Source: Candidatus Sumerlaeia bacterium (GTDB taxonomy: Bacteria; Sumerlaeota; Sumerlaeia; SLMS01; JAHLLQ01). Taken from it: a stretch of 64,000 nucleotides of DNA. A program made the position numbers and the translations under genes. The DNA lies in contig JAHCAW010000017.1 in assembly GCA_019634695.1 (NCBI GenBank), forward strand, positions 7,322 to 71,321, written 5' to 3'. Shown piece by piece: positions 1-64,000 of the stretch. Numbering within the stretch: position 1 is the first letter of the stretch; every line of letters begins with the position of its first letter. The notes below the pieces were generated by a model that was not told the DNA's origin, did no database searches, and was given only the letters and a program-made list of their open reading frames with translations.

Positions 1-554
1 CCGAACAGGGGCTTGGCGAATCCGGCGCGGCCCTTCCAACGCGGATCGGTCAGGTCGGCGACGCGTGCGGGATGGGTGGCCGGATCGGGCAGGCGATCGG
101 TGTTGATGGCCAGGACGCGTGCGCGCGCGGCAAAGCCGTACCAATGGCGGTCCGGGTCGCGCATGGGCACGGGCAGCGACGCGGCGTTGGGCACGTCGTA
201 GGCCTCGGTGAGCCCTTCGCGCTTGAGGCGGATTGTGTGGATGATCTCGTTGTTCCAGAAGACGTCGCATGTGGGACGCTGGCGCTCGGCGAGCAGGCGG
301 TTGACGAGGCCGACGGTCTTGACGGCTTCGGTGTCGTAGACCGGCCGGACGCGGATACCGGTGCGCTCCTCGAAGAGCTTGAGGATGGGTTCGGAGAACT
401 GGCGGTCGAGCGCCGTGTAGACGACGACCTCGCCGGCCTGGCGCGTGCGGGCCGCACCGGAGGAGTCGGACGATTCGCTGCTGCAACCCGCCCACAGGAT
501 CATGACCATCAGGAGGGTGGTCAGTCGGCCGGCGAAAGGGCGGAGAGAAGGCAT
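1..554 (-). CDS. ABC transporter periplasmic substrate-binding protein, iron(III)/thiamine (PBP2 FbpA/TbpA-like) family; lipoprotein-type signal. The C-terminal end runs off the window.
   Basis: Manual reverse-strand translation from the ATG at complement 552-554 gives MPSLRPFAGRLTTLLMVMILWAGCSS...VVVYTALDRQFSEPILKLFEERTGIRVRPVYDTE...DVFWNNE, which is the typical N-terminus of Fe3+/thiamine-type SBPs. It is absent from the ORF track because it has no stop inside the window. Confidence 0.5.
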   Translation of the reverse strand, partial: MPSLRPFAGRLTTLLMVMILWAGCSSESSDSSGAARTRQAGEVVVYTALDRQFSEPILKLFEERTGIRVRPVYDTEAVKTVGLVNRLLAERQRPTCDVFWNNEIIHTIRLKREGLTEAYDVPNAASLPVPMRDPDRHWYGFAARARVLAINTDRLPDPATHPARVADLTDPRWKGRAGFAKPLF

Positions 555-641
555 CGTGAAGCTCCCTGCGTGTTGGGCATTCCAGTTGGCAGACTGGAGC
601 GGCGTGCACGGCGTGACAAGCGCAACCGACCCCGGCGGCGT

Positions 642-1454
642 TCAGCCCGGCCTCAGCCAGTGTTCCAGCATGTCGAGCCACCCGAGCAGCTTGGCGCTGC
701 TGAGAACGATCGCCACCGCCATGATCGCCTTGATCCAGCGCTCGCCCTTGCTGATCGCGACCCAGGTGCCGATGACCGCCCCGAGCATCTGACCCAGAGC
801 CACGGCGAACCCGGCGATCCACTCGACCTGAACGCCCTGCTGGAGGAAGGTCCCCAGCGCCACAAACGTCAGCCCCAGAATGATGACGAGCTTGATGTAG
901 TTGCCGCGCACCAGATCGATGCGCAGGAAGTAGCCAAGCACCAGCAGCACCATGACGCCCATGCCGGCCTGGATGAAGCCGGCATAGACGCCGAGCGCGA
1001 AGAAGCCGGCCAGCAAGCCCGCCTTGCCGCGCCTCGTCAGCGGCTCCCACGCGTTCTCCGGCGCGCCCTCGGCGAGCAGATGCGGCTTCGGTGCCTTGAG
1101 CAGCAACACCAGCAGCGCCAGCATCAGAATGCCGAGCACCTGATTGAAGCGCGCGTCGGGCAGGAAGACGGCGAGCCGCACGCCAAGGACCGCGCCGACC
1201 GCGGCGACCGCCGTCAGGCGCCACGATAGATGCCACTCGCGGACCTTGTTGCGACGGAATTGCCGGATGGCTGTGATGTTCTGGGCAATGAGCCCGATGC
1301 GGTTCGTGGCGTTGGCGACCTGGGGGGGCAGTCCGGCGAAGATCAGGATGGGCAGCGTGATGACGCTGCCGCCGCCGGCCACCGTGTTGATGATCCCGGC
1401 GGCCACGCCCGCGGCGAACAGGATTGGGTAGATTTCGGGCGCCAGTTCTATCAC
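642..1454 (-). CDS. TauE/SafE (DUF81) family anion/sulfite exporter-like permease
   Basis: 270-aa ORF with multiple hydrophobic segments. It shows the duplicated GxG-rich 4-TM halves typical of TauE/SafE (AGVAAGIINTVAGGGSVITLPIL ... FIQAGMGVMVLLVLG). It starts at GTG. Confidence 0.65.
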   Translation of the reverse strand: MIELAPEIYPILFAAGVAAGIINTVAGGGSVITLPILIFAGLPPQVANATNRIGLIAQNITAIRQFRRNKVREWHLSWRLTAVAAVGAVLGVRLAVFLPDARFNQVLGILMLALLVLLLKAPKPHLLAEGAPENAWEPLTRRGKAGLLAGFFALGVYAGFIQAGMGVMVLLVLGYFLRIDLVRGNYIKLVIILGLTFVALGTFLQQGVQVEWIAGFAVALGQMLGAVIGTWVAISKGERWIKAIMAVAIVLSSAKLLGWLDMLEHWLRPG

Positions 1455-1573
1455 GGACAGACTCGGGTGGACATGGGCGCCGGCGCTTCCCCCTTGCGCC
1501 GTCGGCGTCGCGAAGGTTCAAGCGGACGAGGGCTGTCCGCAACCGCGCATTTCGTCCTCCCGAGACCCCAGCC

Positions 1574-2308
1574 ATGACCGAAACCCCGCGCAACACCTAC
1601 TACATCATCATGCCGGCCACGCGCGCCGAGGACGTCAGCGCCATGCGTCCCATCGCGCGCCTGTTGCAGGAGGACGAGGAGGCGACGCGCAAACGCTTCG
1701 GCAGTCCGACGTTCCAGGTGCTCAAGCGCTTCGCCAAGCGCGCCAACGCCGAGGGGCTCTGCTCGCAGCTCAATGCCCTGGGCATCCGGGCCTACTGCGT
1801 GTCGGACACGCAGATCGGCGGGCACCTGTTCCTGTGGGCCAAGACGGCCAATCAGGGCGCCGGCGGAATGGCCTTCCGCGACTTCGGCGACCAGCCGCTC
1901 TATTGCCCCTTCGACGACATCCTGTCGATCTGCGTCGGCCCCGTCCAGCGTGAGGACAACAGCGAAACCCTGATCGTGGACCTGCACCGGCGCTCGACTC
2001 CGATCACGCCGCGCATCGACACCGCCTTCTTCGATTTCGCCGCCGTCACCGGCCAGCAGGCCGCCGACGTCTTCGGCTTCCTCGAGATCCTGCGCGGCAG
2101 GGTCGGGCAGATTCAGATCGACTTGCAGTACAACGACGTGCGCGAGCACCTGACGCCGGCGCTGCGCAATGGACTGGCGACGCTGCCGGGCGAGTTCGGC
2201 CCGCCCGACGAGGCCATGCCCGCGTCGTACCAGACGCGCAGCCTGAAGCTGTTCGGCGTCTACAGCTTCCTGATGCGCGAGTTCGAGGTGTTGCGCGCCG
2301 CCGGTTGA
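1574..2308 (+). CDS. hypothetical protein (soluble)
   Basis: ORF 1424..2308 trimmed to the first ATG (MTETPRNTYYIIMP...). No recognisable motifs. It is divergent from the TauE gene. Confidence 0.45.
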   Translation: MTETPRNTYYIIMPATRAEDVSAMRPIARLLQEDEEATRKRFGSPTFQVLKRFAKRANAEGLCSQLNALGIRAYCVSDTQIGGHLFLWAKTANQGAGGMAFRDFGDQPLYCPFDDILSICVGPVQREDNSETLIVDLHRRSTPITPRIDTAFFDFAAVTGQQAADVFGFLEILRGRVGQIQIDLQYNDVREHLTPALRNGLATLPGEFGPPDEAMPASYQTRSLKLFGVYSFLMREFEVLRAAG

Positions 2309-2323
2309 TGCGGCGCACCCATC

Positions 2324-2408
2324 GCCCGGGTGGCGGAGTTGGCAGACGCGCCGGACTTAGGATCCGGTCCCGCAAGGGGTGAGGGTTCGAGTCCCTCCCC
2401 GGGCACCA
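2324..2408 (+). tRNA. tRNA-Leu (anticodon TAG), with long variable arm and 3' CCA encoded
   Basis: GCCCGGGTGGCGGAGTTGGCAGACGCGCCGGACTTAGGATCCGGTCCCGCAAGGGGTGAGGGTTCGAGTCCCTCCCCGGGCACCA. Acceptor stem GCCCGGG/CCCGGGC is present. The anticodon stem CCGGA/TCCGG encloses loop CTTAGGA, giving anticodon TAG. There is a long extra arm and a GTTCGAGTC T-loop. Confidence 0.85.
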
Positions 2409-2415
2409 TTGACTT

Positions 2416-4020
2416 TCACGCGCGCCAGCGCCACTTGCCGCCGATCATCGTGCCCGTCACGCGCACATGCTGCAAGTCGTGCGGGTCGATCGTGTGCGGA
2501 TCGCGGTCGAGGACGACGAGGTCGGCCAGGTAGCCGTGCGCGAGGCGGCCGAGGACCTTCTCCTGGCCGGCGGCCCACGCGGGCTCGACCGTATAGCAGC
2601 GGATGGCTTCCTCGACGGTGACGCGCGCCTCGGGGTACCAACCCTCGGGGCCGGGATAGCCGTTGGCGCGCCGGCGCGTGACGGCCGCATGGATGCCGAT
2701 CATGGGGCTGTAGGGCTCCACCGGCGCGTCGGAACCGAAGACGACGCGGGCGCCGCGGTCGATCTGCACGCGGGCATTGTAGCCCAACGCCGAGCGGGCA
2801 CCCCAGTGCCGGTCCGCCATGTCGATGTCGGCTGTGGCGTGGATCGGCTGAATCGAGGCGATGACGTCGAGTTCGGCGAGCCGGCCGACGTCGTCGGGGT
2901 GGATGAGTTGCGTGTGCTCGATGCGGTGGCGACGGCGCTCGCGCGGGATGCCGGCGGCGGCTTCGACGCGGCGCAGCTCTTCGAACACGTCGAGCACGTC
3001 GCGCACGGCGAGGTCGCCGATGGCGTGCACCGTCGAGGGAATCCCGTTGAGCGTGGCTTCGCGTGCCAGCTCGAGCATGGTCTGCTTCTCCATGACGCGG
3101 ATGCCGCGGTTGGTCGGGTCGTCCTCGACGGGATCGATCATCAGCGCGGTGACGGACCCGAGCGCGCCGTCGGCGAACATCTTGAGCCCGCCGATGCGGA
3201 GCCAGTCGTTGCCGAAGCCGCTGCGCACGCGCAGTCCGTGCGCATGGCCGATGTCGGGATCGTTGATGTGCTTGAGGACGCGCAGCCCCAGGCGCCCTTC
3301 CTCGTGCAGAATCTGCATGGCGGCGAAGGCGCGCTGGCCGTCGTAGTCGTGGATGCCGGTCAGGCCGGTCTTCCAGGCGGCCTCCTGGGCCTCGGCCATG
3401 GCGGACACAACATCCTCGACGCGGGGCTTGGGGACGGCGGCGCGCACCAGTCCGATGGCCTCCTCGAAGAAGATGCCGGTGGGGTTGCCGGCGGCGTCGC
3501 GCTGGATGGTTCCGCCGGGAGGGTCGGGCGTGGCGGCCGTGATGCCGGCCAGACGCATGGCGGCGGAGTTAGCCCAGGCGGCATGACCGCTGCGGGCGGG
3601 GAAGAAGGCGGGGTTTGCGGGAGCAACGCGGTCGAGGTCGGCGGCGTTGGGGAACTGGCCGGGGGTATCGGTCCAGTCGCCCTGGGCCCATCCGCGGCCG
3701 ACGATCCACTGGCCGGACTGCGCACGGGCGACGGCCTCGGCGATGCGCTGCAGCGTGGCCGCGCGCGTCGGCAGATACTCGAGGCCGACCTCGCGCAGCC
3801 CGAGCGAGGTCATCTCCCAATGGATGTGCGAATCGACGAATCCGGGCACGACGGCCGCGCCGCCGAGATCCTCGATGGCCGTCTTCGGGCCGGCGATCTG
3901 GCGCAACTCGTTGCCGCCGACCGCGATGATGCGGTCGCGCGAGATGGCCAGCGCCTGGGCCTGCGGATTCTTGGGGTCCTGCGTGTAGATGCGGGCGTTG
4001 CAGATCAGGCGGTCGATCAT
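2416..4020 (-). CDS. metal-dependent amidohydrolase (amidohydrolase-3 / YtcJ-like)
   Basis: ORF 2416..4305 trimmed to the ATG at complement 4018-4020 ([13 protein letters not shown]...). Motifs are [12 protein letters not shown] (HxH metal site) and a C-terminal [11 protein letters not shown], typical of the amidohydrolase superfamily. Confidence 0.75.
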
Positions 4021-4271
4021 GGGCGGCAACCTCGGCCAAGGACTGGGGGGGACGGTCCGCCGCCGGGCGGGCGGACGCCAGCGGAAACCGGCGCTGCGGA
4101 GCCGGCGCGGCGGTTTCCGATTGGCTTGCGGCGCGGCGCTTGGGTCTGCTGCCAGCACTCGTCCGGTGCCCTCGCGGGCTCGGGCGGACCGGACATGCCG
4201 AGCTGGGGCTCGGCGCTCCCAGTCCGTCGCCCCCGCGCGGGCGGACGAACTTCGAACGGCGAGGACATGGC

Positions 4272-7208
4272 ATGAAGGGCACGATGCGAGTGGTGACGAG
4301 GACATGGCGGGCGCTGTTGCTGGTGGCGCTGGTGGCGGTGGTGAGTGCCTGTGGCGCGCGGCGCGAGGCGCCGTATCGGCTGGTGCGCGCGCCGCAACCG
4401 GACGACGCCATGGCCGTGCATGTCTACGAGCTGGCCAATGGCCTGCGCGTGTACCTGACCCACAATGCCGAGGAGCCGCGCTTCTACTCCGAGATTGTCG
4501 TGCGCGCCGGCAGCAAGCACGATCCGGCCGAGACGACCGGCCTGGCGCACTATCTTGAGCACCTGCTCTTCAAGGGCACCGAACGCCTCGGCACGCTCGA
4601 CTACGAAGCGGAGAAGCCCTACCTCGACCGCATCGTCGAGCTCTACGAGCAGCACTTCGCCGAGCCGGACCCGGACCGTCGGCGCGAAATCTACGCCGAA
4701 ATCAACCGCGTCGGCCTGCTCGCCGCAGCTCTTGCCGTGCCCAACGAGTTCGACACCGTCTACAAGGCCTTCGGCGCCCACAGCGTCAACGCGCACACCT
4801 GGCGCGAGGAGACCGTCTACAAGGTGGACCTGCCGAAGAACCGCCTGCGCCACTGGGCACTCATGGAATCGGAGCGTTTCGCCCGACCGGTCTTCCGCCT
4901 CTTCCACACCGAACTCGAAACGGTCTACGAGGAGAAGAACCGCGCGATGGACAACAAGGACCGCATCATCTTCGACGCGGTCAACGAACTGCTCTTCAAG
5001 AAGCACCCATACGGCCAGCAGACGACGCTGGGCGACGCCGAGCACCTCAAGCGCCCGTCGCTTGTCAACATCCAGCGCTTCTACAACACCTGGTACGTGC
5101 CGAACAACATGGCGATCGTCGTCTCGGGCGACATCGACATCGACGAATCGATCCGCCTGATCGCCGGGCACTTCAACGCGTGGGAGCCCCGCGAGTTGCC
5201 CGAGCCGCAGACCTGGGACGAGTATCCCATCAAGGAGGTCGAGCGCGTCACCGTCCAGTATCCCGGCGAGGAGTACGTGCTGTTGGCCTTCCGCACCGCG
5301 CCGCGCGGGAGTCGCGACGCCGACGCGCTCAAGGTCTTCGACATGATCCTGGACAACTCGAATGCCGGACTCATCAACCTGAACCTGAACCAGCAGCAGC
5401 GGGTGCGCCGCGCAGGTGCCTATCCGTTGCTCGACAACGACTACGGCACGCAGTATCTCTGGGGCATCCCGAAGGGCGGCCAGTCGCTCGAGGAAGTCGA
5501 GCAACTGCTAATCGAGCAGGTGCGGCTCGTGCAGGCCGGCGAGTTCGAGGACTGGATCCTGCCCGCCATCGTCACCGACTTCCGCAAGAACCTGGCGTCG
5601 CAGCTTGAACGCAATGAAGGACGCGTTTCCGCCATCCGCGATTCGTTCCTTGCCTTTGAGGAGTGGGAGGAGGCCCTGCGCGCGATCGACCGCATCGAGG
5701 CCGTCACGCGCGAGGACGTCGTGCGCGTGGCCAACGAGTACTTCGCGGGCGGCTATGTGTCGGGTTATCGTCGCGACGGCCAGCACGAGGTGCTGCCCAT
5801 CGAGAAGCCCGCCATCGATCCGCTGCCGCTCGATCCCTCGCGTCGGTCGGAGTTCGGCGCCCAGTTGCTGGCCATGCCCGCCGAACCGATCGAACCCTCG
5901 TTCGTCGATCCCCAGCGCGACTTCCACGTCGTGCAGGACGGACCCGGACGCACGCTCTACCACGCACCCAACCCGCTGAACGATCTGTTCAGCCTCCAGA
6001 TTGTCGTCGAGAAGGGCACCGATCACGACAACCGTCTCGCGCTCGCCGCGCGCCTGCTCGACCGCTCCGGCACCCGCCGCCTGGCGCCCGACGAACTCAA
6101 GAAGGAGTGGTACAAGATCGGCACCGAGATGAGCGTTTCGTCGTCGGGTTCGGAGACGGCCATCACGCTCACGGGCCTCGACGAGTATCTGGCGCCGTCG
6201 TTGGCGCTGCTGCGCGAAGTGCTCGCCGAGCCCGTCGCGCCCGAAGGCACGCTCGAAGAGCTGAAGAAGATCATCATCGCCGAACGCGACGACGAGCGCA
6301 AGGACCCGCAGTCGCTGGCGCGCGCGCTCTACATCTACAATCGCTACGGCGAGGAATCCCCCTACCTCGAACGCCTCCCGACCGACGCGCTGCTCGCCGT
6401 CGGCGAACCGGAACTGTTCGCCCTCATGACCGAGCTGCCCAGCTATCGCCATGTCGTCTCGTACACGGGCACGCGCTCGCCGGAGCAGGTGCGCGCGTTG
6501 CTGGCCGAACATTTGCCCGCTGCGCCATCGCCGGTCGAACCGCCGCCGTATCGCCGGCGGACGGTGCGCAAGGTTGATTCCACGCAGCTCTTCTTCATCG
6601 ACCAGGAGACCGCGCAGTCGCAGGTGCGCATCGAGTCGGCCGGCGCCGACGTGGACGAGCGCCGGCAGGTTCCGGTGCTGCTCTACAACAGCTACTTTGC
6701 CGGCGGCCTGTCGGGCATCGTGTATCAGGAACTGCGCGAGGCGCGCGGTCTCGTCTACTTCGCGGGCGCGCTCTATTCGACTGCCGACCGCCTTGGCGAC
6801 CAGGACCTGACGCTCGGGGCGCTCGGCTGTCAGGCCGACAAGACGCTCGAGGCGACCACCGCCCTGCTCGACCTGATGGAGAATCTTCCGGTGCAGCCGG
6901 AGCGCTTCGCGCGCAGCGTCGAGTCGCTCGACAGCCGCTACCGCACCTCGAAGCTCGGCTTCCGCGAGGTCGTCGGCGCGGTGCGTTCATGGGAACGTCT
7001 GGGTCTCGAGCCCGACCCGCGCCGCGCGCGGCATGCACAACTCGCGACGACGACGCTCGACGACATGCTGGGCTTCCACCGCGCCGAGATCGCCGGCAAG
7101 CCGCGCCTCATCTCGATCGTCGGCGACAGCAAGCGCATCGACATGGAGGCGCTACGGGCGCTCGGCGAGTTCGAGGAGATCTCCGTCGAGCGGATCTTTG
7201 TGCCGTAG
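4272..7208 (+). CDS. M16-family (pitrilysin/insulinase-like) zinc peptidase, tandem active + inactive halves, lipoprotein signal
   Basis: ATG at 4272 (MKGTMRVVTRTWRALLLVALVAVVSAC lipobox). The HYLEHLLFKG inverted zinc motif HxxEH is present. The ~980-aa length is consistent with a fused two-domain M16 protein. Confidence 0.8.
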   Translation: MKGTMRVVTRTWRALLLVALVAVVSACGARREAPYRLVRAPQPDDAMAVHVYELANGLRVYLTHNAEEPRFYSEIVVRAGSKHDPAETTGLAHYLEHLLFKGTERLGTLDYEAEKPYLDRIVELYEQHFAEPDPDRRREIYAEINRVGLLAAALAVPNEFDTVYKAFGAHSVNAHTWREETVYKVDLPKNRLRHWALMESERFARPVFRLFHTELETVYEEKNRAMDNKDRIIFDAVNELLFKKHPYGQQTTLGDAEHLKRPSLVNIQRFYNTWYVPNNMAIVVSGDIDIDESIRLIAGHFNAWEPRELPEPQTWDEYPIKEVERVTVQYPGEEYVLLAFRTAPRGSRDADALKVFDMILDNSNAGLINLNLNQQQRVRRAGAYPLLDNDYGTQYLWGIPKGGQSLEEVEQLLIEQVRLVQAGEFEDWILPAIVTDFRKNLASQLERNEGRVSAIRDSFLAFEEWEEALRAIDRIEAVTREDVVRVANEYFAGGYVSGYRRDGQHEVLPIEKPAIDPLPLDPSRRSEFGAQLLAMPAEPIEPSFVDPQRDFHVVQDGPGRTLYHAPNPLNDLFSLQIVVEKGTDHDNRLALAARLLDRSGTRRLAPDELKKEWYKIGTEMSVSSSGSETAITLTGLDEYLAPSLALLREVLAEPVAPEGTLEELKKIIIAERDDERKDPQSLARALYIYNRYGEESPYLERLPTDALLAVGEPELFALMTELPSYRHVVSYTGTRSPEQVRALLAEHLPAAPSPVEPPPYRRRTVRKVDSTQLFFIDQETAQSQVRIESAGADVDERRQVPVLLYNSYFAGGLSGIVYQELREARGLVYFAGALYSTADRLGDQDLTLGALGCQADKTLEATTALLDLMENLPVQPERFARSVESLDSRYRTSKLGFREVVGAVRSWERLGLEPDPRRARHAQLATTTLDDMLGFHRAEIAGKPRLISIVGDSKRIDMEALRALGEFEEISVERIFVP

Positions 7209-7253
7209 GGAGCGTGGCTGGTTGTTCGAGTTCGACAATGGAGTAGTGGCACA

Positions 7254-7276
7254 GGGCCGGGGGTCTCCTCCGGCCC
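7254..7276. terminator. GC-rich hairpin between convergent genes (possible bidirectional terminator)
   Basis: GGGCCGGGGG-TCTC-CTCCGGCCC: a 7-9 bp stem in the 90-nt gap between the M16 peptidase stop and the convergent minus-strand gene stop. Confidence 0.3.
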
Positions 7277-7298
7277 TTCGTGCATCTGGTTGGTCGTG

Positions 7299-8319
7299 CT
7301 ATTCCAGGGCCTGTCCCACGTCGATCAGTGCCAGGCGGAAGTCGTACGTCCGTTGGCCGGGTCCGTCGCCGAGGCCCTGATAGAGCACATGCGGGCGGCC
7401 TGCGATGAAGAGCATCGTCTGGCCGCCGACACCGTTGCGCTCGAAGACCTCGTCGGCCGCGCACCACGGCTCGAGCGCCGGATCGACGGCGAAGAGCACG
7501 CGTCGATCGGTCCATGGCGCTCCGAAGGGCTGTGTCGAGCGCAGCAGCGCGAGGTACTGTGCGTTGTCGCTGGGGCGACTCGAGATCACCATGATGACGT
7601 GGTCGCCGGCGCGGCGCACGGTTGGCGCCTCGGCAACACCGTCGTCGGGCGGGCCGGCGCGGCCGACGTAGATCGTCTCGATCGGGCCTTCGGGTTCGAG
7701 TGGCGCGCGCAACGCCCGGGCGAAGATATGGGACTCGTGATGGCGCACGCCGGCGATGCCATGCGTGACGGCGACGGCGTAGAGCCACAGGCGGCCATCG
7801 AGCGCGACGACCTCGGGATCGATCAGGCCGAAATCCTGCCAACCGCCGAACGCCGTGCCGGGTGGCAGGGGAAGCATGTGCTCCTCGGAGAAGCGCACCC
7901 GCGCCAGGCGGCCGTGCTCGTCCCATTCGACGTCGGTGTTCTCGTCGGCGACGGCGACGGCGAGGCGAAACGTCGGCCAGTTGTGCGCGATGCCGCGCCC
8001 GGAGTAGAGATACAGCCGGCCCTCGTGCCGCAGCAGTGACGGTCCCCAGCGCACGAGTCCGGGCGCCTCGGGCAGCTCGATCGCGACGCGTCGCGTGACG
8101 TCGCGTCCCTCGAGCCAGTATCCGCGCAGGGCGCCGCCGCGTTCCATCGCCACCAGCAGGTGCGCCGCAGGCGACGTTTCGCCGTCGCCACCAAACGCCA
8201 GCACGGTCGGGTCCTTGAGTCGCGGCAGGCCATCAATCAACCGGTTCGATTGAGCGGCGAGCGCCGCCGGCAGCAGCACCAGCAATCCAACCAGCAATCG
8301 GGCAGCGCAAAGGTTCATC
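7299..8319 (-). CDS. secreted hypothetical protein (possible beta-propeller / glycosidase-like fold)
   Basis: Only the C-terminal 340 aa of track ORF 7299..9896 is kept. That portion starts with a signal peptide, MNLCAARLLVGLLVLLPAALAAQ. The upstream part of the ORF overlaps the real SNF transporter gene on the other strand and is a shadow ORF. Confidence 0.5.
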
Positions 8320-8426
8320 GTCTCGAACTCCGCATCTTCCGGCTTGAACCGCGGCGGGCCCTTCCCGAGGGTCGCGCCCAGCATTGACATCCTGCCGGCA
8401 CGACGGCGCAAGGGGGGCTCGCGCCC

Positions 8427-9854
8427 ATGAGCGACCATCCGGTTCATCGCCACGACCAGGCCGACCCGATCGACGAGCAACACGTGCGCGGCAAGTTCGC
8501 CTCGCGGCTCGGATTCCTGCTGGCGGCGGTCGGTTCGGCGGTTGGTCTGGGCAACATCTGGAAGTTCCCCTTCGTGGCGGGGCAGAATGGCGGCGCGGCG
8601 TTCATCCTCGTGTATCTGGGGTGCGTGGCATTCGTCGCCCTGCCGGCGTTGCTGGTGGAGTTCTCGCTCGGACGCCACTGCCAGACGAGCGCCGTCGGCA
8701 CGTATCGGCAGATCGCGCCGGGCCGGCCGTGGTGGCTGAACGGCCTGCTGGGCGTCGTGGCGGGTTTCGTGATCCTCAGCTTCTACAGTGCCGTGGCCGG
8801 CTGGGTGCTGAAGTACTTCGTCACGGGCGTGACGCAGGGCTACTCGGACTTCACGCCGGAGGCGAGCGGCGGCCTGTTCGTCGGCTTCATCAATGGCACG
8901 TCGGGGCCTCTGGCGTATCAGTTCGTCGCGATGGTGCTGACGACGGTGATCATCTTCTTCGGCATCGAGAAGGGAATCGAGCGGACGGCGAAGTACCTCG
9001 TGCCGCTGCTGGGCGTCCTGCTGGTGGCGCTGGTGGTGCGGTCGGTGACGCTGCCGGGCTCGCGCGAGGGATTGCTGTTCATGTTCCGCCCGGACTTCGG
9101 AAAGCTGAACGCGATGAGCTTCGTCAACGCGATGGGGCTGGCGTTCTTCTCGTTGTCGGTCGGCATGGGGGCGATGATGACGTACGCCTCGTACGTGGAC
9201 CGGAGCGTGAACCTGGGCAAGACGGCGGTGAACGTGGCGGCGCTGGACACGCTGGTGGCTGTGTTGGCGGGGTTGGCGATTTTCCCGGCGGTGGCGGCTT
9301 TCGGTCAGCAGTTCTCGGGCGGTCCGGGATTGGTTTTCGTCACGCTGCCTCAGGTGTTCGACCAGATGCCGTTCGGCCGCGTGGTCGGCGTGGCCTTCTT
9401 CTTCCTGCTGTTCGTCGCGGCGCTGACCTCGATGATCTCGATCATGGAACCGGTGGTGACGTGGCTGGTGGACGACCTGAACGTGCGGCGGCACGTGGCG
9501 TCGGTGGGGGCCGGCGCGGCGATCTTCGCGCTGGGCGTGCCGGCGTGCCTGAGCGTGACAGGCGACGGCCTGATGGGCGGGATCAAGATTCCGTTCCTCG
9601 GCGGCGAGGTCACCATCTTCGACTTCCTCGACATGGTGAGCCAGAACATCATGCTGCCGCTTGGTGCCTTCATCGCCTGCCTGTTCCTGTTCTTCGGTTG
9701 GAACCGGCAGCGCGCGCTGGCCGAAGTAGCCGGAACGGCGGGCAATCCGCATCATCCGCTGCTGAAAGTCTGGTACTGGTGTGCCGTCACGATCGCGCCG
9801 TTGGGCATTCTCACGATTCTGGTGACGAAGATCCTCGAGATGGCCAAGGGTTGA
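8427..9854 (+). CDS. Na+-dependent transporter, SNF (sodium:neurotransmitter symporter) family
   Basis: The hallmark motif GLGNIWKFPFVAGQNGGAAFILVYL is near the N-terminus. The protein is 475 aa and strongly hydrophobic throughout. Confidence 0.85.
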   Translation: MSDHPVHRHDQADPIDEQHVRGKFASRLGFLLAAVGSAVGLGNIWKFPFVAGQNGGAAFILVYLGCVAFVALPALLVEFSLGRHCQTSAVGTYRQIAPGRPWWLNGLLGVVAGFVILSFYSAVAGWVLKYFVTGVTQGYSDFTPEASGGLFVGFINGTSGPLAYQFVAMVLTTVIIFFGIEKGIERTAKYLVPLLGVLLVALVVRSVTLPGSREGLLFMFRPDFGKLNAMSFVNAMGLAFFSLSVGMGAMMTYASYVDRSVNLGKTAVNVAALDTLVAVLAGLAIFPAVAAFGQQFSGGPGLVFVTLPQVFDQMPFGRVVGVAFFFLLFVAALTSMISIMEPVVTWLVDDLNVRRHVASVGAGAAIFALGVPACLSVTGDGLMGGIKIPFLGGEVTIFDFLDMVSQNIMLPLGAFIACLFLFFGWNRQRALAEVAGTAGNPHHPLLKVWYWCAVTIAPLGILTILVTKILEMAKG

Positions 9855-9911
9855 CGGTCGGGCGGATTCGACGGAGCTCTCGGTGGACCACGCCACGGGC
9901 CATCATGCAAC

Positions 9912-9943
9912 GCGGCCGGGAGAGTGATTGCTCTCCCGGCCGC
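9912..9943. terminator. perfect 13-bp inverted repeat hairpin between convergent genes (bidirectional terminator candidate)
   Basis: GCGGCCGGGAGAG-TGATTG-CTCTCCCGGCCGC lies in the 123-nt gap between the SNF transporter stop and the stop of the giant minus-strand gene. Confidence 0.45.
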
Positions 9944-9977
9944 GCGGTGTCCTGCGGGGTGATGGGTTTCCGTCGCG

Positions 9978-12900
9978 TCAGTACAGCGTCCACTCCGGCA
10001 CGGTCGTGTCGGCGGACTTGATCGTGACGATGGCCGGGCCGTGACGACCTGACTTGCCGTGGACGTCCACATCGACGAGGAAGTAGGCGCGCGATTCGCC
10101 GGCGGCGAGTGGCGTCGTGTCCACGAACGTGTAGACGGCTCCGGAGACCTCGGTGCCTTCGCCCGGGATGATCGCGCCATTGAGGCGCGCGCCCGGGGCG
10201 AAGCCGTTGCCGACCGGCACGGCGGCGTGCAGGTGGAAGCCGACGTGGGCGATTTCGGCGGCCGTTTCCCAACGCACGGTGACCGGAGTGCCGGGGCCCG
10301 GCGTGCTGGCCTCGAAGGAAACCAGCTCGACGAGTGTAGGCGAGCCGACGCCGAGCGCCCCGAGGTGCAGGATCTCGCCGTTGACGAAGGTCTTGCTCGG
10401 CGGCTCTGGCAGGAGACCGACGCTGTGGTCGCCCTTCGCGCCATCCGTGAAGACCACCCGCACGTGCGTCAGGTCCGGGAAGCTCGGGTAGCTGGCGCCG
10501 ACGTCTCCGTCGAAGTTGAAGTCGTACAGATGGTTGTTGGGGTTGGTGGGCGTGGGTCCGTAGCCGTAGATGTTCTGCAGACCCGGGTCGTCCTCGTAGT
10601 AGATGTCGACGGTGGCGCTGTTGCCGGGGCTGAGGCCGCCGATGGCGATGTCGAACCACCCGCGCGGGTAGTCCGTTTCGTCGATCGTGGTGGCCGAGGA
10701 GGGCGCATCGATCAGGCTGACGGAGAAGGTGAACTCCGGGCTGGGATTCGCCAGTGCGTGCGTGACGTACTTGTTGCTGACCGGATCGCGCTGCGACAGG
10801 ACGAAGTGCTGAGTGCTGTCGTTCTCGCCGTCACCGTTGCCGTCGGCCCAGCGGGCCGAGCGCGAGGGCCGGCCGTTCTCGACGAGGTCCGGGATGCCGT
10901 CGTTGTCGTAGTCCTGCGTCTCGAAGGCTCCCGAGTCGGGAACCGTATTGTGAATGCGCAGGGCGGGCATGCCGCGTTGGTCGATGAAGATGATGCCGTC
11001 TCCCGGAACGCCGCGCAGGTTGTCCTCGTTCACGTGAATCGCGAGGGCATTGTCGATGGCGGGGCTGCCATCGAGCAGGGCATGCGTCGCTGTCGGTCCG
11101 CCGAACTCGTCGAGGAACGAGATGCGCGGATCGAGCGGGATGGCGGTGGTTCCGACGGCGTCGGTGCCGTCCCAGATGCCTGTCGGATTGGCGATGCCGA
11201 TCACGTTGCCACCGCCGGAGAGGAGATAGCTGGCATTGGGTTCGAGGTCGGCATGGGCGACACTCGGTCCGGCGGCAGTGGTGTTCGCCGCCAGGATCGA
11301 GTTCTGTATCGTGGTGCTGGCATAGTCGGCCATCCAGAGCCCGCCGCCGAATCCCGAGCCGGAGGTGGCCTCGTTGGCGGTGATCGTGGCGTGCGTCAGC
11401 TTCGCCTCGCCGAAGATGGCCATGCCGCCGCCCGTGGGGGCGCGGTTGCCGCTCAGGGTGCTGTTGCCGACCAGCAGCTTCGTGAAGTTGCCGGCCGCGA
11501 TGCCGCCACCCAGGGCGTTGATGGTTTGGTTGAAGGCCACGGTCGAGCCGTGCAGCGTCAGTCTGCCGCCGTCGGCAACCTGGATACCGCCGCCCTTGGA
11601 GGTCGCTTGGTTGCCGCTCACTGTGGAATCGTACAAGTGCAGGTCTCCGCTGCTCCAGATGCCGCCGCCGTATTCGGAAGCCTGTCCGTCGCGCACGGCG
11701 GTCTCGATCAAGTAGAGCGTTCCCGCATTGTTCCGCACGATGGCGCCCGAATCGGCGACGCCCTTCATGATCTGGAGGCGCGAAACCTGGACCTGCCAGT
11801 TGCCATCGATGTCGAGCACGCGGCCCGACCCGTCCGACTCGATCACCAGACTGTCCGTGCCGAGTCCCAGGATGAAGACGTCCCGGTCGATCGTGAGCTG
11901 CGAGCCGAGCAGGTGGGTCCCGAACCCGGTGTCTCCGTCGAAGTAGACCGTGCCGCCGAAGCCGATATGGGCGAGAGCCTCGCGCAGCGAGGTGCCCGAG
12001 CCTTCGCCCAGATTGCTGTCATTCTCGTCGGCCGTTGTCGTCACGACAAGATCCGTGTAGCCGGCCACGCCGTAGACGTCCTGGGTGTTGTTGAGCATGC
12101 CCTCCAGATAGCCGAACGTGAGCGGCGCGTCGGGCGAGGAGTTGCTCGGATCGAAGATCGAGTTGAAGAAGGTCACGTCGGCGCCCTCGCGGATGTAGAC
12201 GGCAGCGCCGAGGCCAAGCCCGCGCGCGCCATCACCAGCCACCTTGGCCACCGACCCCTCGCCCTTCTTCACGGCGATGTCGACGGACGTGCCGCCGAAG
12301 CCGCCCTGGACGATGTTGTTGTGGAACTCGCAGTCCTCGAAACGGACGCGAGCCGGAGTCGTGATGAACCGTCCGACGGCAACGTCGACGAAGACCGCGC
12401 CACCAAGGCCGGCACCACCGCCGCCACCACCACCGCCGTTCCTTTGGCCACCTTCGCCGCCGTGCAGGCCGCCAGCACCCGGTTGCTCGGAGCCAATCGC
12501 GCCGCCGCCGCCGCCGCCGAAGCCGCCCTCGCCGCCGTAGTTGATACTTGAATAGCTCGCACCGCCGCCGCCGCCGAAGTCGCCGCCACGGCCGCCATCG
12601 GCGCCGATGCCGTCGTCGCCCGAGCTGCCACCGCCACCTCCGGCGCCGCGGCCACCATCGCCGCCGCGTTCGGCGAGCATCTCCGTTCCGCCAGCGCCAC
12701 CCGTGCCGTTGAAGAGCGGACCATCACCTCCGCGTCCACCGTTTAGCTCGCCCGGTTCGCCGAAGCCGTACTTGCCCAAGCCGGACGTGCCGCCGCCGCC
12801 GCCGCCCGTTGAACTCTCCACGCCGTCGAAGTAGTATCCGGCGTAGCCTCCATCGCCGCCAATGGCGCTGTTGTCCGTGAACGTCACGCCGCGGAAGATT

Positions 12901-15900
12901 GCCGCAACTGTCGGGGCGACATAGACGCCACCGCCGAAGCCGGCACCGCCGCCGCCACCGTTGGCGCCGGGGCCGCCGTCGCCACCGCGGTTGTAGCCGT
13001 CGGCGATCGTGATCCCCTCAACGTTGATGCGCCCGTTCAGCAGCGCCATCACGCGCGACTCGCCGCCGCCGCTGACGGTCAGCAGCGAGGAACCCGGACC
13101 AAGGATCGACTTGTCGGTCAGGATCGGGAGTTCGCCGGTCGCGGCGTCGATCTCGATGGTTTCGCCCCAGAGAGTGTCGTCGAAGAGGACCGTGCCGCGC
13201 GAGGCGGTGTAGCGAATCGCTTCGCGCAGCGTCACCTCGCCGGGGAACAAGCTGGCGTTGTCCTCGTCGTCGGTCGAATCGACCGTCAGCGAGGGAATTG
13301 CTTCGTAGGCGCCGAGATCGATCCTGCCCCCGATCATGCGGGCAACGCCGCGGGCGTCGGTGGCGGGCTGCGTCGCAATCGAGGGATTGCCGGCGTCGAC
13401 CGCCGGGCCGTCGACCCGCAGCGGCAGCGTCGGCACAGGGCCGCCGTGGTCCGCTGGCCACGGATCGAGCACGAGCGAGACATCGGAGCCGAAGATCTCC
13501 TGCGGGCCGAATCCGGTTGTGGACAGGACGTTGCCAACGAGGTTGAAGCCGTCGGAGTTGAAGTCGCCCGACAGGTCGTCGCCATCGTTGCCGAGGATGA
13601 TCGAGTGGCGGATCGTGGCGTTGGAGACCGGGTTGTACGGAAAGTGCGCCACGGCCCCGCCGGAGAAGCTCGAGTTCCGCACGATCGTCGAGTGCTCGAT
13701 GAGGACGTTCATCTGCTGGGTGCAGCACTCGGCGAAGGCGATCGCGCCGCCATCGTAGAACGTCGAGGCGTTGCCGTGGAAGGTGCTGTTCACGACATGA
13801 ATGTCGTTGCTGAAGACGTTTGTCCACGCCATGATGGCGCCACCTGCGCCGCCATCCGCATAGTTGTTCAGGAAGGTCGAGTTGTTTACCGTCAGGTCGC
13901 CACCGATCATGTAGATGCCGCCGCCCTCGTCCGCGATATTGTTGCGAAAGAGGCTGTCCTCGACAACGACGGAGCCCTTGTAGCTTGACCCGTCGGCGTA
14001 CAGGATGCCGGCACCGGTGGCGTCGTTCTCCTGCAGGATCATTCTCTCGAGCCTCAGATCTGTCTGCACGGCATAGATCGCGCCGCCGCCCTGGTTGGTG
14101 CTGCCACGTTGCAGGGTCAAGTCGGTCATCGTGAAGGGGCGACCGTCCCTGGAGACCCGGAAGATGCGCATCTGGTTCTGGCCGTCGATGGCGAGCAGGT
14201 CCCGTCCGGGGCCGTTGATGAACATCGCCCGATCGATCATCAGATTGTCGTACTGCGAGTCCAGCAACAGGGTCTGCGGGCCATCGACGAACATGCTGTT
14301 GTCGAACTGGATCGTTCCGCCGGGCGCGATCAAGCGCGTTGCCTCGCGCAGCGACAGGTCCCCGTAGGAGTGGTCGCCGTCGTTCTCGTCGACCAGCGTG
14401 CTGACAAGAACGAAGGGGTTGGATTCGACGGCGCCGATATCGACCCTGCCGTTGGCCAGGCGGTTGATGCCGCGTTGGTCACCGACCAGCGAGAAGGGAG
14501 GATCGGGGAAGTTGATCGGGGAGACGTGCGAGTTCAGTCCCGCATCGATCACGGGGCTGCCGGCCATGGGATGGAAGGTCCGGGTAAAACCGCCGAAGTC
14601 GTTGATCGGCAGGAGCATCGGATCCAGCGGGCTGGCGATCGTGCCGATCTGGTCGTCGGTTGCCCCGAATCCCAGCGAGTCGTCGGACCTTGCGATGAAG
14701 TTGCCGCCGTCGCTGGTGAGCGGGGCGAACGCGGACAGGACGTCGGGCCCGGCACTGGCGGTGTTATTGGCGATGATCGTGTTGCGGATCGTCACGCCAG
14801 AGCCGGCCTGGTCCGCAAGACCACCACCCGAGGCGTTTGTTGAGTTGTTGACGATCGTGCAGTTCGTGACGACCAGGCCGCCGCCGTACATGGCGATGCC
14901 GCCGCCGTCGCCGGCAGACGATGCGTTGTTGTTGATCGTCGAGTTCGTCAACGTGACCAGGTTGCCGAAGGTGGCGAGCCCGCCGCCCCCGGTTCCGCCA
15001 TTCGCCTGATTGTTGTTGATCGTCGAGTTGTAGATCGTCAGGTTGCCGTTGGAGGCGATGCCGCCGCCGAAGGGGCCGCTGTTGAGACTGATTGTCGAGT
15101 TCAGGATCGTCAGGTTCGCCCCGTCGAAGACGTTGTTGTTGTGAATGCCGCCGGCGCCCGAGCCGAAGCCCTGCGCGTGATTGGCAGAGATGGTGGAGTT
15201 CTCGATCCGCACGTCGCCGCCACGGATGTCGAGGCCGCCGCCGAACGAACCCGACACCGTGTTGCCCTGGATGGTCGAGTTGCGAATCAGGACCGTCGCG
15301 TTCTCGGTGTAGATGCCGCCGCCGCCGCCGGAGTAGCCGGTGTTCTGGCGGATATTGCTGTTGAGCACGGTCAGGACGCCATAGTTGGCGATCGCGCCAC
15401 CGGTGGTCGCCTGGCAGAACTGGATGACCGTGCCTTCGACCGTCAGGATGCCGTTGTTGAGGATCGCGCCGCCGCCTCCGGCGAAGGCGTTGCCGTTGAT
15501 CAGGCGCAGGCCGGAGATGGTCGCCGTGCCGCCCTGAACGAAGAAGTGCCGGAAGGAATCCTGGGCATCGAGGGTGATGTTCTCGCCGCCCGGGCCGACG
15601 ATCTCGATCGACTGGGGCAGGTTCAGCGTGCCGAGCTGGAGCGTGCTGGTGCCCGACAGGCTCCCGTCGAAGTAGACCGTACCGCCCGGACCGAGGCCGC
15701 CGATCGCCTCGCGCAGCGAGGTGCCGTCACCCACGCCGATGCCGTTGTCCTCGTCGGTCAGCGTGTCGACGACGATCACGGCGCGATTCAGCGTGCCGAA
15801 GACGTCGCTGGTGTCGGAGGGCTGATCGTACGTGAAGCCGCTGCCGCCGGTGCTCGAGGCGACGTTGCCGAAGAAGTAGACATTGTCGGCGATGGCCGTG

Positions 15901-17036
15901 GCCGAGGGATGGACGAAAATGGCTCCGCCGCGTCCTTCTCCGTCCGTGGCCGGCACACCAACCGTCGCCCCCGCCGCGCCACCGATCGCCGAAGTGAAGT
16001 AGATAGCCGTGTCCCGCACGTCCAAGTGCGCACCCGGGCCGACGAAGATGGCACCGCCGAGGCCGGCTCCGCCGCCACCGCCGCCACCCAGACTCGACTG
16101 GCCGCCGTTGCCGCCAAACATTCCCCCGTTGCCCGGGCTGGACATCGAGGTTCCGCCCCCACCGCCGCCGTAGCCCCCAGTGCCTCCCGAGCCGGTATCG
16201 CGCCCGCCGGCGCCGCCGCCGGCCAAGAATCCGCCGGCTCCGCCATTGCCTCCGCCGCCCAGACCGTTTGCTCCGCCGCCGCCGCCGCCCGCGCCCGGGC
16301 CGCCGGCCGTGCCATTGCCCAAGTTGACGCCGCCGATGCCCGTGCTTCCCGCCAACGGGGAGGCGCTGCCGCCGATGCCGCCCTGATTGACGGCCGAGGC
16401 ACCGCCGGGGCCACCCAACCCGCCGCCCCCGCCGCCCGGCTGGGAAGCGCCCGAATTGCCGTCGGCGCCCGCGCCGCCTTGGGCGCCGCAGTTCCAGAAG
16501 TACATATCCTTGATGCGAACCGATCCCGAGCCGCCGATGTAGATGCCGCCGCCGGCGCCCGCGGCGCCCCCGCCGCCCGAGTGGCCCGCCCCGCCATTGC
16601 CGCCCGTGGCGGTGGCATTCTCGATCCCGAAGCCCGACATCGAGACCGTGCCCGACAGCACCGTGAAGGCCCGACGGTTGTTGCTCGCGTCGATGTAGAG
16701 CTTCCACGAGTCTTCGCCATGTCCGATGAACGTGATGTCGGAGGTGATCGTCGGCAGAGGACCGTTGAGGACGATCGCGCCGGTGACCTGGCTGAGGTCG
16801 ATCACGTCGGCTCCGCTGCCGGCCGGCGCGTCGAAGGAGGGCGCGTCCGTGTTGGCCGCGATGATCGCCTCGCGCAACGAAACGAAGCCGTCGGCGGATG
16901 CAGTATCGTTGGTCGTCGTGACGACAATCACGGCGGGCAAGGCGACCGCTGGCAGGCCGAGGAGCACCGGCGCGACGCGCAGGGCGTGGGGCAGTTTGGC
17001 ACGGGACAGCCGGCAGAAGAAGGAATGCAACGACAC
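9978..17036 (-). CDS. giant secreted repeat protein (~2353 aa). It has five modules, each an SLREA-motif (CSLREA-like) N-domain followed by right-handed parallel beta-helix repeats, with glycine-rich linkers. The C-terminal region is Ca-binding-like DxDxDG plus a beta-sandwich-like domain.
   Basis: Track ORF 9978..17087. GTG at complement 17034-17036 is preferred because GGAGG sits 6 nt upstream. An N-terminal signal follows (LPHALRVAPVLLGLPAVALPAVIVV). The motif recurs five times: TTTNDTASADGFVSLREAI, TDEDNGIGVGDGTSLREAI, VDENDGDHSYGDLSLREAT, TDDEDNASLFPGEVTLREAI, TADENDSNLGEGSGTSLREAL. Between them are long NSTIxNN/NxTIxxN pectate-lyase-like beta-helix repeats and G-rich (GGxGGxG) tracts. 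Confidence 0.8.
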   Translation of the reverse strand: MSLHSFFCRLSRAKLPHALRVAPVLLGLPAVALPAVIVVTTTNDTASADGFVSLREAIIAANTDAPSFDAPAGSGADVIDLSQVTGAIVLNGPLPTITSDITFIGHGEDSWKLYIDASNNRRAFTVLSGTVSMSGFGIENATATGGNGGAGHSGGGGAAGAGGGIYIGGSGSVRIKDMYFWNCGAQGGAGADGNSGASQPGGGGGGLGGPGGASAVNQGGIGGSASPLAGSTGIGGVNLGNGTAGGPGAGGGGGGANGLGGGGNGGAGGFLAGGGAGGRDTGSGGTGGYGGGGGGTSMSSPGNGGMFGGNGGQSSLGGGGGGGAGLGGAIFVGPGAHLDVRDTAIYFTSAIGGAAGATVGVPATDGEGRGGAIFVHPSATAIADNVYFFGNVASSTGGSGFTYDQPSDTSDVFGTLNRAVIVVDTLTDEDNGIGVGDGTSLREAIGGLGPGGTVYFDGSLSGTSTLQLGTLNLPQSIEIVGPGGENITLDAQDSFRHFFVQGGTATISGLRLINGNAFAGGGGAILNNGILTVEGTVIQFCQATTGGAIANYGVLTVLNSNIRQNTGYSGGGGGIYTENATVLIRNSTIQGNTVSGSFGGGLDIRGGDVRIENSTISANHAQGFGSGAGGIHNNNVFDGANLTILNSTISLNSGPFGGGIASNGNLTIYNSTINNNQANGGTGGGGLATFGNLVTLTNSTINNNASSAGDGGGIAMYGGGLVVTNCTIVNNSTNASGGGLADQAGSGVTIRNTIIANNTASAGPDVLSAFAPLTSDGGNFIARSDDSLGFGATDDQIGTIASPLDPMLLPINDFGGFTRTFHPMAGSPVIDAGLNSHVSPINFPDPPFSLVGDQRGINRLANGRVDIGAVESNPFVLVSTLVDENDGDHSYGDLSLREATRLIAPGGTIQFDNSMFVDGPQTLLLDSQYDNLMIDRAMFINGPGRDLLAIDGQNQMRIFRVSRDGRPFTMTDLTLQRGSTNQGGGAIYAVQTDLRLERMILQENDATGAGILYADGSSYKGSVVVEDSLFRNNIADEGGGIYMIGGDLTVNNSTFLNNYADGGAGGAIMAWTNVFSNDIHVVNSTFHGNASTFYDGGAIAFAECCTQQMNVLIEHSTIVRNSSFSGGAVAHFPYNPVSNATIRHSIILGNDGDDLSGDFNSDGFNLVGNVLSTTGFGPQEIFGSDVSLVLDPWPADHGGPVPTLPLRVDGPAVDAGNPSIATQPATDARGVARMIGGRIDLGAYEAIPSLTVDSTDDEDNASLFPGEVTLREAIRYTASRGTVLFDDTLWGETIEIDAATGELPILTDKSILGPGSSLLTVSGGGESRVMALLNGRINVEGITIADGYNRGGDGGPGANGGGGGAGFGGGVYVAPTVAAIFRGVTFTDNSAIGGDGGYAGYYFDGVESSTGGGGGGTSGLGKYGFGEPGELNGGRGGDGPLFNGTGGAGGTEMLAERGGDGGRGAGGGGGSSGDDGIGADGGRGGDFGGGGGASYSSINYGGEGGFGGGGGGAIGSEQPGAGGLHGGEGGQRNGGGGGGGGAGLGGAVFVDVAVGRFITTPARVRFEDCEFHNNIVQGGFGGTSVDIAVKKGEGSVAKVAGDGARGLGLGAAVYIREGADVTFFNSIFDPSNSSPDAPLTFGYLEGMLNNTQDVYGVAGYTDLVVTTTADENDSNLGEGSGTSLREALAHIGFGGTVYFDGDTGFGTHLLGSQLTIDRDVFILGLGTDSLVIESDGSGRVLDIDGNWQVQVSRLQIMKGVADSGAIVRNNAGTLYLIETAVRDGQASEYGGGIWSSGDLHLYDSTVSGNQATSKGGGIQVADGGRLTLHGSTVAFNQTINALGGGIAAGNFTKLLVGNSTLSGNRAPTGGGMAIFGEAKLTHATITANEATSGSGFGGGLWMADYASTTIQNSILAANTTAAGPSVAHADLEPNASYLLSGGGNVIGIANPTGIWDGTDAVGTTAIPLDPRISFLDEFGGPTATHALLDGSPAIDNALAIHVNEDNLRGVPGDGIIFIDQRGMPALRIHNTVPDSGAFETQDYDNDGIPDLVENGRPSRSARWADGNGDGENDSTQHFVLSQRDPVSNKYVTHALANPSPEFTFSVSLIDAPSSATTIDETDYPRGWFDIAIGGLSPGNSATVDIYYEDDPGLQNIYGYGPTPTNPNNHLYDFNFDGDVGASYPSFPDLTHVRVVFTDGAKGDHSVGLLPEPPSKTFVNGEILHLGALGVGSPTLVELVSFEASTPGPGTPVTVRWETAAEIAHVGFHLHAAVPVGNGFAPGARLNGAIIPGEGTEVSGAVYTFVDTTPLAAGESRAYFLVDVDVHGKSGRHGPAIVTIKSADTTVPEWTLY

Positions 17037-17558
17037 GGGACACCTCCGGATGTGGGGCGGTGGACTGCGCTGCAGGCGATCAGGCACACGTCTGGAACGG
17101 GCGACGTCCGCGTGCTCGGCTGCGTGAAATCTCCGCGGGGGAATTCGTATGCTCGTTACGGCAAATAGAATGGTGCGGACAGAACGTCTCGGTGACCGGG
17201 CCTCCGCCCGATGACCCTCCTTGCCAGCCCTTGGGGGCCGCGCAAGGCGCAGGTTCCGACATCATGGCACTGGAAATAGCGGCAAGGCGCGGCACCACAC
17301 AAGGGGGAATTTGAGCGCAGGGCCGGAAATCCGACGGCACGGGTCGCCCCTCGCAGGTGGTTCGCCGATGGGCAAGGTGGGTGGAAGTGCATCAGTCGGA
17401 GAATCGGGAGAATGCGGATACCTAAGGCTTGAAATCTCAGGCGCGCACGAGCCCGCTTTGCCCGTCGGGACCAGCGAAAAACAGCTTGCGGCACTTCGGC
17501 CGGCCTCCGCAGCATCCGCGGCACCGTTGGCATGGCGTAGGAAGTTCAGGGCGCCGAT

Positions 17559-17574
17559 TGTGAAAGATTTCACA
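17559..17574. promoter_or_regulatory. perfect CRP/FNR-superfamily operator-like palindrome TGTGA-N6-TCACA upstream of actA
   Basis: TGTGAAAGATTTCACA lies in the 690-nt divergent intergenic region, about 155 nt upstream of the actA start codon. Confidence 0.3.
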
Positions 17575-17727
17575 AGTTCGGCTCTGGACGGTCGCCCGGC
17601 CCGGGATACAGGGGAGAGGTCTCGGGGGAATCGCAGCGATGCGGTTGGCCGCTTGAATATTGTCCGGTTTTGTCAACCGGCCTGATTCGACGGCACCGAA
17701 CCGGCCCCAGATTCCGGGAGTACGTGC

Positions 17728-18549
17728 ATGAAGGTGACTGCCGAAGCGATCCTGGCCCGTTGGCGCCTCGCCTTCCTTGCCGGGATTGTATTGGTGGCCG
17801 GCGGCGTCAAGGCGCTCGAGCTCACCCACAATCGCGGCTACCAGCCGCTGCAGCCGATTCCGTTCAGCCACAAGGTCCACGCCGGCCAACTCGGCATGGA
17901 CTGCCTCTACTGCCATACCAACGCCGAGCGCTCCAAGCACGCCACCGTCCCTTCGGTCGAAACCTGCATGGGCTGCCATGAGATGGTGCGCACCGACCGC
18001 CCGGCGATTCAGGAGCTGGCCGGCTACTGGGAGCGCGGCGAGCCCGTGCCGTGGGTACGCATCCACAGCCTGCCCGACCACGCCTACTTCAACCACGCCG
18101 CCCACGTGAACGCCGGTGTCTCCTGCCAGACCTGCCATGGCCCCATTCAGGAGATGGAAATCGTCTACCAGTACGTGGACATGAGCATGGGCTGGTGCAT
18201 GTCGTGCCATCGCAGCGACGAGTACCTGCGCACGCCCGAGCGGCTGGCACGCGCCCACGTCCACGGCGAGTTCGCGCACTCGTACTATCGCACGGACGGC
18301 CCGGTGCGCATCGACGCGGCGAAGCTGAAGGAAGAGTACGCCAGCGTGCGGGGGGCGTTCTGGAACGGCGACGACCTGAACCGGCTGACGGCCGGGGCGT
18401 CGGCCCGCGAGGTCAGCGAGGCGATCCGCCAGACGATGGGTTACGACAGTTACGCGCGCCAGGAAGGCACGCGCGGCATCGGCGTGGTGGTCGACCACGT
18501 CAAGGCCTTTCAGAATGCCTCGATCGCCTGCAACACGTGTCACCAGTAG
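17728..18549 (+). CDS. actA: alternative complex III subunit ActA, pentaheme cytochrome c
   Basis: Five CxxCH motifs (CLYCH, CMGCH, CQTCH, CMSCH, CNTCH). There is an N-terminal membrane anchor. GGGAG SD is 7 nt upstream of the ATG. It is the first gene of the act cluster. Confidence 0.85.
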   Translation: MKVTAEAILARWRLAFLAGIVLVAGGVKALELTHNRGYQPLQPIPFSHKVHAGQLGMDCLYCHTNAERSKHATVPSVETCMGCHEMVRTDRPAIQELAGYWERGEPVPWVRIHSLPDHAYFNHAAHVNAGVSCQTCHGPIQEMEIVYQYVDMSMGWCMSCHRSDEYLRTPERLARAHVHGEFAHSYYRTDGPVRIDAAKLKEEYASVRGAFWNGDDLNRLTAGASAREVSEAIRQTMGYDSYARQEGTRGIGVVVDHVKAFQNASIACNTCHQ

Positions 18550-18565
18550 CGCGAAGGACGTCGCG

Positions 18566-21500
18566 ATGACCGAGCAGTCCCAACGGCCGATTCTGTGGTC
18601 CACCCTCGAGGAATACGAGGGCGATGCCGACGCGCTCGCCCGGCAGGGCGGGGGCGAGTGGAACAGCAAGCCCACGGGCTTTGCCGAAGCGCTCGAGAAC
18701 CTCGGGCTGCCCGAGGTGCAGTTGCGCCGCCGTACGTTCCTCAAGATGAGCGGCTTTGCGGCCGTGCTGGCCATGGCGGCCGGCTGCCAGAAGCCCGCCG
18801 AGAAGATTCTGCCCTACGTCACCGCCCCCGAGGACATGGTGCCCGGGGTGCCGAACTACTACGCCTCGACGTGCGGCGGTTGTGCCGCCGGCTGCGGGCT
18901 GCTGGTGAAGACCTACGAGGGGCGCCCGATCAAGCTGGAGGGCAACCCGTCGAGCCCGGTCAACCGCGGCACGTTGTGCGCCCGCGGGCAGGCCTCGCTG
19001 ATAGACCTCTACGACCCCGACCGGCTGCGCCGGCCGCTGGTCGTTGCCTCGGGCGGCACGTCGCCGTGGGAGGCGTTGGACGAGCAGATTGCGCGGGCGT
19101 TGCGTGGTGCGGGCTCGCGCGCCGTACTGCTGACGGGCACGATCCATGGCCCGGCGCGGACCGCCGTGGTGGCCGAGTTGCAGCGCGCTTTCCCGGGCCT
19201 GCGGCACGTCGTATATGACGCGCTGGCCGACGAGGCCGCCGTGCAGGCGCGCGAGATGCTCTTCGGTCAGGCGTCGCTGCCGCGCGTGGACTTTGCCGCC
19301 TCGGAAGTCACCGTCCTGTTCGGCGCCGATCCGATGGCCGACAGCGCCTCGCCGGTCGAGGCGATGGCCGGCATCGGTGCCTCGCGCAAGGTGCGCGAGA
19401 AGGACGGCCGCAAGGCGATGGGGCGACTGTACGCCTTCGAGCCGTTGGCGACGCTGAGCGGCATGAACGCGGACTATCGCTTCGCGGTGCGACCGAGCGA
19501 TCTGGCGTCGGTGGCGATCGCGGTGGCGTCGGAGTTGCAGAAGGCCGGTCACTCGGTGGTGCCGGGCGTGCCGGCGCTGGGCGTGGACACGGCGGCGGTC
19601 GAGCGGCGCGCCGGACTGGCGGCCGGCACGGTGGCCAAGGTTGCGGCGGATCTTTGGGCGCATCGCGATGGCCGGGCAGTGGTCGTGGCCGGCGGCGCGC
19701 TGGGCCGCACCAAGCAGGCGCTGGACCTGCACCTTGCGGCGAACCTGATCAATGCGATGATCGGCGCCGAGGGCACGATCGTGGACTCGAGCCGCCCCAG
19801 CCACCAGGCTCAGGGGTCGGCGGCCGCGATGCTGGCGCTCGTCGAGGAGATGAAGACGGGTGGCGTCGAGGTGCTGCTGATCGAGGGCACGAATCCGGCG
19901 TATTCGCTGCCGGCGAGCGCGGGCTTTGCTGCGGCGCTCGGACGCGTGCGGACGAAGGTCTCCTTCTCGACGCATCGCGACGAGACGGCCGCGCTGTGCG
20001 ACCTGGTGCTGCCGGGCGTGCACTTCCTCGAGAACTGGGGCGACGCGGAGCCGCACGCCGGGCATCTGAGCCTGCGGCAGCCGACGATGGGCCGGCTGTG
20101 GGACAACCGGGCATTCGAAGAGTCGCTGATGCGCCTTGCAGCAGCCGGGGGCTCGAAGGCTTTCGAGGTCGTCGTGCCGGCGGCCGGCGAGGGTGCCGAG
20201 CCGACCACGCGCCCGATGACGTGGCACGAGTTCCTGATGAAGACGTGGGAAGAGAAGGTCTTCGCGGCGGGCGGCTTTGCGGCGCCGCGCTTCGAGGACT
20301 TCTGGTTCGAGGCCTTGCGGCGCGGCACGGTGGAGTTGCCGGCGCGGCAGGCCAAGGGAACGACGGTGCGCGACGCGGGTGCGGTGGCGCGGCGGCTGGC
20401 CAGCGTGCGCGCGGGCAATCCCGAGACGCTCGAACTGGCGACGTTCGCGATGCCGAACGTGGGCGACGGACGCCAGGCGAACAACCCGTGGCTGCTCGAG
20501 CTGCCCGACCCCGTCTCGCGCATCTGCTGGGACAACTTCGTGGCGCTGGCGCCGGCGACGGCGCGCGCGCAGAACTTGCGTGACGGCGACATCGTCGAGG
20601 TGACGGTGCATGGCCAGTCGGTGCTGGCGCCGGCGCGGATTCATCCGGGCATGCATGCGGGCGTGGCAGCGGTCGGCACCGGCTGGGGCCGGACGGCGGC
20701 GGGCGCGGTCGGCAACGGCGAGGGCTTCAACGCCTTCGCGCTGGGCCGCGCGCACGGCGGCGAGCTGCTGCTGTCGGGCGAACCGGCAAGCATCCGCAAG
20801 ACCGGGCGCCGCATCGTGCTGGCCGACGTGCAGGGCCACAACTACATGAAGCGCGACCCGCGCAACGAGCACGAGTACAACCGGCCGCTCGTCCAGGCCA
20901 CGAGCCTCGAGTTGCTCAACAAGCACGAGGACGCGCCGCAGGCCGTGCATCACATTCCCTACTGGAAGAAGGGCCAGCCCAAGCCCGACGCGTGGGGCAC
21001 GAAGGATTTCGACGGCAACGTGCAGCACAAGTGGGCGATGGCGATCGACCTGAACGCGTGCAACGGCTGCGGCGCGTGCATGGTGGCTTGTCAGGCGGAG
21101 AACAACATCCCGGTGGTCGGCAAGCGCGAGGTGCTGGTCGGCCGCGAGATGCACTGGATTCGTATCGACCGCTACTACAAGGGCGACCTGGACAACCCCG
21201 AGATCGTCAAGCAGCCGATGCTGTGCCAGCACTGCGACAACGCGCCGTGCGAGACGGTCTGCCCGGTGCTGGCGACGGTGCACAGCGCCGACGGCATCAA
21301 CCAGCAAGTCTACAACCGCTGCGTGGGCACGCGCTACTGCGCGAACAACTGCCCGTACAAGGTGCGCCGGTTCAACTTCTACGAATACTCGAAGTTCCGC
21401 AAGGGCCCGCACGACGAGCTCGAGAAGGGTGCCGAGGACAAGGTCGCGGAAACGCCCTTGGCGCTGGCGCTCAACCCCGAGATCACGGTGCGCACCAAGG

Positions 21501-21895
21501 GCATCATGGAGAAGTGCACCTTCTGCCAGCAGCGCATCCGGCTGGCGAAGGACGACGCGAAGAAGCAGGGCCGGTCGATTCCGGACGGCGGCTTCAAGAC
21601 CGCCTGCCAGCAGACCTGTCCGCCGCAGGCGATCGTCTTCGGCGACGTGTTCGACGAGAACCACGAGATCGCGCGCGTGCACGACGAGAACGCCGGCCGT
21701 CGCGGTTACGGAGTCCTGGAAGAATTCAACGTCCGCCCCAACGTGATGTATCTGGCCCACGTCTGGAACCGCGAGACGAGGAAGTGGGACGTGGACTACC
21801 ACACCGAAAAGGCGCACGGAAAGCACGACGACCACGGCGCCGATGACAAGCATCACTCGCACTCGGGCGAGCCCGCAGGGAGGGCCGAGTCTTGA
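18566..21895 (+). CDS. actB: alternative complex III subunit ActB (fused molybdopterin-oxidoreductase-like B1 + 4x[4Fe-4S] ferredoxin-like B2), Tat-exported
   Basis: Twin-arginine signal [21 protein letters not shown]. The C-terminal half carries four Cys clusters ([45 protein letters not shown]...CQQTCP). Length is 1110 aa. Confidence 0.85.
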
Positions 21896-23466
21896 GCGCG
21901 ACGACCCATCACCTGCACGGCGCCCCTCTCGACCCGGGCACGCACGACCACGGGCACCACGCCGACGACGGCCATGGCCATGGCGGCATGACGCCCGACG
22001 GCTCGGCACCGCTCGTCGATCCCAAGTACTCGATGCGCGACATCACGGACGACGTGCTGGCGCCGATGTTCAAGTTCCCCCCGCTGGCCTGGCACATGGC
22101 CTTCGGCGCCGCGCAGCTCGCCTTCGCGATCGGCGCCGTCTGCGTCGCCGTCCAGATGATCCGCGGCCTCGGCATCCTGGGCATCAACAACCCGATCGGC
22201 TGGGGTGTCTACATCACGGACTTTGTCTTCTGGGTCGGCATCGGCCACGCCGGCACGCTGATCTCGGCGATCCTGTTCCTGTTCCGCCAGAAGTGGCGCA
22301 CGGCGATCAACCGCTCGGCCGAGGCGATGACGATCTTCGCCGTCATGTGCGCCGGTCTCTTCCCGCTGCTGCACGTCGGCCGCACGTGGAAGGCCTACTG
22401 GCTGTTCCCCTATCCGAACGACCGGCTGCTCTGGGTGAACTTCCGCTCGCCGCTGCTGTGGGACGTGTTCGCCGTCTCGACCTACGCGACGGTGTCGATG
22501 ATCTTCTGGTACACCGGCCTGATTCCGGACATGGCGACGGCGCGCGACCGGGCGAAGAACAAGATTCAGAAGGCGATCTACGGAATGCTGGCGATGAACT
22601 GGACGGGCTCGGTGCGCGACTGGGCGCACTACGAGCGTGTCTACGCGCGCTTTGCGTGGCTGGCGACGCCGCTGGTGCTCTCGGTGCACTCGGTCGTGTC
22701 GTTCGACTTCGCGGTCTCCATGATCCCGGGCTGGCACACGACGATCTTCCCGCCGTACTTCGTTGCCGGCGCCATCTTCTCCGGCTTCGGCATGGTGATC
22801 ACGCTGCTGGTGCCGATGCGGAAGTTCCTGCGGCTCGAGCACATCATCACGGTCAACCATCTCGAGCTCTGCAACAAGGTGATTCTGGCCACGTCGCTGA
22901 TCGTGGGCTATGCCTACGTCTCGGAGTTCTTCGTGGCCTGGTACTCGGAGGCGCCGTACGAGCGGGCGCAGTTCATGTACCGGCTGATCGGAATGCTGAA
23001 CACGCCCGACGGCGGAATCGCGCACATGTGGGCTTTCTGGACGATGATGATCTGCAACGTGATGATCCCGCAGCTCTTCTGGTCCAAGCGCATCCGTCGC
23101 AACCTGACGATCATGTTCATCATGTCGATCTTCGTGAACATCGGGATGTGGTTCGAGCGCTTCAACATCTTCGTGCTTTCGCTCGAGCACGACTTTCTGC
23201 CGGCAAGCTGGGGTTACTACGTTCCGACGATGTTCGACTGGGGCGTGACGCTGGGCTCGTTCGGCCTGTTCTTCACGCTCTTCCTGGGTTTCTCGCGGGT
23301 GCTGCCGACGATCGCGATCGCGGAGGTGAAGTCGGTGCTGCACCGGCCGAACGCCGGCGGCGTCGAGCGCCCGTTCGAAGTCGTCGTCTGGCCGGACGGC
23401 GAGCCGGCCCCGCAGGCCGAGACCGTTGCCGCCAAGGAGGATGCCACCGATGGCAAGACTCCCTAA
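21892..23466 (+). CDS. actC: alternative complex III subunit ActC (NrfD/PsrC-like polytopic membrane quinol-interacting subunit)
   Basis: TTG start overlaps the actB stop (TTGA), with GGGAGGG SD 8 nt upstream. The 524-aa product is very hydrophobic, with NrfD-like segments ([21 protein letters not shown]). Confidence 0.8.
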
Positions 23467-23971
23467 ATCCTGCCTGATCGGCTTCTTCAACGATCCGGAC
23501 CAGTTGATGGACGCCGCGCACGAGGCGACCGACCAGGGCTTCCGCAACTGCGACGCCTACACGCCGTATCCGCTGCATGGGATCGAGGAGGCGCTGCGGG
23601 TGAAGCGCTCGTGGATTCCAACGGTGTCGTTGGCCGCATGGCTGATCGGCGGCTGTTTGGGCTTCCTGTTCCAGTACTGGGTGCATGTGCTGGACTGGCC
23701 CTTGAACGTCGGCGGCCGGCCGCTCAACGCCTGGCCCGCCTACGTGGTCATCATCTTCGAGTGCGCGGTGCTGTTCTCGGCGCTCACGAATTTCCTGTGT
23801 CTGTTCGTGGCGTGCCGGCTGTACCCGCATCCCTTTCCGAACGTGCTGGACGAGAGCCTGACCAACGACCGGTTCGCGCTGGTGATCCCGGCGCGGAGCA
23901 CGGAGGACGAGGCGGCGGCGACGCGACTTCTCAAGCAGATGGGGGCCGATGAAATCCGCAAGGTTGGATAA
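23450..23971 (+). CDS. actD: alternative complex III subunit ActD (DUF3341-like)
   Basis: [26 protein letters not shown]... has a soluble N-domain plus 2 TM segments, typical of ActD. GGAGG is 9 nt upstream of the ATG at 23450. It overlaps the actC 3' end. Confidence 0.7.
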
Positions 23972-24605
23972 GGTGCGCGCGGCCTCGGGTGCGCGGTTGC
24001 TGGTCGCCTGTCTGGCGGCGTGGGCGGTTGCCGCCTGCGACGGCCGGCGCGACACGCGCGAGTTCCTCAACATGCCCGACATGCACTTCTCGCCGGCGGT
24101 CAAGGCTCAGGAGCCCAATCCGTTCTCGGCGACGGGCGAGATGTTCCGTCCCGTGCCCGGCACGGTGCCGGTGCATTGGCAGCCCTACACGATCACCGAC
24201 GCGCAGGCGGACGAGTTGGCCTCGGCGCTGGAGAACCCGCTGCCCGCTACGGCCGACGTGCTGACCATCGGGCGCAAGTACTACGGCATCTTCTGCATCT
24301 CGTGCCACGGCGCGACCGGCAACGGGCTCGGCAGCGTCGTTCTGGCGAACGCCGGCATGCCGATGCCGCCGTCGTTGACGTCGGAGAAACTGCGCGACGA
24401 GTGGACCGACGGGCGCATCTTCCATGTGATCACGCGCGGCCAGGGCCAGATGCCGGGCTACAGCCGCATCGATGCCGAGAATCGTTGGGCGATCGTGCAC
24501 TACCTGCGTGCCCTGCAGCGCGCGGCCAACCCCAGCGAGGATGAACTCGAGATGGTCGGCAGCTTCACTGCCGAGCGCTCGGCGCTCATCCGGCCCAGCA
24601 ACTGA
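23949..24605 (+). CDS. actE: alternative complex III subunit ActE, monoheme cytochrome c lipoprotein
   Basis: Single CISCHGATGNG heme site. Lipoprotein-type signal LLVACLAAWAVAAC. It overlaps the actD 3' end. Confidence 0.75.
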   Translation: MKSARLDKVRAASGARLLVACLAAWAVAACDGRRDTREFLNMPDMHFSPAVKAQEPNPFSATGEMFRPVPGTVPVHWQPYTITDAQADELASALENPLPATADVLTIGRKYYGIFCISCHGATGNGLGSVVLANAGMPMPPSLTSEKLRDEWTDGRIFHVITRGQGQMPGYSRIDAENRWAIVHYLRALQRAANPSEDELEMVGSFTAERSALIRPSN

Positions 24606-24669
24606 AAGGAGAGGGTCCACCCGACCGGAGCACTCGCAGCCCGGTTGGCCGACCAACGGACGGAACCCA

Positions 24670-25896
24670 ATGGCCCACGGACACGCGCCCATCGCGATGG
24701 TGCAGGACCCCGGCGGGGTGTCGCTGCCGGCGGCGCTCAAGCCTGTCCTGTACGCCCTTGTCGGCGTCGGCGCCCTGCTCTGGTTCGGCGGCTTCGCCCT
24801 CGACGGCACGCTGCGCGCCTGGCAGGCGATGCTGCTTGCCTACACCTTCTTCACGATGCTGGCGCTCGGCGGCATGGTGTTCACGGCGATCCAGTACTGC
24901 GCCAACGCGCGGTGGTCGATCGCGGTGCGTCGCCTTGCCGAGGGCATGGCTGCCACGCTGCCGGTGGCGTTCGCCTTCTTCCTGCTGATCGTGCTGGCCG
25001 GATGGGGCCACCTGTACGACCTGCACAGCCCGTGGCGCGAGGCCATCGGCAAGGGCGACGTGCACATCTACGACTCGCTGAAGGCGGCCTTCCTGTCGCG
25101 CTGGGCCATGCTGGCCAAGGGCGTCATCTTCTACGCGGTCTGGTGGGCGATTATCCAGCGCATCCGCGGGACATCGCTCGAGCAGGATCGCACGAAGGAC
25201 CCGGCCGGCCACGCGCGCAACGTGCGCGTCTCCATCGCCTTCATGCTCGTCTTCGCCTACACGTTCTCGCTGCACTGCCTCGACATGCTCAAGTCGCTCG
25301 AGCCCAAGTGGTTCTCCACGATGTTCGGCGTCTACTGCTTCAGCGGCCTGTTCCTCTCGACGCTGTGCACGCTGACGCTGATCACGCTCGCCATGCGCCG
25401 CAACCCGGTTGTGGCCCAGGCCATCCAGCCCCGGCACATGTACGACCTGGGCACCTGGATCATGGCCTTCTCCTGCTTCATGTGCTACATCGGCTTCTCG
25501 CAGTACATGCTGATCTGGTACGCGAACATTCCGGAGGAGACATTCTACATCATCGCGCGGTCGGAAGGGGGCTGGGAGTACATCTTCGCCGCCCTGCCGT
25601 TCCTGAAGTGGGTGGTGCCGTTCGCGGTACTGATGCCGCAGGGCTTCCGGGCCAACCCGCGCGTGCTGGTGCTGGTGTGCCTGATCGTGCTGGCCGGCCA
25701 GTGGCTGGACCTGTACTGGATCGTCTACCCGGTCTTCTCGGCCTCGCCGGTCGTTCCGGGGATCGCCGAGTTGGGCGCTTTCCTTGCTTTGCTCGGGGCG
25801 TTCGGGGTAGTGCTCGACCGGGTCTACGCGAGCCACTCCGTCCTTCCCATCGGCGACCCGTACCTGAAAATGAGCGTCAGCGGGAGCTATCTGTAA
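24670..25896 (+). CDS. actF: alternative complex III subunit ActF (second NrfD-like membrane subunit)
   Basis: ATG at 24670 (MAHGHAPIAMVQ...). The 408-aa product is polytopic and paralogous in character to ActC. Its stop overlaps the next start (TAATG). Confidence 0.8.
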   Translation: MAHGHAPIAMVQDPGGVSLPAALKPVLYALVGVGALLWFGGFALDGTLRAWQAMLLAYTFFTMLALGGMVFTAIQYCANARWSIAVRRLAEGMAATLPVAFAFFLLIVLAGWGHLYDLHSPWREAIGKGDVHIYDSLKAAFLSRWAMLAKGVIFYAVWWAIIQRIRGTSLEQDRTKDPAGHARNVRVSIAFMLVFAYTFSLHCLDMLKSLEPKWFSTMFGVYCFSGLFLSTLCTLTLITLAMRRNPVVAQAIQPRHMYDLGTWIMAFSCFMCYIGFSQYMLIWYANIPEETFYIIARSEGGWEYIFAALPFLKWVVPFAVLMPQGFRANPRVLVLVCLIVLAGQWLDLYWIVYPVFSASPVVPGIAELGAFLALLGAFGVVLDRVYASHSVLPIGDPYLKMSVSGSYL

Positions 25897-26873
25897 TGTC
25901 GGCGCACCCCTACGAAGGCCCGAAGGACAAGACGAACCCGTACATCTACCTGCCGGTGGCGCTGGTGTCGGTCGTCATCGTCGTGGCCGTTTTCGCCTCA
26001 GGGCTGATGCGCGGGCTGCACGATGGGCAGTTGGCCGACAAGAAGGCGCCGCGCGTGGAGAAGAAGCGGCCGGCCGTCAACGTGCGCGCGCTGGCCGAGC
26101 CGACGCCGGAGTTGCTCGCGCTTGGGCGCCAGATTTACGGTCTCAATTGCGCCTCGTGCCACGGCCCCGACGGCCGCGGCGACGGCGAGAAGGGCACCAG
26201 CCTGAACCCCAAGCCGCGCAACCTGCACGACGCCTCCGACCTGTGGAAGAACTCGGCGTCGCTCACGGGCATGTGGAAGACGCTCGAGCAGGGCGTGGCG
26301 GGCAGCTCGATGAGCTCGTTCCTGCTGACGCCGCCCGACGAGCGCATGGCCGTGATCCACTACATTCGCCAGAACTTCGTGCCGGACGCGCCGGAGACCA
26401 CCGCCGCGGAAGTCGCGTCGCTGCCCGGGCCGGGCGCGGGCGACTCGGGCGGCATCGAGAGCCTGATCGCCGCGGCCGAGGCCGGGGGCCCGACCATCCC
26501 GGTCGAGCTGGCCATGGCCCGCCTGCGCGAGCCCGCCATCATGCCGGTCCACAATGTTCGCCTGCCGCGCGCCCTTCAGCAGTTGCATGGCGCGGCGCTG
26601 TATGCCACGCACTGCGCAAGCTGCCACGGCCCCAGCGGCGAAGGGGCCGAGGGTGGCCGTGTGGTCTCCTCGTTCCCGTACGTGCGGCTGGCCACGCGGC
26701 CCCTGCTGGGCTCGACGGCCGCCTGGACGAACGATCGCGATGCGTTCGCCGCGCTGGTTGCCACCTCCGGCCCCGGACGCCGCGAGCACGGATTCGCCAC
26801 GCTGACCCGCGAGCAGCTCGACCACCTGCACGAGTACGCTGCCGCCCTGGCGCGGGAAGGAGCCAGCCACTGA
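25896..26873 (+). CDS. membrane-anchored diheme cytochrome c (class I, two c-type domains)
   Basis: Two CASCHGP(D/S)G heme motifs, each followed by a Met-containing region. An N-terminal TM is present (YIYLPVALVSVVIVVAVFASGL). It is translationally coupled on both sides (TAATG upstream, TGATG downstream). Confidence 0.75.
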   Translation: MSAHPYEGPKDKTNPYIYLPVALVSVVIVVAVFASGLMRGLHDGQLADKKAPRVEKKRPAVNVRALAEPTPELLALGRQIYGLNCASCHGPDGRGDGEKGTSLNPKPRNLHDASDLWKNSASLTGMWKTLEQGVAGSSMSSFLLTPPDERMAVIHYIRQNFVPDAPETTAAEVASLPGPGAGDSGGIESLIAAAEAGGPTIPVELAMARLREPAIMPVHNVRLPRALQQLHGAALYATHCASCHGPSGEGAEGGRVVSSFPYVRLATRPLLGSTAAWTNDRDAFAALVATSGPGRREHGFATLTREQLDHLHEYAAALAREGASH

Positions 26874-27628
26874 TGATTTCCTCGCGCTTCGCCCGTCCTG
26901 TCCTCGTGGCCGCCGCGACCCTGTTGGCCGTCGCCACTTTCGGTCAGGACTTCGCCAACATCCCGGCCTCCGAGCCGTCGATCACCGACTGGATGTTCGA
27001 TCCGGTCACGCCGATCGCCCATGGCGTTCGCAACAACGCCCTGTTCATTCTGGCGATCACGGTGCCGTACCTGATCCTGCCACAGGTGCTGCTGTTCTAC
27101 TGCATCTGGAAGTTCCGCAAGCGCCCCGGCGCAAAGCCGGCCACCTTCCACGACAACGTCCAGCTCGAAGTCCTGTGGACCATCGTGCCGGCGCTGTCGC
27201 TGGTCGTACTGGCGATTCCGTCCTACAAGCTGATCAAGTTCATCGAGACGATGCCGGAGCCGGACGTGCGTATCGAAGTGACCGGGCGGCAATTTTACTG
27301 GGAGTACCGCTACCCGGACCACGGAAACATCCGCATCTCGGACGAGCCGCTGGTCGTGCCCGTTCGCAAGAACATCGTGGCCGATATGACAAGCGCGGAC
27401 GTGACGCACGCGTGGTGGGTGCCGGCGTTCGGCATCAAGATGGACACGGTGCCGGGGCGCTACACGCAGGTGTGGTTCAACGTCGAGCGCGAGGGTTGGT
27501 TCAAGGGGCAATGCGCGGAGCTGTGCGGCGCGCTGCACTCCAAGATGCTGATCGACGTGCACGTGGTCTCGCAGGAGGAGTTCGACGCCTGGATCGAGAT
27601 GAAGAAGCGCGAGTTCGCCGGCGAATAG
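26873..27628 (+). CDS. coxB: cytochrome c oxidase subunit II (CuA)
   Basis: CuA motif [13 protein letters not shown]...[12 protein letters not shown]. Two N-terminal TM helices. GGAAGGAG SD is upstream. Confidence 0.85.
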
Positions 27629-27683
27629 GACGGCCGTCCCGGCGCGCGCGATCGCGGGCCGCGACCAAAGGAGCCCAACGCTC

Positions 27684-29327
27684 ATGAGTATCCTGCTGGA
27701 CAAGCCGAAGGAACCGGAAGGCGGCAAGTCGCTGCCGCGGTTTCCCGAGCAGCCCATCAAGCCCTATCGGCGCCCCAACCCGATCTACAACGTGCTGGGC
27801 TCGACCGACCACAAGGTGCTCGGCCTCCTGTATCTTGCGCTGTCGCTCTTCATGGGCATCGTGGGCGGCGCGCTGGCCGGCGGCATTCGCGCCCAGCTTG
27901 CCAGCCACAACCTCGAGGTCCTTTCTCCCGAACTGTACAACCAGTTCCTGACCATGCACGGGTCGATCATGATCTTCTTCGTGATCATCCCGGCGCTGGC
28001 CGGCTTCGGCAACTATCTGGTGCCGCTGATGATCGGCGCGCGCGACATGGCCTTCCCGCGCATGAACGCCTTCAGCTTCTGGATCCTGATCCCGTCGGCC
28101 GTTCTGATGTTCGCCAGCTTCGGCGTGCAGGGCGGCGCGGCCAGCGCGGGCTGGACCGCCTACCCGCCGCTGTCGCTCAAGGAGTTCTCCGGCGGCCCGG
28201 GCGTCGACATGTGGATTCTCGGCGTGCACCTGGCCGGCGTCTCCTCGATCACCGGCGCCATCAACTTCATCGTCACCATCATGAACATGCGCGCGCCCGG
28301 CATGAACCTGATGAAGATGCCGCTGTTCTGCTGGACGTGGCTGGTCAACGCCTGGCTGATCCTGATCGGGACGCCGGTGCTCGCCGGCGCGGTGACGATG
28401 GTGCTGCTGGACCGCGGCTTCGGCACCAACTTCTTCAAGCCGGCCATGGGCGGCGACCCGGTGCTGTACCAGCACCTGTTCTGGTTCTACTCGCACCCGG
28501 CGGTCTACATCATGGTGCTGCCGGGCTTCGGGATGATCTCGCACGTTCTGGCAGCCTTCGCGCACAAGCGCATCTTCGGCTACACGGGCATGGTGTGGGC
28601 GGTTGGCGCGATCGGCGTTCTGGGCTTCATCGTCTGGGGTCACCACATGTTCACAGCCGGCATCTCGGCGGAGCTCCGCCTGTACTTCTCCTTCGCCACG
28701 ATGGTGATCGCCGTGCCGACGGGCGTGAAGATCTGGTCGTGGCTGGCAACGATCTGGGGCGGCACGCTCGAGTTCACGACACCCATGAAGTTCGCGCTCG
28801 GCTTCATCAGCCTCTTCGTCATCGGCGGCATCAGCGGCGTCTATCTCGCCAACGTGCCCTTCGACATGCAGGTGCACGACTCCTACTTCGTGGTCGCGCA
28901 CTTCCACTACGTGCTGGTGGGCGGCTCGATCATGTCGATCTTCGCGGGCACCTACTTCTGGTTCCCGAAGATGGCCGGCCGCAAATTGGACGAGCGGATG
29001 GGCAACGCGGTCTTCTGGCTGTTCCTGATCGGAATGAACGCCACGTTCCTGCCGATGCACCTGGTGGGCCTGCAGGGCATGGCCCGACGCATCTGGCAAT
29101 ACCGTCCCGAATACGCCGCGGTGAACAGCTTCATCTCGCTGGGCTACCTGCTGATGGTGGCGGCCGGTGCGCTGTTCGTCTACTCGGTGATCGAGGCGCT
29201 GCGCCGGCCGCGCGACTGCGACGAGGACCCGTGGAAGATCAACGACGTCCAGAAGTCGCTCGTGTGGACGACGCCAAGCCCGCCGCCGGCCTACAACTTC
29301 GCCAGGATTCCGACCATCGGATCATGA
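27684..29327 (+). CDS. coxA: cytochrome c oxidase subunit I (heme-copper oxidase catalytic subunit)
   Basis: 547-aa polytopic protein with canonical COX1 segments ([42 protein letters not shown]). Confidence 0.9.
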
Positions 29328-30532
29328 CTCCTTCCGTAAACTCCGTTGCGAACGCGAAAAACGCCGAGGCCTCTCCCGACGGAGGGGCCTCGTGTGCCGA
29401 ACGCACCATGGATGAGATCCGCACCGCGGCCTGGCTCAAGTTCCTTCTCGTCTGGCTGTTCGCGCTCGTCGCCATCGGCGGTACGGTCCGTATCACGAAG
29501 TCCGGCCTCTCCATCCCCGAGTGGCCGATCATCTATCACGGGCCCGACAAGACGAAGCCCAGCCTGCTGCCCCCCTTCTCCGAGGCCGCCTGGGAGAACC
29601 TGCACCGCACCTACCATGTCGAGGTGATCGACCTCGGCGTGCACGGCGACCCGCGCGAGATGGCGACCTTCAAGCGCGAGTTCGCCCTCGAGTACACGCA
29701 CCGCTTCGTGGCCGGCGTCGTCGCGCTCGTCTTCATCGCCCTGATCGTGCAGACGATCCGCAAGCCCGTGCTGCGCCGCCGCATCGGATTGCTGATGGGT
29801 CTCTCCGCCGCCATCCTCTTCGCACAGATTGTCCTGGGTGGATTGGTTGTGAAGACCCACACGCCGACGCTCAGCGTCTCGTACCACCTTTGCATGGCAT
29901 TCATCTACGTGGCGTTGATCGCGTGGATGGCGATGCGGCTGGGCCGCGCGGAGGGCGCGCCGCGACCGGAGCGTCCGTCGCGTCAGGCCCGCGCGGCATG
30001 GATCGTCCTGGCGCTGTGCTTCGTCCAGATCTTCAGCGGGGGATTGGTCGCGAACACCGACGCCGGCAGGGTCTACAACACGTGGCCGCTGATGGCCGAG
30101 CGGCTGGTCCCGCCGGCGCAGGCCTTGTGGCAGGCTCACTACGAGCCGGCCATTCGCAACATCGCCGAGAACACGATCCTGATCCAGTGGACGCATCGTT
30201 GGTTCGCGTTCGTCGTGGTGGCGGGTGTGCTGTATCTGGCGGCGCGGCTGCTCTTCCTGCCGCTGTCGGCGTTCGGGCGCTGGATGGCGCGCGCATCGGT
30301 CTTTGTCCTCGTGGTGCAGATGATCCTTGGAGTGATCACGCTGCTCGAGGCCGTGGACCCGTGGTGGCTCGGCATCGTGCACCTGTGCGTCGGGTTGGTG
30401 TTGTTCCTGGTGTTGTTGGCGCTCGCGTTCGAGCTGCATTCGAACGCGGAGATTGTGGCGTATGAGGCGGGCCGCGTGCCCGCCGGCGCCCCGGAGAGTG
30501 CTCTTGAAGTCCAAACTGCGGGCCTATCTTAG
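29324..30532 (+). CDS. ctaA: heme A synthase (CtaA/COX15)
   Basis: ATG overlaps the coxA stop (ATGA). The [10 protein letters not shown] motif and two 4-TM halves with conserved His are typical of COX15/CtaA. Confidence 0.8.
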
Positions 30533-31382
30533 CCTGACCAAGCCCACGATCGGGCTGCTGGTCGTCATCACCGGTGCTGCAGCACTGGTGATGGAGGGTT
30601 CCCTGCGCTCGCGGCCGTGGGACTTCTTCCTCGTGTTGCTGGGCCTGTTCCTGACGGCGGGCAGTGCGAGCGCGTTCAACCAGTACCTCGAGCGCGAGAT
30701 CGACGCCCGCATGTCGCGGACGGCTCGCAAGCGCCCCCTGGCCAACGGCACGATGCCCGCCTCGCACGGCCTCGTGTTTGCCATCGTCATCGGCATCGTC
30801 GGCGTCGCCATCCATGCGACGTTCAATCTGCTGACGGCGCTGCTCAGCTTTGGCACGATCCTGTTCTACGCCTTCTTCTACACGCTGTGGCTGAAGCCGC
30901 GCACGCCGATGAACATCGTGATCGGGGGCGCGGCAGGCGCGATGGGGCCGATCATCGGCTGGGCCGCGGCGACCGGCGGCCTGTCGATGGAGTCCTGGGT
31001 GCTCTTCCTCATCATCTTCTTCTGGACGCCGCCGCACTTCTGGGCGCTGGCCTACTGCCTGAAGGAAGACTACAAGGCGGTGCGCTACCCGATGCTGCCG
31101 CTCGTCGTCGGCGACGCCGAGACGATGCGCCAGATTATGTCGTACACGCTGGTGACGGTGGCGTTCACGCTGTCGCTGGCGCTGTTCGACGTCGGCGTCG
31201 TCTACCTGACGATGGCGGTCGGCCTCGGCGCCGTGTTCGTGTGGCTCGCCCGGCAGGCCCAGAAGACCCGCGAGACGCGAACCGCGTGGAAGCTCTTCGC
31301 CTACTCGATCGTCTACCTGCTGATTCTCTTTGTCGGGCTTATGGTGGATCAGGCGCTGCCGATCCAGCCATGGAAGGGATAG
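30504..31382 (+). CDS. ctaB: protoheme IX farnesyltransferase (heme O synthase, CtaB/CyoE). The start is uncertain: TTG 30504 is preferred, but 30462 (ATG) and 30453 are alternatives.
   Basis: UbiA-family motifs (LTKPTIGLLVVITG, NQYLEREIDARMSRTARKRPLANG). TTG at 30504 has GGAGAG 5 nt upstream and gives a canonical [15 protein letters not shown]-terminus. Confidence 0.8.
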   Translation: MKSKLRAYLSLTKPTIGLLVVITGAAALVMEGSLRSRPWDFFLVLLGLFLTAGSASAFNQYLEREIDARMSRTARKRPLANGTMPASHGLVFAIVIGIVGVAIHATFNLLTALLSFGTILFYAFFYTLWLKPRTPMNIVIGGAAGAMGPIIGWAAATGGLSMESWVLFLIIFFWTPPHFWALAYCLKEDYKAVRYPMLPLVVGDAETMRQIMSYTLVTVAFTLSLALFDVGVVYLTMAVGLGAVFVWLARQAQKTRETRTAWKLFAYSIVYLLILFVGLMVDQALPIQPWKG

Positions 31383-31389
31383 GACGGCG

Positions 31390-32040
31390 ATGGCCGACGC
31401 GCACATCGAGCACCCCGAATCCGCGCCGCCCACCCCGTGGGAGGGCGACCGCCCGGCCCCCGGCGATGCGTCCCGCCGGCGCAACCGGCGCCTGCTCATC
31501 GTGCTCGCGTGCGTCGGGATCGGGATGTTTGGTTTCGCCTTCGCGAACGTGCCGCTGTTCACGCTGATCTGCCAGCGCCTGGGCATCGCCCCGGACCCCG
31601 GCATGGGGACGGCGACGTTCGACGGCACGGTCGGGCGCGAGATCGAGGTCCGCTTCACCGGTGCCGTCTGGGGCCAGTTGCCGGTCGAGTTCCGTCCGGT
31701 CAACAGCCTGCAGCGCACGCGGCTGGGCGAGATGACGGTCAATGACTACGTGTTCATCAACCTGTCGCGGCGGCCAGTGTACTTCCGGCCGATCCACGGC
31801 ATCCTGCCCGTCGAGGCGTCGCGCGAAGATCGCTACGAACTCGGCGAGTGCTTCTGCTACGACGAGATGATGCTGCAGCCGGGCCAGCAACTCACGCTGC
31901 CCGTCGTCTATCGCTTCCATCCGACGCTGGCGCCGACCGTGCGCGCGATCACGATGAGCTACACCCTGTTTCCGATCACGCAGGAGGAGTACGAGAGGGC
32001 TCAGTCGCAGAAGAGTGGCGACAAGGAGAAGGGACCATGA
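31390..32040 (+). CDS. ctaG: cytochrome c oxidase assembly protein CtaG/Cox11 (CuB insertion)
   Basis: MADAHIEHP... starts at the ATG at 31390. It has an N-terminal TM and then a soluble domain with the Cox11-type Cys pair (GECFCYDE). Confidence 0.7.
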   Translation: MADAHIEHPESAPPTPWEGDRPAPGDASRRRNRRLLIVLACVGIGMFGFAFANVPLFTLICQRLGIAPDPGMGTATFDGTVGREIEVRFTGAVWGQLPVEFRPVNSLQRTRLGEMTVNDYVFINLSRRPVYFRPIHGILPVEASREDRYELGECFCYDEMMLQPGQQLTLPVVYRFHPTLAPTVRAITMSYTLFPITQEEYERAQSQKSGDKEKGP

Positions 32041-32219
32041 CCCAGATTCAAGCGGTCGCGGGTTCGGAGGAGGCGGTGCTGCTGGCGCGTCAGGCGCGGC
32101 GCAACCGCATGTGGTTGGTGGTGCTGGCCGTGTTGGCCATCGTCATGATGCTGTTGTCGTACCCCTTGTTCAACAAGTACTGGGATCCGGCGTTGTCGGA
32201 CCAGACCATCTCGCACTGA
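32037..32219 (+). CDS. small single-TM membrane protein (possible oxidase subunit IV-like / assembly factor)
   Basis: 60 aa, MTQIQAVAG...MWLVVLAVLAIVMMLLSYPLF... The ATG overlaps the ctaG stop (ATGA). Its position between ctaG and coxC is conserved for small subunits in caa3 operons. Confidence 0.4.
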   Translation: MTQIQAVAGSEEAVLLARQARRNRMWLVVLAVLAIVMMLLSYPLFNKYWDPALSDQTISH

Positions 32220-32235
32220 GGAACCCGCCCGGCCC

Positions 32236-33132
32236 ATGAGTGCCACGCTGCCCACCAGCCACGACGCGCACGCGCCGGCCGCCCACGCCGACGCGCACGA
32301 CTCCCATGAGGGAGAGTTCGAGTACCTCGACTCGCTGAATCCCAAGCCGAGCCCGTGGCCGTTCCTGCTCGGCATCATCACCCTGCTCGTGCCGGTCGGC
32401 GGCTTGATTCTGATGTGGGGCGGGCCGGAACTCAGCCTGTTCGGCTGGATCGTGCTGGTGCTCGGCGGCGCGCTGTCGCTGGTGCCGACGTTCGGTTGGT
32501 TCCACAGCGTGGTGGTCGACAAGTGGGAGGGCCACTTCGGCGTCGTCGCCCAGGGCAACGATCTGGCGCTGGGCACGAAGCTCTTCTTCCTGTCCGAGAT
32601 CGCGATCTTCGGCTCGATCTTCGCCTATTACTTCGTCATGCGCCACCACTCGGCGCTGAATCCCGAGGTCGGCTGGCCGCTGCCGGGTTCGCCGCTGATC
32701 GACCAGATGCTGCCTGCTATCGGGCTGCTGATCCTGCTGACCAGTTCGTTCACGTGCGAGGTCGCGCACAAGGCCCTGATGAAGGGCAAGCGCGGCATGT
32801 GCAAGGACTGGATGCTGATCACGATGGCGCTGGGCCTCGTGTTCCTCTTCCTTCAGGGCTACGAGTGGGGATTCCTGATCCGCAACGAGGGGTTCACGGT
32901 CGGCAGCAACTGGTTCGGCACGGTGTTCTACGTGCTCACCGGCTTCCACGGCTTGCACGTCATCACCGGCCTCATCATGTTGATGATCGTCTACGGGCGT
33001 CTGGAGATCGGACACTTCACGGCCAAGCGTCACTTCTCGATGATGGCTGCCTCGTGGTACTGGCACCTCGTGGACGTCGTGTGGGTCTTCGTGTTCACGT
33101 TCATCTACTGCTTCCAGGGCGGCGGTCACTGA
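32236..33132 (+). CDS. coxC: cytochrome c oxidase subunit III
   Basis: COX3 signature segments WYWHLVDVVWVF and GFHGLHVITGLIML are present. The protein is 298 aa with 7 TM. Confidence 0.85.
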   Translation: MSATLPTSHDAHAPAAHADAHDSHEGEFEYLDSLNPKPSPWPFLLGIITLLVPVGGLILMWGGPELSLFGWIVLVLGGALSLVPTFGWFHSVVVDKWEGHFGVVAQGNDLALGTKLFFLSEIAIFGSIFAYYFVMRHHSALNPEVGWPLPGSPLIDQMLPAIGLLILLTSSFTCEVAHKALMKGKRGMCKDWMLITMALGLVFLFLQGYEWGFLIRNEGFTVGSNWFGTVFYVLTGFHGLHVITGLIMLMIVYGRLEIGHFTAKRHFSMMAASWYWHLVDVVWVFVFTFIYCFQGGGH

Positions 33133-35473
33133 GGCCCGTCCCGCCGCGGAAGAAGAGCACCAGCGTCAGCAGCAGGCACAGGGCGCTCGTCGCCTTGCCG
33201 GCGGGCCAGCCCGGCGGGAAGTAGCGCAGCTCCACGTCCCAGGCACCGGCGGTCAGCGGCACGCCGCGCCACAGGCCCTGCACCGGCACCACCTCGCGCC
33301 AGACGCGATCCGCCGACGTGCCGTTCGTCACGCGCCACTTCCAGCCCTTCCAGTACGAGTCGCGCACGACGAGTAGCGAGGGTCCGTCGGCCTCTGCGCG
33401 GATGAGCTGGCGCCCCGACTGCATCATCCACGGATCGACATGCCCGCGCGCCAACGGCACGCCGGCCGGCAACGGGAAGCCCACGGGTAGGTCCGCGGTG
33501 AAGATCGGCAGCGTGCGCTCGGTCTGCGCGGGGTGCATCTCGCGCAGGGCCGCGAACATCTCGTCGATCTCCTCGACGGGCTTCCATGCGGCGGCGAAGT
33601 GAACGCGCGGTGTCGGCTGGCGAAAGCGCAGCACCACGAAGGCGGGGTCTTGCGCGACGAGATCGGCGTGTTCGGCGGCGAAGCGCTCGAGCAGCGCGAG
33701 TTGCCTCTCGTCGAGCCGTCCGGTCGCGACGAGCACATGCGACACCGCCCCCGCGTGCAGCACGGCCGGGTTGGCGAGCAGCTCCTCCTCCTCCCATGCG
33801 CGTCCGATCTGGCCGATGCGCATCAGGCGCTCGAAGCGCGCCGACAGCAGCGGCGTGTAGCCGCCCAGGCTGGCGTGGCGGCGGAAGACGTTCGTGTTCG
33901 GCGGCAGCATGATCGGCAGGGGCCAGCCGTGCCCGGGATACAGGGCGAACAGCCGGGGAGTGGCGTGCGCGGGAAAGGCGTCGTGAACGGGATGCGACGC
34001 GCGGCCGAGCTCGAAGGCAAAAGAGTCGGGCGGCAGCACGACGTTGCGCTGGTACGGAACCGCCTCGAGCAGCACGACAAGCAGCAGCGCCGCGGCCGTC
34101 ACACCGGGCAGGCGCCGCACAAGCAGCAGCGCCGCGCCGGCAAGCGCGGTCGTCCCGAGCACCCAGCGCTGCGGCGTGCCGCCGAGCAGCAACTCGCGCA
34201 GCGGCGGATCCACGCCAATGTGCCGGAACACGAGGAACAAACCGACCGCAACAATCGCCAAAGCCAGCCAGCCCCCCGCGAGCAGCACGACCCGCTGCGC
34301 CAATCGCCGGCCAACGAGCGCATGCACCCCGAACGCCGCGAGCACCGACGCCAGCGTCGTGGCCAGGAACAGCCACCGGCACGGCACGCGGAACATGTTG
34401 AACGGCGGCACGTGGAACAGCCACGCATTGGCGGGAAGGAACGAACCGTTGGCGAGCAGGAACGCGACGACAACGCCCACGGCGAAGACCAACGTGCCGC
34501 GTCGGCGAGGCCCACGCCCGCGCAGCGCCAGCATCGTTGCCGCAAAGGCCAATGCCCACGCGGCGGGGGAGACCGTGATGAGCAGCTCGATCGGGAACTC
34601 GGGAAACCCGGTCCAGATGCGACCGGGCCATCCGTGCGCAAGGGGCTGGAGGAAAAGAATCGCATGGCTGGGCGGGAAGCTCGAATACTGCCAGTGCTCC
34701 AGCGCCATGCCCGCGCGCGGCGTTTGCGCCGAGTGCGCCAGCGTCGGCAGGATCATGGCACCGAGCAGGCCGACACCGAGCAGGCCGCCGACGGCCAACC
34801 AACCGGTCGCCCGCGCGAAGCCCATCCGAACGCGCAGCGCGCCAAGCCACTCGAAGAAGATCCAACCGACCGTGAACAGAACCACCTGCATGTAACCCGC
34901 GGCGACCTGCAATCCGAGCACCAGTGCCAGCACGGCGCCCCGCCGGGCCGACGGCGCGCGCAGCACCCGCCGCGCCGCCCAGGCCACCCACGGCGCCAAC
35001 AGTGCCGCCTCGCGCATCGACACGTGCCCGACATGGTTGACGTGAAATGTCCCGCACACAAAGAAGGCAGCACCCGCGAAGACCGCCACCGGCGCGAGCC
35101 GCCACGTCCGCAGGTACGCCCGCATACCCAGCCCGCCGGCTACCGTGTGGAAGACGAACATCCAGTTGAACAACTCCGGCGTGCCGATCAGATAGAGCCA
35201 GTTGGGCGGATAGAACACGCCGACGTAGGCCGTGGACATCAGCGGGATGCCGGCGAACAGGCGGTCGGTGAAGAAGGGCCACTCGCCGGCGTGCACCAGG
35301 CGGACCGCTTCGAAGCGCCACGCGAAGTACTCGACGAAGGCCTCGTCCCAGACGAAGCCGCCGCGCATGACGACCGGATGGAGCAGCACACCGATCGCGA
35401 GGAATGCAAGCGTCGAGAGGAGCAACTCGCCGTGGCGGCGCAGGAAGCGTGGGCGGGCGGACTCGGCGGCCAA
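33101..35473 (-). CDS. large polytopic membrane protein, YfhO-like / GT-C-fold glycosyltransferase-like (tentative)
   Basis: 790 aa. It has >12 predicted TM helices N-terminally, a ~250-aa non-membrane domain and a final C-terminal TM (LCLLLTLVLFF), which is the YfhO-like topology. No unique motif was confirmed. Long alternate-frame ORFs on both strands here (33126..36407, 33533..35569) are Arg-rich shadows. Confidence 0.4.
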   Translation of the reverse strand: MAAESARPRFLRRHGELLLSTLAFLAIGVLLHPVVMRGGFVWDEAFVEYFAWRFEAVRLVHAGEWPFFTDRLFAGIPLMSTAYVGVFYPPNWLYLIGTPELFNWMFVFHTVAGGLGMRAYLRTWRLAPVAVFAGAAFFVCGTFHVNHVGHVSMREAALLAPWVAWAARRVLRAPSARRGAVLALVLGLQVAAGYMQVVLFTVGWIFFEWLGALRVRMGFARATGWLAVGGLLGVGLLGAMILPTLAHSAQTPRAGMALEHWQYSSFPPSHAILFLQPLAHGWPGRIWTGFPEFPIELLITVSPAAWALAFAATMLALRGRGPRRRGTLVFAVGVVVAFLLANGSFLPANAWLFHVPPFNMFRVPCRWLFLATTLASVLAAFGVHALVGRRLAQRVVLLAGGWLALAIVAVGLFLVFRHIGVDPPLRELLLGGTPQRWVLGTTALAGAALLLVRRLPGVTAAALLLVVLLEAVPYQRNVVLPPDSFAFELGRASHPVHDAFPAHATPRLFALYPGHGWPLPIMLPPNTNVFRRHASLGGYTPLLSARFERLMRIGQIGRAWEEEELLANPAVLHAGAVSHVLVATGRLDERQLALLERFAAEHADLVAQDPAFVVLRFRQPTPRVHFAAAWKPVEEIDEMFAALREMHPAQTERTLPIFTADLPVGFPLPAGVPLARGHVDPWMMQSGRQLIRAEADGPSLLVVRDSYWKGWKWRVTNGTSADRVWREVVPVQGLWRGVPLTAGAWDVELRYFPPGWPAGKATSALCLLLTLVLFFRGGTGLSDRRPGSSR

Positions 35474-35657
35474 GCGGTGGGCTCCCGGTCGGATGACTGC
35501 GGCGATGCCTATCGGCTGTCGCGGGACGGGGCCAAGAGGAACGACAGGGGGGAGCCCGTTCGTCCTTGATCCAAGAGGCCCTGCAGACCGATGCTCCCGG
35601 CCAGGTTGCCGGGGGGCGGGGCGAGGGGGCCACTTTCAGAGAACGAGGAATCTCCCG

Positions 35658-35861
35658 ATGCCCGCGAAGCTGACCGTCAACGCAAACGGACCACTGAAAG
35701 TCGAAGGGGAGTTCGAACTGCTGGACGCCACGGGCAAGGCCTGGGACGTCGCCGGCAAGCCGGCGGTCTTCATCTGCCGCTGTGGCAGAACGCAGAAGTC
35801 GCCGTTCTGCGACGGCTCGCATCGGACGGCCGGGTTCGTTTCGCCCAGCGTTGCCGACTGA
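35658..35861 (+). CDS. CDGSH-type iron-sulfur domain protein
   Basis: 67 aa, containing C-x-C-x(8)-CDGSH (FICRCGRTQKSPFCDGSHRT). GAGGAA SD is upstream of the ATG at 35658. Confidence 0.7.
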   Translation: MPAKLTVNANGPLKVEGEFELLDATGKAWDVAGKPAVFICRCGRTQKSPFCDGSHRTAGFVSPSVAD

Positions 35862-35892
35862 ATGACACCAAGAGGGAGCTGCGAGAGTATCC

Positions 35893-36771
35893 ATGGAAGA
35901 CGCCGTTGAGTTTGTCCAGCACGTGGGCGAGAACCGCGTGGTCAGCACGGTTATTCTGATGGTCGTGCTGTTCCTGTTGCGTGCGGTGGTGCATGCACGC
36001 CTTCGGGACTGGGAGGGTTTGGAGGCGGCGGATCGCCGTCGGTGGATGACCAGCACGCGCAATGGCATCATGGCGCTGCTGATCGTCGGCCTGATGCTGA
36101 TCTGGGCCGAGCAATTGCGGACCTTCGCGTTGTCGGTCTTCGCGATCACGGCCGCGATCGTGGTCGCCACGAAGGAACTGATCCTGTGCATCAGCGGGTC
36201 GGTGCTGCGCACCGCCGCCGGCTCGTTCAAGGTCGGCGACCGCATCGAGGTGAACAACATGCGCGGCGACGTCATCGACATGCGCCTGATGTCCACGACG
36301 ATTCTGGAGATCGGCCCGGGCACGACGAGCCACCAGCACACGGGCCGTGCGATCGTCATTCCCAACAGCCTGTTCGTCTCCGCCTCGGTGATCAACGAGA
36401 CGTACACACAGGACTACGTGCTCCACATCTTCTCCGTGCCGGTCGGCGTGGACAAGGGATGGAAGGAAGCGGAGGAGATTCTCCTCGATGCGGCGCAGGC
36501 CGAGTGCGCGCCGTACATGGACCAGGCACGCCGCCACATGGACAGCCTGCAACGCCGCCACGGGCTGGAGAAGCGCAACATCGAGCCGCGCGTGGTCTTG
36601 CAGATGCCGGATCCGACCCGGGTGAACCTGCTGGTGCGCATCCCGGTGCCCGCGCGCCAGAAGGGCCGCGTCGAGCAGGAGATCGTCCGGCGTTATCTTG
36701 ACGAGCGCGCGCGTCGCGAGGCCGCCGCCAAGGCCGCCGCCGTGCCCGACAGCCCACCGCCGGCGAGCTAG
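35893..36771 (+). CDS. small-conductance mechanosensitive channel (MscS family)
   Basis: 3 TM followed by the MscS beta-domain signature FKVGDRIEVNNMRGDVIDMRLMSTTILEIGPG...AIVIPNSLF. Confidence 0.75.
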   Translation: MEDAVEFVQHVGENRVVSTVILMVVLFLLRAVVHARLRDWEGLEAADRRRWMTSTRNGIMALLIVGLMLIWAEQLRTFALSVFAITAAIVVATKELILCISGSVLRTAAGSFKVGDRIEVNNMRGDVIDMRLMSTTILEIGPGTTSHQHTGRAIVIPNSLFVSASVINETYTQDYVLHIFSVPVGVDKGWKEAEEILLDAAQAECAPYMDQARRHMDSLQRRHGLEKRNIEPRVVLQMPDPTRVNLLVRIPVPARQKGRVEQEIVRRYLDERARREAAAKAAAVPDSPPPAS

Positions 36772-36808
36772 GCACGCCGCACTGCCCTGCAACCGGAGCG
36801 GACGGGTC

Positions 36809-37573
36809 ATGACGACGCAGCCCCAAGCCCATCCGCATCTGCTGGCCCGCGCGACGAAGCGCGTCTCGCGCGTCATCGCGTGGGGACTCGCTGCCACGCT
36901 GGGCCTCGTCGCTGCGACGACGGCCGCATGGGGGCTCGGCTATGCCGTCTACGCATGGCGCGGAAAGCCCAACAATCACGAGGCCCAGCAGCGCTTCATC
37001 GAGTCCAACGTCTTCCTCTCCAACGCCTTCACCCGACGAACGGATGGAGTGATCGCCGACCTGCGCCCCGGACTTCCCGAGAGGTTCTTCCTCAACAGCA
37101 CGCGCCATCGTTGGAGCGAGGCCAGCGGGGGATTCCTGCGCCATGGCCCCGCCGCGAGCGTGACCTACTGGAAGGCGCCCGACGGCATCGTCACGCGCTA
37201 CACGTTGGTGGTGCTCGACATCGAGAAGGAGCGACTGCAACTGGCCTCGGCACGCCTGCACATGACGCTGGGACCGAGCGATGCGACCGTCCTGCCGCCC
37301 GACCCGGCGACGCCCGGCGAGCTGCTTCTCGTCTGGCGCCAGCAGGACCGCATGGCCACGGCCGAGATTCGGCCCGAGAGCAATGGCACCTTCACGCTGG
37401 TCGTGCAGCAGATCCATCGCCTCGACCCGCGCTTCGCCCTGCGCCATGAGACGGGCGGTCTGCCGCGATGGCATCGTCATGCGGCGCGCATCGCGGAGCA
37501 ACTCGCCACGACATCAGAGGGGTCCGTGGGCTGGGACCGCGAGGATATACAGATTATCTGGGAACCTCGGTAG
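36809..37573 (+). CDS. hypothetical membrane-anchored protein
   Basis: ATG at 36809 (MTTQPQAHP...). It has a single N-terminal TM (VIAWGLAATLGLVAATTAAWGL). No recognisable domain. Confidence 0.4.
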   Translation: MTTQPQAHPHLLARATKRVSRVIAWGLAATLGLVAATTAAWGLGYAVYAWRGKPNNHEAQQRFIESNVFLSNAFTRRTDGVIADLRPGLPERFFLNSTRHRWSEASGGFLRHGPAASVTYWKAPDGIVTRYTLVVLDIEKERLQLASARLHMTLGPSDATVLPPDPATPGELLLVWRQQDRMATAEIRPESNGTFTLVVQQIHRLDPRFALRHETGGLPRWHRHAARIAEQLATTSEGSVGWDREDIQIIWEPR

Positions 37574-39014
37574 GCACAGTCGACGCCTGCGCGGACTCGT
37601 ATCCGGTGATCGTCACCAGGGCGAACAGCAGGCCGAACAGCAGGTACGTCTGCGGGAAGAAGAACGTGTCCTGCAGGAACATGGACAGGCCAAGCTGAAC
37701 GAACCCCATCGAGGCCGCCACGAGCCCGTTGTAGGCGAACGAGTCCTCGAGCCGTCGGGCGCGCTGCAACGTGCGCCACCACAGCAGCAGTGTGGCAATC
37801 ACGATGCCGGCGAAGAGCACGACGCCGACGATGCCGGTCTCGACGAGAATCTGCACGTAGCCGAGATCGACGAAGTGCTGGTTTCCCTTCTCGGCGTGGA
37901 TGACGTAGGTGAGTCCGCGGGCGCGATAGTCCCACCACTTGTCCTTGAACGTGTTGAGCCCGATGCCGGTCCAGGGGTGCTCGACGATCATGCGCTGGGC
38001 GGCGAGCAGTTTGTCGCGGCGGATCGTGAGCGACATGTCGCGGCCGGCCGGCGCATGCGGCGAGAAAAAGCGCTCGGCCAGCTTCATCGCGATGAACGGC
38101 GCGATCAACATGCCGCAGAGCGCCATCACGGCGAGAAGGCGGGCGCGATACTGGTAGCGGATCAGCAGGCCGCCCCACAGCAGCATCGCGCCGATGATGA
38201 CGGGCGACTGGCGGTTGCGCGTCAGCAGGCACAGCACGACCATGTAGCCGATCGCGACAAGGGCCACGCGTCGGGTCATGCGGCCTTTGGCCTCGACGTG
38301 CAGGAACAGGGCCCATGGCAGCGCCCAGGCGAGGTTGAACGCGTACTGGATCGCATTGCGCGAGACGCCGTTGATGCGGAAGTCGTGCAGCCACAGGCGA
38401 TTGTCGCTGAATTGCGGGAACAGGTCGCGGCGCAGGATGTACTCGAGCAGGCCGACGACGCTGAGCACGCAGGTGATTGTCACGATGGCCCTGAGCAGTC
38501 CCAGCAGGTCCTCGCGCGTGCGGAAGGTGCTCGCCGCGGCGAAGCAGACCACGAGGTACACGAGTTGGTTGTAGCTGCCCGTCGTGCCCGGCGCGCGCAG
38601 GACGAAGCTGCCGACCACCGCATAGATCGTGAACAGCGTCAGCAAGAGCCCCGATGCCGCCGGCGGCACGACGAAGCGTCGTCGGTAGAGCGCCGCGAGC
38701 CACGACAGCACGAACGCCGCAGCGCACACGCGGTTCAGCGAAACCGGCAGGCCGGGCAGCGTGATGGCCGTGCCGAAGAAGGTGGCGAAGTACATCGGCA
38801 GCGTGAAGCGCGGCCCCAGAACCACAAGCAGAGCGAGCACCAGTCCGCCGAACATCATGCGGATGCCCATGTCGGGCACGAACTTGATCGTGACGTAGAG
38901 ATAGAAGGCGACCGCGGCGAGGATGGCGACCAGAGCCAAGGTGACGCCGAGCTGGCGTCGCTCGGGCGTGTCGCGCAGCAGCGCGCGCAAGCGTTCGGCC
39001 GCCGCGGAGGTCAT
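37554..39014 (-). CDS. O-antigen ligase-like (Wzy_C / WaaL-family) polytopic membrane protein
   Basis: ATG at complement 39012-39014 (MTSAAAERLRALL...). It has 10-12 TM helices with a large periplasmic loop carrying the conserved RNRQS...H...GIGLNTF-type segment of O-antigen ligases. Its start overlaps the upstream gene stop (ATGA). Confidence 0.6.
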   Translation of the reverse strand: MTSAAAERLRALLRDTPERRQLGVTLALVAILAAVAFYLYVTIKFVPDMGIRMMFGGLVLALLVVLGPRFTLPMYFATFFGTAITLPGLPVSLNRVCAAAFVLSWLAALYRRRFVVPPAASGLLLTLFTIYAVVGSFVLRAPGTTGSYNQLVYLVVCFAAASTFRTREDLLGLLRAIVTITCVLSVVGLLEYILRRDLFPQFSDNRLWLHDFRINGVSRNAIQYAFNLAWALPWALFLHVEAKGRMTRRVALVAIGYMVVLCLLTRNRQSPVIIGAMLLWGGLLIRYQYRARLLAVMALCGMLIAPFIAMKLAERFFSPHAPAGRDMSLTIRRDKLLAAQRMIVEHPWTGIGLNTFKDKWWDYRARGLTYVIHAEKGNQHFVDLGYVQILVETGIVGVVLFAGIVIATLLLWWRTLQRARRLEDSFAYNGLVAASMGFVQLGLSMFLQDTFFFPQTYLLFGLLFALVTITGYESAQASTVPTEVPR

Positions 39015-39469
39015 GGCTCGCGCTCCCGATGCAGCAGCAGGGCCGCGACGAGATCGCCCGCTTCCGGCACGGGCACGTTCGCGGACAACTCCTCGGGTCG
39101 CCGCGGCGTTGCTTCCAGCCAGCAACGCACATCATGACCGGCCAGCGCATGAGCCAGCATCGGCGCCAGATCGGGCTCGAAGCAGACCACGTCGCGCACG
39201 CTGCGGCCGAAGACCGTTCGGCCGAGCACGACATCGACGCACGTCTCGATGCCGGGTTGCGGTCGTTCGACTTGGAAGAACGGATGCCGCGACGCCGGCG
39301 GATAGCCGATGCGAATGATTTCGGAGTCGGCGGTGTAGTCGGAGGGTACGCCGGCGGTGCCGTGCTCGATGCGAACGACGAGCAGCGGGCGGCCCACGGC
39401 GTCGGCGAGCAGGTCGCGCGCTTCGTCCCGCGCCCGCACGCCCTCCAGCAGCAGCACCCGCGTCCTCAT
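39011..39469 (-). CDS. hypothetical cytoplasmic protein, translationally coupled between two Wzy_C genes
   Basis: 152 aa. Its ATG overlaps the stop of the upstream Wzy_C-TPR gene (39466-39469) and its own stop overlaps the next ATG (39011-39014). Confidence 0.4.
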   Translation of the reverse strand: MRTRVLLLEGVRARDEARDLLADAVGRPLLVVRIEHGTAGVPSDYTADSEIIRIGYPPASRHPFFQVERPQPGIETCVDVVLGRTVFGRSVRDVVCFEPDLAPMLAHALAGHDVRCWLEATPRRPEELSANVPVPEAGDLVAALLLHREREP

Positions 39470-42400
39470 GGCGGCGGCGCCTCGGGGCCGAGCAGCGTGG
39501 CCAGTTCGTTGGCGCGGTTGCGCACGACGAGCGACTCCTGGCGGTCGGTGGTGCGCTGGGCGACGAAGTCATACAGGCGCAGCGCCTCGAGCAGCGCCTC
39601 GCGCAATGCAGGCGTGTCGGCGATGGGCAACGGCTCGTTGGCGCGGCGAGCGGCATCCTGGCGCGCGGCGAGTTTGCCCATGTCGGCGCGATGCGGCGCG
39701 AGCAGCGATTCCGCCAGCAGCACCCATGCGGCGTTCCACGGCGGCGGGTCCGCGATGGCAAGGCGGGCACGGGCGAACTCGGCCGCCACGTCGGGACGTC
39801 CGAGGATCGCTTCCAGATGAATGCCGGCATCGATCAGCGACTCGGGCTGTCGGGTGCCCTGCTCGAGCAGCGCATCGTATTCTCGGCGCGCGGCCTCGGG
39901 GTCCTGGCGTCGATCGGCTTCGGCCGCGGCGAGCAGGCGCCGCAGCATGTTGCGGTACTCCCGAGGTCGCCCTTCGAGGGCCAGCAGCGGATGGTCGAGT
40001 GCCGTGGTGGCCAGGTCGAAGCGCTGCTCGCGCAGGGCGATGAGCGCTTGCACGGCCGGACCGGTTGGATTCTCGATCTCGAGGAGCTTCTCGGCGAGCA
40101 GCCGCGCGGTCGGCAGGTCGCCATGCAGGGCGGCCGTCGTGGCGGCGTGCTCCCGGAAGGTGAGGTTCGCCGGGTCGATGCGCATCATCAGTCGGAAGCG
40201 TTCGTAGGAACGGCGATAGTCGAGCAGCGCACGTTGCTTCAGCGCATCCTTCAGGATCGTCTCGTTGAAGTAGAGCGGGTGGAAGTGGTAGAGCAGCCGA
40301 TAGAGATGATCGACCTCTGCCTCGGAGCGGGCACCGAAGCGTTCCTTCCACTCGATGAGGGTGCGGACCATGTCGGGGTCGCCCGGGTTCATCAGCACGG
40401 CGAACTCGAGGTCGGCCATGGCGGCGTGCAGGGCGGCGTCGCGTTCGATGCCCTCGGAAAACCGGTACGTCTGGTAGTGGATCAGGGCGCGCTGGTAGTA
40501 CGAGCCGTGGAAGCGGAACTCGTTGAGCGAGCGATTGAGGAGTTCGAGTGCCTCTCCGGCGGCGATCAGGCCGCGCCGACGCATATCCTCGGCGAAGGAA
40601 TTGTCGCCGGCACGCAGGGCGGCGGAACGCTCGCGGTCCAGGTTCGACGCTGCGATATAGAGCACGCGCGCGCCGTAGTAGTAGGGCTCGCCGTGCAGCG
40701 GTATCAGCCGGCGCGCGTCCTTCAGGTTCTGGTGGCCCTGCATGATGTACTGCGGATCGGGCGACTGTCCCTGCGCCTGAAGATCAAGGTAGGCATCCAT
40801 GGCACTCTGCGCGCGAAGACTCAAGGTGTTGGCGGCGAACCACTCGCAAGCCATCGCGGAGATGGCGACAACGGCCGCGGCGAGCAGCGGGACGAGCGCG
40901 AGCCATGCGCCGGCCAGCGCGGTCTGGAGCTTCGAGCCGTTCGTCGCCGGGCCCTTGCGGCGAGCGGGCGGCGGGGGAGGCTCGCCGGTGCCGGATGCGC
41001 GCTCGTCCAGCTTGGCCACGGGGATCAGCCACAGGCGGTCGCCCGCGCTCCACATGGCCAGCAGGAGCACAAGTGTCGCGGAAAGCGGCGCCACGCGCAG
41101 CGGAAAGTCGAGCAGGCAGTGCACCAGCATGGCGACCAGCGACGTCAGGATCGCCATCTGCAACGCGATGTGGCGTTGTCGGAAGGTGCGGCGCACCGTC
41201 TTCCATCCCGACAGCAGGATCGCCGTCACGCCCGCCAGCGCCAGCGCCAGCCCGAGCAGTCCGGTCTCGAACAACGTCTGCAAGTACTCGTTGTGCGCAT
41301 GGAAGGACTTGCGCGGCGTCGGCATGATGCGCGACTCGGGATTCGCCGCGTAGTACTCGCCCTGTGCCTGCGGGTAGACAAAGTGGAACGAGCCGAATCC
41401 CGTGCCGAGCAACGGATGGCTGCGGATCACCGGCCACGAGCAGACCGGAATGCGCAGGCGCGTCTCGGTCAGCAGGTGTTCCGGCGCCATGTGCTGGATG
41501 CGGACCGCCAGCGGCAGGTTCTTGCGATACAGCGGATTGGCCGGGTGCTTGATGAACTGGCTGAGTAGCAGCACCGCGAGCACGAGTGGAATCGCCACCC
41601 AGATCGCCAGCGGCGGCCGCAGGCCCGCGCGCCGCGCCAGCAGCGCCACCAGCGCCCCGAACGCCACCAGCAGAATCGGAATCACCGCGCGGCTCTGTGC
41701 CATGATCAGCGCCACCGCCATCACGGCCATCGCCCCCCACACCAGCGCCTTCACCCACTTGGCCATCCGGTCGCCGTGCGTCATCAGCAACGTCCACGCA
41801 ATCAACAGCGGCGCGATCATGAACGACGACAACGCCGTGTTGTGGCCGATGAACCCGGCAACGTCGTTGCGATAGTTGTCCGGTCCCCACTTCACCCAGA
41901 TCGCCGACAGGCCCGGCAGGCCCGCGTGCACGAGCACGGCGACCGCCGCCGCCACAACGCCCAGCCCGAGGATCAGGCCCAACAGCTTGTAGACCAGACG
42001 CCGCGTGCGAATCGCATCCTCGGCAACGACGAAGAACAGCAGGCCGCCCAGCACCTGCACCCATGCGGTCCATGCGTGATAGGTGCCCGCGCCCTGCGGC
42101 ATGGCCATGCGATGCAACCACGCGAAGAGCCCCGCGCGGGCACCCTCGAGCGCTTCGGCCTCCGGCGCGATCGGCACCGCGTCCACCGGCGGCTTCGGCG
42201 CCCAGCCCAGTCCGCTGAACGACACCAGCGCCAGCACCAGATACCCCACGATGCAGAGCAACGGGACCAGCCGCCCCCAGTCGCGCCGCGATGGCGTCGC
42301 CACCGGCGGCAGCACGGGCACGCGGAAGAAGGCCTCGTACAGGCGCGCCAACAGGTGCGCCGCGAACAGCGGCAGCGCCGCCAGCAGCCACACCGTCGTC

Positions 42401-42723
42401 TTGAGTTCGAGCACCGGCAGGCCCTGCGACAGGAACGGCGCGAAGTCCTGAATCAGCAGGGCGAAAGGATTCGCGCCCGGCACGACCGGTGCCCCGTCGT
42501 TCAGGCGCATCATCCAGTCGCTCAGCCGCACGAGCCACGACTCGGGAAGACTGAGGTGGTAGGCCAGAACGGCCCCCAGGAAGGCGGCCATCAGGGCCAG
42601 CTCGACGAACTTGCCGAGCACCAGCGGCACCGTGAGCCGCGCGGCGGGCTCGTCCGGCACGGCGCGCCGGCGCCGGACCCGCGTGGCGCTCGACGACCCC
42701 GCCTTCTTTCGGTGTTTCGCCAT
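39466..42723 (-). CDS. O-antigen ligase-like (Wzy_C) membrane domain fused to a C-terminal TPR-repeat domain
   Basis: ATG at complement 42721-42723 (MAKHRKKAGSS...). It has ~12 TM helices with the GTGFGSFHFVYP...HAHNEYLQTLFETGLLG ligase signature. A ~550-aa helical TPR-like tail follows. Confidence 0.65.
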   Translation of the reverse strand: MAKHRKKAGSSSATRVRRRRAVPDEPAARLTVPLVLGKFVELALMAAFLGAVLAYHLSLPESWLVRLSDWMMRLNDGAPVVPGANPFALLIQDFAPFLSQGLPVLELKTTVWLLAALPLFAAHLLARLYEAFFRVPVLPPVATPSRRDWGRLVPLLCIVGYLVLALVSFSGLGWAPKPPVDAVPIAPEAEALEGARAGLFAWLHRMAMPQGAGTYHAWTAWVQVLGGLLFFVVAEDAIRTRRLVYKLLGLILGLGVVAAAVAVLVHAGLPGLSAIWVKWGPDNYRNDVAGFIGHNTALSSFMIAPLLIAWTLLMTHGDRMAKWVKALVWGAMAVMAVALIMAQSRAVIPILLVAFGALVALLARRAGLRPPLAIWVAIPLVLAVLLLSQFIKHPANPLYRKNLPLAVRIQHMAPEHLLTETRLRIPVCSWPVIRSHPLLGTGFGSFHFVYPQAQGEYYAANPESRIMPTPRKSFHAHNEYLQTLFETGLLGLALALAGVTAILLSGWKTVRRTFRQRHIALQMAILTSLVAMLVHCLLDFPLRVAPLSATLVLLLAMWSAGDRLWLIPVAKLDERASGTGEPPPPPARRKGPATNGSKLQTALAGAWLALVPLLAAAVVAISAMACEWFAANTLSLRAQSAMDAYLDLQAQGQSPDPQYIMQGHQNLKDARRLIPLHGEPYYYGARVLYIAASNLDRERSAALRAGDNSFAEDMRRRGLIAAGEALELLNRSLNEFRFHGSYYQRALIHYQTYRFSEGIERDAALHAAMADLEFAVLMNPGDPDMVRTLIEWKERFGARSEAEVDHLYRLLYHFHPLYFNETILKDALKQRALLDYRRSYERFRLMMRIDPANLTFREHAATTAALHGDLPTARLLAEKLLEIENPTGPAVQALIALREQRFDLATTALDHPLLALEGRPREYRNMLRRLLAAAEADRRQDPEAARREYDALLEQGTRQPESLIDAGIHLEAILGRPDVAAEFARARLAIADPPPWNAAWVLLAESLLAPHRADMGKLAARQDAARRANEPLPIADTPALREALLEALRLYDFVAQRTTDRQESLVVRNRANELATLLGPEAPPP

Positions 42724-42878
42724 GACTCCGCGGCCCGCAAGGCCCTCCGTCGGCGCACGATTCCAGCCCCCCGCGAGGCATGCCAAGCGAAAAGCCCCGC
42801 CCCACCAGAGCCGTTGACACCCGCCGCCGCGGACGACTTGCCTTGGGCAGCCGTTCGGGGTGCCCAGGAGGAAGGACC

Positions 42879-43631
42879 GTGAAACTCAGGAAGAAGTGCG
42901 CCATCGTGGTCGGGGCCTCCTCGGGTATCGGCGCCGCGGTGGCACGGCGTCTTGCCCGCGCCGGCTGGCACCTGGCCCTCGTGGCCCGCCGTCAGGAGGC
43001 GCTCAACCAAGTTGCGGCCGACATTGCCCGTCTGCCGGGTGCGCACCCCGCCCTCGTCTATCCGCACGATGTCACGAACTACGACGAGGTGCCGGCGCTG
43101 TTCGACCGGATTGCCGACGATCTGGGCGGGCTCGAACTCGTCCTGTATGCCTCGGGCGTGATGCCTGACGTCGGGCCGGAGGAGTTCGACTTCGCCAAGG
43201 ACCGCGCGATGGTCGAGGTGAACCTGCTGGGCATGATCGCGTGGCTGAATCAGGCGGCGGACCTGTTCGCGCGCCTGGAGGGCGGCACGATCGCCGGCAT
43301 CGGTTCGGTGGCCGGCGACCGCGGCCGGCGCGACCGCCCGGGTTACAACACCAGCAAGGGCGCCCAAGCCATCTTCCTCGAGTCGCTGCGCAATCGCTTG
43401 GCGCCGCGCAACGTGCGCGTCGTCACAATCAAGCCCGGCCCCGTCGCCACGCCGATGACCGAGGGGCTCGGACAGATGCCTTTCATGATTTCCGCCAACG
43501 AGGCCGCACGCCAGATCGTGCGCGCGCTCGAGTCGTCCCGCTCCACCGTCTACGTCCCGCATCGCTGGGCTGTCATCATGCTCGTCATCCGGCACATCCC
43601 GTCGTTCCTGTTCCGACGGCTGGGAATCTGA
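42879..43631 (+). CDS. short-chain dehydrogenase/reductase, DprE2-like (polyprenyl-phospho-2-keto-pentose reductase homolog)
   Basis: GTG start with AGGAGGAAGGA SD. Rossmann motif VVGASSGIGAAVARRLA. The catalytic YxxxK is present as Y-N-T-S-K. The C-terminal tail IMLVIRHIPSFLFRRLGI is near-identical in pattern to the M. tuberculosis DprE2 C-terminus (MMVLRHIPRSIFRKLPI, recalled from memory). Confidence 0.7.
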   Translation: MKLRKKCAIVVGASSGIGAAVARRLARAGWHLALVARRQEALNQVAADIARLPGAHPALVYPHDVTNYDEVPALFDRIADDLGGLELVLYASGVMPDVGPEEFDFAKDRAMVEVNLLGMIAWLNQAADLFARLEGGTIAGIGSVAGDRGRRDRPGYNTSKGAQAIFLESLRNRLAPRNVRVVTIKPGPVATPMTEGLGQMPFMISANEAARQIVRALESSRSTVYVPHRWAVIMLVIRHIPSFLFRRLGI

Positions 43632-43639
43632 GGCCCGCG

Positions 43640-45118
43640 ATGTCCGTCTCCGCGCCCGCAAGGCTGGACGCCCGCACGCTGTTGGGTCCGCGCCACTGGG
43701 CGCGCGTCGAGGGCTGGGGCATGGCGGTCTCTGCGCTTGGGCATCTTGTGCGCCCGCGCGACATCGACGAACTGCGCGCCCTCTTCGCCTTCGCCCGCGA
43801 AACAGGCACGCCCGTGACGCTGCGCGGCGGCGGGCGCAGCTACGGCGACGCGGCCATCGGCCAAGGCTGTCTGATCCTCGACCTGACGGCCATGAATCGC
43901 ATCCTCTCCTGGGATCCGGAGACCGGCATCGTCGATGCCGAACCCGGCGTCACCATCGAGCAACTCTGGAAGCGTATCGTCCCCGACGGCTGGTGGCCCG
44001 CCGTCGTCAGCGGCACGATGTTCACCACGATGGGCGGCTGTGCCGCCATGAACATCCACGGCAAGAACAACTACCGCGTCGGCCCGTTCGGCGACCAGGT
44101 GCTCGAGTTCGATCTGCTGCTGCCCAACGGCGAGCTGCTGACGTGCGACCGCGAGCGCCACGCCGACCTGTTCCATGCCGCCATCGGCGGCTTCGGCATG
44201 CTCGGGTGCTTCACGCGCATCCGCCTGCGCACGAAGAAGGTCCACTCCGGCAACCTTGCCATCGAGGCCTTTCCGACGACGTCGATCCCGCACATGATCG
44301 AGGAGTTCGAGGACCGCGTGCCGGACGCCGACTATCTTGTCGGATGGATCGATTGCATCGCGGGCGGTCGCTCGTCCGGGCGTGGGATCGTGCATCGCGC
44401 GGATTACCTGCGCGAGGGCGTCGATCCGGTGCCGCGCGAATCACTCGTCCTGCGCGCGCAGGAACTGCCGTCGAAAGTCTTCGGCCTCCCCAAGTCGCTG
44501 CTCTGGTGGCCGCTCGGCCTGTTCATCAATGACACGGGCATGCGCGCCGTGAACGCGGCGAAGTTCCATGCCGGCCGCCTGCTGCCCGTCGGCGCCGTCT
44601 ATCCGCAGGCGCACGCCGCCTTCGCCTTCCTGCTCGACTATGTGCCCAACTGGAAGTGGGCCTACAAGCCCGGCGGCCTGATCCAGTACCAGAGCTTCAT
44701 CCCGCGCGCGAACGCCGCGCGCACGTTCGAGACGCTGCTGCGCATGAGCCGCAAGGCCGGCCTGCCCGCCTACCTCGGCGTCTTCAAGAAGCATCGCCCC
44801 GACCCCTTCCTGCTGACGCACGCGGTCGATGGCTACTCGCTCGCACTCGACTACCGCGTGACCGCCGGCAACCGCGAGGCCCTGTGGCGGCTGTGCCATC
44901 GGATGGACGAAGTCGTTCTCGCGGCCGGCGGGCGCTTCTACTTCGCCAAGGATCTGACGCTGCGGTCGCGCACGGCTGCCCGTTTCCTGCCGCGCGAGAA
45001 CCTCGACACCTTCGTCGCGCTCAAGCACCGATGCGATCCGGGCAACGTCCTGCAGACCGATCTCTCGCGTCGCCTCTTCGCGTCGCACTTTGCCGACACC
45101 GGGCAACAGGATCCATGA
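43640..45118 (+). CDS. FAD-linked oxidase, DprE1-like (polyprenyl-phospho-ribose 2'-oxidase homolog)
   Basis: The FAD-binding PCMH region has a GGGRSYGD motif, as in DprE1's GLGRSYGD. Other matches are NIHGKNNYRVGPFGDQV, as in DprE1's DIHGKNHHSAGSFGNHV, and GGRFYFAKD, as in DprE1's GGRLYTAKD. Confidence 0.7.
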   Translation: MSVSAPARLDARTLLGPRHWARVEGWGMAVSALGHLVRPRDIDELRALFAFARETGTPVTLRGGGRSYGDAAIGQGCLILDLTAMNRILSWDPETGIVDAEPGVTIEQLWKRIVPDGWWPAVVSGTMFTTMGGCAAMNIHGKNNYRVGPFGDQVLEFDLLLPNGELLTCDRERHADLFHAAIGGFGMLGCFTRIRLRTKKVHSGNLAIEAFPTTSIPHMIEEFEDRVPDADYLVGWIDCIAGGRSSGRGIVHRADYLREGVDPVPRESLVLRAQELPSKVFGLPKSLLWWPLGLFINDTGMRAVNAAKFHAGRLLPVGAVYPQAHAAFAFLLDYVPNWKWAYKPGGLIQYQSFIPRANAARTFETLLRMSRKAGLPAYLGVFKKHRPDPFLLTHAVDGYSLALDYRVTAGNREALWRLCHRMDEVVLAAGGRFYFAKDLTLRSRTAARFLPRENLDTFVALKHRCDPGNVLQTDLSRRLFASHFADTGQQDP

Positions 45119-45555
45119 ATACGCTCTCGCTCTACTTCGCCTACGGGTCGAACATGAGCAGCGCGCAGATGGCTGCGCGTTGTCCCGGCGCCCGGCCGGA
45201 CGGCGGGGCCGAGCTGGCCGATTGGCGTTTCCTCATCAACAACCGCGGCGTCGCCACGATCGCACCGGCCCCGGGCCAGCGTGTTCTCGGTGTGCTCTGG
45301 ACGTGTACCGCCGTTCACCTGCGCGCCCTCGACGGATTCGAAGGCGTGCAGCTCGGCCTCTATCGCCGCGAGCGCGTCGCCGTCCGGCGCGTCGATGACG
45401 GCACGACAGTCGAGGCAGTCGCCTACATCGAAGACAACGTCGCGCCCGGCCCGCCGCGGGCAGGCTATCTCGAGCGCATCCTCGCCGGTGCCGCCGAGCA
45501 TGGACTCGATGCCGCCTATCGCGTCTGGCTCGAGTCTTTTGCCGACGCGGATTGA
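45115..45555 (+). CDS. gamma-glutamyl cyclotransferase-like (GGCT/AIG2 family) protein
   Basis: N-terminal YFAYGSNM motif is diagnostic of the GGCT fold. The ATG overlaps the DprE1-like stop (ATGA). Confidence 0.65.
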   Translation: MNTLSLYFAYGSNMSSAQMAARCPGARPDGGAELADWRFLINNRGVATIAPAPGQRVLGVLWTCTAVHLRALDGFEGVQLGLYRRERVAVRRVDDGTTVEAVAYIEDNVAPGPPRAGYLERILAGAAEHGLDAAYRVWLESFADAD

Positions 45556-46997
45556 GGCTCGCCCTCTTCCTTCCGCCGCAGGATAAACAACTGGTTGCGG
45601 GGTGCCTTGCGCAGATCCTCGCGCGCGGCCTCCTCCTGTGGCGTCAGGACCTCCCCGGTCGCGCACACGTCGAAGGCCGACGCGAGATGCTCGAAACCGG
45701 TCAGGCGGAACAGCCATCGCCACTGCCAGTACGTCAGCACGAAGACATGGTGCATGACGCCGTGACTGTAGTAGGACATGGCCTGCTCGACCACGTTGCA
45801 TGTGATGGGATCGACCTTGAAGTCGAAGGTGTCCGTCTCGGGATCGTAGGCGTCGGGGAAGTCGTCCGCGACGTTTCCGTCGATCGGGACCGGCAAGTTG
45901 ACGAACAGGTGGCCGCCGGGCTTGAGGATGCGGCGAACCTCGCGCAGCAGCAGGAACGGCACGATCGAGTGCTCGAGCACGTGACTCGTCAGCACCGCAT
46001 CGAAGGTTCCGGAGGCGACGGGGATCGCGTGCATCTCGGCCTCGATGGTCGTCATTCCGCGGCGCCGGCACTCCTCCAACTCGGATGGATTGCCGGAGAT
46101 CGCCGTCACGTCGAACCCGGCCGCGAGGAAGTGATGGCCGATGAAGCCGGGACCGGCGCCGATGTCGGCGAGCCGCAAACCTCTCGGCTCGGCGACGGGC
46201 ATGTTGTCGCGGAACCACTTCCACCAACCTGGCAGAGTGCCCTTGAAGTAGGCGTCGAAGTTCTCCGGGCGCATCCACTCCGGCGACTGTGGGAAGGAGG
46301 AGCGCACCGATCCGCGCTGGAAGTAGGTCTCGAGTTCCACGCGAACCAGTTCATCGGCGTCGCTGGCCGTGTCGAGCAACAGCTTGCGAATGCCGGAAGA
46401 CCTGAGAAGGTAGCGCGCGAGGCGCTGACCGCCGAGCGCGGCGAACAGGCGGCCGCGTCGCCCGCGTCGGTCCTCCTGCTGGGCCTCGATGAGTCGCGTG
46501 CGAAAGTTCGTGCTTCGAGGAAACAGGCGCATCGCCTCGGCATGAAGCGCGGCCCGCTCCCGCGCCGACAGAATGCGCGAGCTGGCGTCGCTGAGATGCT
46601 TCCAGACCTCCTCGACTCCGGAGCAGCGCCGCGCAAGGACGTGCATGGCGCGCACCGTCTCGGCCGTCGGGCCGTCGCGCAACGTGCGGATGCGCAGCAG
46701 CCAGAATCCGGGCTCGGGATTCTCGGGCTGGATTTCCTCGAGCTTGCGGTACAGGGCTTCCGCCGCTGTCAGGTCGCCGCTGCCGAGATGCAGCCACGCG
46801 AGCAGGCCGATGGCGCCGGCATCCGCCGGTTGGGCGCCGCAATGGCATTGCAGCAGCGCGATGGCCTCGGAGACGAGCCGTGCTTCCAGCGCGACGCGAG
46901 CCTGTGAGACAAGATCAGTCAACCGGACTGCTCCCTCTCCTCCGACGACGGGACGATTGTCCCGTGGCCTGGGCCTGCCTGCGGAGTCGAAGGGCAT
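45516..46997 (-). CDS. class I SAM-dependent methyltransferase with N-terminal helical (TPR-like) region
   Basis: Only the C-terminal 494 aa of the 1634-aa track ORF is real. It starts at MPFDSAGRP... (complement ATG 46995-46997). Motif I is LADIGAGPGFIGHHFLAAGFDV and the post-I region is ILKPGGHLFV. The upstream 1100 aa of the ORF is an Arg-rich shadow of the kinase gene. Confidence 0.55.
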   Translation of the reverse strand: MPFDSAGRPRPRDNRPVVGGEGAVRLTDLVSQARVALEARLVSEAIALLQCHCGAQPADAGAIGLLAWLHLGSGDLTAAEALYRKLEEIQPENPEPGFWLLRIRTLRDGPTAETVRAMHVLARRCSGVEEVWKHLSDASSRILSARERAALHAEAMRLFPRSTNFRTRLIEAQQEDRRGRRGRLFAALGGQRLARYLLRSSGIRKLLLDTASDADELVRVELETYFQRGSVRSSFPQSPEWMRPENFDAYFKGTLPGWWKWFRDNMPVAEPRGLRLADIGAGPGFIGHHFLAAGFDVTAISGNPSELEECRRRGMTTIEAEMHAIPVASGTFDAVLTSHVLEHSIVPFLLLREVRRILKPGGHLFVNLPVPIDGNVADDFPDAYDPETDTFDFKVDPITCNVVEQAMSYYSHGVMHHVFVLTYWQWRWLFRLTGFEHLASAFDVCATGEVLTPQEEAAREDLRKAPRNQLFILRRKEEGEPQSASAKDSSQTR

Positions 46998-47086
46998 CGA
47001 CGCGAACGCCGACACCGCCTTGAGGGTCGCGGCAGGCGTCGGCGGTGGTCCACCGGTATTGTCGGGGTCCGGCGAAGTCGCGGCGA

Positions 47087-50000
47087 TCAGACGCCGAGGA
47101 CCTCGCGTCGCGCCTGCTTGAGCGCCTCGACGATGTCCTCGCCCTTCTCCCAGCGGTCTTCCTTCTCTTTGGCGAGGCACTTGGCGATGATGTTCCAGAG
47201 CGCATCCGGGCAGTTCTCCGGGCGCTGGGGCTGCTGGTGCATGTGCTGGTAGGCAAGGTCGCCCTGGATGAAGGGCGGCCGGCCGGCGACGAATTCGTAG
47301 AGCATGATGCCGAAGGAATACAGGTCTGCGCGGTTGTCGACGGCGATGCCCTGCACCTGCTCGGGCGACATGTACAGCGGCGTGCCGATGACGGCGCCCA
47401 CCATCGTGCCCTCGCCCGAGTTCATCGTCGAGTCCAGCATCTTGGCGATGCCGAAGTCGGTGACCTTCACCTGGTTGGTGCTGGTCAGCATGATGTTGGC
47501 GGGCTTGATGTCGCGGTGCACGATGCCGAGCCGATGCGCGTAGCCCAGCGCGTCGGCGATGTCGATCGCGTACAGGAACAGGTCCTCCATCGACAGCTTG
47601 CCTTCGGTCTTCACGCGCTTCTTGAGGTCCGAGCCGTCGACGTACTCCATCGAGATGTACTTGCGGCCCATTTCCTCGCCGATGTCGTGGATGCGCACGA
47701 TGTTGGGGTGCGACAGGCGGCGGGCGTTGCGGGCCTCGATCTTGAAGCGGCGCACCGCCTCCGGGTTGTTCGACATGGCGTCGGGCAGGATCTTGAGGGC
47801 GACGACCTCCTCGAGCTCCTTGTCGCGGGCGCGGTAGACGATGCCCATGGCGCCGCGGCCCAGCTCGTCCAGCAGTTCGTAGCGGCGCTTGGCGTCCTCG
47901 CTCATCTGCTGAACGATGCTCGTCTTCTCGAAGGCCATCGGGTCGCTCGTCGAGCCCGACAGCATCTCGAAGCGCGTCTTTACGTCCTTGTAGTCGATAT
48001 CGGCGGCGAAGAGCTGGCGATATACGGTCTTGGCGCCCACAAGGTCCTTCTTGCCCTCGTAGCGCTGCGCCAGATCGTACAGCAACTCCTTCGTTTCCTC
48101 GTCCACCACCAGCTTCTTGAACTCCTGCAGGGCCAGGTCGAGCATGCCCTTGTTCGTGAAGCACTTGCCGAGCATCTTGATCGACTCGGCTTCCCAGCGG
48201 TAATCCTGGGCCGTCTTCTGGAAGCAGCCGATCGCGCTGTCGTATTCCTGGATCATGTAGTACAGGCGGCCGAGGCGGAAGCGCACCTCCACTTCGTCCT
48301 TCTGCGTCAGGATGCGCTCGTAGACGTCGGCGAGCGCGCGGATCACCTCGGGGCTGTTGGGCTGCAGCTTGTAGGCCTTCTCGAGCGAGGCGCGCGCCCG
48401 CGCCATGTCCCCGGTCGCGACGAGGATCCGCGCCTGGCTCTGGAGCGCCGGCAGGTACTGGCCCTCCTTCGACAGGATCTTGTCGAGCGCGCCAAGCACG
48501 TTCTGCGCGTGGTTCGGGTTGTTGCTGTAGATCCAGTCGAGCTGTTCCATCGCCTCGCGCAGGTGCCCGTAGGCCACCAGCAGCTCGCACAGGAACCAGC
48601 GCACGCGCATTGCCTCGGGGTGCTGTTGCAGCATCTGGCCGATGTGGCGCAGCAGCGTCTCCTCCGCGCCCGGGCAGGACCGCATGACGTTCTGGTAGCT
48701 TTCGACGGCCTTGACCGTGTCGTTGCGTTCGAGGTGCACGCGCGCCAGCGCCAGGTGCAACTCCGGCACGTCGCTGCGCACCTGGAGTGCCCGCTGGTAC
48801 AGGCGCGCGCACTCGTCGTCCGCGCGTCCCTTGTGCGCGTAGGCCATCGCCAGGTGGAACATGGCCTCCTGATCGTTCGGGTTGCGCTGCAGGATTGCGG
48901 TATACTCGCGCACGGCCTCGTCGAGCTTGTTGTCGTAGAGGCTGGCGAGGGCGATCAGGCGCTTGAGCTCGCCGTCGTCGGGATGGTGGCGCAGCAAGGC
49001 CTGCGCCGTGCCGAGCGCGTCCTGATAGCGGTTCGCCTTGATGTAGGACCGGACGAGCATCGCACCGATGTTGCGGTCGGCGGGATCGTTGACCAGATGT
49101 GCCTCGTAGACGGGGATGGCTTCGCCGCCCTCGTCCTCCTTGCGCTCGAGCACAGTTGCCAGCGCCTTGACGAGCTGGGCGTTGTCGGGTTCGGCGCGCA
49201 GGGCCTCGCGATAGACGCGCTCGGCCTCGGGGCGATAGACCCCGGTTGCCATGTAGGAGCGCGCGAGCTGGCGCGAGTACTGGGCCTCGCCGAAGCCGAG
49301 CTGGAACAGCGTCTCGATGACGTCGATCGCCAGGTCGTGCGTGCCCGCCAGGCGTGCCGTCTCGGCCAGCGCCTTGAGCGTCACTGCATCGTTGGGATTC
49401 GCGCGCCGCGAGCGGTGATAGATGTCGACGGCGGGCTTCGTGAAGTTGCCTGCCCGGAAGTGAATCTCCGCCAGCGTGCGTAGCAACTCGGCGTCCTCGG
49501 GCTGCAGGGCCAAGGCGCGTTGGAAGGCCTCCTGCGCGGCTTGGTCCCCGCGGCCTTCCACCAGGTAGCACTGCGCCAGGAGCTGGATCGCGCGCTCGTT
49601 GGACGGCTCGACCTGAAGCGCCGACTTCGCCTCCTCGACCGCGCGTCCCACCTCGTTCTTCTGCATGTAGATCGTGCACAGGTGGCAGTAGGCCGGCACG
49701 TAGGAGCGGTTGTACTCGAGCACGCGATGGCAGAGCGACTCGACTTCGGCGTCGCCCTTCTTGGCGTCGATGCACGAATCCAGGTAGGCTTCGAGGAAGC
49801 GCGAGTCCTCCTGGCGTCCCTGGAACTGCTGGTGATAGACGGGCAGGGCCTTTGCCGTGCGGTTGTTCGTTTCGAGATACACGTCGCACAGGGCGGCATA
49901 GACGTGGTTGGCGGTCAGTCCGGCGCGCAGGGCGGCACGCAGGCGCTTGGCCGCCTCGTCGAAGTTGCCGGCCTCCTTGTGGCACATGCCGATGGCGTAC

Positions 50001-51994
50001 TCGAGCACCTGCGGCTCGGGGAAACTCTTGAGGGCGGCCTCGAAGACCGCGCGGGCTTGGGCGTCGCGCTTCTCGCCCTGCAGCAGCGCCCGTGCGTAGC
50101 AGTGCAGCAGGTTCGGGTTCTCCGGGTCCTTCTCGTGCGTGCGCCGGTAGATGTCGATCGTGCGCGCGTCGAAGTTCTTGTTCGACATGTAGACCATCGC
50201 CAACGTCGCGACGATCTTCTGGCTGCGGGGCTTGCGCGCCAGCAGGCGCTCGTACAGCACCTCGGCCTCGTCCATGCGACCCTTGGAAACCGATGTGCGC
50301 GCGCGGCGCTCCAGATGCGCCAGATACACGAAGCGGCCAACAACATACGTCAGCAGCAGCAGGACCGCCAGCACCCCGACGCCCGCAGCGATCAGCCAGA
50401 CCAGATTTCGCCGAATCCACATCTGGCGATACTGCGACTGGTACTGGACGTTGAAGGGGTCGTAGTCCCGTAGCGTGGCCGCCGCCGCCAGCGCCTCGTC
50501 CCAGTCCTTGGCCTCACGGGCCGTATTGAACCGGTCAGCGATCTTGGCCACTTCGGCCTCGAGCCGCGCCGCGCGCTGGCTCTCGCGTTGCAAGTAGACT
50601 AGGTCCACCCGCGCGTTGCGTCGCGGCGTCGCCGCCCGTGTCATCCACGGCGACAGCCATGGAGAAAGCGATGGCCACTCCGGCGAGCGATCGACTGAAA
50701 ACGTCCGTCCCGTGTCGATACCGAACAACATCCCCTGCAATGTCATCCCGATCAGGTGGTACTTGAAGGCGTTGCGTCCGCCCTCCTGCTCCGGCACGCC
50801 GATCACCGGCATCGTGTGGCCCACGAACTGGCCGATCGAGACGACCTGCGGCTCGTCCAGCGCCGGCACTCCTTGGAACCAACTGCTTGTCTCCAGCATC
50901 CGCACCTGCGTGCCCTGCGCGAACGCCAGCACCGGGAAGCCGCCATGGTGGTTCCACAGCACGGACAACTGCGAGTTGATCCCCGCGAACGATGTCCGGT
51001 CGCCGCGCAGCATCGCGCGCCTGGACACGTCGATCGCGACCAGACCGGCCGAACCCAGACCCTGGAAGATCAGCGCCTCGCCCGGGCCGCGATCCTTCGG
51101 CATCACCAGCACCGGATCGCCCGTCACCGCCCCGCCGCCACCTGTCGCGAACCGATTCAGCACGTCCAGCCGGTCCGTCGCCGGATTGTGGGTCCGGATT
51201 TCGATGTCGCCGTTGGCCAGCGTGAAGACGAGTTCGTCGCGCCCGTTGCCGGTAAGGTCCGCCAGCAACACCGTTGTGGCGATGCCGTGTTGCTCGGAGA
51301 TATTGTATTGGGTGGCACGGCCGGTGAACGACTCGATCAGCAGAAGCTTGCCGTCGCTGGTCGGCACCGCGATGTCGATCTGTCCGGAGATTCTCGGCGA
51401 GCCCAGCGAGAGCGGAGCGGCGGCCTTCGAGCCGGTGCGCACCGGCTCCCAGTAGGACTTCGCCTGCCGTGCGTCGTCCAGATAGACCGAGATCACCTGT
51501 CCGCCCTGATCGGCCAGCACCACGATCTCGGTGAAGGTGCCCGGGCTGCCCGGCAACGGCAGGTAGACCACCGTCGGCGATTCGACGAACGAGTTTGTCG
51601 AGACCTGTGCCTCGGCGATCGGAGTAAGGTTTCCGCCGTTGAGGAAGACGACACGGCCGTCCTCGGTGCCGAAGGCGATGTCGAGCGACGAGTCACGGGC
51701 GAAGTCGCCCACCACCGGGGCCGTCAGCGACCGGCGCGCCTCGTCCACCGCCTGCAGGATCATCTCACCCGACGTCGCGTCGAACACCGCGATGCGGCCC
51801 CCGACGTCCGTCGCGATGATCTCGGGCACCTCGTTGCGCACCAGATTGGCGGCGATAACCGCGTTGGGGGTATCCAGCGGCGTCTTGCGTCGCGTGAAGG
51901 TCTCACGCGGCTCGTCCGCCCATGCGCCGAACCCTCCCGCAACGAGCCCCGCCGCCAGCAGACTCGCGCCTCGCCGAACCTGTATGCCCATCAC
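47087..51994 (-). CDS. giant transmembrane Ser/Thr protein kinase (~1635 aa): signal peptide, extracellular FG-GAP/VCBS-like beta-propeller region, one TM, ~800 aa of TPR repeats and a C-terminal Hanks kinase domain
   Basis: N-terminal signal MMGIQVRRGASLLAAGLVAGGFGAWA. Repeats such as TDVGGRIAVFD and LADLTGNGRDELVF are FG-GAP-like. TM is LVWLIAAGVGVLAVLLLLTYVV. Many TPR-like helices follow. The kinase motifs at the C-terminus are GRGAMGIVYRA, VALK, HRDIKPANIML, DFGIAK and SPEQ. Confidence 0.8.
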   Translation of the reverse strand: MMGIQVRRGASLLAAGLVAGGFGAWADEPRETFTRRKTPLDTPNAVIAANLVRNEVPEIIATDVGGRIAVFDATSGEMILQAVDEARRSLTAPVVGDFARDSSLDIAFGTEDGRVVFLNGGNLTPIAEAQVSTNSFVESPTVVYLPLPGSPGTFTEIVVLADQGGQVISVYLDDARQAKSYWEPVRTGSKAAAPLSLGSPRISGQIDIAVPTSDGKLLLIESFTGRATQYNISEQHGIATTVLLADLTGNGRDELVFTLANGDIEIRTHNPATDRLDVLNRFATGGGGAVTGDPVLVMPKDRGPGEALIFQGLGSAGLVAIDVSRRAMLRGDRTSFAGINSQLSVLWNHHGGFPVLAFAQGTQVRMLETSSWFQGVPALDEPQVVSIGQFVGHTMPVIGVPEQEGGRNAFKYHLIGMTLQGMLFGIDTGRTFSVDRSPEWPSLSPWLSPWMTRAATPRRNARVDLVYLQRESQRAARLEAEVAKIADRFNTAREAKDWDEALAAAATLRDYDPFNVQYQSQYRQMWIRRNLVWLIAAGVGVLAVLLLLTYVVGRFVYLAHLERRARTSVSKGRMDEAEVLYERLLARKPRSQKIVATLAMVYMSNKNFDARTIDIYRRTHEKDPENPNLLHCYARALLQGEKRDAQARAVFEAALKSFPEPQVLEYAIGMCHKEAGNFDEAAKRLRAALRAGLTANHVYAALCDVYLETNNRTAKALPVYHQQFQGRQEDSRFLEAYLDSCIDAKKGDAEVESLCHRVLEYNRSYVPAYCHLCTIYMQKNEVGRAVEEAKSALQVEPSNERAIQLLAQCYLVEGRGDQAAQEAFQRALALQPEDAELLRTLAEIHFRAGNFTKPAVDIYHRSRRANPNDAVTLKALAETARLAGTHDLAIDVIETLFQLGFGEAQYSRQLARSYMATGVYRPEAERVYREALRAEPDNAQLVKALATVLERKEDEGGEAIPVYEAHLVNDPADRNIGAMLVRSYIKANRYQDALGTAQALLRHHPDDGELKRLIALASLYDNKLDEAVREYTAILQRNPNDQEAMFHLAMAYAHKGRADDECARLYQRALQVRSDVPELHLALARVHLERNDTVKAVESYQNVMRSCPGAEETLLRHIGQMLQQHPEAMRVRWFLCELLVAYGHLREAMEQLDWIYSNNPNHAQNVLGALDKILSKEGQYLPALQSQARILVATGDMARARASLEKAYKLQPNSPEVIRALADVYERILTQKDEVEVRFRLGRLYYMIQEYDSAIGCFQKTAQDYRWEAESIKMLGKCFTNKGMLDLALQEFKKLVVDEETKELLYDLAQRYEGKKDLVGAKTVYRQLFAADIDYKDVKTRFEMLSGSTSDPMAFEKTSIVQQMSEDAKRRYELLDELGRGAMGIVYRARDKELEEVVALKILPDAMSNNPEAVRRFKIEARNARRLSHPNIVRIHDIGEEMGRKYISMEYVDGSDLKKRVKTEGKLSMEDLFLYAIDIADALGYAHRLGIVHRDIKPANIMLTSTNQVKVTDFGIAKMLDSTMNSGEGTMVGAVIGTPLYMSPEQVQGIAVDNRADLYSFGIMLYEFVAGRPPFIQGDLAYQHMHQQPQRPENCPDALWNIIAKCLAKEKEDRWEKGEDIVEALKQARREVLGV

Positions 51995-52198
51995 CGCCTC
52001 AGTACCCCGTTTCGAAGGCTTCCCTGGCCCAAATGCCCCGCCGCGCCCGACGAATGACCACTTCTCGGGATTGGCCGACGGCCCCGGGGGGCCTCGCCGT
52101 GAAAGGCACGTCCAGCCTCGGGATTCCGGACCCTGTGCTCAACCGGATTAATGCCCTTCGGCACACCGGCAACCGCGTCCCTCCCGACGGCGCCGCCC

Positions 52199-53842
52199 CT
52201 ACAGGGAGCGACCGAACAGGCGCCACGTGCCCTGCGCTCCCAATCGGTCGTACCGAACCGCCCCCCACAGCACCCCGACCCGCCGCTCGTCCGGCCGCTC
52301 AGGCCCCGTCCAGTCCTCCCACGACACCAGTCCCAGATTCAACCGACGACGCTCGACGCCCAGCCAATTCCGCTCCCGCCGCCACATCGGCCCCGCCACC
52401 ACGACGGTCTCGTGCTTGCGACCCGCCGTCACCTCGCGCGACCACAGCGTCCACAATGGCGCCCAGTTGCGGTCCACCGACTCGGCCTCGGTGTAGGGGA
52501 ACAGATGCGGCGCGCTCTGGTAGCTGCTGCCGTCCTCGCGATGGATTTCCCGCCAGAGGGGGAAGATCATCCGGCGGTGGCTCTCGCGCCCGTCCTGCCA
52601 TTGGTTGGTCTGGCGCGCGTAGAAGGGCAGCACATAGCGGCGGTCGAACACCAGGTCCGGGTCCGTCGTGCGTCGCCAGACGTGGAAAGGCCACGGAGCC
52701 AGCAGGTGCTCGGTGCGTCCGTTGCTGCGTCGCACGTAGAAGGGGAAGACGCCGCCGCCCTCCATGGCCCGCCGACGCGGCTGGCCCTCGGCATCGGCGA
52801 AGGCCGGGTCCACCGGAATCCGGCTGGTCCACCGCCCGATGAACCACAGCACACGGTGCTCGCGCACCCCGGTGCGCAGGTTGTCGTCCTGATTGTACAG
52901 CGCCAGTGCCCAGCCCCGCGTCCGGCGACCCGCCATGTCCAGTCGCCCGTAGAACGGGAACACCATGTCGAAGCGCACTTCGGGCGAGCGCACCCGTCCC
53001 CACAGCGGGATGAAGGCGTTGACCTCGCGACGTTCGTCGCCTTGGCCCTCGACCCGGTAGTGACCCAGTGGCCACAGCCAGTACGCGCGCTTCAGCTCAC
53101 CCGGGCGCTCGACGTAGGCCACCAGCGGCCAGGCGCGGAAGCCCCACAAGCCCCCACCGCCGGAGATCCAGGACAGGAAAGGCCAGGGTACCGAAGTCTG
53201 CACCAGGCGCTCGTCACCCTCGCCGCGCGTCGAGCGCACGAACAACGGCCAGGCGGCGAACTCGATCCGGTCGCGATTCCAGAAGCCGCGGAAGTCGCCC
53301 CAGAAAGGCCACAGGGCGCGGATGTTCTGGGGTCGGCGCGGGAAGATGGGGAACGCCAGCTTCGCATCATTGGCCCGCCAGTAGAATGGAAACAGGATCA
53401 GATAGTCGCCGCCCGACTCGCGATGCCCCTGCCAGTAGAAGGGGAACAGGTAGCGCGTGGCCGTCTGCTGGCCCTCCTTGCGCCCCTGCGTCGAATACCA
53501 CAGCGCGAAGAGTTCCGACGTCGTGCGGTTCTCCCAGCCGGGCGTGCGCTCGCGGTGCGACCAGGTCCACAGAGGCCATAACACGTCGACCTGACGCTCG
53601 CCCGCTTCGGGACGTTCGACACGCGAGTAGAACGGATGGATGGCCAGCAGCGATTCGTCGGGCGCCTGGCGCCAGCGCACGAAGGGCCACAGCACCCAGC
53701 CCTGGCGATTCGCGTCGTCGTCCTCGCGTGTCGGCGTGGCCACCTCGGCGCCCGGCGCAAGCGCGCAAGCCAGCAGGACAAGCAGCACCAGCGCCGCCTG
53801 TGCACCCATGCGCCCCCGCAAGCCGGTCGTCGTCTCAGACAT
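52199..53842 (-). CDS. secreted tandem-repeat protein with ~23 aromatic 'WPF/PFY(W)xR' repeats (unknown family)
   Basis: 547 aa with a signal peptide (GAQAALVLLVLLACALAPGA). Recurring ~20-25-aa units are centred on VLWPFVRW, IHPFYSRV, VLWPLWTW, LFPFYWQG, LFPFYWRA, LWPFWGDF, AWPLFVRS, VPWPFLSW, VFPFYGRL, VFPFYVRR, APWPFHVW, VLPFYARQ, IFPLWREI. The start overlaps the upstream HK stop by 8 nt. Confidence 0.6.
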   Translation of the reverse strand: MSETTTGLRGRMGAQAALVLLVLLACALAPGAEVATPTREDDDANRQGWVLWPFVRWRQAPDESLLAIHPFYSRVERPEAGERQVDVLWPLWTWSHRERTPGWENRTTSELFALWYSTQGRKEGQQTATRYLFPFYWQGHRESGGDYLILFPFYWRANDAKLAFPIFPRRPQNIRALWPFWGDFRGFWNRDRIEFAAWPLFVRSTRGEGDERLVQTSVPWPFLSWISGGGGLWGFRAWPLVAYVERPGELKRAYWLWPLGHYRVEGQGDERREVNAFIPLWGRVRSPEVRFDMVFPFYGRLDMAGRRTRGWALALYNQDDNLRTGVREHRVLWFIGRWTSRIPVDPAFADAEGQPRRRAMEGGGVFPFYVRRSNGRTEHLLAPWPFHVWRRTTDPDLVFDRRYVLPFYARQTNQWQDGRESHRRMIFPLWREIHREDGSSYQSAPHLFPYTEAESVDRNWAPLWTLWSREVTAGRKHETVVVAGPMWRRERNWLGVERRRLNLGLVSWEDWTGPERPDERRVGVLWGAVRYDRLGAQGTWRLFGRSL

Positions 53843-55592
53843 CCTTGTTGACGGTCGCGTTCGTGTCCTGGCCGAGGACCAGCTCGTCCTCGTCCGACAG
53901 CGCGGGCAGCTTGATGATGAATGTGGTCCCGACGTTCTCTTCCGACTCGACCGTCAGGGCGCCGCGCATGTCCTCGATCACCTTGCGGCACATCGGCAGG
54001 CCGAGTCCGGTGCCGGACGAGCCCTTGGTGGTGAAGAAAGGGAGGAAGATCTTGTCGAGCTTCTCGCGCGGGATGCCCGCGCCGTTATCGGCCACCTTGA
54101 TGATGAGGCTGCGCTGCGCGTCATCGGCCACGCTCGTGACGATCTCGATGTGGCCCTGGCCGTGTGGGATCGCCTCGATGGCGTTGACGATCAGGTTGGC
54201 GAGCGTGCGTTGCAGGCCGATCTCGTCGGTCCAGCGCTCCCCGATGCCCTCCTCAAGATCGAGCTCGAGCGTGATGCCCTTGCGTACCAGCTCGCTCTCG
54301 ATCTCCTCGGCGGTCGAGCAGATCAGCGCGTTGATGTCGATCATCCGGATGCGCGGGCGCTTCTGGCTCGAGTACTCGAGCATGTCCTTGACCAGCTTGC
54401 TGATCTTCTCGATGCCGCGGCTGACAACGCCCCAGGACTCTTTAGCGGTCTCGACCTTGTTGGCCGCGAAGGCGCGCTCGAGCAACTCGCTGCCGCCGTT
54501 CATCAGCAGCAGGATGTTCTTGATGTTGTGACTGATGCCGGCCACCGTCTCGCCGACTGCGGCCAGGCGCTCGCGGTGCGTCGCCTCGCGCCGCATCCGG
54601 ATGTTCTCGAGCGCCAGCGACAGGTCGCCCGCGATCATCGTCACGAACTCCAGGTCGTCCTTGTCCAGCGTCTTGCCGATCGACTGCGTGTCCAGATGAA
54701 CGACGCCCATCACGCGCTCGCCCTGAATCATCGGCACGCAGATAACCGACTGCATCTTGTTCATGATGATCGATTCGCTGGCGCCGAATCGGTCGTCCGA
54801 GCCGGTGTCGGTGCTCAGCACCGCACACCGGTCGCGCACCACCTGGTCCAGGATCGTCTTCGACAGCGAGATGCGCGTGCCCGGAATAATCTCGTCCTGC
54901 GTGCGCACGGCCGCGATTTCCAGTTCCGTCGAGGCCGGCGAGAACCGCGTCAGGATCACGCCACGATCCGCCGCCACCGCGTCGAACAGGATGTCGAGCA
55001 CGCGCTCGATAATCGTCTGCTCCCGGTCGCCCTCGGCCTCGCGCAGCAGTTCCGACAGCCGGTACATCGCCGTCAGACGGTTGTGCGACTTCACCAACTC
55101 GCTCGGATCGAGCGCCCGAGCCTCCTTCACCGAGATCGGTGCCGTGAAGAACGAGGACCGTTCCCGGATTGCCTCGATCTGGTCGCTGCCGATCACCGAC
55201 TGCGTCTGCGGCCGCGGCGCATCCGTGTCGTCCTTGAACTCCACGATGCTCATTCCGCCGACCTCGAAGTTCGAGGAGGAGCGCCCCGCCGTCGCCTCGT
55301 TGCGGAACGTGAACTCGATCGCCCCGAACGTCACCTCGTCGCTGTGGTGCAGCGTCATCTGCGTGACGCGCTCGCCGTTGACGTACGTCCCGTTCGAGGA
55401 ATTCAAGTCCTGCAGGATGAAGAAATTGCCGCGCTTGTCGATGCGCGCATGGAACCGCGACACCGAGTCCGTCCCCAGCACCACGCTGTTCGACGGGTGC
55501 CGGCCGACCGTCGTCGTGTCCGTCAGCTCGTACTCCGGCTTCAGCCCGGGCGTCGGCGTGCGCAGCGTCAGCTTCGGCTTCTGGTCGGCCAT
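53835..55592 (-). CDS. sensor histidine kinase with N-terminal FHA domain and central GAF domain (FHA-GAF-HisKA-HATPase_c), no TM
   Basis: ATG at complement 55590-55592 (MADQKPKLTL...). FHA core is TVGRHPSNSVVLGTDSVSRFHARI...LNSSNGTYVNGERV. H-box is AGISHNIKNILLL. The ATPase G-boxes are VADNGAGIP and GSSGTGLGLPMC. Confidence 0.75.
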   Translation of the reverse strand: MADQKPKLTLRTPTPGLKPEYELTDTTTVGRHPSNSVVLGTDSVSRFHARIDKRGNFFILQDLNSSNGTYVNGERVTQMTLHHSDEVTFGAIEFTFRNEATAGRSSSNFEVGGMSIVEFKDDTDAPRPQTQSVIGSDQIEAIRERSSFFTAPISVKEARALDPSELVKSHNRLTAMYRLSELLREAEGDREQTIIERVLDILFDAVAADRGVILTRFSPASTELEIAAVRTQDEIIPGTRISLSKTILDQVVRDRCAVLSTDTGSDDRFGASESIIMNKMQSVICVPMIQGERVMGVVHLDTQSIGKTLDKDDLEFVTMIAGDLSLALENIRMRREATHRERLAAVGETVAGISHNIKNILLLMNGGSELLERAFAANKVETAKESWGVVSRGIEKISKLVKDMLEYSSQKRPRIRMIDINALICSTAEEIESELVRKGITLELDLEEGIGERWTDEIGLQRTLANLIVNAIEAIPHGQGHIEIVTSVADDAQRSLIIKVADNGAGIPREKLDKIFLPFFTTKGSSGTGLGLPMCRKVIEDMRGALTVESEENVGTTFIIKLPALSDEDELVLGQDTNATVNKDV

Positions 55593-55650
55593 CGATTCCT
55601 CGCGACAAGGCGGCGATTGCGGCGCCCCGGACGGACAACCGGGACGCGCC

Positions 55651-56028
55651 CTAGTCCAGCGCAAACTCCGGCTCGGGCCGGAACCGCTGAGCCACCAGGT
55701 CGAAGTGCACCCGGCGCGTGTCCCGGACTGGAAACGGCATCATCTCCATCAACAGATCCGGCCCCATCCACAGATACGGTGGCGCCTTGAAGCGCTCCCG
55801 CCGCACGGCCGGCTCGTGCCCCGCAAGATCAGCCTTGAAATCATAGTACCAATACCACGTGAACGGCATCTCCACCGGCGTGCGACCCAGATGAATGTCG
55901 TTCATGTGGATATCCGCACCCGGTGGGTCCGACGTCACCACCACCTTGCTGCGCACGCAGCCCGTCGCCCCCAACGCCATCAGCGCCGTCGCCATCACCG
56001 CGCAACACCAGCGTTTCCAGACCGCCAT
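55651..56028 (-). CDS. PEGA-domain lipoprotein
   Basis: Lipobox MATALMALGATGC. This is followed by VVVTSDPPGADIHMNDIHLGRTPVEMPF, matching the PEGA pattern (PxGAxVxxDG...G.TP). Confidence 0.5.
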   Translation of the reverse strand: MAVWKRWCCAVMATALMALGATGCVRSKVVVTSDPPGADIHMNDIHLGRTPVEMPFTWYWYYDFKADLAGHEPAVRRERFKAPPYLWMGPDLLMEMMPFPVRDTRRVHFDLVAQRFRPEPEFALD

Positions 56029-56125
56029 CGCACCTCATCCATATCCCGCGCGAATTTGCCCCCCATGCCTCGGGCCGACAGGCCCAAGGTGTCAAGCCAA
56101 CACGCCCCCGAGGCGCCGCCGCCGC

Positions 56126-57067
56126 TCAGGCTGGCGCCTCCGATATCCGGCCCAGTCGTGGCGGCTCGATCCAGTCATAGCTCGACGGGTTCCGCTCCCA
56201 CGCCTTGCGATGCAGGTCGCACTGGTGCCAGAACGCCCACGCGCCAGTCACCGGGTGGCGCGGCGCCACCGCCTCGCCCAGCGCCTCGCTCGCCGCCTGC
56301 GACAACGCCGGCAGCAGCGAGGAATCGAACGCATCACCCAAACCTCGATGCACCAGGTTCGCGATCAGGATACAGGTGTCCGTAATCCCGGAACGCTCGC
56401 CCACGCCGTTCACCGACGTCGACACGAAGTCCGCTCCGCCGTCGAGAGCCGCCAGCGCATTCGCCGTCGCCAGACCCCGGTCATTGTGCAGATGCGCCTC
56501 GAGCGGCACGCCGGGGAACCGCTGCCGCAGCTCGGCGAAGAGTTCCCGCGCCTGATCGGGCTCGAGCACCCCCAGCGTGTCAGGGCAGCACAGACGGTCG
56601 GCTCCCGCCTCGATGGCGACCTCGCAGGCGCGCCACAGGTCGGCCGGCTCGGTGCGAGTCGCATCCTCGACACTGTACCGAACAGTCAAGCCCGCCTGCT
56701 TGGCGGCCATGATTGATTCCCGGGCCATCGCCAGCAGGTCCTCCCGGCCGCAGCCCGGCGTTCGCGCCTCGATGGTCTGCCGGTTCACGCCCAGGAAGAT
56801 CCCGACCCCGTCGGCTCCCGAGGCGATCGCTGCCCGAATGTCGGCCTCCCGGGCCCGGGCATGCGTCATCACCTTCGCCTGACGGCGCGCTGCGAGCACG
56901 GCCGCCAGAATCTCGTCCCAATCCGGCCGAGCCCCGGCGTGCGTGCACTCGATATGTCGGATGCCGACGGCCTCCAGCAGCGGCACCAACGCCGCCGCAG
57001 CCTCCGGCCGCACCGCCACCCGGCACGCCTGCAAACCCTCCCGCAATGTGGCGTCAATCAGGTGCAA
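56126..57067 (-). CDS. HMGL-like (DRE-TIM metallolyase / pyruvate carboxyltransferase) enzyme, homocitrate/citramalate-synthase-like catalytic domain only
   Basis: TTG start with GGGGAGG SD. The N-terminal IDATLREGLQ corresponds to the DxTLRDGxQ motif. The EAHLHNDRGLATANALAALDGGADFVSTSVNGVGERSGI region carries the second HxH metal site. At 313 aa it lacks the C-terminal regulatory domain of IPMS. Confidence 0.6.
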   Translation of the reverse strand: MHLIDATLREGLQACRVAVRPEAAAALVPLLEAVGIRHIECTHAGARPDWDEILAAVLAARRQAKVMTHARAREADIRAAIASGADGVGIFLGVNRQTIEARTPGCGREDLLAMARESIMAAKQAGLTVRYSVEDATRTEPADLWRACEVAIEAGADRLCCPDTLGVLEPDQARELFAELRQRFPGVPLEAHLHNDRGLATANALAALDGGADFVSTSVNGVGERSGITDTCILIANLVHRGLGDAFDSSLLPALSQAASEALGEAVAPRHPVTGAWAFWHQCDLHRKAWERNPSSYDWIEPPRLGRISEAPA

Positions 57068-57158
57068 TTCGCCTCCCCGACCTGCTTCGGCCTCCAGCTC
57101 TCATGCTTTCATCATTCCACCTTGTCTCCATGCCCGGGCCACAGGCAGGTGAGACGCA

Positions 57159-59822
57159 ATGCCATTTGCTGGGACAACCTCGTTGCGCGCCTTGCTTCCC
57201 AACCTGATCGAGTCGATTGCCGCCTCTGCCGAGTGTTCCGTGCCGTATACGACGATCTGGGACCGCTTCCTGACGGTGGCGCGTCATGCCCCGAGTCGCG
57301 TGGCCGTTTCTTGGGAAGAGGGAGAGATCACATGGGGGGCGCTGGCATCCCGGGCTACTGGCGTCGCGACCTGCCTGGCCGATGTCGGCATCGGGCATGG
57401 CGACGTGGTCGCGTTCCTGCTTCCGCCCGACGCCGATCACTTTGCCTGCTTCCTCGGCATTCTTCAGCGCGGCGCGATCCTGCTCTCCCTGGACGCGGCC
57501 AGCCCGCCCGATCGCCTGCGGCGCGTGCTCGAGCACAGTGGCGCCGCGGCCGTCTTCGTCAACGCCGCAACCCGCTCCCGGATTGAGTCCTTGGGCCTGC
57601 CGGTTCTGCGCCAGATCGCTGTCGAATCCGTGGTGCCCTGCCCGGTCGAGAACCTGCCGCCCAGCCCCGCCGCCTCCGACAGCGTCGCCAGCTTGCTCTA
57701 CACCTCCGGCTCGACGGGCGAGCCCAAGGGCGTCATGCAGCTCCACCGCAACCACCTGCGCATCTCGCACCAGTACCGGACGATCCACGCCATCACGCCC
57801 GAGGACCGCGTGGCGCTCGCGCTGCCTCCCTCGGGTGCCAGCGCCCGCACGGACATCCACGCGGCTCTGATGTGCGGCGGCATCCTGGCCTGCCGCCATC
57901 TCGCCCGCCACGGGGCCGCCGGCTTGGGCGAGTGGGTGGACGATCAGGCAATCACCATCCTCCATTTGGTGCCGACGCTCTACCGCGCCATGGTCCGTGC
58001 GCTGCCGCCCGACAGGGTGCTTTCCAGTGTACGCGTCGTGCGCCTGGGCGGCGAGGCCCTGCGCCAGCAGGACCTCGAGACCTTCGCCCGCCACTTCCCG
58101 CCCGACGCCGTCCTGTCTTGGTCGCTCAGCACCACCGAGGCTTCCTTCGCCACCATGATGCACTGGCGCGCGGGCGATCCGCCACCCGGCGATCCCCTGC
58201 CCTCCGGCTTTCCGATGCCCGACCCCGGAATCATCATCGTCGACGAGCAGGGCACTGAGCTGCCCGCCGGCACCACCGGACGCATCGTTCAGCGCGGCAC
58301 CGTCCTCTCGCCCGGCTACTGGCACGCCCCGGAAACGACGGCCAAGTTCTTCAGTGACGACCCGGTCGGTGGCGGAGTCCGGCGCTTCTTCACCGGTGAC
58401 CTTGGACACATCGACGCCCAGGGCCGGCTCGTTCACGAGGGGCGCCTCGACTATCACGTCAAGATCGCGGGCAATCGCATCGACCCGGCCGAGGTCGAGG
58501 AAGCGATCTGTCGCCATCCCGACGTCGATGAGGGCGTCGTCATCCCGCGCACCCCGGCCACCGGCGACTCCTGGCTGCACGCCTTTGTCACCGTCCGCGG
58601 GACGGTGACCACTGCCCAGTTGAAAGCCCATGTCGCCGGCCTGCTGCCCGCCCACCTCGTGCCGGCCCGCATCGAGTTCCTCGACCGCATGCCGCTGACC
58701 GCCACCGGCAAGGTGGACCGCGCCGGCCTGCGCAAACGCTCCGAGGCACCGGAAGCCGCTGCACCCGAACGCCCGGCCGACCACTTCGAACTCGGCCTGC
58801 GCGACGTCTGGCGGGAGATTTTGCGCCAGCCCGAACTTGGCATCGACGCAGGCTTCTTCGAGCACGGTGGCTCCTCGCTCGACGCCGTCACGGCCCTCGA
58901 GGAGGTGCGTCGCCGCTTCGGCGCCGAGATCGAACCGCAAGCCCTGCTTGAGAGCCCCACCCCGCGCGAGCTGGCCGCCCACCTGCGCGGCGCCGCCCCC
59001 CGACGCTGGCGTCATCTCATGGGCGTCTCGACCACCGGCGACGGACTCCCCTTCTACTGCGTGCCTCCCAACGGGCGGACGGCCTACTCCTTCGAGCCGC
59101 TCGGTCGCCTCATGGCCGGCGAGCGGCCGCTCTATACCTTCCATCCGCTCGGTGCCCTGCCGGGCGAGACCCCGCACCGGACCATCGCCGAGATGGCCGC
59201 CGCCTACGTGCGCGAGCTGCTGGACCATCGCCCCGAGGGGCCCTTCCTGCTGGGCGGGCGCTGCGGCGGTGGCATGGTCGCCTGGGAGATGGCCCGGCAG
59301 CTCACCGCCGCGGGCCACGAGGTTCCGGTGGTCGTTCTGCTCGAGACCAAGCGGGCGCCCTATCCGGCCGACCGCCTGCTGCGCCTGCGCTACGCGACGG
59401 CCGTCGTGGCCGGCCTTCCGTTCGCCCCGCGCGCCGGCGAGGCCAGCCGATGGTTTGTGCACCGGATGCTGGCCCGTCTGCGGGCGCCCGGCCACCCGGC
59501 CGCCCGCGAACCCGAGAACGACGATGCGCCGTCCGTCTTTCCCAGCGAGCGCGAGCGCGCCATGCTGCAAGCCCACAACCGCGCCTGTTTGCACTATCGC
59601 GTCGCCCCGGCGGCGACCCGTCTGGCGCTCGTGCTCGCCGAGGCCGGCAATGCCTTCATCGACCACCAGCGCGCCGTGCTCTGGCGCCTGCTTGCCCGAC
59701 GCGGCACGGAGTTCCACGTCCTGCCGGGCGACCACCTCCAAACGCTGGCCGGCGACAATCTGGTCCGCGCGGCCGGTGTGGTCTTAGACATCTGCCGCCG
59801 CGCCGAGCAGTCGGCAGGGTAG
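57159..59822 (+). CDS. stand-alone single-module NRPS-like protein: adenylation - peptidyl carrier - thioesterase (A-PCP-TE). The TE nucleophile position is occupied by Cys.
   Basis: A-domain cores are LYTSGSTGEPKGV (A3), FTGDLGHIDAQGRL (A7), GRLDYHVKIAGNRIDPAEVEEAI (A8) and PLTATGKVDR (A10). PCP motif is FFEHGGSSLDAV. The TE region has GGRCGGGMVAWE (a GxCxG in place of GxSxG) and a downstream PGDH. AGGTGAG SD is 5 nt upstream of the ATG. Confidence 0.8.
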   Translation: MPFAGTTSLRALLPNLIESIAASAECSVPYTTIWDRFLTVARHAPSRVAVSWEEGEITWGALASRATGVATCLADVGIGHGDVVAFLLPPDADHFACFLGILQRGAILLSLDAASPPDRLRRVLEHSGAAAVFVNAATRSRIESLGLPVLRQIAVESVVPCPVENLPPSPAASDSVASLLYTSGSTGEPKGVMQLHRNHLRISHQYRTIHAITPEDRVALALPPSGASARTDIHAALMCGGILACRHLARHGAAGLGEWVDDQAITILHLVPTLYRAMVRALPPDRVLSSVRVVRLGGEALRQQDLETFARHFPPDAVLSWSLSTTEASFATMMHWRAGDPPPGDPLPSGFPMPDPGIIIVDEQGTELPAGTTGRIVQRGTVLSPGYWHAPETTAKFFSDDPVGGGVRRFFTGDLGHIDAQGRLVHEGRLDYHVKIAGNRIDPAEVEEAICRHPDVDEGVVIPRTPATGDSWLHAFVTVRGTVTTAQLKAHVAGLLPAHLVPARIEFLDRMPLTATGKVDRAGLRKRSEAPEAAAPERPADHFELGLRDVWREILRQPELGIDAGFFEHGGSSLDAVTALEEVRRRFGAEIEPQALLESPTPRELAAHLRGAAPRRWRHLMGVSTTGDGLPFYCVPPNGRTAYSFEPLGRLMAGERPLYTFHPLGALPGETPHRTIAEMAAAYVRELLDHRPEGPFLLGGRCGGGMVAWEMARQLTAAGHEVPVVVLLETKRAPYPADRLLRLRYATAVVAGLPFAPRAGEASRWFVHRMLARLRAPGHPAAREPENDDAPSVFPSERERAMLQAHNRACLHYRVAPAATRLALVLAEAGNAFIDHQRAVLWRLLARRGTEFHVLPGDHLQTLAGDNLVRAAGVVLDICRRAEQSAG

Positions 59823-60108
59823 GGGGAGCGGGCAGCCGGGACCGGCTGAACTTCTGACAAGAATCACCCGAATCTTGGGGATAAGTGCCCTGTCGGAAGT
59901 CGGCTCAGCGGTTTCGGTGCGTTCTCGGGCCCGCAGGCCGGGGTTTCCCTTGACGGGGGACCGCCCATTTCCTTGCTTTTGACGCCCGACAACGCGGGGG
60001 CCTTCAGGGCCAGGCGTCTGCTGGCGACCCCGCAAGGGGCGCGGCGACTTTCTCGGGATCGAGCCGAGGTTCGAGTCGGGCCGGACCTGCGGAACCAACG
60101 GAGTGTGT

Positions 60109-62826
60109 ATGCGGATTTCCGACTTGGCGCAAATCCTTCAACTGACCTCGAAAGAGATCATTCAGGAAGTGGAGAATTTGCGCGATGCCCTGACCAACCA
60201 GGGCTTCAAGATTGCCAAGCGACTGACGGCCTCGAGCAGTCTGGACGACGACGCGGTGCGCCTGCTGATGGCGGAGGTCGATATCCGCCGCCGGGACGCG
60301 CAGAAGAAGGTCGACGAGGAGGCCGCGGCCGCGCGCCGCGCCGAAGAGGAGGCGCGACGCCGCGAGGACGGCGAGCGGCGCGCCCGCGAGGAGGCCGAGC
60401 GTCAGCGCCAGGCCGAAGAGGCGCGCCGGAAGGCCGACGAGGCATTGGCGCTCGAGCAGCGCCGCCGCGAGGCCCAGGCGCGCGTCGCGCCGCCGGTCCC
60501 ACCGCCGTCGGTGGCTCCGCCCCCGCCGCCCAGCCTGCGGACGGCCACTCCCGCTGCCGTCGCACCACCGGCTGCGCCTCCGGTGCTGCCGGTTCGGCCG
60601 CCCGCACCGCCGCCGCCCGCACCCACGGCCGCGGCGGATTCCGCGCCCGTTGCCGAACGCCCCGCCTCCACTCGTCCCGCCGGGCGTCCTGCTGCCCGCG
60701 ACGATCAGGGTCCGCGCCGCAAGGACGTGCGTCCCGAGAAGCGCACCTCCGCGCCTGACGTCGGCGGCTTCGTCGACTCCGGCTTTGGCACCACCGTCGA
60801 GAAGGAAGGCGTCAAGGCGCGCCGGCGTCCCGACGTGCCGGACCGCGGCAAGAAGCCCGCGACCACCGACGAGGAAGGGCCGCGCAAGCGTCGCCTCAAG
60901 CCCGGCGAGGGCGGCCGCAAGATCTTCCGCCCCACGCAGGTCTACGAGGGCGAGGCGGTCAAGTCCCGTCGGCCCTCCACGCGCCCCGGCGCCGCCCGCA
61001 AGGGCCGCGGCGGCATGGTCGAGCGTCAGGAGGAACGGCCCAAGGTCTTCCAGCTCACCGGCGACTTCACCGTCGGCCAGTTCGCCGAACGCACCGGCGT
61101 TCAGTCCGCCGAGATCATCGGCAAGCTGCTCGGCATGGGCAAGCTGCTGACCATCAACCAGATTCTCGAACCCGATCTCGCCGAGCTGATCGCGATGGAA
61201 CTCGGCATCGAAATCCGCATCGAGCGCGAGAGCGACGAGTCCGACATCGCCGACTGGATCAACCTCGAGGACGATCCCGCCGACCTGCGGCCCCGCCCGC
61301 CCGTCGTCACCGTCATGGGCCACGTCGACCATGGCAAGACCACGCTGCTCGACACCATCCGCGACGCCAACGTCGCCGACTCCGAGCACGGCGGCATCAC
61401 GCAGGCCATCGGTGCCTACTTCGTCAAGACCGACAAGGGCGACATCGTCTTCCTCGACACGCCGGGCCACGCCGCCTTCACGGCGATGCGCGCCCGCGGC
61501 GCCAACGTCACCGACCTCGTCGTGCTCGTCGTTGCCGCCAATGACGGCGTCAAGCCGCAGACCGTCGAGGCCATCAACCACGCCAAGGCCGCCGAGGTGC
61601 CCATCGTCGTCGCCATCAACAAGATCGACGTCGAGGGCGCCAACATCACCCGCGTCAAGAACGAGCTGATGAGCTACGAGCTGGTCAGCGAGGATCTGGG
61701 CGGCGAGACGATCATGGTCGAAGTCTCGGCCAAGAGCGGCAAGAACGTGCAGGCCCTGCTCGAGATGATCGCCCTGCAGGCCGAGGTACTCGAACTCAAG
61801 GCGAATCCGAACCGCCCGGCCGTCGGCACGATCATCGAATCCAAGATCGATCCGAACCGCGGCGCCGTCGCCACCGTGCTCGTCACCGAGGGCACGCTGC
61901 ATACCGGCGACATCTTCGTCTGCGGCACCGAATCGGGCCGCATCCGCGCCATGCGCAACGACAAGGGCGAAGCACTCGAGCAGGCCGGCCCTGCCACCCC
62001 CGTCGAGATTCTCGGCCTCTCCGGCAGCCCCGCCGCCGGCGAAGCCTTCGTCGTCCTCGAGGACGAGGCCGAGGCACGCGAGATCGCCGAACGCCGCGTC
62101 AATCGTCGCAAGACACGCGCCGCCAAGGCCGTCTCCCACGTCTCGCTCGACACCATCGGCGACCACCTCGCCAAGGGTGCCATCAAGGACCTCAACCTCA
62201 TCGTCAAGGCAGACGTTCAGGGCTCCGTCGAGGCCATCGTCGCCTCGCTCGAGAAGATCGAGTCCGACCGCATCAACCTGCGCATCCTGCACAGCGGCGT
62301 CGGCGCGATCACCGAAGGCGACGTCCACCTGGCCGACGCCTCCGACGCCATCATCGTCGGCTTCAAGGTCCGCCCCGATCCCTACACGCGCGATCTCGCG
62401 CAGGACCTCGGCGTCGAAATCCGCACCTATTCGATCATCTACGAGCTGCTCGAGGAGATCGAGTCCGCCATGCTCGGCATGCTCGAGCCCGTCTTCGAGC
62501 AGGTCGCCATGAGCACCATCGAGGTGCGCGAGGTCTTCCGCATCGGCAAGCTGGGCAACATCGCGGGCTGCTTCGTCTCCGAGGGCACCGTGGCGCGCGA
62601 CCATCGCGCCCGGCTGCTGCGCGGCGGCACGGTCGTCTGGGAGGGCAAGGTCGCCTCGCTGCGCCGTCACAAGGACGAGGCACGCGAGGTCGTTGCAGGC
62701 CTCGAATGCGGCATCGGCCTCGAGAACTTCCACGACATCAAGACCGGCGACGTCATCGAGACCTACGTGCTCAAGCAACTGGCCGCCAGCCTCGTCTCCG
62801 CCCCCTCGGGCGCCGGCAGCGCCTGA
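60109..62826 (+). CDS. infB: translation initiation factor IF-2
   Basis: G-domain motifs are [17 protein letters not shown] and NKID. There is a low-complexity Ala/Glu/Arg/Pro-rich N-terminal region. GGAG is 7 nt upstream of the ATG at 60109. The track ORF begins 6 nt earlier at GTG. Confidence 0.9.
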
Positions 62827-62854
62827 GCGAGAACCCACACCGCAACAACCCCTC

Positions 62855-62884
62855 CCGGCCCGCCACCTCCCCGTGGCGGGCCGG
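62855..62884 (+). terminator. strong stem-loop terminator candidate after infB
   Basis: CCGGCCCGCCAC-CTCCCC-GTGGCGGGCCGG, a perfect 12-bp stem, lies 29 nt after the infB stop and is followed by CTTGCTTGG. Confidence 0.5.
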
Positions 62885-63047
62885 CTTGCTTGGCCGGGCT
62901 GCGGCTCGGCGCACCCGGGGAGACGGACTCCTCTTGCGCTGCTGTTGTGCGCCACGGAACACTTGCAACATTGCAGGGCGCCGACTGACGGGCGGGGTGG
63001 GACCCGGGTTCGGCAGTCGAGGGCAGCGCCGGGGAGAGGGCTATCCG

Positions 63048-64000
63048 ATGATGCAACGCCTGGGCATCTTGGTCTCTATCTTCACCGCGATCGCGGCAAT
63101 CGCGTCCGCGGCTTTGGACCTGCCGGATGGCGAGGGGCTGCGGAAGACCTACCATCTTCCCGGCGGTAACCTTATCCACACCGAATCGTTCGAGAGGAGC
63201 ACCGGTCGGACAACCGCCAAGCTCTATTGGGATGCCGACGCCAAGGGTGTTCCGGTGGAATTGGTGAACGACGGCTACTGGCACAAGATTCTCGCAGTCT
63301 GTGAGGAGCGGAGTCGGATCGTCCTTACGTACGAATCGGCGGACCGCGAACGCCTGCTTCACACACGGCGGCCGACTCCTTCGCAACGGTTCGTCGCATT
63401 GATCGACGCGCCAAGCCGGCAGCGCTATCGCCTCGCCACGCTGGCGTTCTGGGATTCGGTTCACGCCAAGTTCAGTCCCGACGGCGAGACGGTCGTCATC
63501 CTCGGACAGATCGGGGATTCGGTCGCGCCGAGGCTCGCCACATGGTCTTTGCGGGACCAGCAGCTCCGGATGCTCGAGTCTCGACTCAGCGATGTTTCGC
63601 AATTCCTGCCGTTCGACGACGGTCGGGTTGCCATTGCGGGCACGGCAGTCGTCGATGGTCTCTACAATCGCGGCGTTTTCATCGTTGGGCCGGACGACGC
63701 CCCCCCCGTTGTCGTCGAGGGCAACATCTCGGTGGAGTGGGACTCGCTGTCCATCGACACGGCCACGGGGAAGGTGCAGTATCGGGTCAGGGCGCCGATT
63801 TCGTATTCGGGGGCTTTGCAGCAATCGTTCGACGACAGGTTGCTGCCGGAGTCGACGCCGTTTGCCGTGGTCGAATCGGATCAGGGAAGAGAGTTGCGCG
63901 TCGGCGATGCCAAGGTCACGACGTTGCGTGAAGGGCAGGTGCCTCGCTGGGTCCGCAAGGTGGCAGACGGAACGCTGTTGCTGGAGAGAGAGCAGGATTC
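63048..64000 (+). CDS. secreted hypothetical protein with lower GC than surroundings. The 3' end runs off the window.
   Basis: Tandem ATG ATG at 63048/63051 is preceded by GGGGAGAGGG SD. A signal peptide follows (MMQRLGILVSIFTAIAAIASAALD). Manual translation stays open to the window end. It is absent from the ORF track because there is no stop. The overlapping minus ORF 62763..63824 looks like a shadow. Confidence 0.5.
   Translation, partial: MMQRLGILVSIFTAIAAIASAALDLPDGEGLRKTYHLPGGNLIHTESFERSTGRTTAKLYWDADAKGVPVELVNDGYWHKILAVCEERSRIVLTYESADRERLLHTRRPTPSQRFVALIDAPSRQRYRLATLAFWDSVHAKFSPDGETVVILGQIGDSVAPRLATWSLRDQQLRMLESRLSDVSQFLPFDDGRVAIAGTAVVDGLYNRGVFIVGPDDAPPVVVEGNISVEWDSLSIDTATGKVQYRVRAPISYSGALQQSFDDRLLPESTPFAVVESDQGRELRVGDAKVTTLREGQVPRWVRKVADGTLLLEREQD

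What the first reader, a model, noticed from the sequence alone, without database searches (positions are those of the whole stretch)
9978..17036. 2353-aa secreted protein built from five SLREA-domain plus parallel-beta-helix modules with glycine-rich linkers
The N-terminal domain motif ([TD]-x-[DN]-[ED]-[ND]...G-[DE]-x-SLREA[IL]) recurs five times at ~450-aa spacing. Each time it is followed by NxTIxxN-type right-handed beta-helix rungs and GGxGGxG tracts. The C-terminus adds DxDxDG calcium-type loops (DGNGDGEND, DFNFDGDVG) and a terminal beta-sandwich-like segment (VELVSFEA...VTVRWETAAEIAHVGFHL). The gene starts at GTG with a strong GGAGG and is terminated by a perfect 13-bp hairpin. It accounts for 11% of the window. 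Five-fold reiteration of the whole CSLREA-like module in one polypeptide is unusual and suggests a modular adhesin, polysaccharide lyase or surface-layer-like fibre.
Basis: seen in the sequence. Interest (0 to 1): 0.6.

Follow-up and report, generated by a model that had tools for sequence, protein, structure and literature searches.

The report
Giant modular beta-helix surface protein
This is an intact gene for a 2352-residue secreted rod-like protein from an uncultured Sumerlaeota bacterium; it belongs to a common family of giant repeat proteins, and its least-described part is a C-terminal tag shared by many other secreted proteins of that phylum.

Summary
The ORF is real: minus strand 9978-17036, GTG start with GGAGG 6 nt upstream, 2352 aa, no stops, 15-bp hairpin downstream. 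The identical protein is already in NCBI as a Candidatus Sumerlaeia MAG "right-handed parallel beta-helix repeat-containing protein".

The five [ST]LREA caps are real, but the modules are of two kinds.
- **B modules (2, 3, 5):** PF13229 beta-helix with NxT rungs, ending in a choice-of-anchor Q domain.
- **A modules (1, 4):** a glycine-rich variant. AlphaFold2 predicts an ordered solenoid (pLDDT 89), not linkers.

NxT rungs and GGxGGxG tracts are almost mutually exclusive between the two kinds. Spacing is 374-455 aa.

Five-fold reiteration is not unusual. Most of the top 120 homologues (largely Planctomycetota and Verrucomicrobiota where named) carry 3-8 such modules. Two Sumerlaeota orthologues keep the same five modules in the same order.

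The C-terminus is acidic calcium-type loops, a diverged choice-of-anchor U domain, and an Ig-like domain ending in V-x-[DE]-W-x-[LM]-[YF]-COOH. That last domain matches no Pfam or NCBIfam model. It has about 7,300 cluster representatives. With the tail, it sits at the extreme C-terminus of Sumerlaeota secreted proteins with varied passengers.

Most likely this is a Sec-exported surface fibre or adhesin carrying a lineage-specific C-terminal tag. Function is untested. It is a new member of a known kind.

The parts
9978..17036 (-). Complete CDS: 2352 aa plus stop, GTG start.
   Evidence: The protein is 100% identical to P0001, an NCBI Candidatus Sumerlaeia MAG entry. GC3 is 0.86, like neighbouring genes.
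17043..17047 (-). Shine-Dalgarno GGAGG, 6 nt upstream of the GTG.
   Evidence: Read directly from the sequence.
16932..17036 (-). Putative Sec signal peptide, aa 1 to about 35. The n-region carries 4 K/R and the h-region is VAPVLLGLPAVALPAVIV.
   Evidence: hydrophobicity heuristic. Orthologue P0003 has a canonical signal peptide, MKARALLGSALALGLFLPVAGTA. The cleavage site is not determined.
15792..16931 (-). Module 1 (type A): CSLREA cap (VSLREA) followed by a glycine-rich solenoid module.
   Evidence: TIGR04214 scores 25.7 bits against a cutoff of 25. No Pfam hit. It is 36% identical to module 4 in alignment A4 and shares its conserved Gly blocks.
14427..15791 (-). Module 2 (type B): TSLREA cap, right-handed beta-helix with six NST rungs about 27 aa apart, then a choice-of-anchor Q domain.
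   Evidence: PF13229 47.1 bits, NF041518 51.7 bits, TIGR04214 13.6 bits (below cutoff).
14421..14624 (-). Choice-of-anchor Q domain 1 (aa 805-872).
   Evidence: NF041518 51.7 bits against a cutoff of 25.
13305..14426 (-). Module 3 (type B): LSLREA cap, Pmp-like beta-helix (FxxN and GGAI rungs), then a choice-of-anchor Q domain.
   Evidence: PF13229 27.3 bits, PF02415 21.6 bits, TIGR01376 19.7 bits, NF041518 56.8 bits, weak RbtA TIGR04212 34 bits.
13299..13454 (-). Choice-of-anchor Q domain 2 (aa 1195-1246).
   Evidence: NF041518 56.8 bits.
12063..13304 (-). Module 4 (type A): VTLREA cap followed by a glycine-rich solenoid module.
   Evidence: AlphaFold2 model m15fd31e71a28 has pLDDT 89 and pTM 0.90. 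Beta-helix rungs lie at both ends, and the Gly-rich centre is ordered. No PDB fold match has E < 0.04.
10929..12062 (-). Module 5 (type B): TSLREA cap, beta-helix, then a choice-of-anchor Q domain.
   Evidence: PF13229 35.5 bits, NosD 22.4 bits, TIGR04214 19.3 bits, NF041518 47.5 bits.
10920..11132 (-). Choice-of-anchor Q domain 3 (aa 1969-2039).
   Evidence: NF041518 47.5 bits.
10812..10919 (-). Acidic calcium-type loops, aa 2040-2075: DYDNDGIPDLVENG ... DGNGDGENDSTQ.
   Evidence: The loops are conserved in 7 Sumerlaeota proteins (alignment A6). Calcium binding is inferred from the DxDxDG pattern only.
10425..10679 (-). Diverged choice-of-anchor U domain, aa about 2120-2204.
   Evidence: NF041766 scores 17.4 bits here, below the cutoff of 32. 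All 7 of 7 aligned Sumerlaeota homologues match, the best at E = 8.6e-16.
10023..10334 (-). Ig/FnIII-like seven-strand beta-sandwich, the core of the C-terminal domain (aa about 2235-2338).
   Evidence: AlphaFold2 pLDDT 90.5. The PDB search finds only generic Ig/FnIII folds. No Pfam or NCBIfam model matches. There are 7278 cluster representatives at E <= 1e-3.
9981..10007 (-). Conserved C-terminal tail TTVPEWTLY-COOH, with family consensus [ST][SG]-V-x-[DE]-W-x-[LM]-[YF].
   Evidence: Of 126 C-terminally placed domains among the best hits, 104 end this way. The W lies 17-18 aa after the conserved HGP motif in most (65 of 98). The tail is coil with low pLDDT in the model.
9910..9945 (.). 15-bp perfect hairpin between the convergent giant gene and the SNF symporter gene. 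It is a likely terminator but has no U-tract.

Best explanation
The gene encodes a Sec-exported protein of about 240 kDa from a Candidatus Sumerlaeia bacterium. It is built as a chain of five beta-solenoid modules, each opened by a CSLREA-type cap.

Three modules are classical right-handed parallel beta-helices of the Pmp/RbtA kind, and each is closed by a choice-of-anchor Q domain. Two modules are a glycine-rich variant of the same module, predicted to be an ordered solenoid rather than a flexible linker.

The chain is followed by a stalk: acidic calcium-type loops, a choice-of-anchor U domain, and an Ig-like domain ending in the tail VPEWTLY-COOH. In Sumerlaeota this terminal Ig-like domain with its tail is shared by many secreted proteins with unrelated passenger domains. 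I infer that it directs export across, or retention on, the cell envelope.

I also infer that the protein is displayed as a rigid rod that binds surfaces, polymers or other cells. If the modules stack end to end, the rod would be roughly 25-35 nm long, from about 4.8 A per rung.

- **Shown:** the ORF, its domain composition, conservation of the layout, and the distribution of the C-terminal domain.
- **Inferred:** export, anchoring, and adhesive rather than catalytic function.
For: **The gene**
- The ORF is intact with a ribosome-binding site.

**Domain composition**
- CSLREA_Nterm, Beta_helix (three modules), choice_anch_Q (three copies), and Chlam_PMP/POMP repeats are detected.
- The Gly-rich modules form a conserved family (alignment A4). 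Their predicted fold is confident (pLDDT 89, pTM 0.90).
- C1 is choice_anch_U in 7 of 7 homologues.

**Conservation**
- Orthologues P0002 (77% identity in the best local alignment) and P0003 (43%) have the same length.
- Each P0003 module best matches its positional counterpart in this protein: 183-365 bits, against 236 bits or less for any other module.
- The P0002 locus is syntenic with the window. The P0003 locus is not, and no partner gene is conserved.

**The C-terminal domain**
- A profile search gave 7278 hits. Of the 151 proteins examined (the 150 listed plus this one), 126 have the domain at the extreme C-terminus, and 104 of those carry the W-x-x-[YF] tail.
- Passenger domains include Peptidase_S8, C11, Endonuclease_1, FG-GAP, LTD, SdrD_B and Beta_helix.
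- Of 78 tail-bearing proteins that start with M, 55 pass a crude signal-peptide test.
- All five tail-bearing hits that carry an organism name are Sumerlaeia.
- In the species-representative genome scan, only the three Sumerlaeota loci have the terminal tail.

**Literature**
- A CSLREA-domain protein is a T2SS-dependent secreted protein in A. baumannii (PMC9245377).
- RbtA is described as a cell-surface protein with a solved beta-helix structure (PMC12643943).
Against: - No experiment exists for any Sumerlaeota protein, and the organism is uncultured.
- The signal peptide was judged by eye and by a heuristic, not by SignalP. The JGI gene call for P0002 starts later and lacks the n-region.
- No adhesion domain of known specificity is present.
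- Beta-helices are also the scaffold of many glycan lyases and hydrolases.
- No sorting enzyme or secretion system was found nearby or linked to the C-terminal domain.
- The taxonomic restriction of the tail rests on 8 named cases and on a narrow genome-scan pattern (WETAAE).
- AlphaFold2 does not place the tail confidently, so it may simply be an edge strand.
- The ranking of the top 150 hits is mildly biased toward the tail, because the query profile included it.
Confidence: 0.6

Rival explanations
1. The beta-helix modules are catalytic (polysaccharide lyase, hydrolase or epimerase). On this view the protein is a multi-domain extracellular depolymerase rather than an adhesin.
For: - The right-handed beta-helix is the scaffold of pectate, alginate and chondroitin lyases and of phage tailspikes. 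These are the weak fold neighbours of module 4.
- Module 5 has a weak NosD hit and module 2 weak DUF5123/DUF4957 hits.
- Other Sumerlaeota proteins with the same C-terminal domain are hydrolases: S8, C11 and endonuclease I.
- The syntenic P0002 locus carries GH123 and GH43 genes next to the giant gene.
Against: - No lyase or glycoside-hydrolase family matches at E <= 1 in any module.
- No PDB sequence hit was found.
- The fold matches have E > 0.04 and TM <= 0.25.
- The best family-level relatives, Pmp repeats and RbtA, have no known enzymatic activity.
- Five tandem catalytic domains would be atypical.
Confidence: 0.12
2. The terminal Ig-like domain with its W-x-x-Y tail is not a sorting or anchoring signal. 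It would be an ordinary structural or ligand-binding Ig domain that happens to be C-terminal, with export and retention determined elsewhere, for example by T2SS recognition of the folded protein.
For: - The core domain occurs internally and in tandem in other phyla (P0124 and L004, L018, L026). It is therefore a general-purpose module.
- Its fold is generic Ig/FnIII.
- No cognate machinery was identified.
- CSLREA proteins elsewhere use T2SS.
Against: - Of 126 C-terminally placed domains, 83% end in the same 9-residue motif. The motif lies at a near-fixed distance from HGP, with 0-3 residues after it.
- The passenger domains are unrelated to one another.
- In other phyla the same core is followed by recognised anchors (T9SS tails, or a TM helix plus basic tail). 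This places the position immediately before the sorting signal.
- The choice-of-anchor Q and U domains are so named because they accompany varied C-terminal anchors. That point rests on my own knowledge of the NCBIfam naming.
Confidence: 0.3
3. The protein is a self-assembling envelope or S-layer/sheath component, not a monomeric adhesin. The C-terminal tail would act as a donor strand or an anchor to a cell-wall polymer.
For: - The protein is very large and predicted to be rigid, with calcium-type loops.
- The C-terminal aromatic tail is unstructured in the monomer model.
- One protein of the family carries an SLH-like Glucodextran_C module.
Against: - No SLH or S-layer family hit was found in this protein.
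- It is a single-copy, stand-alone gene with no assembly genes nearby.
- The same tag sits on proteases and nucleases, which are unlikely lattice subunits.
Confidence: 0.1
4. The ORF is an annotation or assembly artefact, or a decaying pseudogene.
For: - The sequence comes from a MAG.
- The high-GC, repetitive Gly codons could misassemble.
Against: - There are no stops in 7 kb.
- Two independent orthologues of 2326 and 2332 aa show module-by-module collinearity.
- P0003 was recovered on two independent assemblies.
- Internal DNA repeats are only 60-75% identical.
Confidence: 0.02

Closest known systems
Multi-module "choice-of-anchor Q / CSLREA domain-containing" giant proteins, named in Planctomycetota and Verrucomicrobiota (for example Gemmataceae MAG proteins, Aquisphaera insulae, Prosthecobacter algae; P0004, P0019, P0026, P0014)
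   Same: - The repeating unit is the same: CSLREA-type cap, then beta-helix, then choice-of-anchor Q. It is reiterated 3-8 times in proteins of 1,350-4,060 aa.
- Some also contain Gly-rich modules: P0006, P0019, P0109.
- Identity is 27-35% over 15-45% of the query.
   Different: - Those proteins end in other C-terminal regions, among them dockerin-like or acidic repeats, PKD/Big domains, and Calx-beta.
- This one ends in choice-of-anchor U plus the Sumerlaeota Ig-like domain with the W-x-x-Y tail.
- The A-B-B-A-B order is specific to the Sumerlaeota orthologues.
Rhombotarget A (RbtA, TIGR04212; A. baumannii; PDB 9CDV and 9CDU)
   Same: - It has an N-terminal CSLREA cap followed by a right-handed beta-helix.
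- It is secreted or cell-surface located.
- It is the only solved structure of this class (PMC12643943).
- There is weak HMM similarity (33.7 bits) and a weak fold match to module 4.
   Different: - RbtA has a single module of about 617 aa.
- It carries a GlyGly-CTERM signal processed by rhombosortase (my knowledge of the family definition).
- The equivalog cutoff of 295 bits is far from met, and there is no GlyGly-CTERM here.
Chlamydial polymorphic membrane proteins (Pmp; PF02415, TIGR01376)
   Same: - GGA[ILV] and FxxN rung motifs are present in modules 3 and 5 (PF02415 21.6 bits, TIGR01376 19.7 bits).
- Pmps are beta-helical adhesins (my knowledge).
   Different: - Pmps are type V autotransporters with a C-terminal beta-barrel.
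- Here the C-terminus is an Ig-like sandwich, and no autotransporter domain was detected.
C-terminal sorting domains such as the T9SS CTD (Por_Secre_tail, PF18962)
   Same: - It is a seven-strand Ig-like sandwich of about 100 aa at the extreme C-terminus of Sec-dependent secreted proteins.
- It accompanies many unrelated passenger domains.
- It is restricted to particular lineages.
   Different: - There is no sequence match to PF18962 or TIGR04183.
- In Bacteroidota the homologous core domain precedes a genuine T9SS tail, so the two are not the same module.
- No cognate machinery is known, and cleavage or attachment is untested.

Membership tests
CSLREA_Nterm (TIGR04214) | HMM score at or above the curated cutoff (25 bits), located directly after the signal peptide. 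| tested here: met
   Whole protein 51.4 bits. The first copy, aa 37-62, scores 25.7 bits. The internal copies score 13.6, 19.3 and 10.8 bits, and module 3 gives no hit. They are recognisable only by alignment and motif.
CSLREA_Nterm (TIGR04214) | The eponymous Cys in the C-S-L-R-E-A motif (family name; my knowledge). | tested here: not met
   The five motifs read VSLREA, TSLREA, LSLREA, VTLREA and TSLREA. None has a Cys.
choice-of-anchor Q (NF041518) | HMM score at or above 25 bits. | tested here: met
   Three copies score 51.7, 56.8 and 47.5 bits, at the C-terminal end of modules 2, 3 and 5. The whole protein scores 136.9 bits.
Right-handed parallel beta-helix (PF13229) | HMM score at or above 25.9 bits, with periodic rungs. 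| tested here: met
   Modules 2, 3 and 5 score 47.1, 27.3 and 35.5 bits. NST rungs are 24-33 aa apart. Modules 1 and 4 give no hit, but AlphaFold2 predicts beta-helix rungs at both ends of module 4.
Rhombotarget A (TIGR04212, equivalog) | Equivalog cutoff of 295 bits and a GlyGly-CTERM signal. | tested here: not met
   The score is 33.7 bits. The C-terminus is an Ig-like domain ending in WTLY, with no Gly-Gly and no TM helix.
Chlamydial Pmp / type V autotransporter | Pmp repeats together with a C-terminal autotransporter beta-barrel. | tested here: not met
   The repeats are marginally present: PF02415 21.6 bits against 20.6, and TIGR01376 19.7 bits against 15. No autotransporter domain was detected, and the C-terminus is a beta-sandwich.
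choice-of-anchor U (NF041766) | HMM score at or above 32 bits. | tested here: inconclusive
   The window copy scores 17.4 bits (E = 0.006), below the cutoff. All 7 aligned Sumerlaeota homologues of this region match, the best at E = 8.6e-16.
T9SS C-terminal domain (PF18962 / TIGR04183) | HMM match at the extreme C-terminus. | tested here: not met
   No hit at E <= 1 in the window protein or in 45 family members. Bacteroidota homologues have the core domain upstream of a separate T9SS-type tail.
Polysaccharide lyase or glycoside hydrolase beta-helix families | Match to a lyase or GH family model, or a close fold match with catalytic residues. | tested here: not met
   No such Pfam or NCBIfam hit. 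Fold matches for module 4 have E >= 0.048 and TM <= 0.25. Catalytic residues were not examined.
Generic C-terminal protein-sorting domain (concept) | Extreme C-terminal position on many proteins with unrelated passenger domains and N-terminal signal peptides. | tested here: met
   126 of 151 are terminal, and 104 of those carry the tail. 18 passenger Pfam families were found. 55 of 78 pass a signal-peptide heuristic.
Generic C-terminal protein-sorting domain (concept) | Many paralogues per genome, and co-occurrence with a dedicated sorting or secretion machinery. | not testable with these tools
   Only 2 members per MAG could be shown: P0121 and P0122 in KF858, and P0128 and P0179 apparently in one Sumerlaeia MAG. 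Whole genomes could not be scanned, and no machinery was seen in the window.
Generic C-terminal protein-sorting domain (concept) | Proteolytic removal, or covalent attachment through the signal. | not testable with these tools
   This needs proteomics or biochemistry.

The most novel reading that the evidence does not exclude
The roughly 120-aa Ig-like C-terminal domain, together with its invariant tail [ST][SG]-V-x-[DE]-W-x-[LM]-[YF]-COOH, is a previously undescribed protein-sorting or surface-attachment signal largely specific to Sumerlaeota. It would be recognised by an unidentified export or anchoring machinery. It would define the phylum's surface and secreted proteome, which includes proteases, nucleases, VCBS/FG-GAP proteins and giant beta-helix fibres such as this one. 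By the same logic, the Chloroflexota ending VFLPxV after the same core domain would be a second unnamed signal.
Probability: 0.35. Interest if true: 0.6.

Novelty: new member of a known kind. Interest (0 to 1): 0.33.

Why it matters
The giant protein itself is an expected kind of object. Multi-module CSLREA / beta-helix / choice-of-anchor Q proteins are abundant in Planctomycetota, Verrucomicrobiota and related uncultured phyla, and none has a demonstrated function.

Three points give it some value.
- **A cleaner module description.** There are two module types. The glycine-rich one is predicted with confidence as an ordered solenoid and has no close PDB fold. This corrects the "linker" reading and marks a target for structural work.
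- **Evidence of selection.** The five-module layout is kept across deep Sumerlaeota divergence (43% identity in the best local alignment), so the protein is under selection.
- **An uncurated C-terminal domain.** Its conserved terminal motif tags many secreted Sumerlaeota proteins. If it is a sorting signal, it would allow the surface proteome of an uncultured phylum to be predicted from sequence, and it would point to unknown secretion or anchoring machinery.

Tried and rejected
- **Word-index homologue search, C-terminal query.** Searching with the C-terminal 318 aa returned nothing, not even the protein itself.
- **Word-index homologue search, CTD profile.** This returned only 7 short proteins. 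The word index seems to miss long proteins for short queries, so these results say nothing about distribution. The exhaustive HMMER search was used instead.
- **Genome scan with the 45-sequence alignment.** A 10-sequence subset worked, but only through the narrow pattern Vx[LVI][TEA]WETAAE. The phylum counts are therefore a sample, not a census.
- **PDB sequence search.** No hits.
- **Other copies in the window.** No other copy of any module or of the CTD was found in the window or in other Sumerlaeota loci.
- **Conserved neighbour genes.** None was found that could be a partner or a sorting enzyme.
- **Sumerlaeota literature.** The papers held in the library say nothing about envelope, secretion or adhesins.
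- **Autotransporter reading.** Rejected, because there is no beta-barrel at the C-terminus.
- **OMP beta-signal reading of the tail.** Rejected. Hydrophobic residues sit at positions 1, 2, 4 and 7 from the end, not at alternating positions.
- **Recent tandem duplication or misassembly.** Rejected.
Full report
**1. The observation**

The ORF exists as described. It runs on the minus strand from a GTG at 17036 to a stop at 9978-9980 and gives 2352 aa with no internal stop. GGAGG lies 6 nt upstream of the GTG. An in-frame GTG 51 nt further upstream is possible, but it has no ribosome-binding site and NCBI does not use it.

Third-position GC is 0.86, like the neighbouring genes. A perfect hairpin with a 15-bp stem and a 6-nt loop lies 33 nt after the stop. 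Its dG is -41 kcal/mol, with z = -5.0 against shuffles. No U-tract follows it, so the consensus terminator scan does not report it. It sits between this gene and the convergent SNF-family symporter gene at 8427-9854.

[ST]LREA occurs at aa 53, 440, 895, 1269 and 1683, which gives spacings of 387, 455, 374 and 414 aa. Shuffles of the protein give about 0 occurrences. A looser cap consensus matches all five.

**2. Two module types, not one**

All nine NxT[ILVF]xxN rungs lie in modules 2, 3 and 5. Seventeen of the eighteen GGxGGxG tracts lie in modules 1 and 4. HMM scans of the separate modules agree with this split.

- **Modules 2, 3 and 5 (type B).**
  - They pass PF13229 Beta_helix at 47.1, 27.3 and 35.5 bits.
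  - Each ends in a choice-of-anchor Q domain, NF041518, at 51.7, 56.8 and 47.5 bits.
  - Module 3 also marginally passes the chlamydial Pmp repeat models.
- **Modules 1 and 4 (type A).**
  - They match no Pfam family.
  - Only module 1 passes CSLREA_Nterm on its own, at 25.7 bits against a cutoff of 25.

The order is therefore A-B-B-A-B.

B modules are 28-32% identical to one another. Modules 1 and 4 are about 36% identical. DNA-level repeats inside the gene are short and 60-75% identical. The duplications are ancient.

**3. The glycine-rich modules**

Modules 1 and 4 align with one another, with their counterparts in the two orthologues, and with similar modules in five unrelated giant proteins. 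They share conserved blocks: GGGGGAAGxGGAIFV, GGxGGFGGGGGG, GGGGGAGLGGAIFV, GxGKGGAIFV and DVYG (alignment A4).

AlphaFold2 on that alignment gives pLDDT 89 and pTM 0.90 for module 4. Beta-helix rungs are predicted at residues 1-150 and 300-380. The Gly-rich centre is confidently placed (block pLDDT mostly 84-95) but has almost no DSSP-assigned strand.

I read this as an ordered glycine-rich continuation of the solenoid, not a flexible linker. This is a prediction from 14 sequences, and I could not inspect the coordinates.

Foldseek against the PDB finds nothing with E below 0.04. The weak neighbours are pectate-lyase-like helices, RbtA (9CDV) and, very weakly, phage gp38. A PDB sequence search finds nothing.

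**4. Origin and relatives**

The identical protein is in NCBI as [quoted passage not shown] (P0001).

Two orthologues exist. P0002 is 2326 aa and 77% identical in the best local alignment; JGI calls it a "CSLREA domain-containing protein". P0003 is 2332 aa, 43% identical in the best local alignment, and comes from a Candidatus Sumerlaeota MAG. Each P0003 module best matches the module at the same position in this protein, at 183-365 bits against 236 bits or less for any other module. The five-module layout therefore predates the split of these lineages and has been kept.

The P0002 locus is syntenic with the window, with alternative complex III on one side and the SNF symporter, M16 peptidase, amidohydrolase and TauE on the other. 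The P0003 locus has different neighbours. The gene stands alone, and no partner gene is conserved.

Beyond these, 299 proteins score E <= 1e-10. The 120 listed are 1,350-4,060 aa long, and those that carry an organism name are mostly from Gemmataceae and other Planctomycetota or from Verrucomicrobiota. Most have 3-8 [ST][LV]R[EDQ]A caps, and many include Gly-rich stretches. P0004, for example, has at least eight near-identical cap, helix and Q units. Five-fold reiteration is therefore ordinary for this family.

**5. The C-terminal region**

After module 5 come acidic loops, DYDNDGIPDLVENG and DGNGDGENDSTQ. Next is a segment that scores 17.4 bits against choice-of-anchor U, below the cutoff of 32. 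Its seven Sumerlaeota homologues all match that model, the best at E = 8.6e-16. I treat it as a diverged choice-of-anchor U domain.

The last 120 aa or so match no Pfam or NCBIfam model. This holds for this protein and for 45 family members, all at E <= 1.

A profile of the three orthologous C-termini was searched exhaustively against 1.84 billion cluster representatives. It found 7278 proteins at E <= 1e-3 and 991 at E <= 1e-10. I examined 151 proteins: the 150 listed plus this one.

- 126 have the domain within 25 residues of the C-terminus.
- 104 of those end in [ST][SG]-V-x-[DE]-W-x-[LM]-[YF], with 0-3 further residues.
- The W lies 17-18 residues after a conserved HGP motif in most of them (65 of 98).

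AlphaFold2 on 45 sequences gives a seven-strand sandwich with pLDDT 90.5. The tail is coil at pLDDT 60-75. Foldseek against the PDB returns only generic Ig and FnIII domains, with E >= 2e-3 and TM <= 0.58.

The proteins that carry the domain are 113-2495 aa long. Their passenger domains include SdrD_B, Peptidase_S8, Beta_helix, LTD, Chlam_PMP, FG-GAP, Endonuclease_1 and Peptidase_C11. Of 78 that start with M, 55 pass a crude signal-peptide test.

All five that carry an organism name are Sumerlaeia, and at least two MAGs contribute two members each.

A scan of one genome per species was limited to the pattern Vx[LVI][TEA]WETAAE and found 58 loci. The outcome differs by phylum.

- **Sumerlaeota:** the three loci carry the terminal W-x-x-[YF] tail.
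- **Chloroflexota:** the same core domain is followed by VFLPxV-type endings or by a TM helix plus a basic tail.
- **Bacteroidota:** it is followed by T9SS-type tails.
- **Acidobacteriota, Nitrospirota and some Planctomycetota:** it is followed by a further 730-760 aa or so.

The core is thus a widespread module that typically sits just before the C-terminal anchor. The tail is the lineage-specific part.

**6. How it most likely works**

Shown:
- The gene is intact and conserved.
- The domain composition is as described above.
- The C-terminal domain is a shared, terminal, uncurated module of Sumerlaeota secreted proteins.

Inferred:
- **Sec export.** The N-terminus has four K/R followed by an 18-residue hydrophobic stretch. 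P0003 has a textbook signal peptide.
- **A rigid rod.** The modules would fold into consecutive beta-solenoid segments. At 4.8 A per rung and about 27 aa per rung, the rod would be about 25-35 nm long if the modules stack.
- **Delivery and retention.** The C-terminal domain and tail would deliver or hold the protein on the cell surface.
- **A binding role.** I favour binding over catalysis because the nearest characterised relatives are not enzymes. These are Pmp adhesins (my knowledge) and RbtA, a cell-surface protein with a solved beta-helix structure (PMC12643943). In addition, no lyase or hydrolase model matches.

A CSLREA-domain protein is secreted in a T2SS-dependent way in A. baumannii (PMC9245377). 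T2SS is therefore a plausible route across an outer membrane. Nothing here tests that for Sumerlaeota.

**7. Rivals**

- **Catalytic function.** The beta-helix scaffold allows it, and GH genes lie next to the P2 orthologue's giant gene (P0002). I cannot exclude it.
- **An ordinary Ig domain.** The terminal domain may have no sorting role.
- **A lattice or sheath subunit.**
- **An artefact or pseudogene.** This is very unlikely.

Each rival is scored in the report sections.

**8. Comparison with known families and novelty**

The protein passes the curated cutoffs for CSLREA_Nterm, Beta_helix and choice-of-anchor Q. These are generic domain families, and it is a member of them.

It is not an RbtA equivalog, scoring 33.7 bits against 295 and having no GlyGly-CTERM. 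It is not an autotransporter Pmp, because it has no barrel. It is not a T9SS substrate by any model.

The protein is already deposited and generically annotated, and its kind is common. I rate it a new member of a known kind and give it modest interest.

The part that no curated family covers is the C-terminal Ig-like domain with the W-x-x-[YF] tail. The most novel reading still open is that this is a Sumerlaeota-specific sorting or attachment signal. I put that at about 0.35.

Noticed in passing
L008, L014-L017, L020 (Chloroflexia/Anaerolineae loci), C-terminal ends of the matched ORFs: In Chloroflexota the same Ig-like core domain is followed, 10-20 aa after HGP, by a short ending such as YAVFLPVVGK, VVFLPLIGNR, TVFLPVVMTQQ, SIYLPLILK or KVFLPIVRR. 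This recurrent [VI][FY]LP[VLI][VI] C-terminal motif looks like another unnamed sorting signal.
   Followed up: no
L026, L029, L030, L032, L040 (Thermoanaerobaculia, Acidobacteriota, Nitrospirae, Planctomycetota): Here the core domain is internal. It is followed by about 725-760 further residues that end in a conserved ...LLGDPAL.LK(R) motif, which suggests a different and conserved large C-terminal module.
   Followed up: no
window 17728-33132 (+): A complete-looking alternative complex III cluster lies divergent from the giant gene. It has a cytochrome c7-like ActA, a molybdopterin/FeS ActB, NrfD-type ActC, and cytochrome c ActE. It is directly followed by caa3-type oxidase genes: COX2, COX1, CtaB/UbiA, CtaG and COX3. 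The same arrangement flanks the orthologue P0002.
   Followed up: partly
window 37554-39125 (-) and 39466-42786 (-): Two adjacent Wzy_C (O-antigen ligase-like) membrane proteins. One is unusually long at 1106 aa. This hints at surface glycan assembly and possibly a diderm envelope.
   Followed up: no
window 47087-51994 (-): A 1635-aa protein with a very long TPR array and a C-terminal Ser/Thr kinase domain. An FHA-GAF-histidine kinase lies nearby at 53835-55664 (-).
   Followed up: no
window 57159-59822 (+): A stand-alone NRPS-like protein with adenylation, PCP and thioesterase domains (887 aa) and no condensation domain.
   Followed up: no
L061 17101-21197 (P0002 locus): The orthologous locus is syntenic with the window. 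It carries extra GH123 and GH43-like genes around the SNF symporter gene downstream of the giant gene; the GH123 gene lies between the two.
   Followed up: no
window 33101-35473 (-), 52199-53842 (-), 24472-25896 (+), 45552-46907 (+): Several sizeable high-GC3 ORFs (450-790 aa) have no Pfam match at E <= 1e-3 or 1e-4. The ORF at 24472-25896 sits where ActF would be expected.
   Followed up: no

Follow-up and report, generated by a model that had tools for sequence, protein, structure and literature searches.

Two adjacent genes in the 64-kb stretch of DNA analysed here, hereafter the window, encode an SDR that is DprE2-like, including its C-terminal tail, and an FAD-dependent oxidase that is DprE1-like along its whole length. 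They probably constitute a two-gene operon for a DprE2/DprE1-type two-step epimerase that would convert polyprenyl-phospho-ribose to polyprenyl-phospho-arabinofuranose; homology, fold, active-site conservation, gene pairing and operon links in relatives are the observations from which we infer substrate and product, as well as a role for neighboring Wzy_C proteins. In the proposed pathway, a UbiA-type phosphoribosyltransferase (PPPRS) encoded elsewhere in the genome would supply the ribosyl-lipid. The flavoenzyme would oxidize the 2'-hydroxyl of polyprenyl-phospho-β-D-ribofuranose to a 2'-keto intermediate, which the SDR would reduce with NAD(P)H from the opposite face, and the resulting polyprenyl-phospho-arabinofuranose would serve as lipid-linked donor in extracytoplasmic glycosylation. 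The adjacent Wzy_C proteins would, in this Sumerlaeota lineage, be the most likely partners in the assembly or attachment of the sugar-accepting glycan.

The initial annotation had recognized a DprE2/DprE1-like pair in a non-actinobacterial genome, and the host is Sumerlaeota-like. Its view of the pair as a rarity outside the mycolata, however, is overturned by the at least 566 species-level genomes, from six or more phyla, that carry the SDR-then-oxidase cassette.

Organization of the locus

The genes for the SDR (42879..43631; 250 aa), the oxidase (43640..45118; 492 aa) and a GGCT/AIG2-fold protein (gamma-glutamylcyclotransferase, 45115..45555; 146 aa) are arranged head to tail on the + strand, and all three open reading frames are found as originally annotated. 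The GTG start of the SDR gene at 42879 is supported by a Shine-Dalgarno-like AGGAGGA read from the sequence 6 nt upstream (42866..42872, +), and by the same 250-aa gene being called in the related loci L001, L003 and L008. Between the SDR and the ATG of the oxidase gene at 43640 there is a spacer of 8 nt (ggcccgcg; 43632..43639, +), not 9 nt as first reported, which fits closely coupled translation of the two genes. The TGA stop codon of the oxidase gene (45116–45118) is overlapped by the ATG of the GGCT gene (45115) to give ATGA, and the coupling of these two genes described earlier is thereby seen in the sequence. The reductase-then-oxidase order, noted before as the reverse of the mycobacterial arrangement, is real and typical for the clade: in 68 of 73 informative loci the SDR gene directly precedes the oxidase gene in the same orientation. 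Downstream, a TPR-methyltransferase gene (45516..46922, −) converges on the GGCT gene with a 40-nt overlap; a + strand open reading frame at 45552..46907, without a Pfam match, was rejected as a shadow of this gene.

The oxidase resembles DprE1 in sequence, fold and active site

The oxidase (Pfam FAD_binding_4) matches the NCBIfam DprE1 model NF053785 with 280 bits over model positions 4–447 of 449, compared with at most 60 bits for other FAD oxidase models. This score is below the equivalog cut-off of 500 bits, but the oxidase at locus L093, a relative encoded next to a PPPRS gene, likewise reaches just 278 bits, and the cut-off therefore appears to be tuned to actinobacterial sequences. Among proteins of known structure, DprE1 aligns with residues 13–479 (E=4e-52), whereas the next families, e.g., cytokinin dehydrogenase, align with the FAD domain only (E ~1e-14 or weaker). 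An AF2 model (pLDDT 80.4, pTM 0.84) shows a two-domain VAO/PCMH fold with a DprE1-type substrate domain, and in a Foldseek search of the PDB ranks 1–49 are DprE1 without exception, with TM scores of 0.73–0.79 when normalized to the query and 0.83–0.90 when normalized to the target. Neither a signal peptide nor a TM segment was found in the oxidase.

The motifs previously listed as GRSYGD, a DIHGKN-like block and GGRxYxAKD are present as GGGRSYGDA, NIHGKNN and GGRFYFAKD. For an unrelated oxidase, the best matches would be expected among GlcD or vanillyl-alcohol oxidases, with loss of the DprE1 residues; instead, DprE1 is by far the best-matching family, as the initial annotation had anticipated, and the active-site residues are retained. 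Of 22 active-site positions, 17 are the same in the window oxidase, the M. smegmatis and Nocardia enzymes, the alphaproteobacterial homologs and all 21 clade members. Tyr60, His132, Lys134, Gln334, Gln336, Lys367 and Lys418 (DprE1 numbering; residue roles from PMC5659129) are identical in the window oxidase and in 21 of 21 clade sequences. The pocket departs from that of mycobacterial DprE1 by five substitutions, namely S228V, Y314A, F369H, N385S and C387A, the last corresponding to Ala402 in the window oxidase and being invariantly Ala across the clade. Cys387 is the covalent target of benzothiazinones and is not needed for catalysis. Natural Ser and Ala variants at this position occur in actinobacterial DprE1 (PMC6015584). 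The pocket signature H369/S385/A387 is common to the window clade and the PPPRS-linked oxidases.

The SDR carries a DprE2-type tail

The SDR belongs to Pfam adh_short (E=2e-41) and contains GASSGIG and a YxxxK motif (Y156-N-T-S-K160), whose catalytic Tyr and Lys are invariant in 27 clade SDRs; it ends in a hydrophobic tail. The NCBIfam DprE2 model NF053786 matches end to end (positions 11–252 of 252) with 126 bits, below the equivalog cut-off of 250 bits, and the best NCBIfam model is PRK07102, an unnamed SDR family (206 bits, cut-off 267). When a profile built from the 27 clade SDRs was compared with the PDB, DprE2 (21gq_C) ranked second with 122 bits and was the sole full-length match that included the tail (9–251 to 11–253). 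The near-identical tail that had been proposed on first inspection is borne out to the extent that VIRHIPSFLFRRLGI of the SDR aligns with VLRHIPRSIFRKLP of M. tuberculosis DprE2 and VLRHIPRPIFRRLPI of the Nocardia protein, and a C-terminal tail of this kind is common to the window SDR and the Nocardia, Rhizobium and PPPRS-linked SDRs. Sequence identity is 34–36% to the partner SDRs from Rhizobium and Tateyamaria, and 46% to the PPPRS-linked SDRs.

That the two proteins are instead a generic FAD oxidase and a generic SDR with a soluble alcohol or sugar as substrate, unconnected with lipid-linked glycan donors, would account for both scoring below their equivalog cut-offs, for generic SDRs being the top NCBIfam and PDB matches of the SDR, and for the unrelated housekeeping genes that flank the cassette in most phyla. 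We nevertheless regard it as highly improbable, since other VAO-family enzymes match the N-terminal FAD domain only, while the entire substrate domain and the catalytic residues of DprE1 are conserved, the SDR carries the DprE2-type tail, and close relatives are found in operons with PPPRS.

Distribution of the cassette and its PPPRS-linked relatives

Copies of the stand-alone cassette from Sumerlaeota, Armatimonadota, Planctomycetota, Chloroflexota, Bacteroidota and Chlorobiota share 49–90% identity. Since the cassette is widespread among uncultured bacterial phyla, its presence here is a sound but fairly ordinary finding. The close relative L001 has an oxidase 90% identical to that of the window and the same 250-aa SDR gene. 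SDR and oxidase show parallel divergence from their actinobacterial and alphaproteobacterial counterparts.

The 64-kb window encodes neither a PPPRS nor a GtrA-type flippase nor a clear GT-C, no MATE gene was found among the window genes scanned, and in ~80 clade loci a PPPRS or GtrA homolog is likewise absent up to 10 kb from the pair. The window's only UbiA gene (30498..31382) was considered as a phosphoribosyltransferase and rejected, as it encodes the heme o synthase CtaB inside a cox cluster. The informative context comes from PPPRS-SDR-oxidase operons, exemplified by L093, L096 (Chthonomonas sp.) and 11 of the 20 best metagenomic PPPRS loci, which have the same SDR-first order and hold oxidases 38–51% identical to that of the window. 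Compared with clade members, the PPPRS-linked oxidases are 44–53% identical, vs. 49–90% within the clade. The L093 UbiA protein scores 217 bits against the NCBIfam decaprenyl-phosphate phosphoribosyltransferase model (cut-off 234). The presence of relatives with the same pocket signature in such operons supports a polyprenyl-phospho-ribose 2'-epimerase role, and the arabinofuranose-like, polyprenyl-phosphate-linked donor suggested in the initial annotation gains support from their translational coupling to a UbiA protein of this type.

Both PPPRS-linked and unlinked versions of the cassette are present in Armatimonadota, so that the unlinked clade could be a paralog with a different substrate. 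The same oxidation-reduction chemistry at one sugar carbon might then act on another lipid-linked sugar, e.g., a polyprenyl-phospho-hexose that a GT2 synthase makes from a nucleotide sugar, and yield an epimer other than arabinofuranose. Besides the coexistence of the two versions, the loss of PPPRS linkage in all ~80 clade loci speaks for this possibility, as do two loci with GT2 genes: in L075 the start of the SDR gene is overlapped by a nucleotidyltransferase-GT2 fusion that reads the same way, and L009 has a related GT2 and a PMT_2/ArnT-like GT-C divergently next to the pair. Among NCBIfam models, these GT2s best match AglJ, dolichyl-phosphate hexose transferase, PpgS and ArnC. A GT2 link is, however, seen in just 2 of ~80 loci, the clade and its PPPRS-linked relatives have the same pocket residues, and oxidase identity grades continuously into the PPPRS-linked group. 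In mycobacteria, too, the PPPRS gene Rv3806c is unlinked to dprE1/E2 (Rv3790/91). A different lipid-linked sugar thus seems unlikely, and we retain polyprenyl-phospho-ribose as the probable substrate.

Comparison with known epimerase systems

DprE1 (Rv3790) and DprE2 (Rv3791) of M. tuberculosis and M. smegmatis are the same combination of a VAO/PCMH-type FAD oxidase and a tailed classical SDR, encoded by adjacent genes. Full-length identity to the mycobacterial proteins is 28–29% for the oxidase and 26–27% for the SDR. The window pair differs in its SDR-first order, in the pocket substitutions described above, and in the absence of a neighboring GtrA-like gene, arabinosyltransferase (AftA/Emb) or PPPRS.

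DprE1/E2 homologs outside actinobacteria, including functional ones from Gram-negative bacteria, have already been published. The D-Araf pathway for pilin arabinosylation in P. aeruginosa Pa5196/PA7 (PsPA7_6245–6249) comprises an experimentally validated non-actinobacterial DprE1/DprE2, of which DprE1 is functional with just 33% identity to the M. tuberculosis enzyme (bioRxiv 10.1101/2020.04.19.049825), i.e., in the range seen for the window oxidase. In P. aeruginosa, genes for a PPPRS, a phosphatase and a GtrA-like protein cluster with the pair, of which the GT-C-like TfpW makes use, whereas the window pair stands alone and in the opposite order. Alphaproteobacterial clusters on plasmid pRspN324b of Rhizobium sp. 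N324 and on a plasmid of Tateyamaria omphalii consist of a HAD-fused UbiA, GtrA, FAD oxidase, SDR and two membrane proteins. Their oxidases (33–34% identity) and SDRs (34–36%) are homologous to those of the window, and the oxidases share V228 and A387 with the window oxidase; there, however, the oxidase precedes the SDR inside a complete donor-synthesis and flippase cluster, and the window clade forms a separate branch.

The closest relatives with informative context are the PPPRS-SDR-oxidase operons of Armatimonadota (Chthonomonas sp. GCA_016788425.1, L096) and of related metagenomic contigs (L093, L099–L116). They resemble the window in the SDR-first order, in H369/S385/A387 and in sequence (oxidases 38–51%, SDRs 46% identical), and differ by the PPPRS gene that is translationally coupled upstream. 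The three-component pentofuranose system of Citrobacter youngae O1/O2 combines PPPRS, a MATE flippase and a GT-C with auxiliary epimerases, and Araf-containing glycans are accompanied by DprE1/E2 homologs (PMC11127046). The shared logic is an epimerase that diversifies lipid-linked ribofuranose before periplasmic transfer; in contrast to that system, no defining component was identified beside the window pair, and its membrane neighbors are of the Wzy_C type, not GT136 GT-C. Such components may be encoded in another part of the genome.

As far as the window is concerned, the chief gain is a well-founded functional annotation. Should the assignment hold, many poorly known phyla, beyond mycobacteria, a few proteobacteria and rhizobia, would make lipid-linked arabinofuranose or a close epimer, and arabinosylated surface glycans would await exploration in Sumerlaeota, Armatimonadota, Planctomycetota and others. 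The SDR-then-oxidase order together with the H369/S385/A387 pocket could serve as a marker for such producers.

Wzy_C membrane proteins next to the pair

Divergently transcribed from the SDR is a gene for a large, O-antigen ligase/polymerase-like Wzy_C membrane protein (39466..42660, −; Pfam Wzy_C E=1e-20) with ~13 TM segments, a weakly TPR-like C-terminal domain and a start possibly as far upstream as 42786. A second Wzy_C membrane protein (37554..39014, −; 486 aa, ~9 TM segments, E=3e-14) accompanies it in all four Sumerlaeota lineages. Between the two lies a gene for a 148-aa protein (39011..39457, −) with no Pfam match, conserved in L001 and L003 only. Nearby Wzy_C and GT-C-like proteins had been named earlier as candidate users of the donor; both Wzy_C genes are confirmed, but the adjacent GT-C-like gene is a shadow open reading frame, and the sole GT-C-like candidate is a 790-aa protein with ~11 TM segments encoded 7.4 kb away (33101..35473, −), whose YfhO match is sub-threshold (E=0.0024). 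To our knowledge, Wzy_C-family enzymes are not usual users of polyprenyl-monophosphate sugars.

A Wzy_C gene adjoins the pair divergently in the window, L001 and L003, and co-directionally, downstream of the oxidase, in L011 and L013; the Wzy_C-TPR proteins stay beside the cassette despite this inversion. In L011, also from Sumerlaeota, the oxidase gene is immediately preceded by a MATE transporter gene and immediately followed by the Wzy_C pair, all in one operon, MATE being the flippase class proposed for lipid-linked pentofuranoses (PMC11127046). From this gene neighborhood, the two Wzy_C membrane proteins are plausible partners of the pair in Sumerlaeota. A rather improbable extension is that the stand-alone cassette is a functionally distinct paralog, which in Sumerlaeota may feed the giant Wzy_C-TPR proteins as transferases; if so, either a polyprenyl-monophosphate furanose would be a donor for Wzy_C-fold enzymes, or these phyla would contain a new epimer of a lipid-linked sugar.

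The GGCT gene

The GGCT gene product matches Pfam AIG2_2 (PF13772; 64 bits, cut-off 27) and GGACT (PF06094; 51 bits, cut-off 22.8), and aligns with human GGCT (E=1.6e-14) through FAYGSN and the Glu of EGV, the counterpart of Glu98, the catalytic Glu of the human enzyme. A copy of the gene beside the pair is confined to the window and to L001 and L002, whose oxidases are at least 90% identical to that of the window; the ATGA overlap is kept in both relatives, and the gene is absent from L003, L005 and all other of the ~80 cassette loci. Given this restriction to the nearest relatives, the gene is a lineage-specific add-on for which no role in epimerase chemistry is needed, in line with the earlier remark that none was obvious, and we regard it as a probably recent passenger of the operon. 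The retained overlap and the intact catalytic Glu and YGSN motif would also suit a functional third pathway component, processing, e.g., a γ-glutamyl- or amino-acid-modified glycan or lipid intermediate, and the nearest other GGCT homolog (L177, 60% identical) adjoins a polyprenyl-phosphate-sugar module of PAP2, PMT_2, GT2 and DedA-like genes. Such a function is very doubtful: the L177 adjacency is a single case, no copy accompanies the cassette in the other Sumerlaeota loci inspected or in any other of the ~80 loci, GGCT diverges faster than the pair (80% vs. 90% identity to L001), and its homologs are small stand-alone genes spread over many phyla.

Identity of the oxidase and its partner reductase

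The NCBIfam DprE1 model aligns with the FAD oxidase (43640..45118, + strand) from end to end at 280 bits, and the other NCBIfam FAD-oxidase models reach at most 60 bits, in the FAD domain only. A sequence search of the PDB returned DprE1 with an E-value of 4e-52 over residues 13–479, the next families following at about 1e-14. When an AlphaFold model of the oxidase based on 18 homologues (pLDDT 80, pTM 0.84) was submitted to Foldseek, the 49 best matches were all DprE1 structures. The signature motifs quoted in the initial annotation for the oxidase and for the adjacent short-chain dehydrogenase/reductase (SDR) were found in both window proteins on reading the sequence.

Twenty-two DprE1 active-site positions, whose roles have been described (PMC5659129), were mapped onto the oxidase through an alignment with the Mycobacterium smegmatis enzyme. 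Seventeen of these, including Y60, H132, K134, Q334, Q336, K367 and K418, are identical in the mycobacterial, Nocardia and alphaproteobacterial enzymes and in all 21 sequences of the window clade, i.e., the oxidases from several phyla that are 49–90% identical among themselves. The five differing positions are S228V, Y314A, F369H, N385S and C387A (mycobacterial numbering), and Cys387, the benzothiazinone-binding cysteine, shows natural variation among actinobacteria as well (PMC6015584). Since the substrate domain is conserved, a generic oxidoreductase pair is an unlikely explanation.

The SDR (42879..43631, + strand) is a classical SDR according to Pfam, and over the Rossmann core generic SDRs score as high as DprE2. 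With a profile of 27 clade SDRs, PDB DprE2 ranks second and is the sole match reaching through the C-terminal tail; the tail pattern ...[VI]R.IP..[IL]F[RK][RK]L.. is common to Nocardia DprE2 and to the partner SDRs of Rhizobium and Tateyamaria. Because both proteins score under the NCBIfam equivalog cut-offs, we assign them on sequence grounds to the DprE1 and DprE2 families in the broad sense, and not as certified equivalogs.

Locus organization

Gene models were taken from a codon-usage gene call and Pfam scans, raw ORF lists being full of shadow ORFs owing to the G+C content of about 67%. The SDR gene starts with GTG, six bases 3' of AGGAGGA, and encodes 250 residues, equal to the genes called in relatives. 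A spacer of 8 nt separates it from the oxidase gene, the stop codon of which overlaps the start of a GGCT/AIG2-fold gene (45115..45555, + strand) as ATGA. On the opposite strand, a TPR-methyltransferase gene (45516..46922, − strand) runs toward the GGCT gene and shares 40 nt with it, and the downstream + strand ORF at 45552..46907, previously proposed as a GT-C protein, has no Pfam match and is a shadow of this methyltransferase gene. A promoter and terminator scan of 42500–47200 gave no signal above chance.

Distribution of the cassette

An exact look-up gave no database entry identical to the window oxidase. The closest oxidases (90, 75 and 66% identical) are all from Sumerlaeota/BRC1 metagenome bins, and the organism is placed through these relatives only. 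At E ≤ 1e-10 the homologues fall into 5,712 database clusters, and at E ≤ 1e-30 into 1,122 clusters (50% level) with identity graded from 54% down to 28%. A scan with one genome per species gave at least 566 genomes with oxidase copies of 51–66% identity, the carriers being Sumerlaeota, Armatimonadota, Planctomycetota, Chlorobiota/Kapaibacteria/Ignavibacteriae, Bacteroidota, Chloroflexota and a few proteobacterial bins. Oxidase identity does not track taxonomy, in that some Sumerlaeota copies are 52–54% identical and those of Planctomycetota and Chthonomonadales up to 59–60%, which suggests that the cassette has spread laterally. Cultured carriers include Chthonomonas calidirosea, Fimbriimonas ginsengisoli, Capsulimonas and planctomycetes. 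Many clade members carry the JGI label decaprenylphospho-ribofuranose 2-oxidase; our literature search on DprE1 in Planctomycetes, Sumerlaeota and the other carrier phyla returned nothing relevant, and the subfamily is large and apparently unstudied.

In the gene contexts, drawn mostly from metagenome bins, 68 of the 73 loci with enough upstream sequence have the SDR gene immediately 5' of the oxidase gene and co-directional with it, so that SDR-then-oxidase is the rule for the window clade, whereas actinobacterial (Nocardia) and alphaproteobacterial pairs have the oxidase first. The SDR is the only conserved neighbor across clade loci; neighborhood clustering of about 80 genome loci revealed no other neighbor in more than 12 of them. 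Recurrent neighbors are lineage-specific (metallophosphatase, sulfatase, ThuA, NUDIX, EamA and fumarase) and of no evident relevance. One Sumerlaeota locus, L011, had no detectable SDR across 15 kb, and two further loci, L012 and L021, are likewise without an adjacent SDR.

Sumerlaeota loci repeatedly have a SAM-methyltransferase near the cassette. It is the convergent TPR-methyltransferase in the window and in the locus of the 90% relative (L001), the gene immediately 5' of the oxidase in L012 (8958..9926), and a gene two positions upstream in L011 (1052..2155); this recurrence may hint at a methylated glycan.

Linkage to a ribosyl-lipid synthase in relatives

The UbiA-family gene at 30498..31382, a candidate for the UbiA-type ribosyl-lipid synthase (polyprenyl-phosphate phosphoribosyltransferase, PPPRS), was rejected, as it encodes a heme o synthase (310 bits) within a cytochrome oxidase cluster. 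In no clade locus do the 10 kb around the pair contain a PPPRS, GtrA or either of the two transferase-type membrane proteins found downstream in Rhizobium. The next relatives differ in this respect. L093, with an oxidase of 41% identity, has a UbiA-SDR-oxidase operon in which the stop and start codons overlap. The two NCBIfam models for decaprenyl-phosphate phosphoribosyltransferase (cut-offs 234 and 207) give its UbiA protein 217 and 195 bits, respectively. The same operon is present in a Chthonomonas sp. genome (L096), and a metagenome scan with PPPRS relatives gave PPPRS-SDR-oxidase in 11 of 20 close loci and PPPRS-SDR up to the contig end in 4 more.

The PPPRS-linked oxidases are 44–53% identical to members of the window clade, compared with 49–90% within the clade, and have the same H369/S385/A387 pocket. 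In a quick distance (neighbor-joining) tree, which is rough, they group beside the window clade, and the actinobacterial and alphaproteobacterial DprE1 proteins are placed on another branch. The window clade is thus bracketed by members with a PPPRS linkage.

In Armatimonadota (L093, L096, L115 and L116) the PPPRS-SDR-oxidase operon is in each case flanked on one side by a divergent glmS and on the other by a DHH phosphoesterase-truB-DUF2752 run, the DHH phosphoesterase gene overlapping the oxidase stop codon. Just past glmS, L096 contains an exopolysaccharide set (Bac_transf, Wzy_C-like, exosortase EpsH/EpsI and GT1).

Proposed reaction and comparison with known systems

The pair is probably an epimerase of the DprE1/DprE2 scheme (PMC11127046) that acts on polyprenyl-phospho-ribose and yields an arabino sugar. 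Polyprenyl-phospho-ribose-5-phosphate would be supplied by a PPPRS encoded elsewhere and dephosphorylated, the flavoenzyme would oxidize C2' of the ribose, the SDR would reduce the resulting keto intermediate, giving the arabino configuration, and the lipid-linked product would then be flipped for use on the extracytoplasmic side. Homology, fold, active-site residues, gene pairing and the operons of relatives are shown by the analysis, and the substrate, the product and the part played by the Wzy_C proteins are inferred. Both proteins lack signal peptides and TM helices, as expected for action at the cytoplasmic face, and the short distance between their genes is consistent with a stoichiometric complex; DprE1 and DprE2 are reported to interact in both mycobacteria and Pseudomonas (bioRxiv 10.1101/2020.04.19.049825).

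The main alternative is that the same chemistry is performed on another lipid-linked sugar. Two clade loci adjoin a GT2 best matching polyprenyl-/dolichyl-phosphate hexose transferases, and PPPRS-linked and unlinked versions of the cassette both occur in Armatimonadota; however, the GT2 link is confined to these 2 of about 80 loci and the PPPRS-linked relatives have an identical pocket, and we consider a different sugar improbable. In one of the two loci (L075, 7738..11386) a single gene, which overlaps the SDR start, encodes the GT2 fused with a sugar-1-phosphate nucleotidyltransferase, and in the other (L009, 6725..11455) a polyprenyl-phosphate hexose-transferase-like GT2 and a PMT_2/ArnT-like GT-C lie beside the pair. 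A speculative link to epimers of the hopanoid side chain was discarded, as the window holds no supporting evidence.

Functional DprE1/DprE2 pairs have a precedent outside Actinobacteria: the P. aeruginosa pair, with a DprE1 33% identical to the M. tuberculosis enzyme, serves pilin arabinosylation (bioRxiv 10.1101/2020.04.19.049825), and DprE1/E2 homologues have been reported in every case of an Araf-containing Gram-negative glycan examined (PMC11127046). What the window clade adds to these systems is descriptive, namely a large, apparently unstudied subfamily with reversed gene order, a distinctive pocket and loss of the PPPRS linkage, and, in Sumerlaeota, a phylum-specific tie to Wzy_C-TPR proteins.

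Wzy_C proteins linked to the cassette

Two Wzy_C genes, a large one with a TPR-like tail (39466..42660, − strand) and a smaller one (37554..39014, − strand), lie divergently upstream of the cassette in the window, in L001 and in L003, the locus of the 75% relative. In two other Sumerlaeota species (L011 and L013) the Wzy_C pair is located downstream of the oxidase on the same strand. Persistence of the linkage through a rearrangement points to a functional tie in this phylum, and the Wzy_C proteins may be users of the lipid-linked sugar. In PDB sequence searches the sole matches of the large Wzy_C protein were weak ones to TPR proteins, in its tail, and the YfhO-like protein (33101..35473, − strand) had none. 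In L011 (2453..8916) a MATE transporter gene directly upstream of the oxidase, the oxidase, Wzy_C-TPR and Wzy_C follow each other on one strand.

The GGCT gene

The initial annotation had left the coupling to the GGCT gene unexplained. The ATGA overlap is confirmed, but the gene is located downstream of the oxidase in no loci other than the window and the 90% relative (L001/L002); it is absent next to the pair in the 75 and 66% Sumerlaeota relatives and in all other loci examined, and a 168-aa gene after the oxidase in L003 has no similarity to it and is not a diverged GGCT. The 232 homologues are small stand-alone genes scattered across many phyla, and the GGCT gene diverges faster than the pair. 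We read it as a recent passenger of the operon. With this distribution a functional role in the pathway is unlikely, although the nearest homologue outside the window lineage (L177, 6001..10339; 60% identical) adjoins PAP2, PMT_2 (GT-C), GT2 and VTT/DedA-like genes, i.e., a lipid-carrier glycosylation module; this isolated instance may be coincidental.

Other genes in the window

A complete respiratory block (17728..33132, + strand) comprises Alternative Complex III genes (multiheme cytochrome, molybdopterin/Fe-S subunit, NrfD, ActD and cytochrome c) followed by a caa3-type oxidase set (COX2, COX1, CtaA, CtaB, CtaG and COX3). An amidohydrolase and M16 peptidase pair (2416..7208) is about 35 kb from the cassette, whereas in L003 (1..3132) it is a few kb from the Wzy_C genes, so that the two lineages apparently differ by insertion or rearrangement of the respiratory block and other genes. 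A giant ORF of 2,352 aa (9978..17036, − strand), of which only a right-handed β-helix region is recognizable, has a GH43-like gene (7299..8384) upstream. The signaling genes downstream of the locus (47087..55592, − strand) include a Ser/Thr kinase of 1,635 aa that has a long TPR array and is conserved in L001, and an FHA-GAF-histidine kinase. A stand-alone, NRPS-like adenylation-carrier-thioesterase protein of 879 aa is encoded at 57183..59822 (+ strand), where it adjoins an HMGL-like gene and lies 5' of infB.

Follow-up and report, generated by a model that had tools for sequence, protein, structure and literature searches.

Four-gene cluster of Candidatus Sumerlaeota encoding a soluble FHA-GAF histidine kinase together with a membrane Ser/Thr kinase

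Genes and domains at the locus

The studied stretch of DNA (64 kb, further referred to as the window) belongs to Candidatus Sumerlaeota, an uncultured phylum in which the cassette of a histidine kinase (HK) is conserved. Four genes lie there on one strand (−): a gene for a PEGA-like lipoprotein, the HK gene, a gene for a 547-aa all-beta protein, and the gene for a membrane Ser/Thr kinase (STK), with a methyltransferase gene downstream of the latter. The coordinates of the genes and of their domains are given in Table 1.

Table 1. Features of the locus, in the order of transcription (bit scores are followed by the profile cut-offs where available)
Feature	Position	Strand	Evidence
PEGA-like lipoprotein, 125 aa, first cassette gene	55651..56028	−	GC3 0.83; PEGA (PF08308) 22.4 bits vs 20.8
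HK, soluble FHA-GAF-HisKA-HATPase_c, 585 aa	53835..55592	−	Pfam; no TM segment
FHA domain, residues 27–90	55323..55514	−	Pfam (PF00498) 74.1 bits vs 20.7
GAF domain, residues 192–329	54606..55019	−	GAF_2 (PF13185) 42.4 bits vs 28.6; GAF (PF01590) 41.6 vs 22.4 (residues 192–328)
HisKA/DHp, residues 347–410, H-box S-H355-N-I-K-N-I-L	54363..54554	−	HisKA 28.2 to 30.8 bits
Codon of the phospho-acceptor H355	54528..54530	−	
HATPase_c catalytic domain, residues 455–564	53901..54230	−	93.4 bits vs 26.4
Secreted all-beta repeat protein, 547 aa, third cassette gene	52199..53842	−	GC3 0.87
Spacer between the 547-aa gene and STK, 204 nt	51995..52198	−	
STK, membrane Ser/Thr kinase, 1635 aa	47087..51994	−	Pfam
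Periplasmic BamB/PQQ-like beta-propeller, residues ~30–435	50690..51907	−	AF2 pLDDT 81.7; Foldseek
Single TM helix, residues 527–561	50312..50416	−	Kyte-Doolittle 19-residue mean 2.68; basic stretch after the helix
Cytoplasmic TPR array, residues 565–1270, ~700 aa	48185..50302	−	TPR_19 171.5 bits, TPR_14, TPR_16, others
Hanks-type kinase domain, C-terminal, residues 1372–1616	47147..47881	−	Pkinase (PF00069) 183 bits vs 31.7
Class I SAM methyltransferase, N-terminus helical and TPR-like	45516..46997	−	GC3 coding signal; Methyltransf_11 58.8 bits

The sequence-only reading of this DNA had described the HK as a protein with FHA and GAF domains and without a membrane or periplasmic sensor. This description is confirmed: all the domains, the FHA domain included, score above the Pfam cut-offs, and the HK is considered soluble, since it has no hydrophobic segment (the maximum Kyte-Doolittle 19-residue mean is 1.17). 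The DHp region is matched by HisKA alone, at 28.2 bits in the whole protein and 30.8 bits when isolated (the cut-off is 26.9). At least 120 full-length homologues were found, nearly all of them named Sumerlaeota/BRC1; the homologues bear the database name “NtrC family sensor kinase”.

The same reading was correct in placing on the strand of the HK a 1635-aa membrane STK with a long TPR array. The catalytic motifs of this kinase are complete (GRGAMG, VALK, HRDIKPAN, DFG, SPE), and four threonines, T1349 and T1358 just upstream of the kinase domain and T1530 and T1538 in the activation segment, are conserved in 73–97% of 33 orthologues. Its N-terminal domain had been called FG-GAP-like. This label holds only approximately. 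The domain is modelled as a beta-propeller, but FG-GAP_3 scores 24.3 bits, below its cut-off of 26.9, an FG-GAP propeller (PF13517/PF01839) was therefore rejected, and the fold is nearest to the BamB/PQQ-type propellers, the best Foldseek matches being eight-bladed BamB (E ~1e-14, target TM 0.67–0.74). Clustering at 50% identity divides the STK family, which is colinear over ~1600 aa, into ~30 groups; one member carries the name Candidatus Sumerlaeota.

The two exported cassette proteins and the methyltransferase are absent from the earlier description. The PEGA match of the lipoprotein spans just 30 of 71 profile positions, and the label “PEGA-like” is therefore safer. The window protein and all eight orthologues inspected share the lipobox and the residues following it, G-C-[VI]-R-S-[KR]. 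The 547-aa protein matches no Pfam or NCBIfam family, and none of its 144 homologues has a Pfam domain. Sec-type signal peptides are found across the family. The AF2 model (pLDDT 92.7) consists of ~50 short strands, and its matches in PDB are only weak (TM < 0.2).

The distance of 1.8 kb between the HK and the STK had been given correctly, but this stretch is occupied by the 547-aa gene, the start of which overlaps the stop of the HK gene by 8 nt. Among the compared loci, the junctions of the cassette are short (at most 91 nt between the lipoprotein and HK genes, at most 24 nt between the HK and 547-aa family genes), whereas the gap before the STK gene is always 169–259 nt (201 nt in locus L082, 259 nt in L170, 169 nt in L172). 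Given this gap, the STK gene may be transcribed separately. The 204-nt spacer of the window, the sequence of which is conserved with the closest relative only, yielded no terminator-like, sigma-70-like or sigma-54-like site.

The statement that the window encodes no response regulator holds as well. No REC profile match was observed in the six-frame ORFs of the 64-kb window. Pfam scans of the likely window genes that were tested yielded no receiver; for a few short GC3-positive ORFs the REC profile was the only scan. Nor is a response regulator encoded adjacently in L082–L087 or L168–L172. Hanks kinases, FHA domains and HKs other than those described here are also absent from the window, and there is no phosphatase near the HK and STK genes. 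The methyltransferase has no counterpart downstream of the STK gene in L082, L170 and L172 and is probably outside the signalling module.

Phosphothreonine input and gene order among relatives

The residues of the phosphothreonine pocket of the FHA domain (G30, R31, S45, R46, H48 and N67) are invariant in 116 homologues, and so are S65 and G68; over the segments G30-R31, S45-R46-x-H48 and S65-S66-N67-G68 as a whole, conservation is complete or nearly so. The nearest solved FHA structures are those of the STK-docking domains of GarA, OdhI, EmbR and Rv1747. In an alignment with GarA the pocket coincides residue by residue: the beta3-beta4 loop contributes Gly-Arg, beta4-beta5 Ser-x-x-His, and beta6-beta7 Asn. 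Because the pocket is invariant, input from a Ser/Thr kinase to the HK via the FHA domain would be expected, and the neighbouring STK is the best candidate for the source of the phosphothreonine. Further, the HK has no transmembrane segment and would therefore need a partner for signals from the envelope; the STK is the sole membrane-spanning signalling protein in the cluster.

We suggest, with a probability of about 0.4, that the four co-oriented genes encode one envelope-to-cytoplasm signalling module in this Sumerlaeota lineage. In such a module, the STK would sense something periplasmic, possibly the two exported cassette proteins, and would autophosphorylate on conserved threonines (T1349 and T1358, which precede the kinase domain, and T1530 of the activation loop). 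The FHA domain of the HK would dock on these phosphothreonines, as GarA, EmbR and Rv1747 dock on mycobacterial kinases. Docking would draw the soluble HK to the membrane and the TPR scaffold, and the Ser/Thr-rich linker of the HK might be phosphorylated too. The balance of kinase and phosphatase activities of the HK would then shift toward a response regulator encoded elsewhere, and the GAF domain would add a further input from the cytoplasm. Where the genes are not adjacent, the role of the STK would probably be filled by an orthologous kinase encoded at another locus.

The relay from the STK to the HK proposed in the sequence-only reading is supported in part: the pocket is invariant and the gene order recurs, but an STK gene occupies that position in only some genomes. 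The order lipoprotein–HK–547-aa protein–STK is observed in four genomes, the window and loci L082, L170 and L172, where the HK is 78%, 57% and 56% identical to that of the window, respectively; the identity of the STK N-terminus and TPR region falls to 42% among these loci. Because their flanks are unrelated and they fall into two separate HK subclades, the adjacency of the HK and STK genes appears to be more than accidental. In contrast, the two genes are not adjacent in four other cassette loci and three distant ones. In the former (L083, L084, L088 and L169) the cassette lipoprotein–HK–550-aa protein has a different gene at the STK position, and the STK gene was found neither there nor within the fetched flanks. 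In the latter (L085–L087) there is no STK gene at this position either, and both neighbours of the HK gene, or all but the lipoprotein gene, are absent.

The lipoprotein gene lies directly upstream of the HK gene in L082–L085, L088, L168–L170 and L172; in L085 and L168 this pair is still present. A gene of the 547-aa family follows the HK gene within 24 nt in L082–L084, L169, L170 and L172; in L088 the distance from the HK match to it is ~80 nt. The genes kept together in Sumerlaeota are those of the lipoprotein, the HK and the secreted protein. Since loci without the STK can retain the cassette, the HK has its stable partners in the two envelope proteins, and the STK is its lineage-restricted neighbour. 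Among ~75 more distant FHA-GAF loci, a Hanks kinase is encoded in the fetched DNA of only seven. In the long FHA-GAF loci of these seven it is 7–9 kb away, in three of them on the opposite strand; in L091 and L099, for which no HK core is shown, it is encoded ~1 kb downstream on the same strand.

This distribution makes it quite conceivable that the three-gene cassette alone is the functional unit, the FHA ligand being a phosphoprotein generated by another Ser/Thr kinase or a different substrate altogether, and that the STK is a mere neighbour in part of the phylum, with its own substrates recruited by the TPR scaffold. Besides the cassettes and pairs retained without the STK, such an arrangement is favoured by the independent conservation of the STK family (in L171 an STK orthologue has no cassette within 10 kb and has enolase downstream, as in L170), by the long spacer that always precedes the STK gene, and by an FHA-Pkinase fusion protein encoded 9 kb away in L172, which indicates that other proteins of Thr-phosphorylation signalling exist in these genomes. 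However, persistence of the four-gene order in two HK subclades amid reshuffled surroundings is not expected of an unrelated neighbour, and a soluble HK would still need a membrane partner linking it to the two exported proteins.

The FHA domain might also act in cis or across the HK dimer, in the manner of the GarA/OdhI switch or of Chk2 dimerization: a Ser/Thr kinase, the neighbour or another one, would phosphorylate the HK linker (residues 100–170), and the FHA domain would bind this site and open or close the kinase core. The FHA domain is indeed most similar to those of GarA and OdhI, which bind their own phosphorylated N-terminal threonine, and the linker contains two semi-conserved Ser/Thr motifs, [ST]-x-[ST]-[VIF]-[LI] at residues 130–134 and K-S-S-[VF]-[IF] at residues 145–149, the latter with Ser/Thr in 82–91% of the sequences. 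But the best-conserved positions are mostly Ser (Thr in only 13–28%), no Thr is invariant across the HK family, and FHA domains strongly prefer phosphothreonine; we consider this mode of action unlikely.

H-box and catalytic residues of the histidine kinase

H355 and N359 (position H+4) of the HK are invariant (116/116 for N359). Residues N466, D502, G506, P518 and G527/G529/G531 are also invariant in the 116 homologues, and G504 and F516 nearly so, that is, the N, G1, F and G2 boxes of HATPase_c are invariant or nearly invariant. Position H+1 is different. It is occupied by N in 113 of the 116 homologues and by S in the other three, and in distant relatives from the wider FHA-GAF-HK family by H, Y, C or G, never by E or D. 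No acidic residue is present beside the phospho-acceptor histidine in the whole HK family.

In the HisKA kinases tested so far for this, an acidic residue (E or D) at H+1 is needed for autokinase activity; replacement of E by A, D, G or Q at this position abolishes the kinase activity and leaves the phosphatase activity intact, and N or T at H+4 is required for the latter (PMC3510030). Given the non-acidic H+1, the classical relay output of the HK is therefore not assured. The HK might be a phosphatase-biased or non-canonical HisKA protein that, when recruited by phosphothreonine, dephosphorylates or sequesters a response regulator, not an autophosphorylating relay kinase; the residues at H+1 and H+4 and the exclusive match of its DHp region to HisKA, where H+1 mutants behave in this way, agree with such a role. 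Yet the histidine and the ATP-binding motifs inspected, which are invariant or nearly invariant, suggest selection for ATP use and His phosphorylation. Moreover, in DHp families other than HisKA (HisKA_2, HWE) autophosphorylation proceeds with a non-acidic H+1, and this alternative appears improbable.

A broader and highly speculative generalization would be that FHA-GAF-HKs make up a HisKA subfamily, widespread and so far undescribed, whose H-box S-H-[N/H/Y]-I-K-N-I-L has lost the catalytic acidic residue. Its members would be intrinsically poor autokinases and competent phosphatases, activated or targeted only by FHA docking on phosphothreonine, and in Sumerlaeota they would act on the cytoplasmic side of a trans-envelope sensor that has four parts and reports the state of the outer envelope. 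If so, the sensor would consist of the lipoprotein, the secreted beta-hairpin-repeat protein (a fold without a solved relative), the Ser/Thr kinase with the BamB-like propeller, and the HK.

Comparison with known systems

FHA-bearing HKs and pairs of STK and FHA genes are already known, and a kinase-to-kinase relay at this locus, which is plausible, would be one more form of such established cross-talk. In NCBIfam, the DHp-CA core is matched best by AtoS (178 bits) and ZraS (134 bits). Both values fall well short of the equivalog cut-offs (646 and 479, respectively). The H-box is SHNIKNIL in the HK and HE[IV][KR]NPL in the AtoS/ZraS/NtrB-type kinases, and neither a sigma-54 activator nor a sigma-54 promoter was found near the HK gene. 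BamB, the best structural match of the periplasmic domain of the STK, is an eight-bladed propeller lipoprotein of the BAM complex. The STK propeller is only 12–15% identical to it and is fused via the TM helix to the TPRs and the kinase; as judged from the model, the likeness is one of fold.

EspA from Myxococcus xanthus, like the HK, is a soluble histidine kinase with an N-terminal FHA domain and with activity tied to Hanks-type kinases. As a hybrid kinase, EspA additionally contains PAS domains and a receiver; its FHA domain was reportedly described by Stein et al. in 2006 and Higgs et al. in 2008. PktA5 and another Ser/Thr kinase (printed as PktA8) act together with EspB, in a complex that may interact with EspA (PMC4320627). 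The HK differs from EspA in having a GAF domain and no receiver, and it comes from a different phylum and has a partner kinase of different architecture. The second kinase partner of PktA5 is said to be PktB8 in the original paper. The NCBIfam EspA model matches the HK in two stretches; orthology to EspA or EspC (NF052573/NF052574) was rejected, the scores being 129 bits against the cut-off of 1400 and 124 against 1200.

In the mycobacterial pairs PknF-Rv1747, PknH-EmbR and PknB/PknG-GarA, an FHA effector is encoded next to a membrane Hanks kinase or is its target, and docks on the phosphothreonines of this kinase; PknF and Rv1747 are encoded in one operon (PMC3138270). Compared with these pairs, the HK and STK genes have another gene between them and do not stay adjacent throughout the phylum, and the FHA effector is a histidine kinase instead of an ABC transporter, a transcription factor or a metabolic regulator. 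The PpkA-Fha1-PppA threonine phosphorylation pathway of type VI secretion in Pseudomonas aeruginosa works with envelope accessory proteins. There, an FHA protein is phosphorylated by a membrane Hanks kinase whose sensor domain is periplasmic (PpkA and Fha1 are listed in PMC6213207). Neither type VI secretion genes nor a PP2C phosphatase were found at the Sumerlaeota locus, and its FHA protein, unlike Fha1, is a two-component signalling enzyme.

Gene map of the locus

The G+C content of the window is 65–71%, so most of its long ORFs are shadows; real genes were told from shadow ORFs by the G+C content of third codon positions (GC3). The genes encoding the histidine kinase (HK) and the membrane Ser/Thr kinase (STK) belong to a row of minus-strand genes, upstream of which an IF-2 gene lies on the opposite strand. 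The sequence-only reading placed an interval of about 1.8 kb between HK and STK. This interval is filled by a real gene encoding a 547-aa protein, which that reading did not mention; likewise unmentioned was the gene of a PEGA-like lipoprotein upstream of HK. Further, the lipoprotein, HK and 547-aa protein genes are referred to as the cassette. It is preceded by the HMG-CoA-lyase-like gene, from which the NRPS-like gene diverges. The methyltransferase gene is buried in a long shadow ORF; its product combines a class I SAM methyltransferase domain with a TPR-like, helical N-terminal part. No Rfam family was found in the region. The window contains no second Hanks kinase, FHA domain or HK and no receiver domain, in agreement with the initial remark that it encodes no cognate response regulator.

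Elsewhere in the window, the respiratory cluster begins with multihaem cytochrome c7/c3-like, molybdopterin-oxidoreductase/4Fe-4S and NrfD-like genes resembling alternative complex III. Next come a cbb3-type cytochrome c domain and then COX1, a UbiA-family prenyltransferase (probably haem O synthase), CtaG and COX3. The β-helix protein and two Wzy_C proteins make this neighborhood rich in envelope and polysaccharide genes.

Features of the window and of the related loci (L handles: retrieved loci of HK or STK relatives or of metagenome FHA-GAF genes)
Locus	Feature	Coordinates	Strand	Remarks
Window	2369-aa protein with right-handed β-helix repeats	9978..17087	−	
Window	Respiratory gene cluster	17728..33132	+	
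Window	Wzy_C (O-antigen-ligase-like) protein	37554..39125		
Window	Wzy_C (O-antigen-ligase-like) protein	39466..42786		
Window	SAM-dependent methyltransferase, 493 aa	45516..46997	−	Directly downstream of STK; recognized from GC3 profile
Window	Shadow ORF, 1634 aa	45516..50420		Contains the methyltransferase gene
Window	STK, 1635 aa	47087..51994	−	
Window	Periplasmic domain of STK	50690..51907	−	
Window	547-aa protein without family	52199..53842	−	
Window	FHA-GAF histidine kinase	53835..55592	−	
Window	H-box codons of HK	54519..54533	−	
Window	PEGA-like protein, 125 aa	55651..56028	−	
Window	HMG-CoA-lyase-like gene	56126..57067	−	Upstream end of minus-strand row
Window	NRPS-like A-T-TE protein (adenylation, carrier, thioesterase)	57159..59822	+	Stand-alone; upstream of cassette
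L091	FHA-GAF gene without detectable HK core	1638..4150		
L099	FHA-GAF gene without detectable HK core	8411..11082		
L168	Two-gene insertion	2762..4545		AAA_21 ATPase and DUF4276 protein
L170	Enolase	10212..11504		Cassette adjacent to STK
L171	Enolase	17188..18501		Cassette not adjacent to STK
L172	Protein with FHA and Pkinase domains	1..1222	−	9 kb upstream of four-gene cluster

The two kinases and the exported proteins

All HK domains named in the sequence-only reading were confirmed by Pfam: FHA (74.1 bits), GAF (41.6 bits), HisKA (28.2 bits, narrowly above the cut-off of 26.9) and HATPase_c (93.4 bits). No hydrophobic segment is present, in agreement with the proposed lack of a membrane sensor. 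At least 120 full-length homologues share the identical four-domain architecture at 38–78% identity, and nearly all of the named ones come from Candidatus Sumerlaeota/BRC1. Alignment of 116 homologues shows no variation in the phosphothreonine-pocket residues of the FHA domain, the phospho-acceptor His, the N box or the G2 glycines; the G1 and F boxes vary little or not at all. The catalytic core is nearest to AtoS and ZraS, scoring far under their NCBIfam cut-offs. Among solved structures, the FHA domain is nearest to GarA, OdhI, EmbR and Rv1747, which each dock on Ser/Thr kinases of mycobacteria. Judging from its sequence, HK is expected to receive a threonine-phosphorylation input, and the neighboring STK could be the source.

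The H-box of HK reads S-H-N-I-K-N-I-L, with N356 and N359 in positions H+1 and H+4 relative to the phospho-acceptor H355. The comparison of H-boxes took in the window and the loci L082–L089 and L095–L162. Position H+1 is occupied by Asn in 113 of the 116 homologues and by Ser in the other three; in the wider metagenome FHA-GAF-HK family, His, Tyr, Cys or Gly takes this place (SH[H/Y/C/G]IKNIL). Glu or Asp never occurs there, either in the 116 Sumerlaeota HKs or in the wider family. The H+4 Asn is invariant in the HK family, the ATP-binding motifs are retained (invariant or nearly so), and HisKA is the sole Pfam match of the DHp region. Willett and Kirby demonstrated for HisKA kinases that replacement of the acidic H+1 residue leads to the loss of autokinase activity with phosphatase activity kept, the assayed variants being CrdS E372A/D/G/Q and HK853 E261A; they also cited NtrB E140A/Q for this residue (PMC3510030). 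Thr or Asn at H+4 is required for the phosphatase activity of HisKA kinases (PMC3510030). The HK family, devoid of the acidic residue, may have a phosphatase bias, use another catalytic base or require an activator, and autophosphorylation of HK becomes a specific, testable biochemical question.

STK has a C-terminal Hanks kinase domain (183 bits) following about 700 residues of TPRs, and a single transmembrane helix at 527–561 with an exported N-terminal domain. The label "FG-GAP-like" proposed for the latter fits only loosely, FG-GAP_3 being sub-threshold. The AlphaFold model built with eight orthologues (pLDDT 81.7) is a β-propeller; among solved structures it matches the eight-bladed propeller of BamB best, and we call the domain BamB/PQQ-like. 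Between the propeller and the transmembrane helix lie a disordered stretch and then a short, TPR-like helical region. The fusion of a kinase to a modeled BamB-like propeller hints at sensing of β-rich envelope proteins. The catalytic motifs are complete. Conserved threonines immediately precede the kinase domain (T1349, 73%; T1358, 85%) or belong to the activation segment (T1530, 85%; T1538, 97%). The family is colinear (~1600 aa) and comprises ~30 clusters at 50% identity, with 24–42% identity to the window STK; one member is named Candidatus Sumerlaeota. Given the family matches of HK and STK in Candidatus Sumerlaeota, both are conserved proteins of the phylum.

Both other products of the cassette are exported. 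The lipobox and the next residues of the 125-aa protein are conserved in the window and in all eight orthologues inspected. This lipoprotein was ruled out as the FHA ligand because, being exported, it has no cytoplasmic segment. The 547-aa protein bears a Sec signal peptide and has no Pfam or NCBIfam matches; its 144 homologues include remote ones from Kiritimatiellia, Lentisphaerae, Planctomycetota and Myxococcota. AlphaFold models it with confidence (pLDDT 92.7) as all-β, with ~50 short strands and W/F/P-rich motifs. Foldseek search of PDB yielded only weak, unconvincing matches (teneurin YD shells, OspA; TM <0.2). The secreted partner is thus a confidently predicted all-β repeat protein without a family or a convincing structural relative.

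Gene neighborhoods in related genomes

We compared the neighborhoods of eleven HK orthologues and one STK orthologue, as well as 80 metagenome loci retrieved by the FHA-GAF pattern, searching all loci with the proteins of the window. The picture for co-occurrence of HK and STK is mixed: the genes are adjacent in some loci, and STK is absent from others. The order lipoprotein–HK–550-aa protein (the counterpart of the 547-aa one)–STK is found in the window, L082 (HK 78% identical), L170 (57%) and L172 (56%). Only these four genes are common to the window and L082, and the flanks of L170 and L172 differ again; the methyltransferase is not kept beside STK in any of the three. On the neighbor-joining tree of HKs, the four STK-adjacent proteins split into two subclades, and an STK-less locus is placed between these, which suggests an old arrangement broken several times.

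The first three genes are retained in L083, L084, L088 and L169, where another gene stands next instead of STK. In L168, whose contig ends after the split cassette, the insertion between the HK and 550-aa protein genes looks like a small mobile or defense-type island. L085 retains the lipoprotein only, and L086 and L087 neither neighbor. In L171, the locus of the STK orthologue, the cassette is absent within 10 kb. Enolase follows the STK orthologue at a distance of a few genes both there and in L170, suggesting that STK has a conserved neighborhood of its own.

The HK and 550-aa protein genes overlap or are at most 24 nt apart in annotated loci, and the lipoprotein–HK gap does not exceed 91 nt, whereas STK is separated by 169–259 nt in every four-gene locus. 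Spacing and retention together show that the cassette is a stable unit with STK as a recurrent but dispensable neighbor. The spacer before STK is conserved with the closest relative only, and no σ70-like or terminator-like site was found in it. A σ54 promoter, which could indicate an NtrC-type output, was not found before either STK or the cassette, matches being fewer than in shuffled sequence.

Any Hanks kinase was found in seven of ~75 more distant FHA-GAF loci, at 7–9 kb in the long ones. In L091 and L099 about 1 kb separates the FHA-GAF gene from a Hanks kinase domain downstream in the same orientation; this may be another way to pair FHA-GAF modules with Ser/Thr kinases. The FHA-Pkinase protein of L172 demonstrates that other phosphothreonine-signaling proteins occur in these bacteria.

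Possible coupling of the kinases and known systems

We tentatively suggest, with a probability of about 0.4, that the four genes form one module in this lineage. In it, the FHA domain would bring HK to the autophosphorylated threonines of STK, and the output of HK would thereby shift to a response regulator not linked to these genes. The strongest indirect argument for STK is that a soluble kinase whose operon also encodes two exported proteins requires a partner spanning the membrane. The main rival, a possible though less favored explanation, is that the cassette alone is the functional unit and phosphothreonine comes from elsewhere; its stability speaks for this, as does the absence of STK from several loci. 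Two further alternatives are partly compatible variants. A GarA-like intramolecular switch on the linker of HK itself is unlikely; the conserved hydroxyl residues of the linker, mostly Ser and less often Thr, speak against it. A phosphatase-only role, improbable still, agrees with the family-wide H-box features, but all ATP-binding motifs are conserved.

The stable unit of a lipoprotein, HK and a secreted protein points to an envelope-related function. If the link between HK and STK is real, a soluble HK would be driven by a eukaryote-like receptor kinase instead of its own sensor domain, and Sumerlaeota would offer a clear and genetically compact case of Hanks/two-component cross-wiring. These bacteria are known almost only from metagenomes. 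Their histidine kinases received passing mentions only in the literature searched.

EspA is an FHA-bearing histidine kinase linked with PktA5 and PktB8. In M. xanthus, the complex of the Hanks kinase PktA5 with another Ser/Thr kinase and EspB possibly contacts EspA (PMC4320627). HK does not qualify as an orthologue of EspA, scoring 129 bits versus the NCBIfam cut-off of 1400. An STK gene adjoins that of an FHA-bearing effector in PknF–Rv1747 (PMC3138270), and PpkA–Fha1 is another known pair of an STK and an FHA effector (PMC6213207). EspA with PktA5/PktB8 and the mycobacterial STK/FHA pairs have already established the principle of cross-wiring, so that the link would come as no great surprise to specialists. 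What goes beyond the known systems is the envelope-linked three-gene unit, together with the two most noteworthy points, the H-box without an acidic residue and the secreted partner with an orphan fold.
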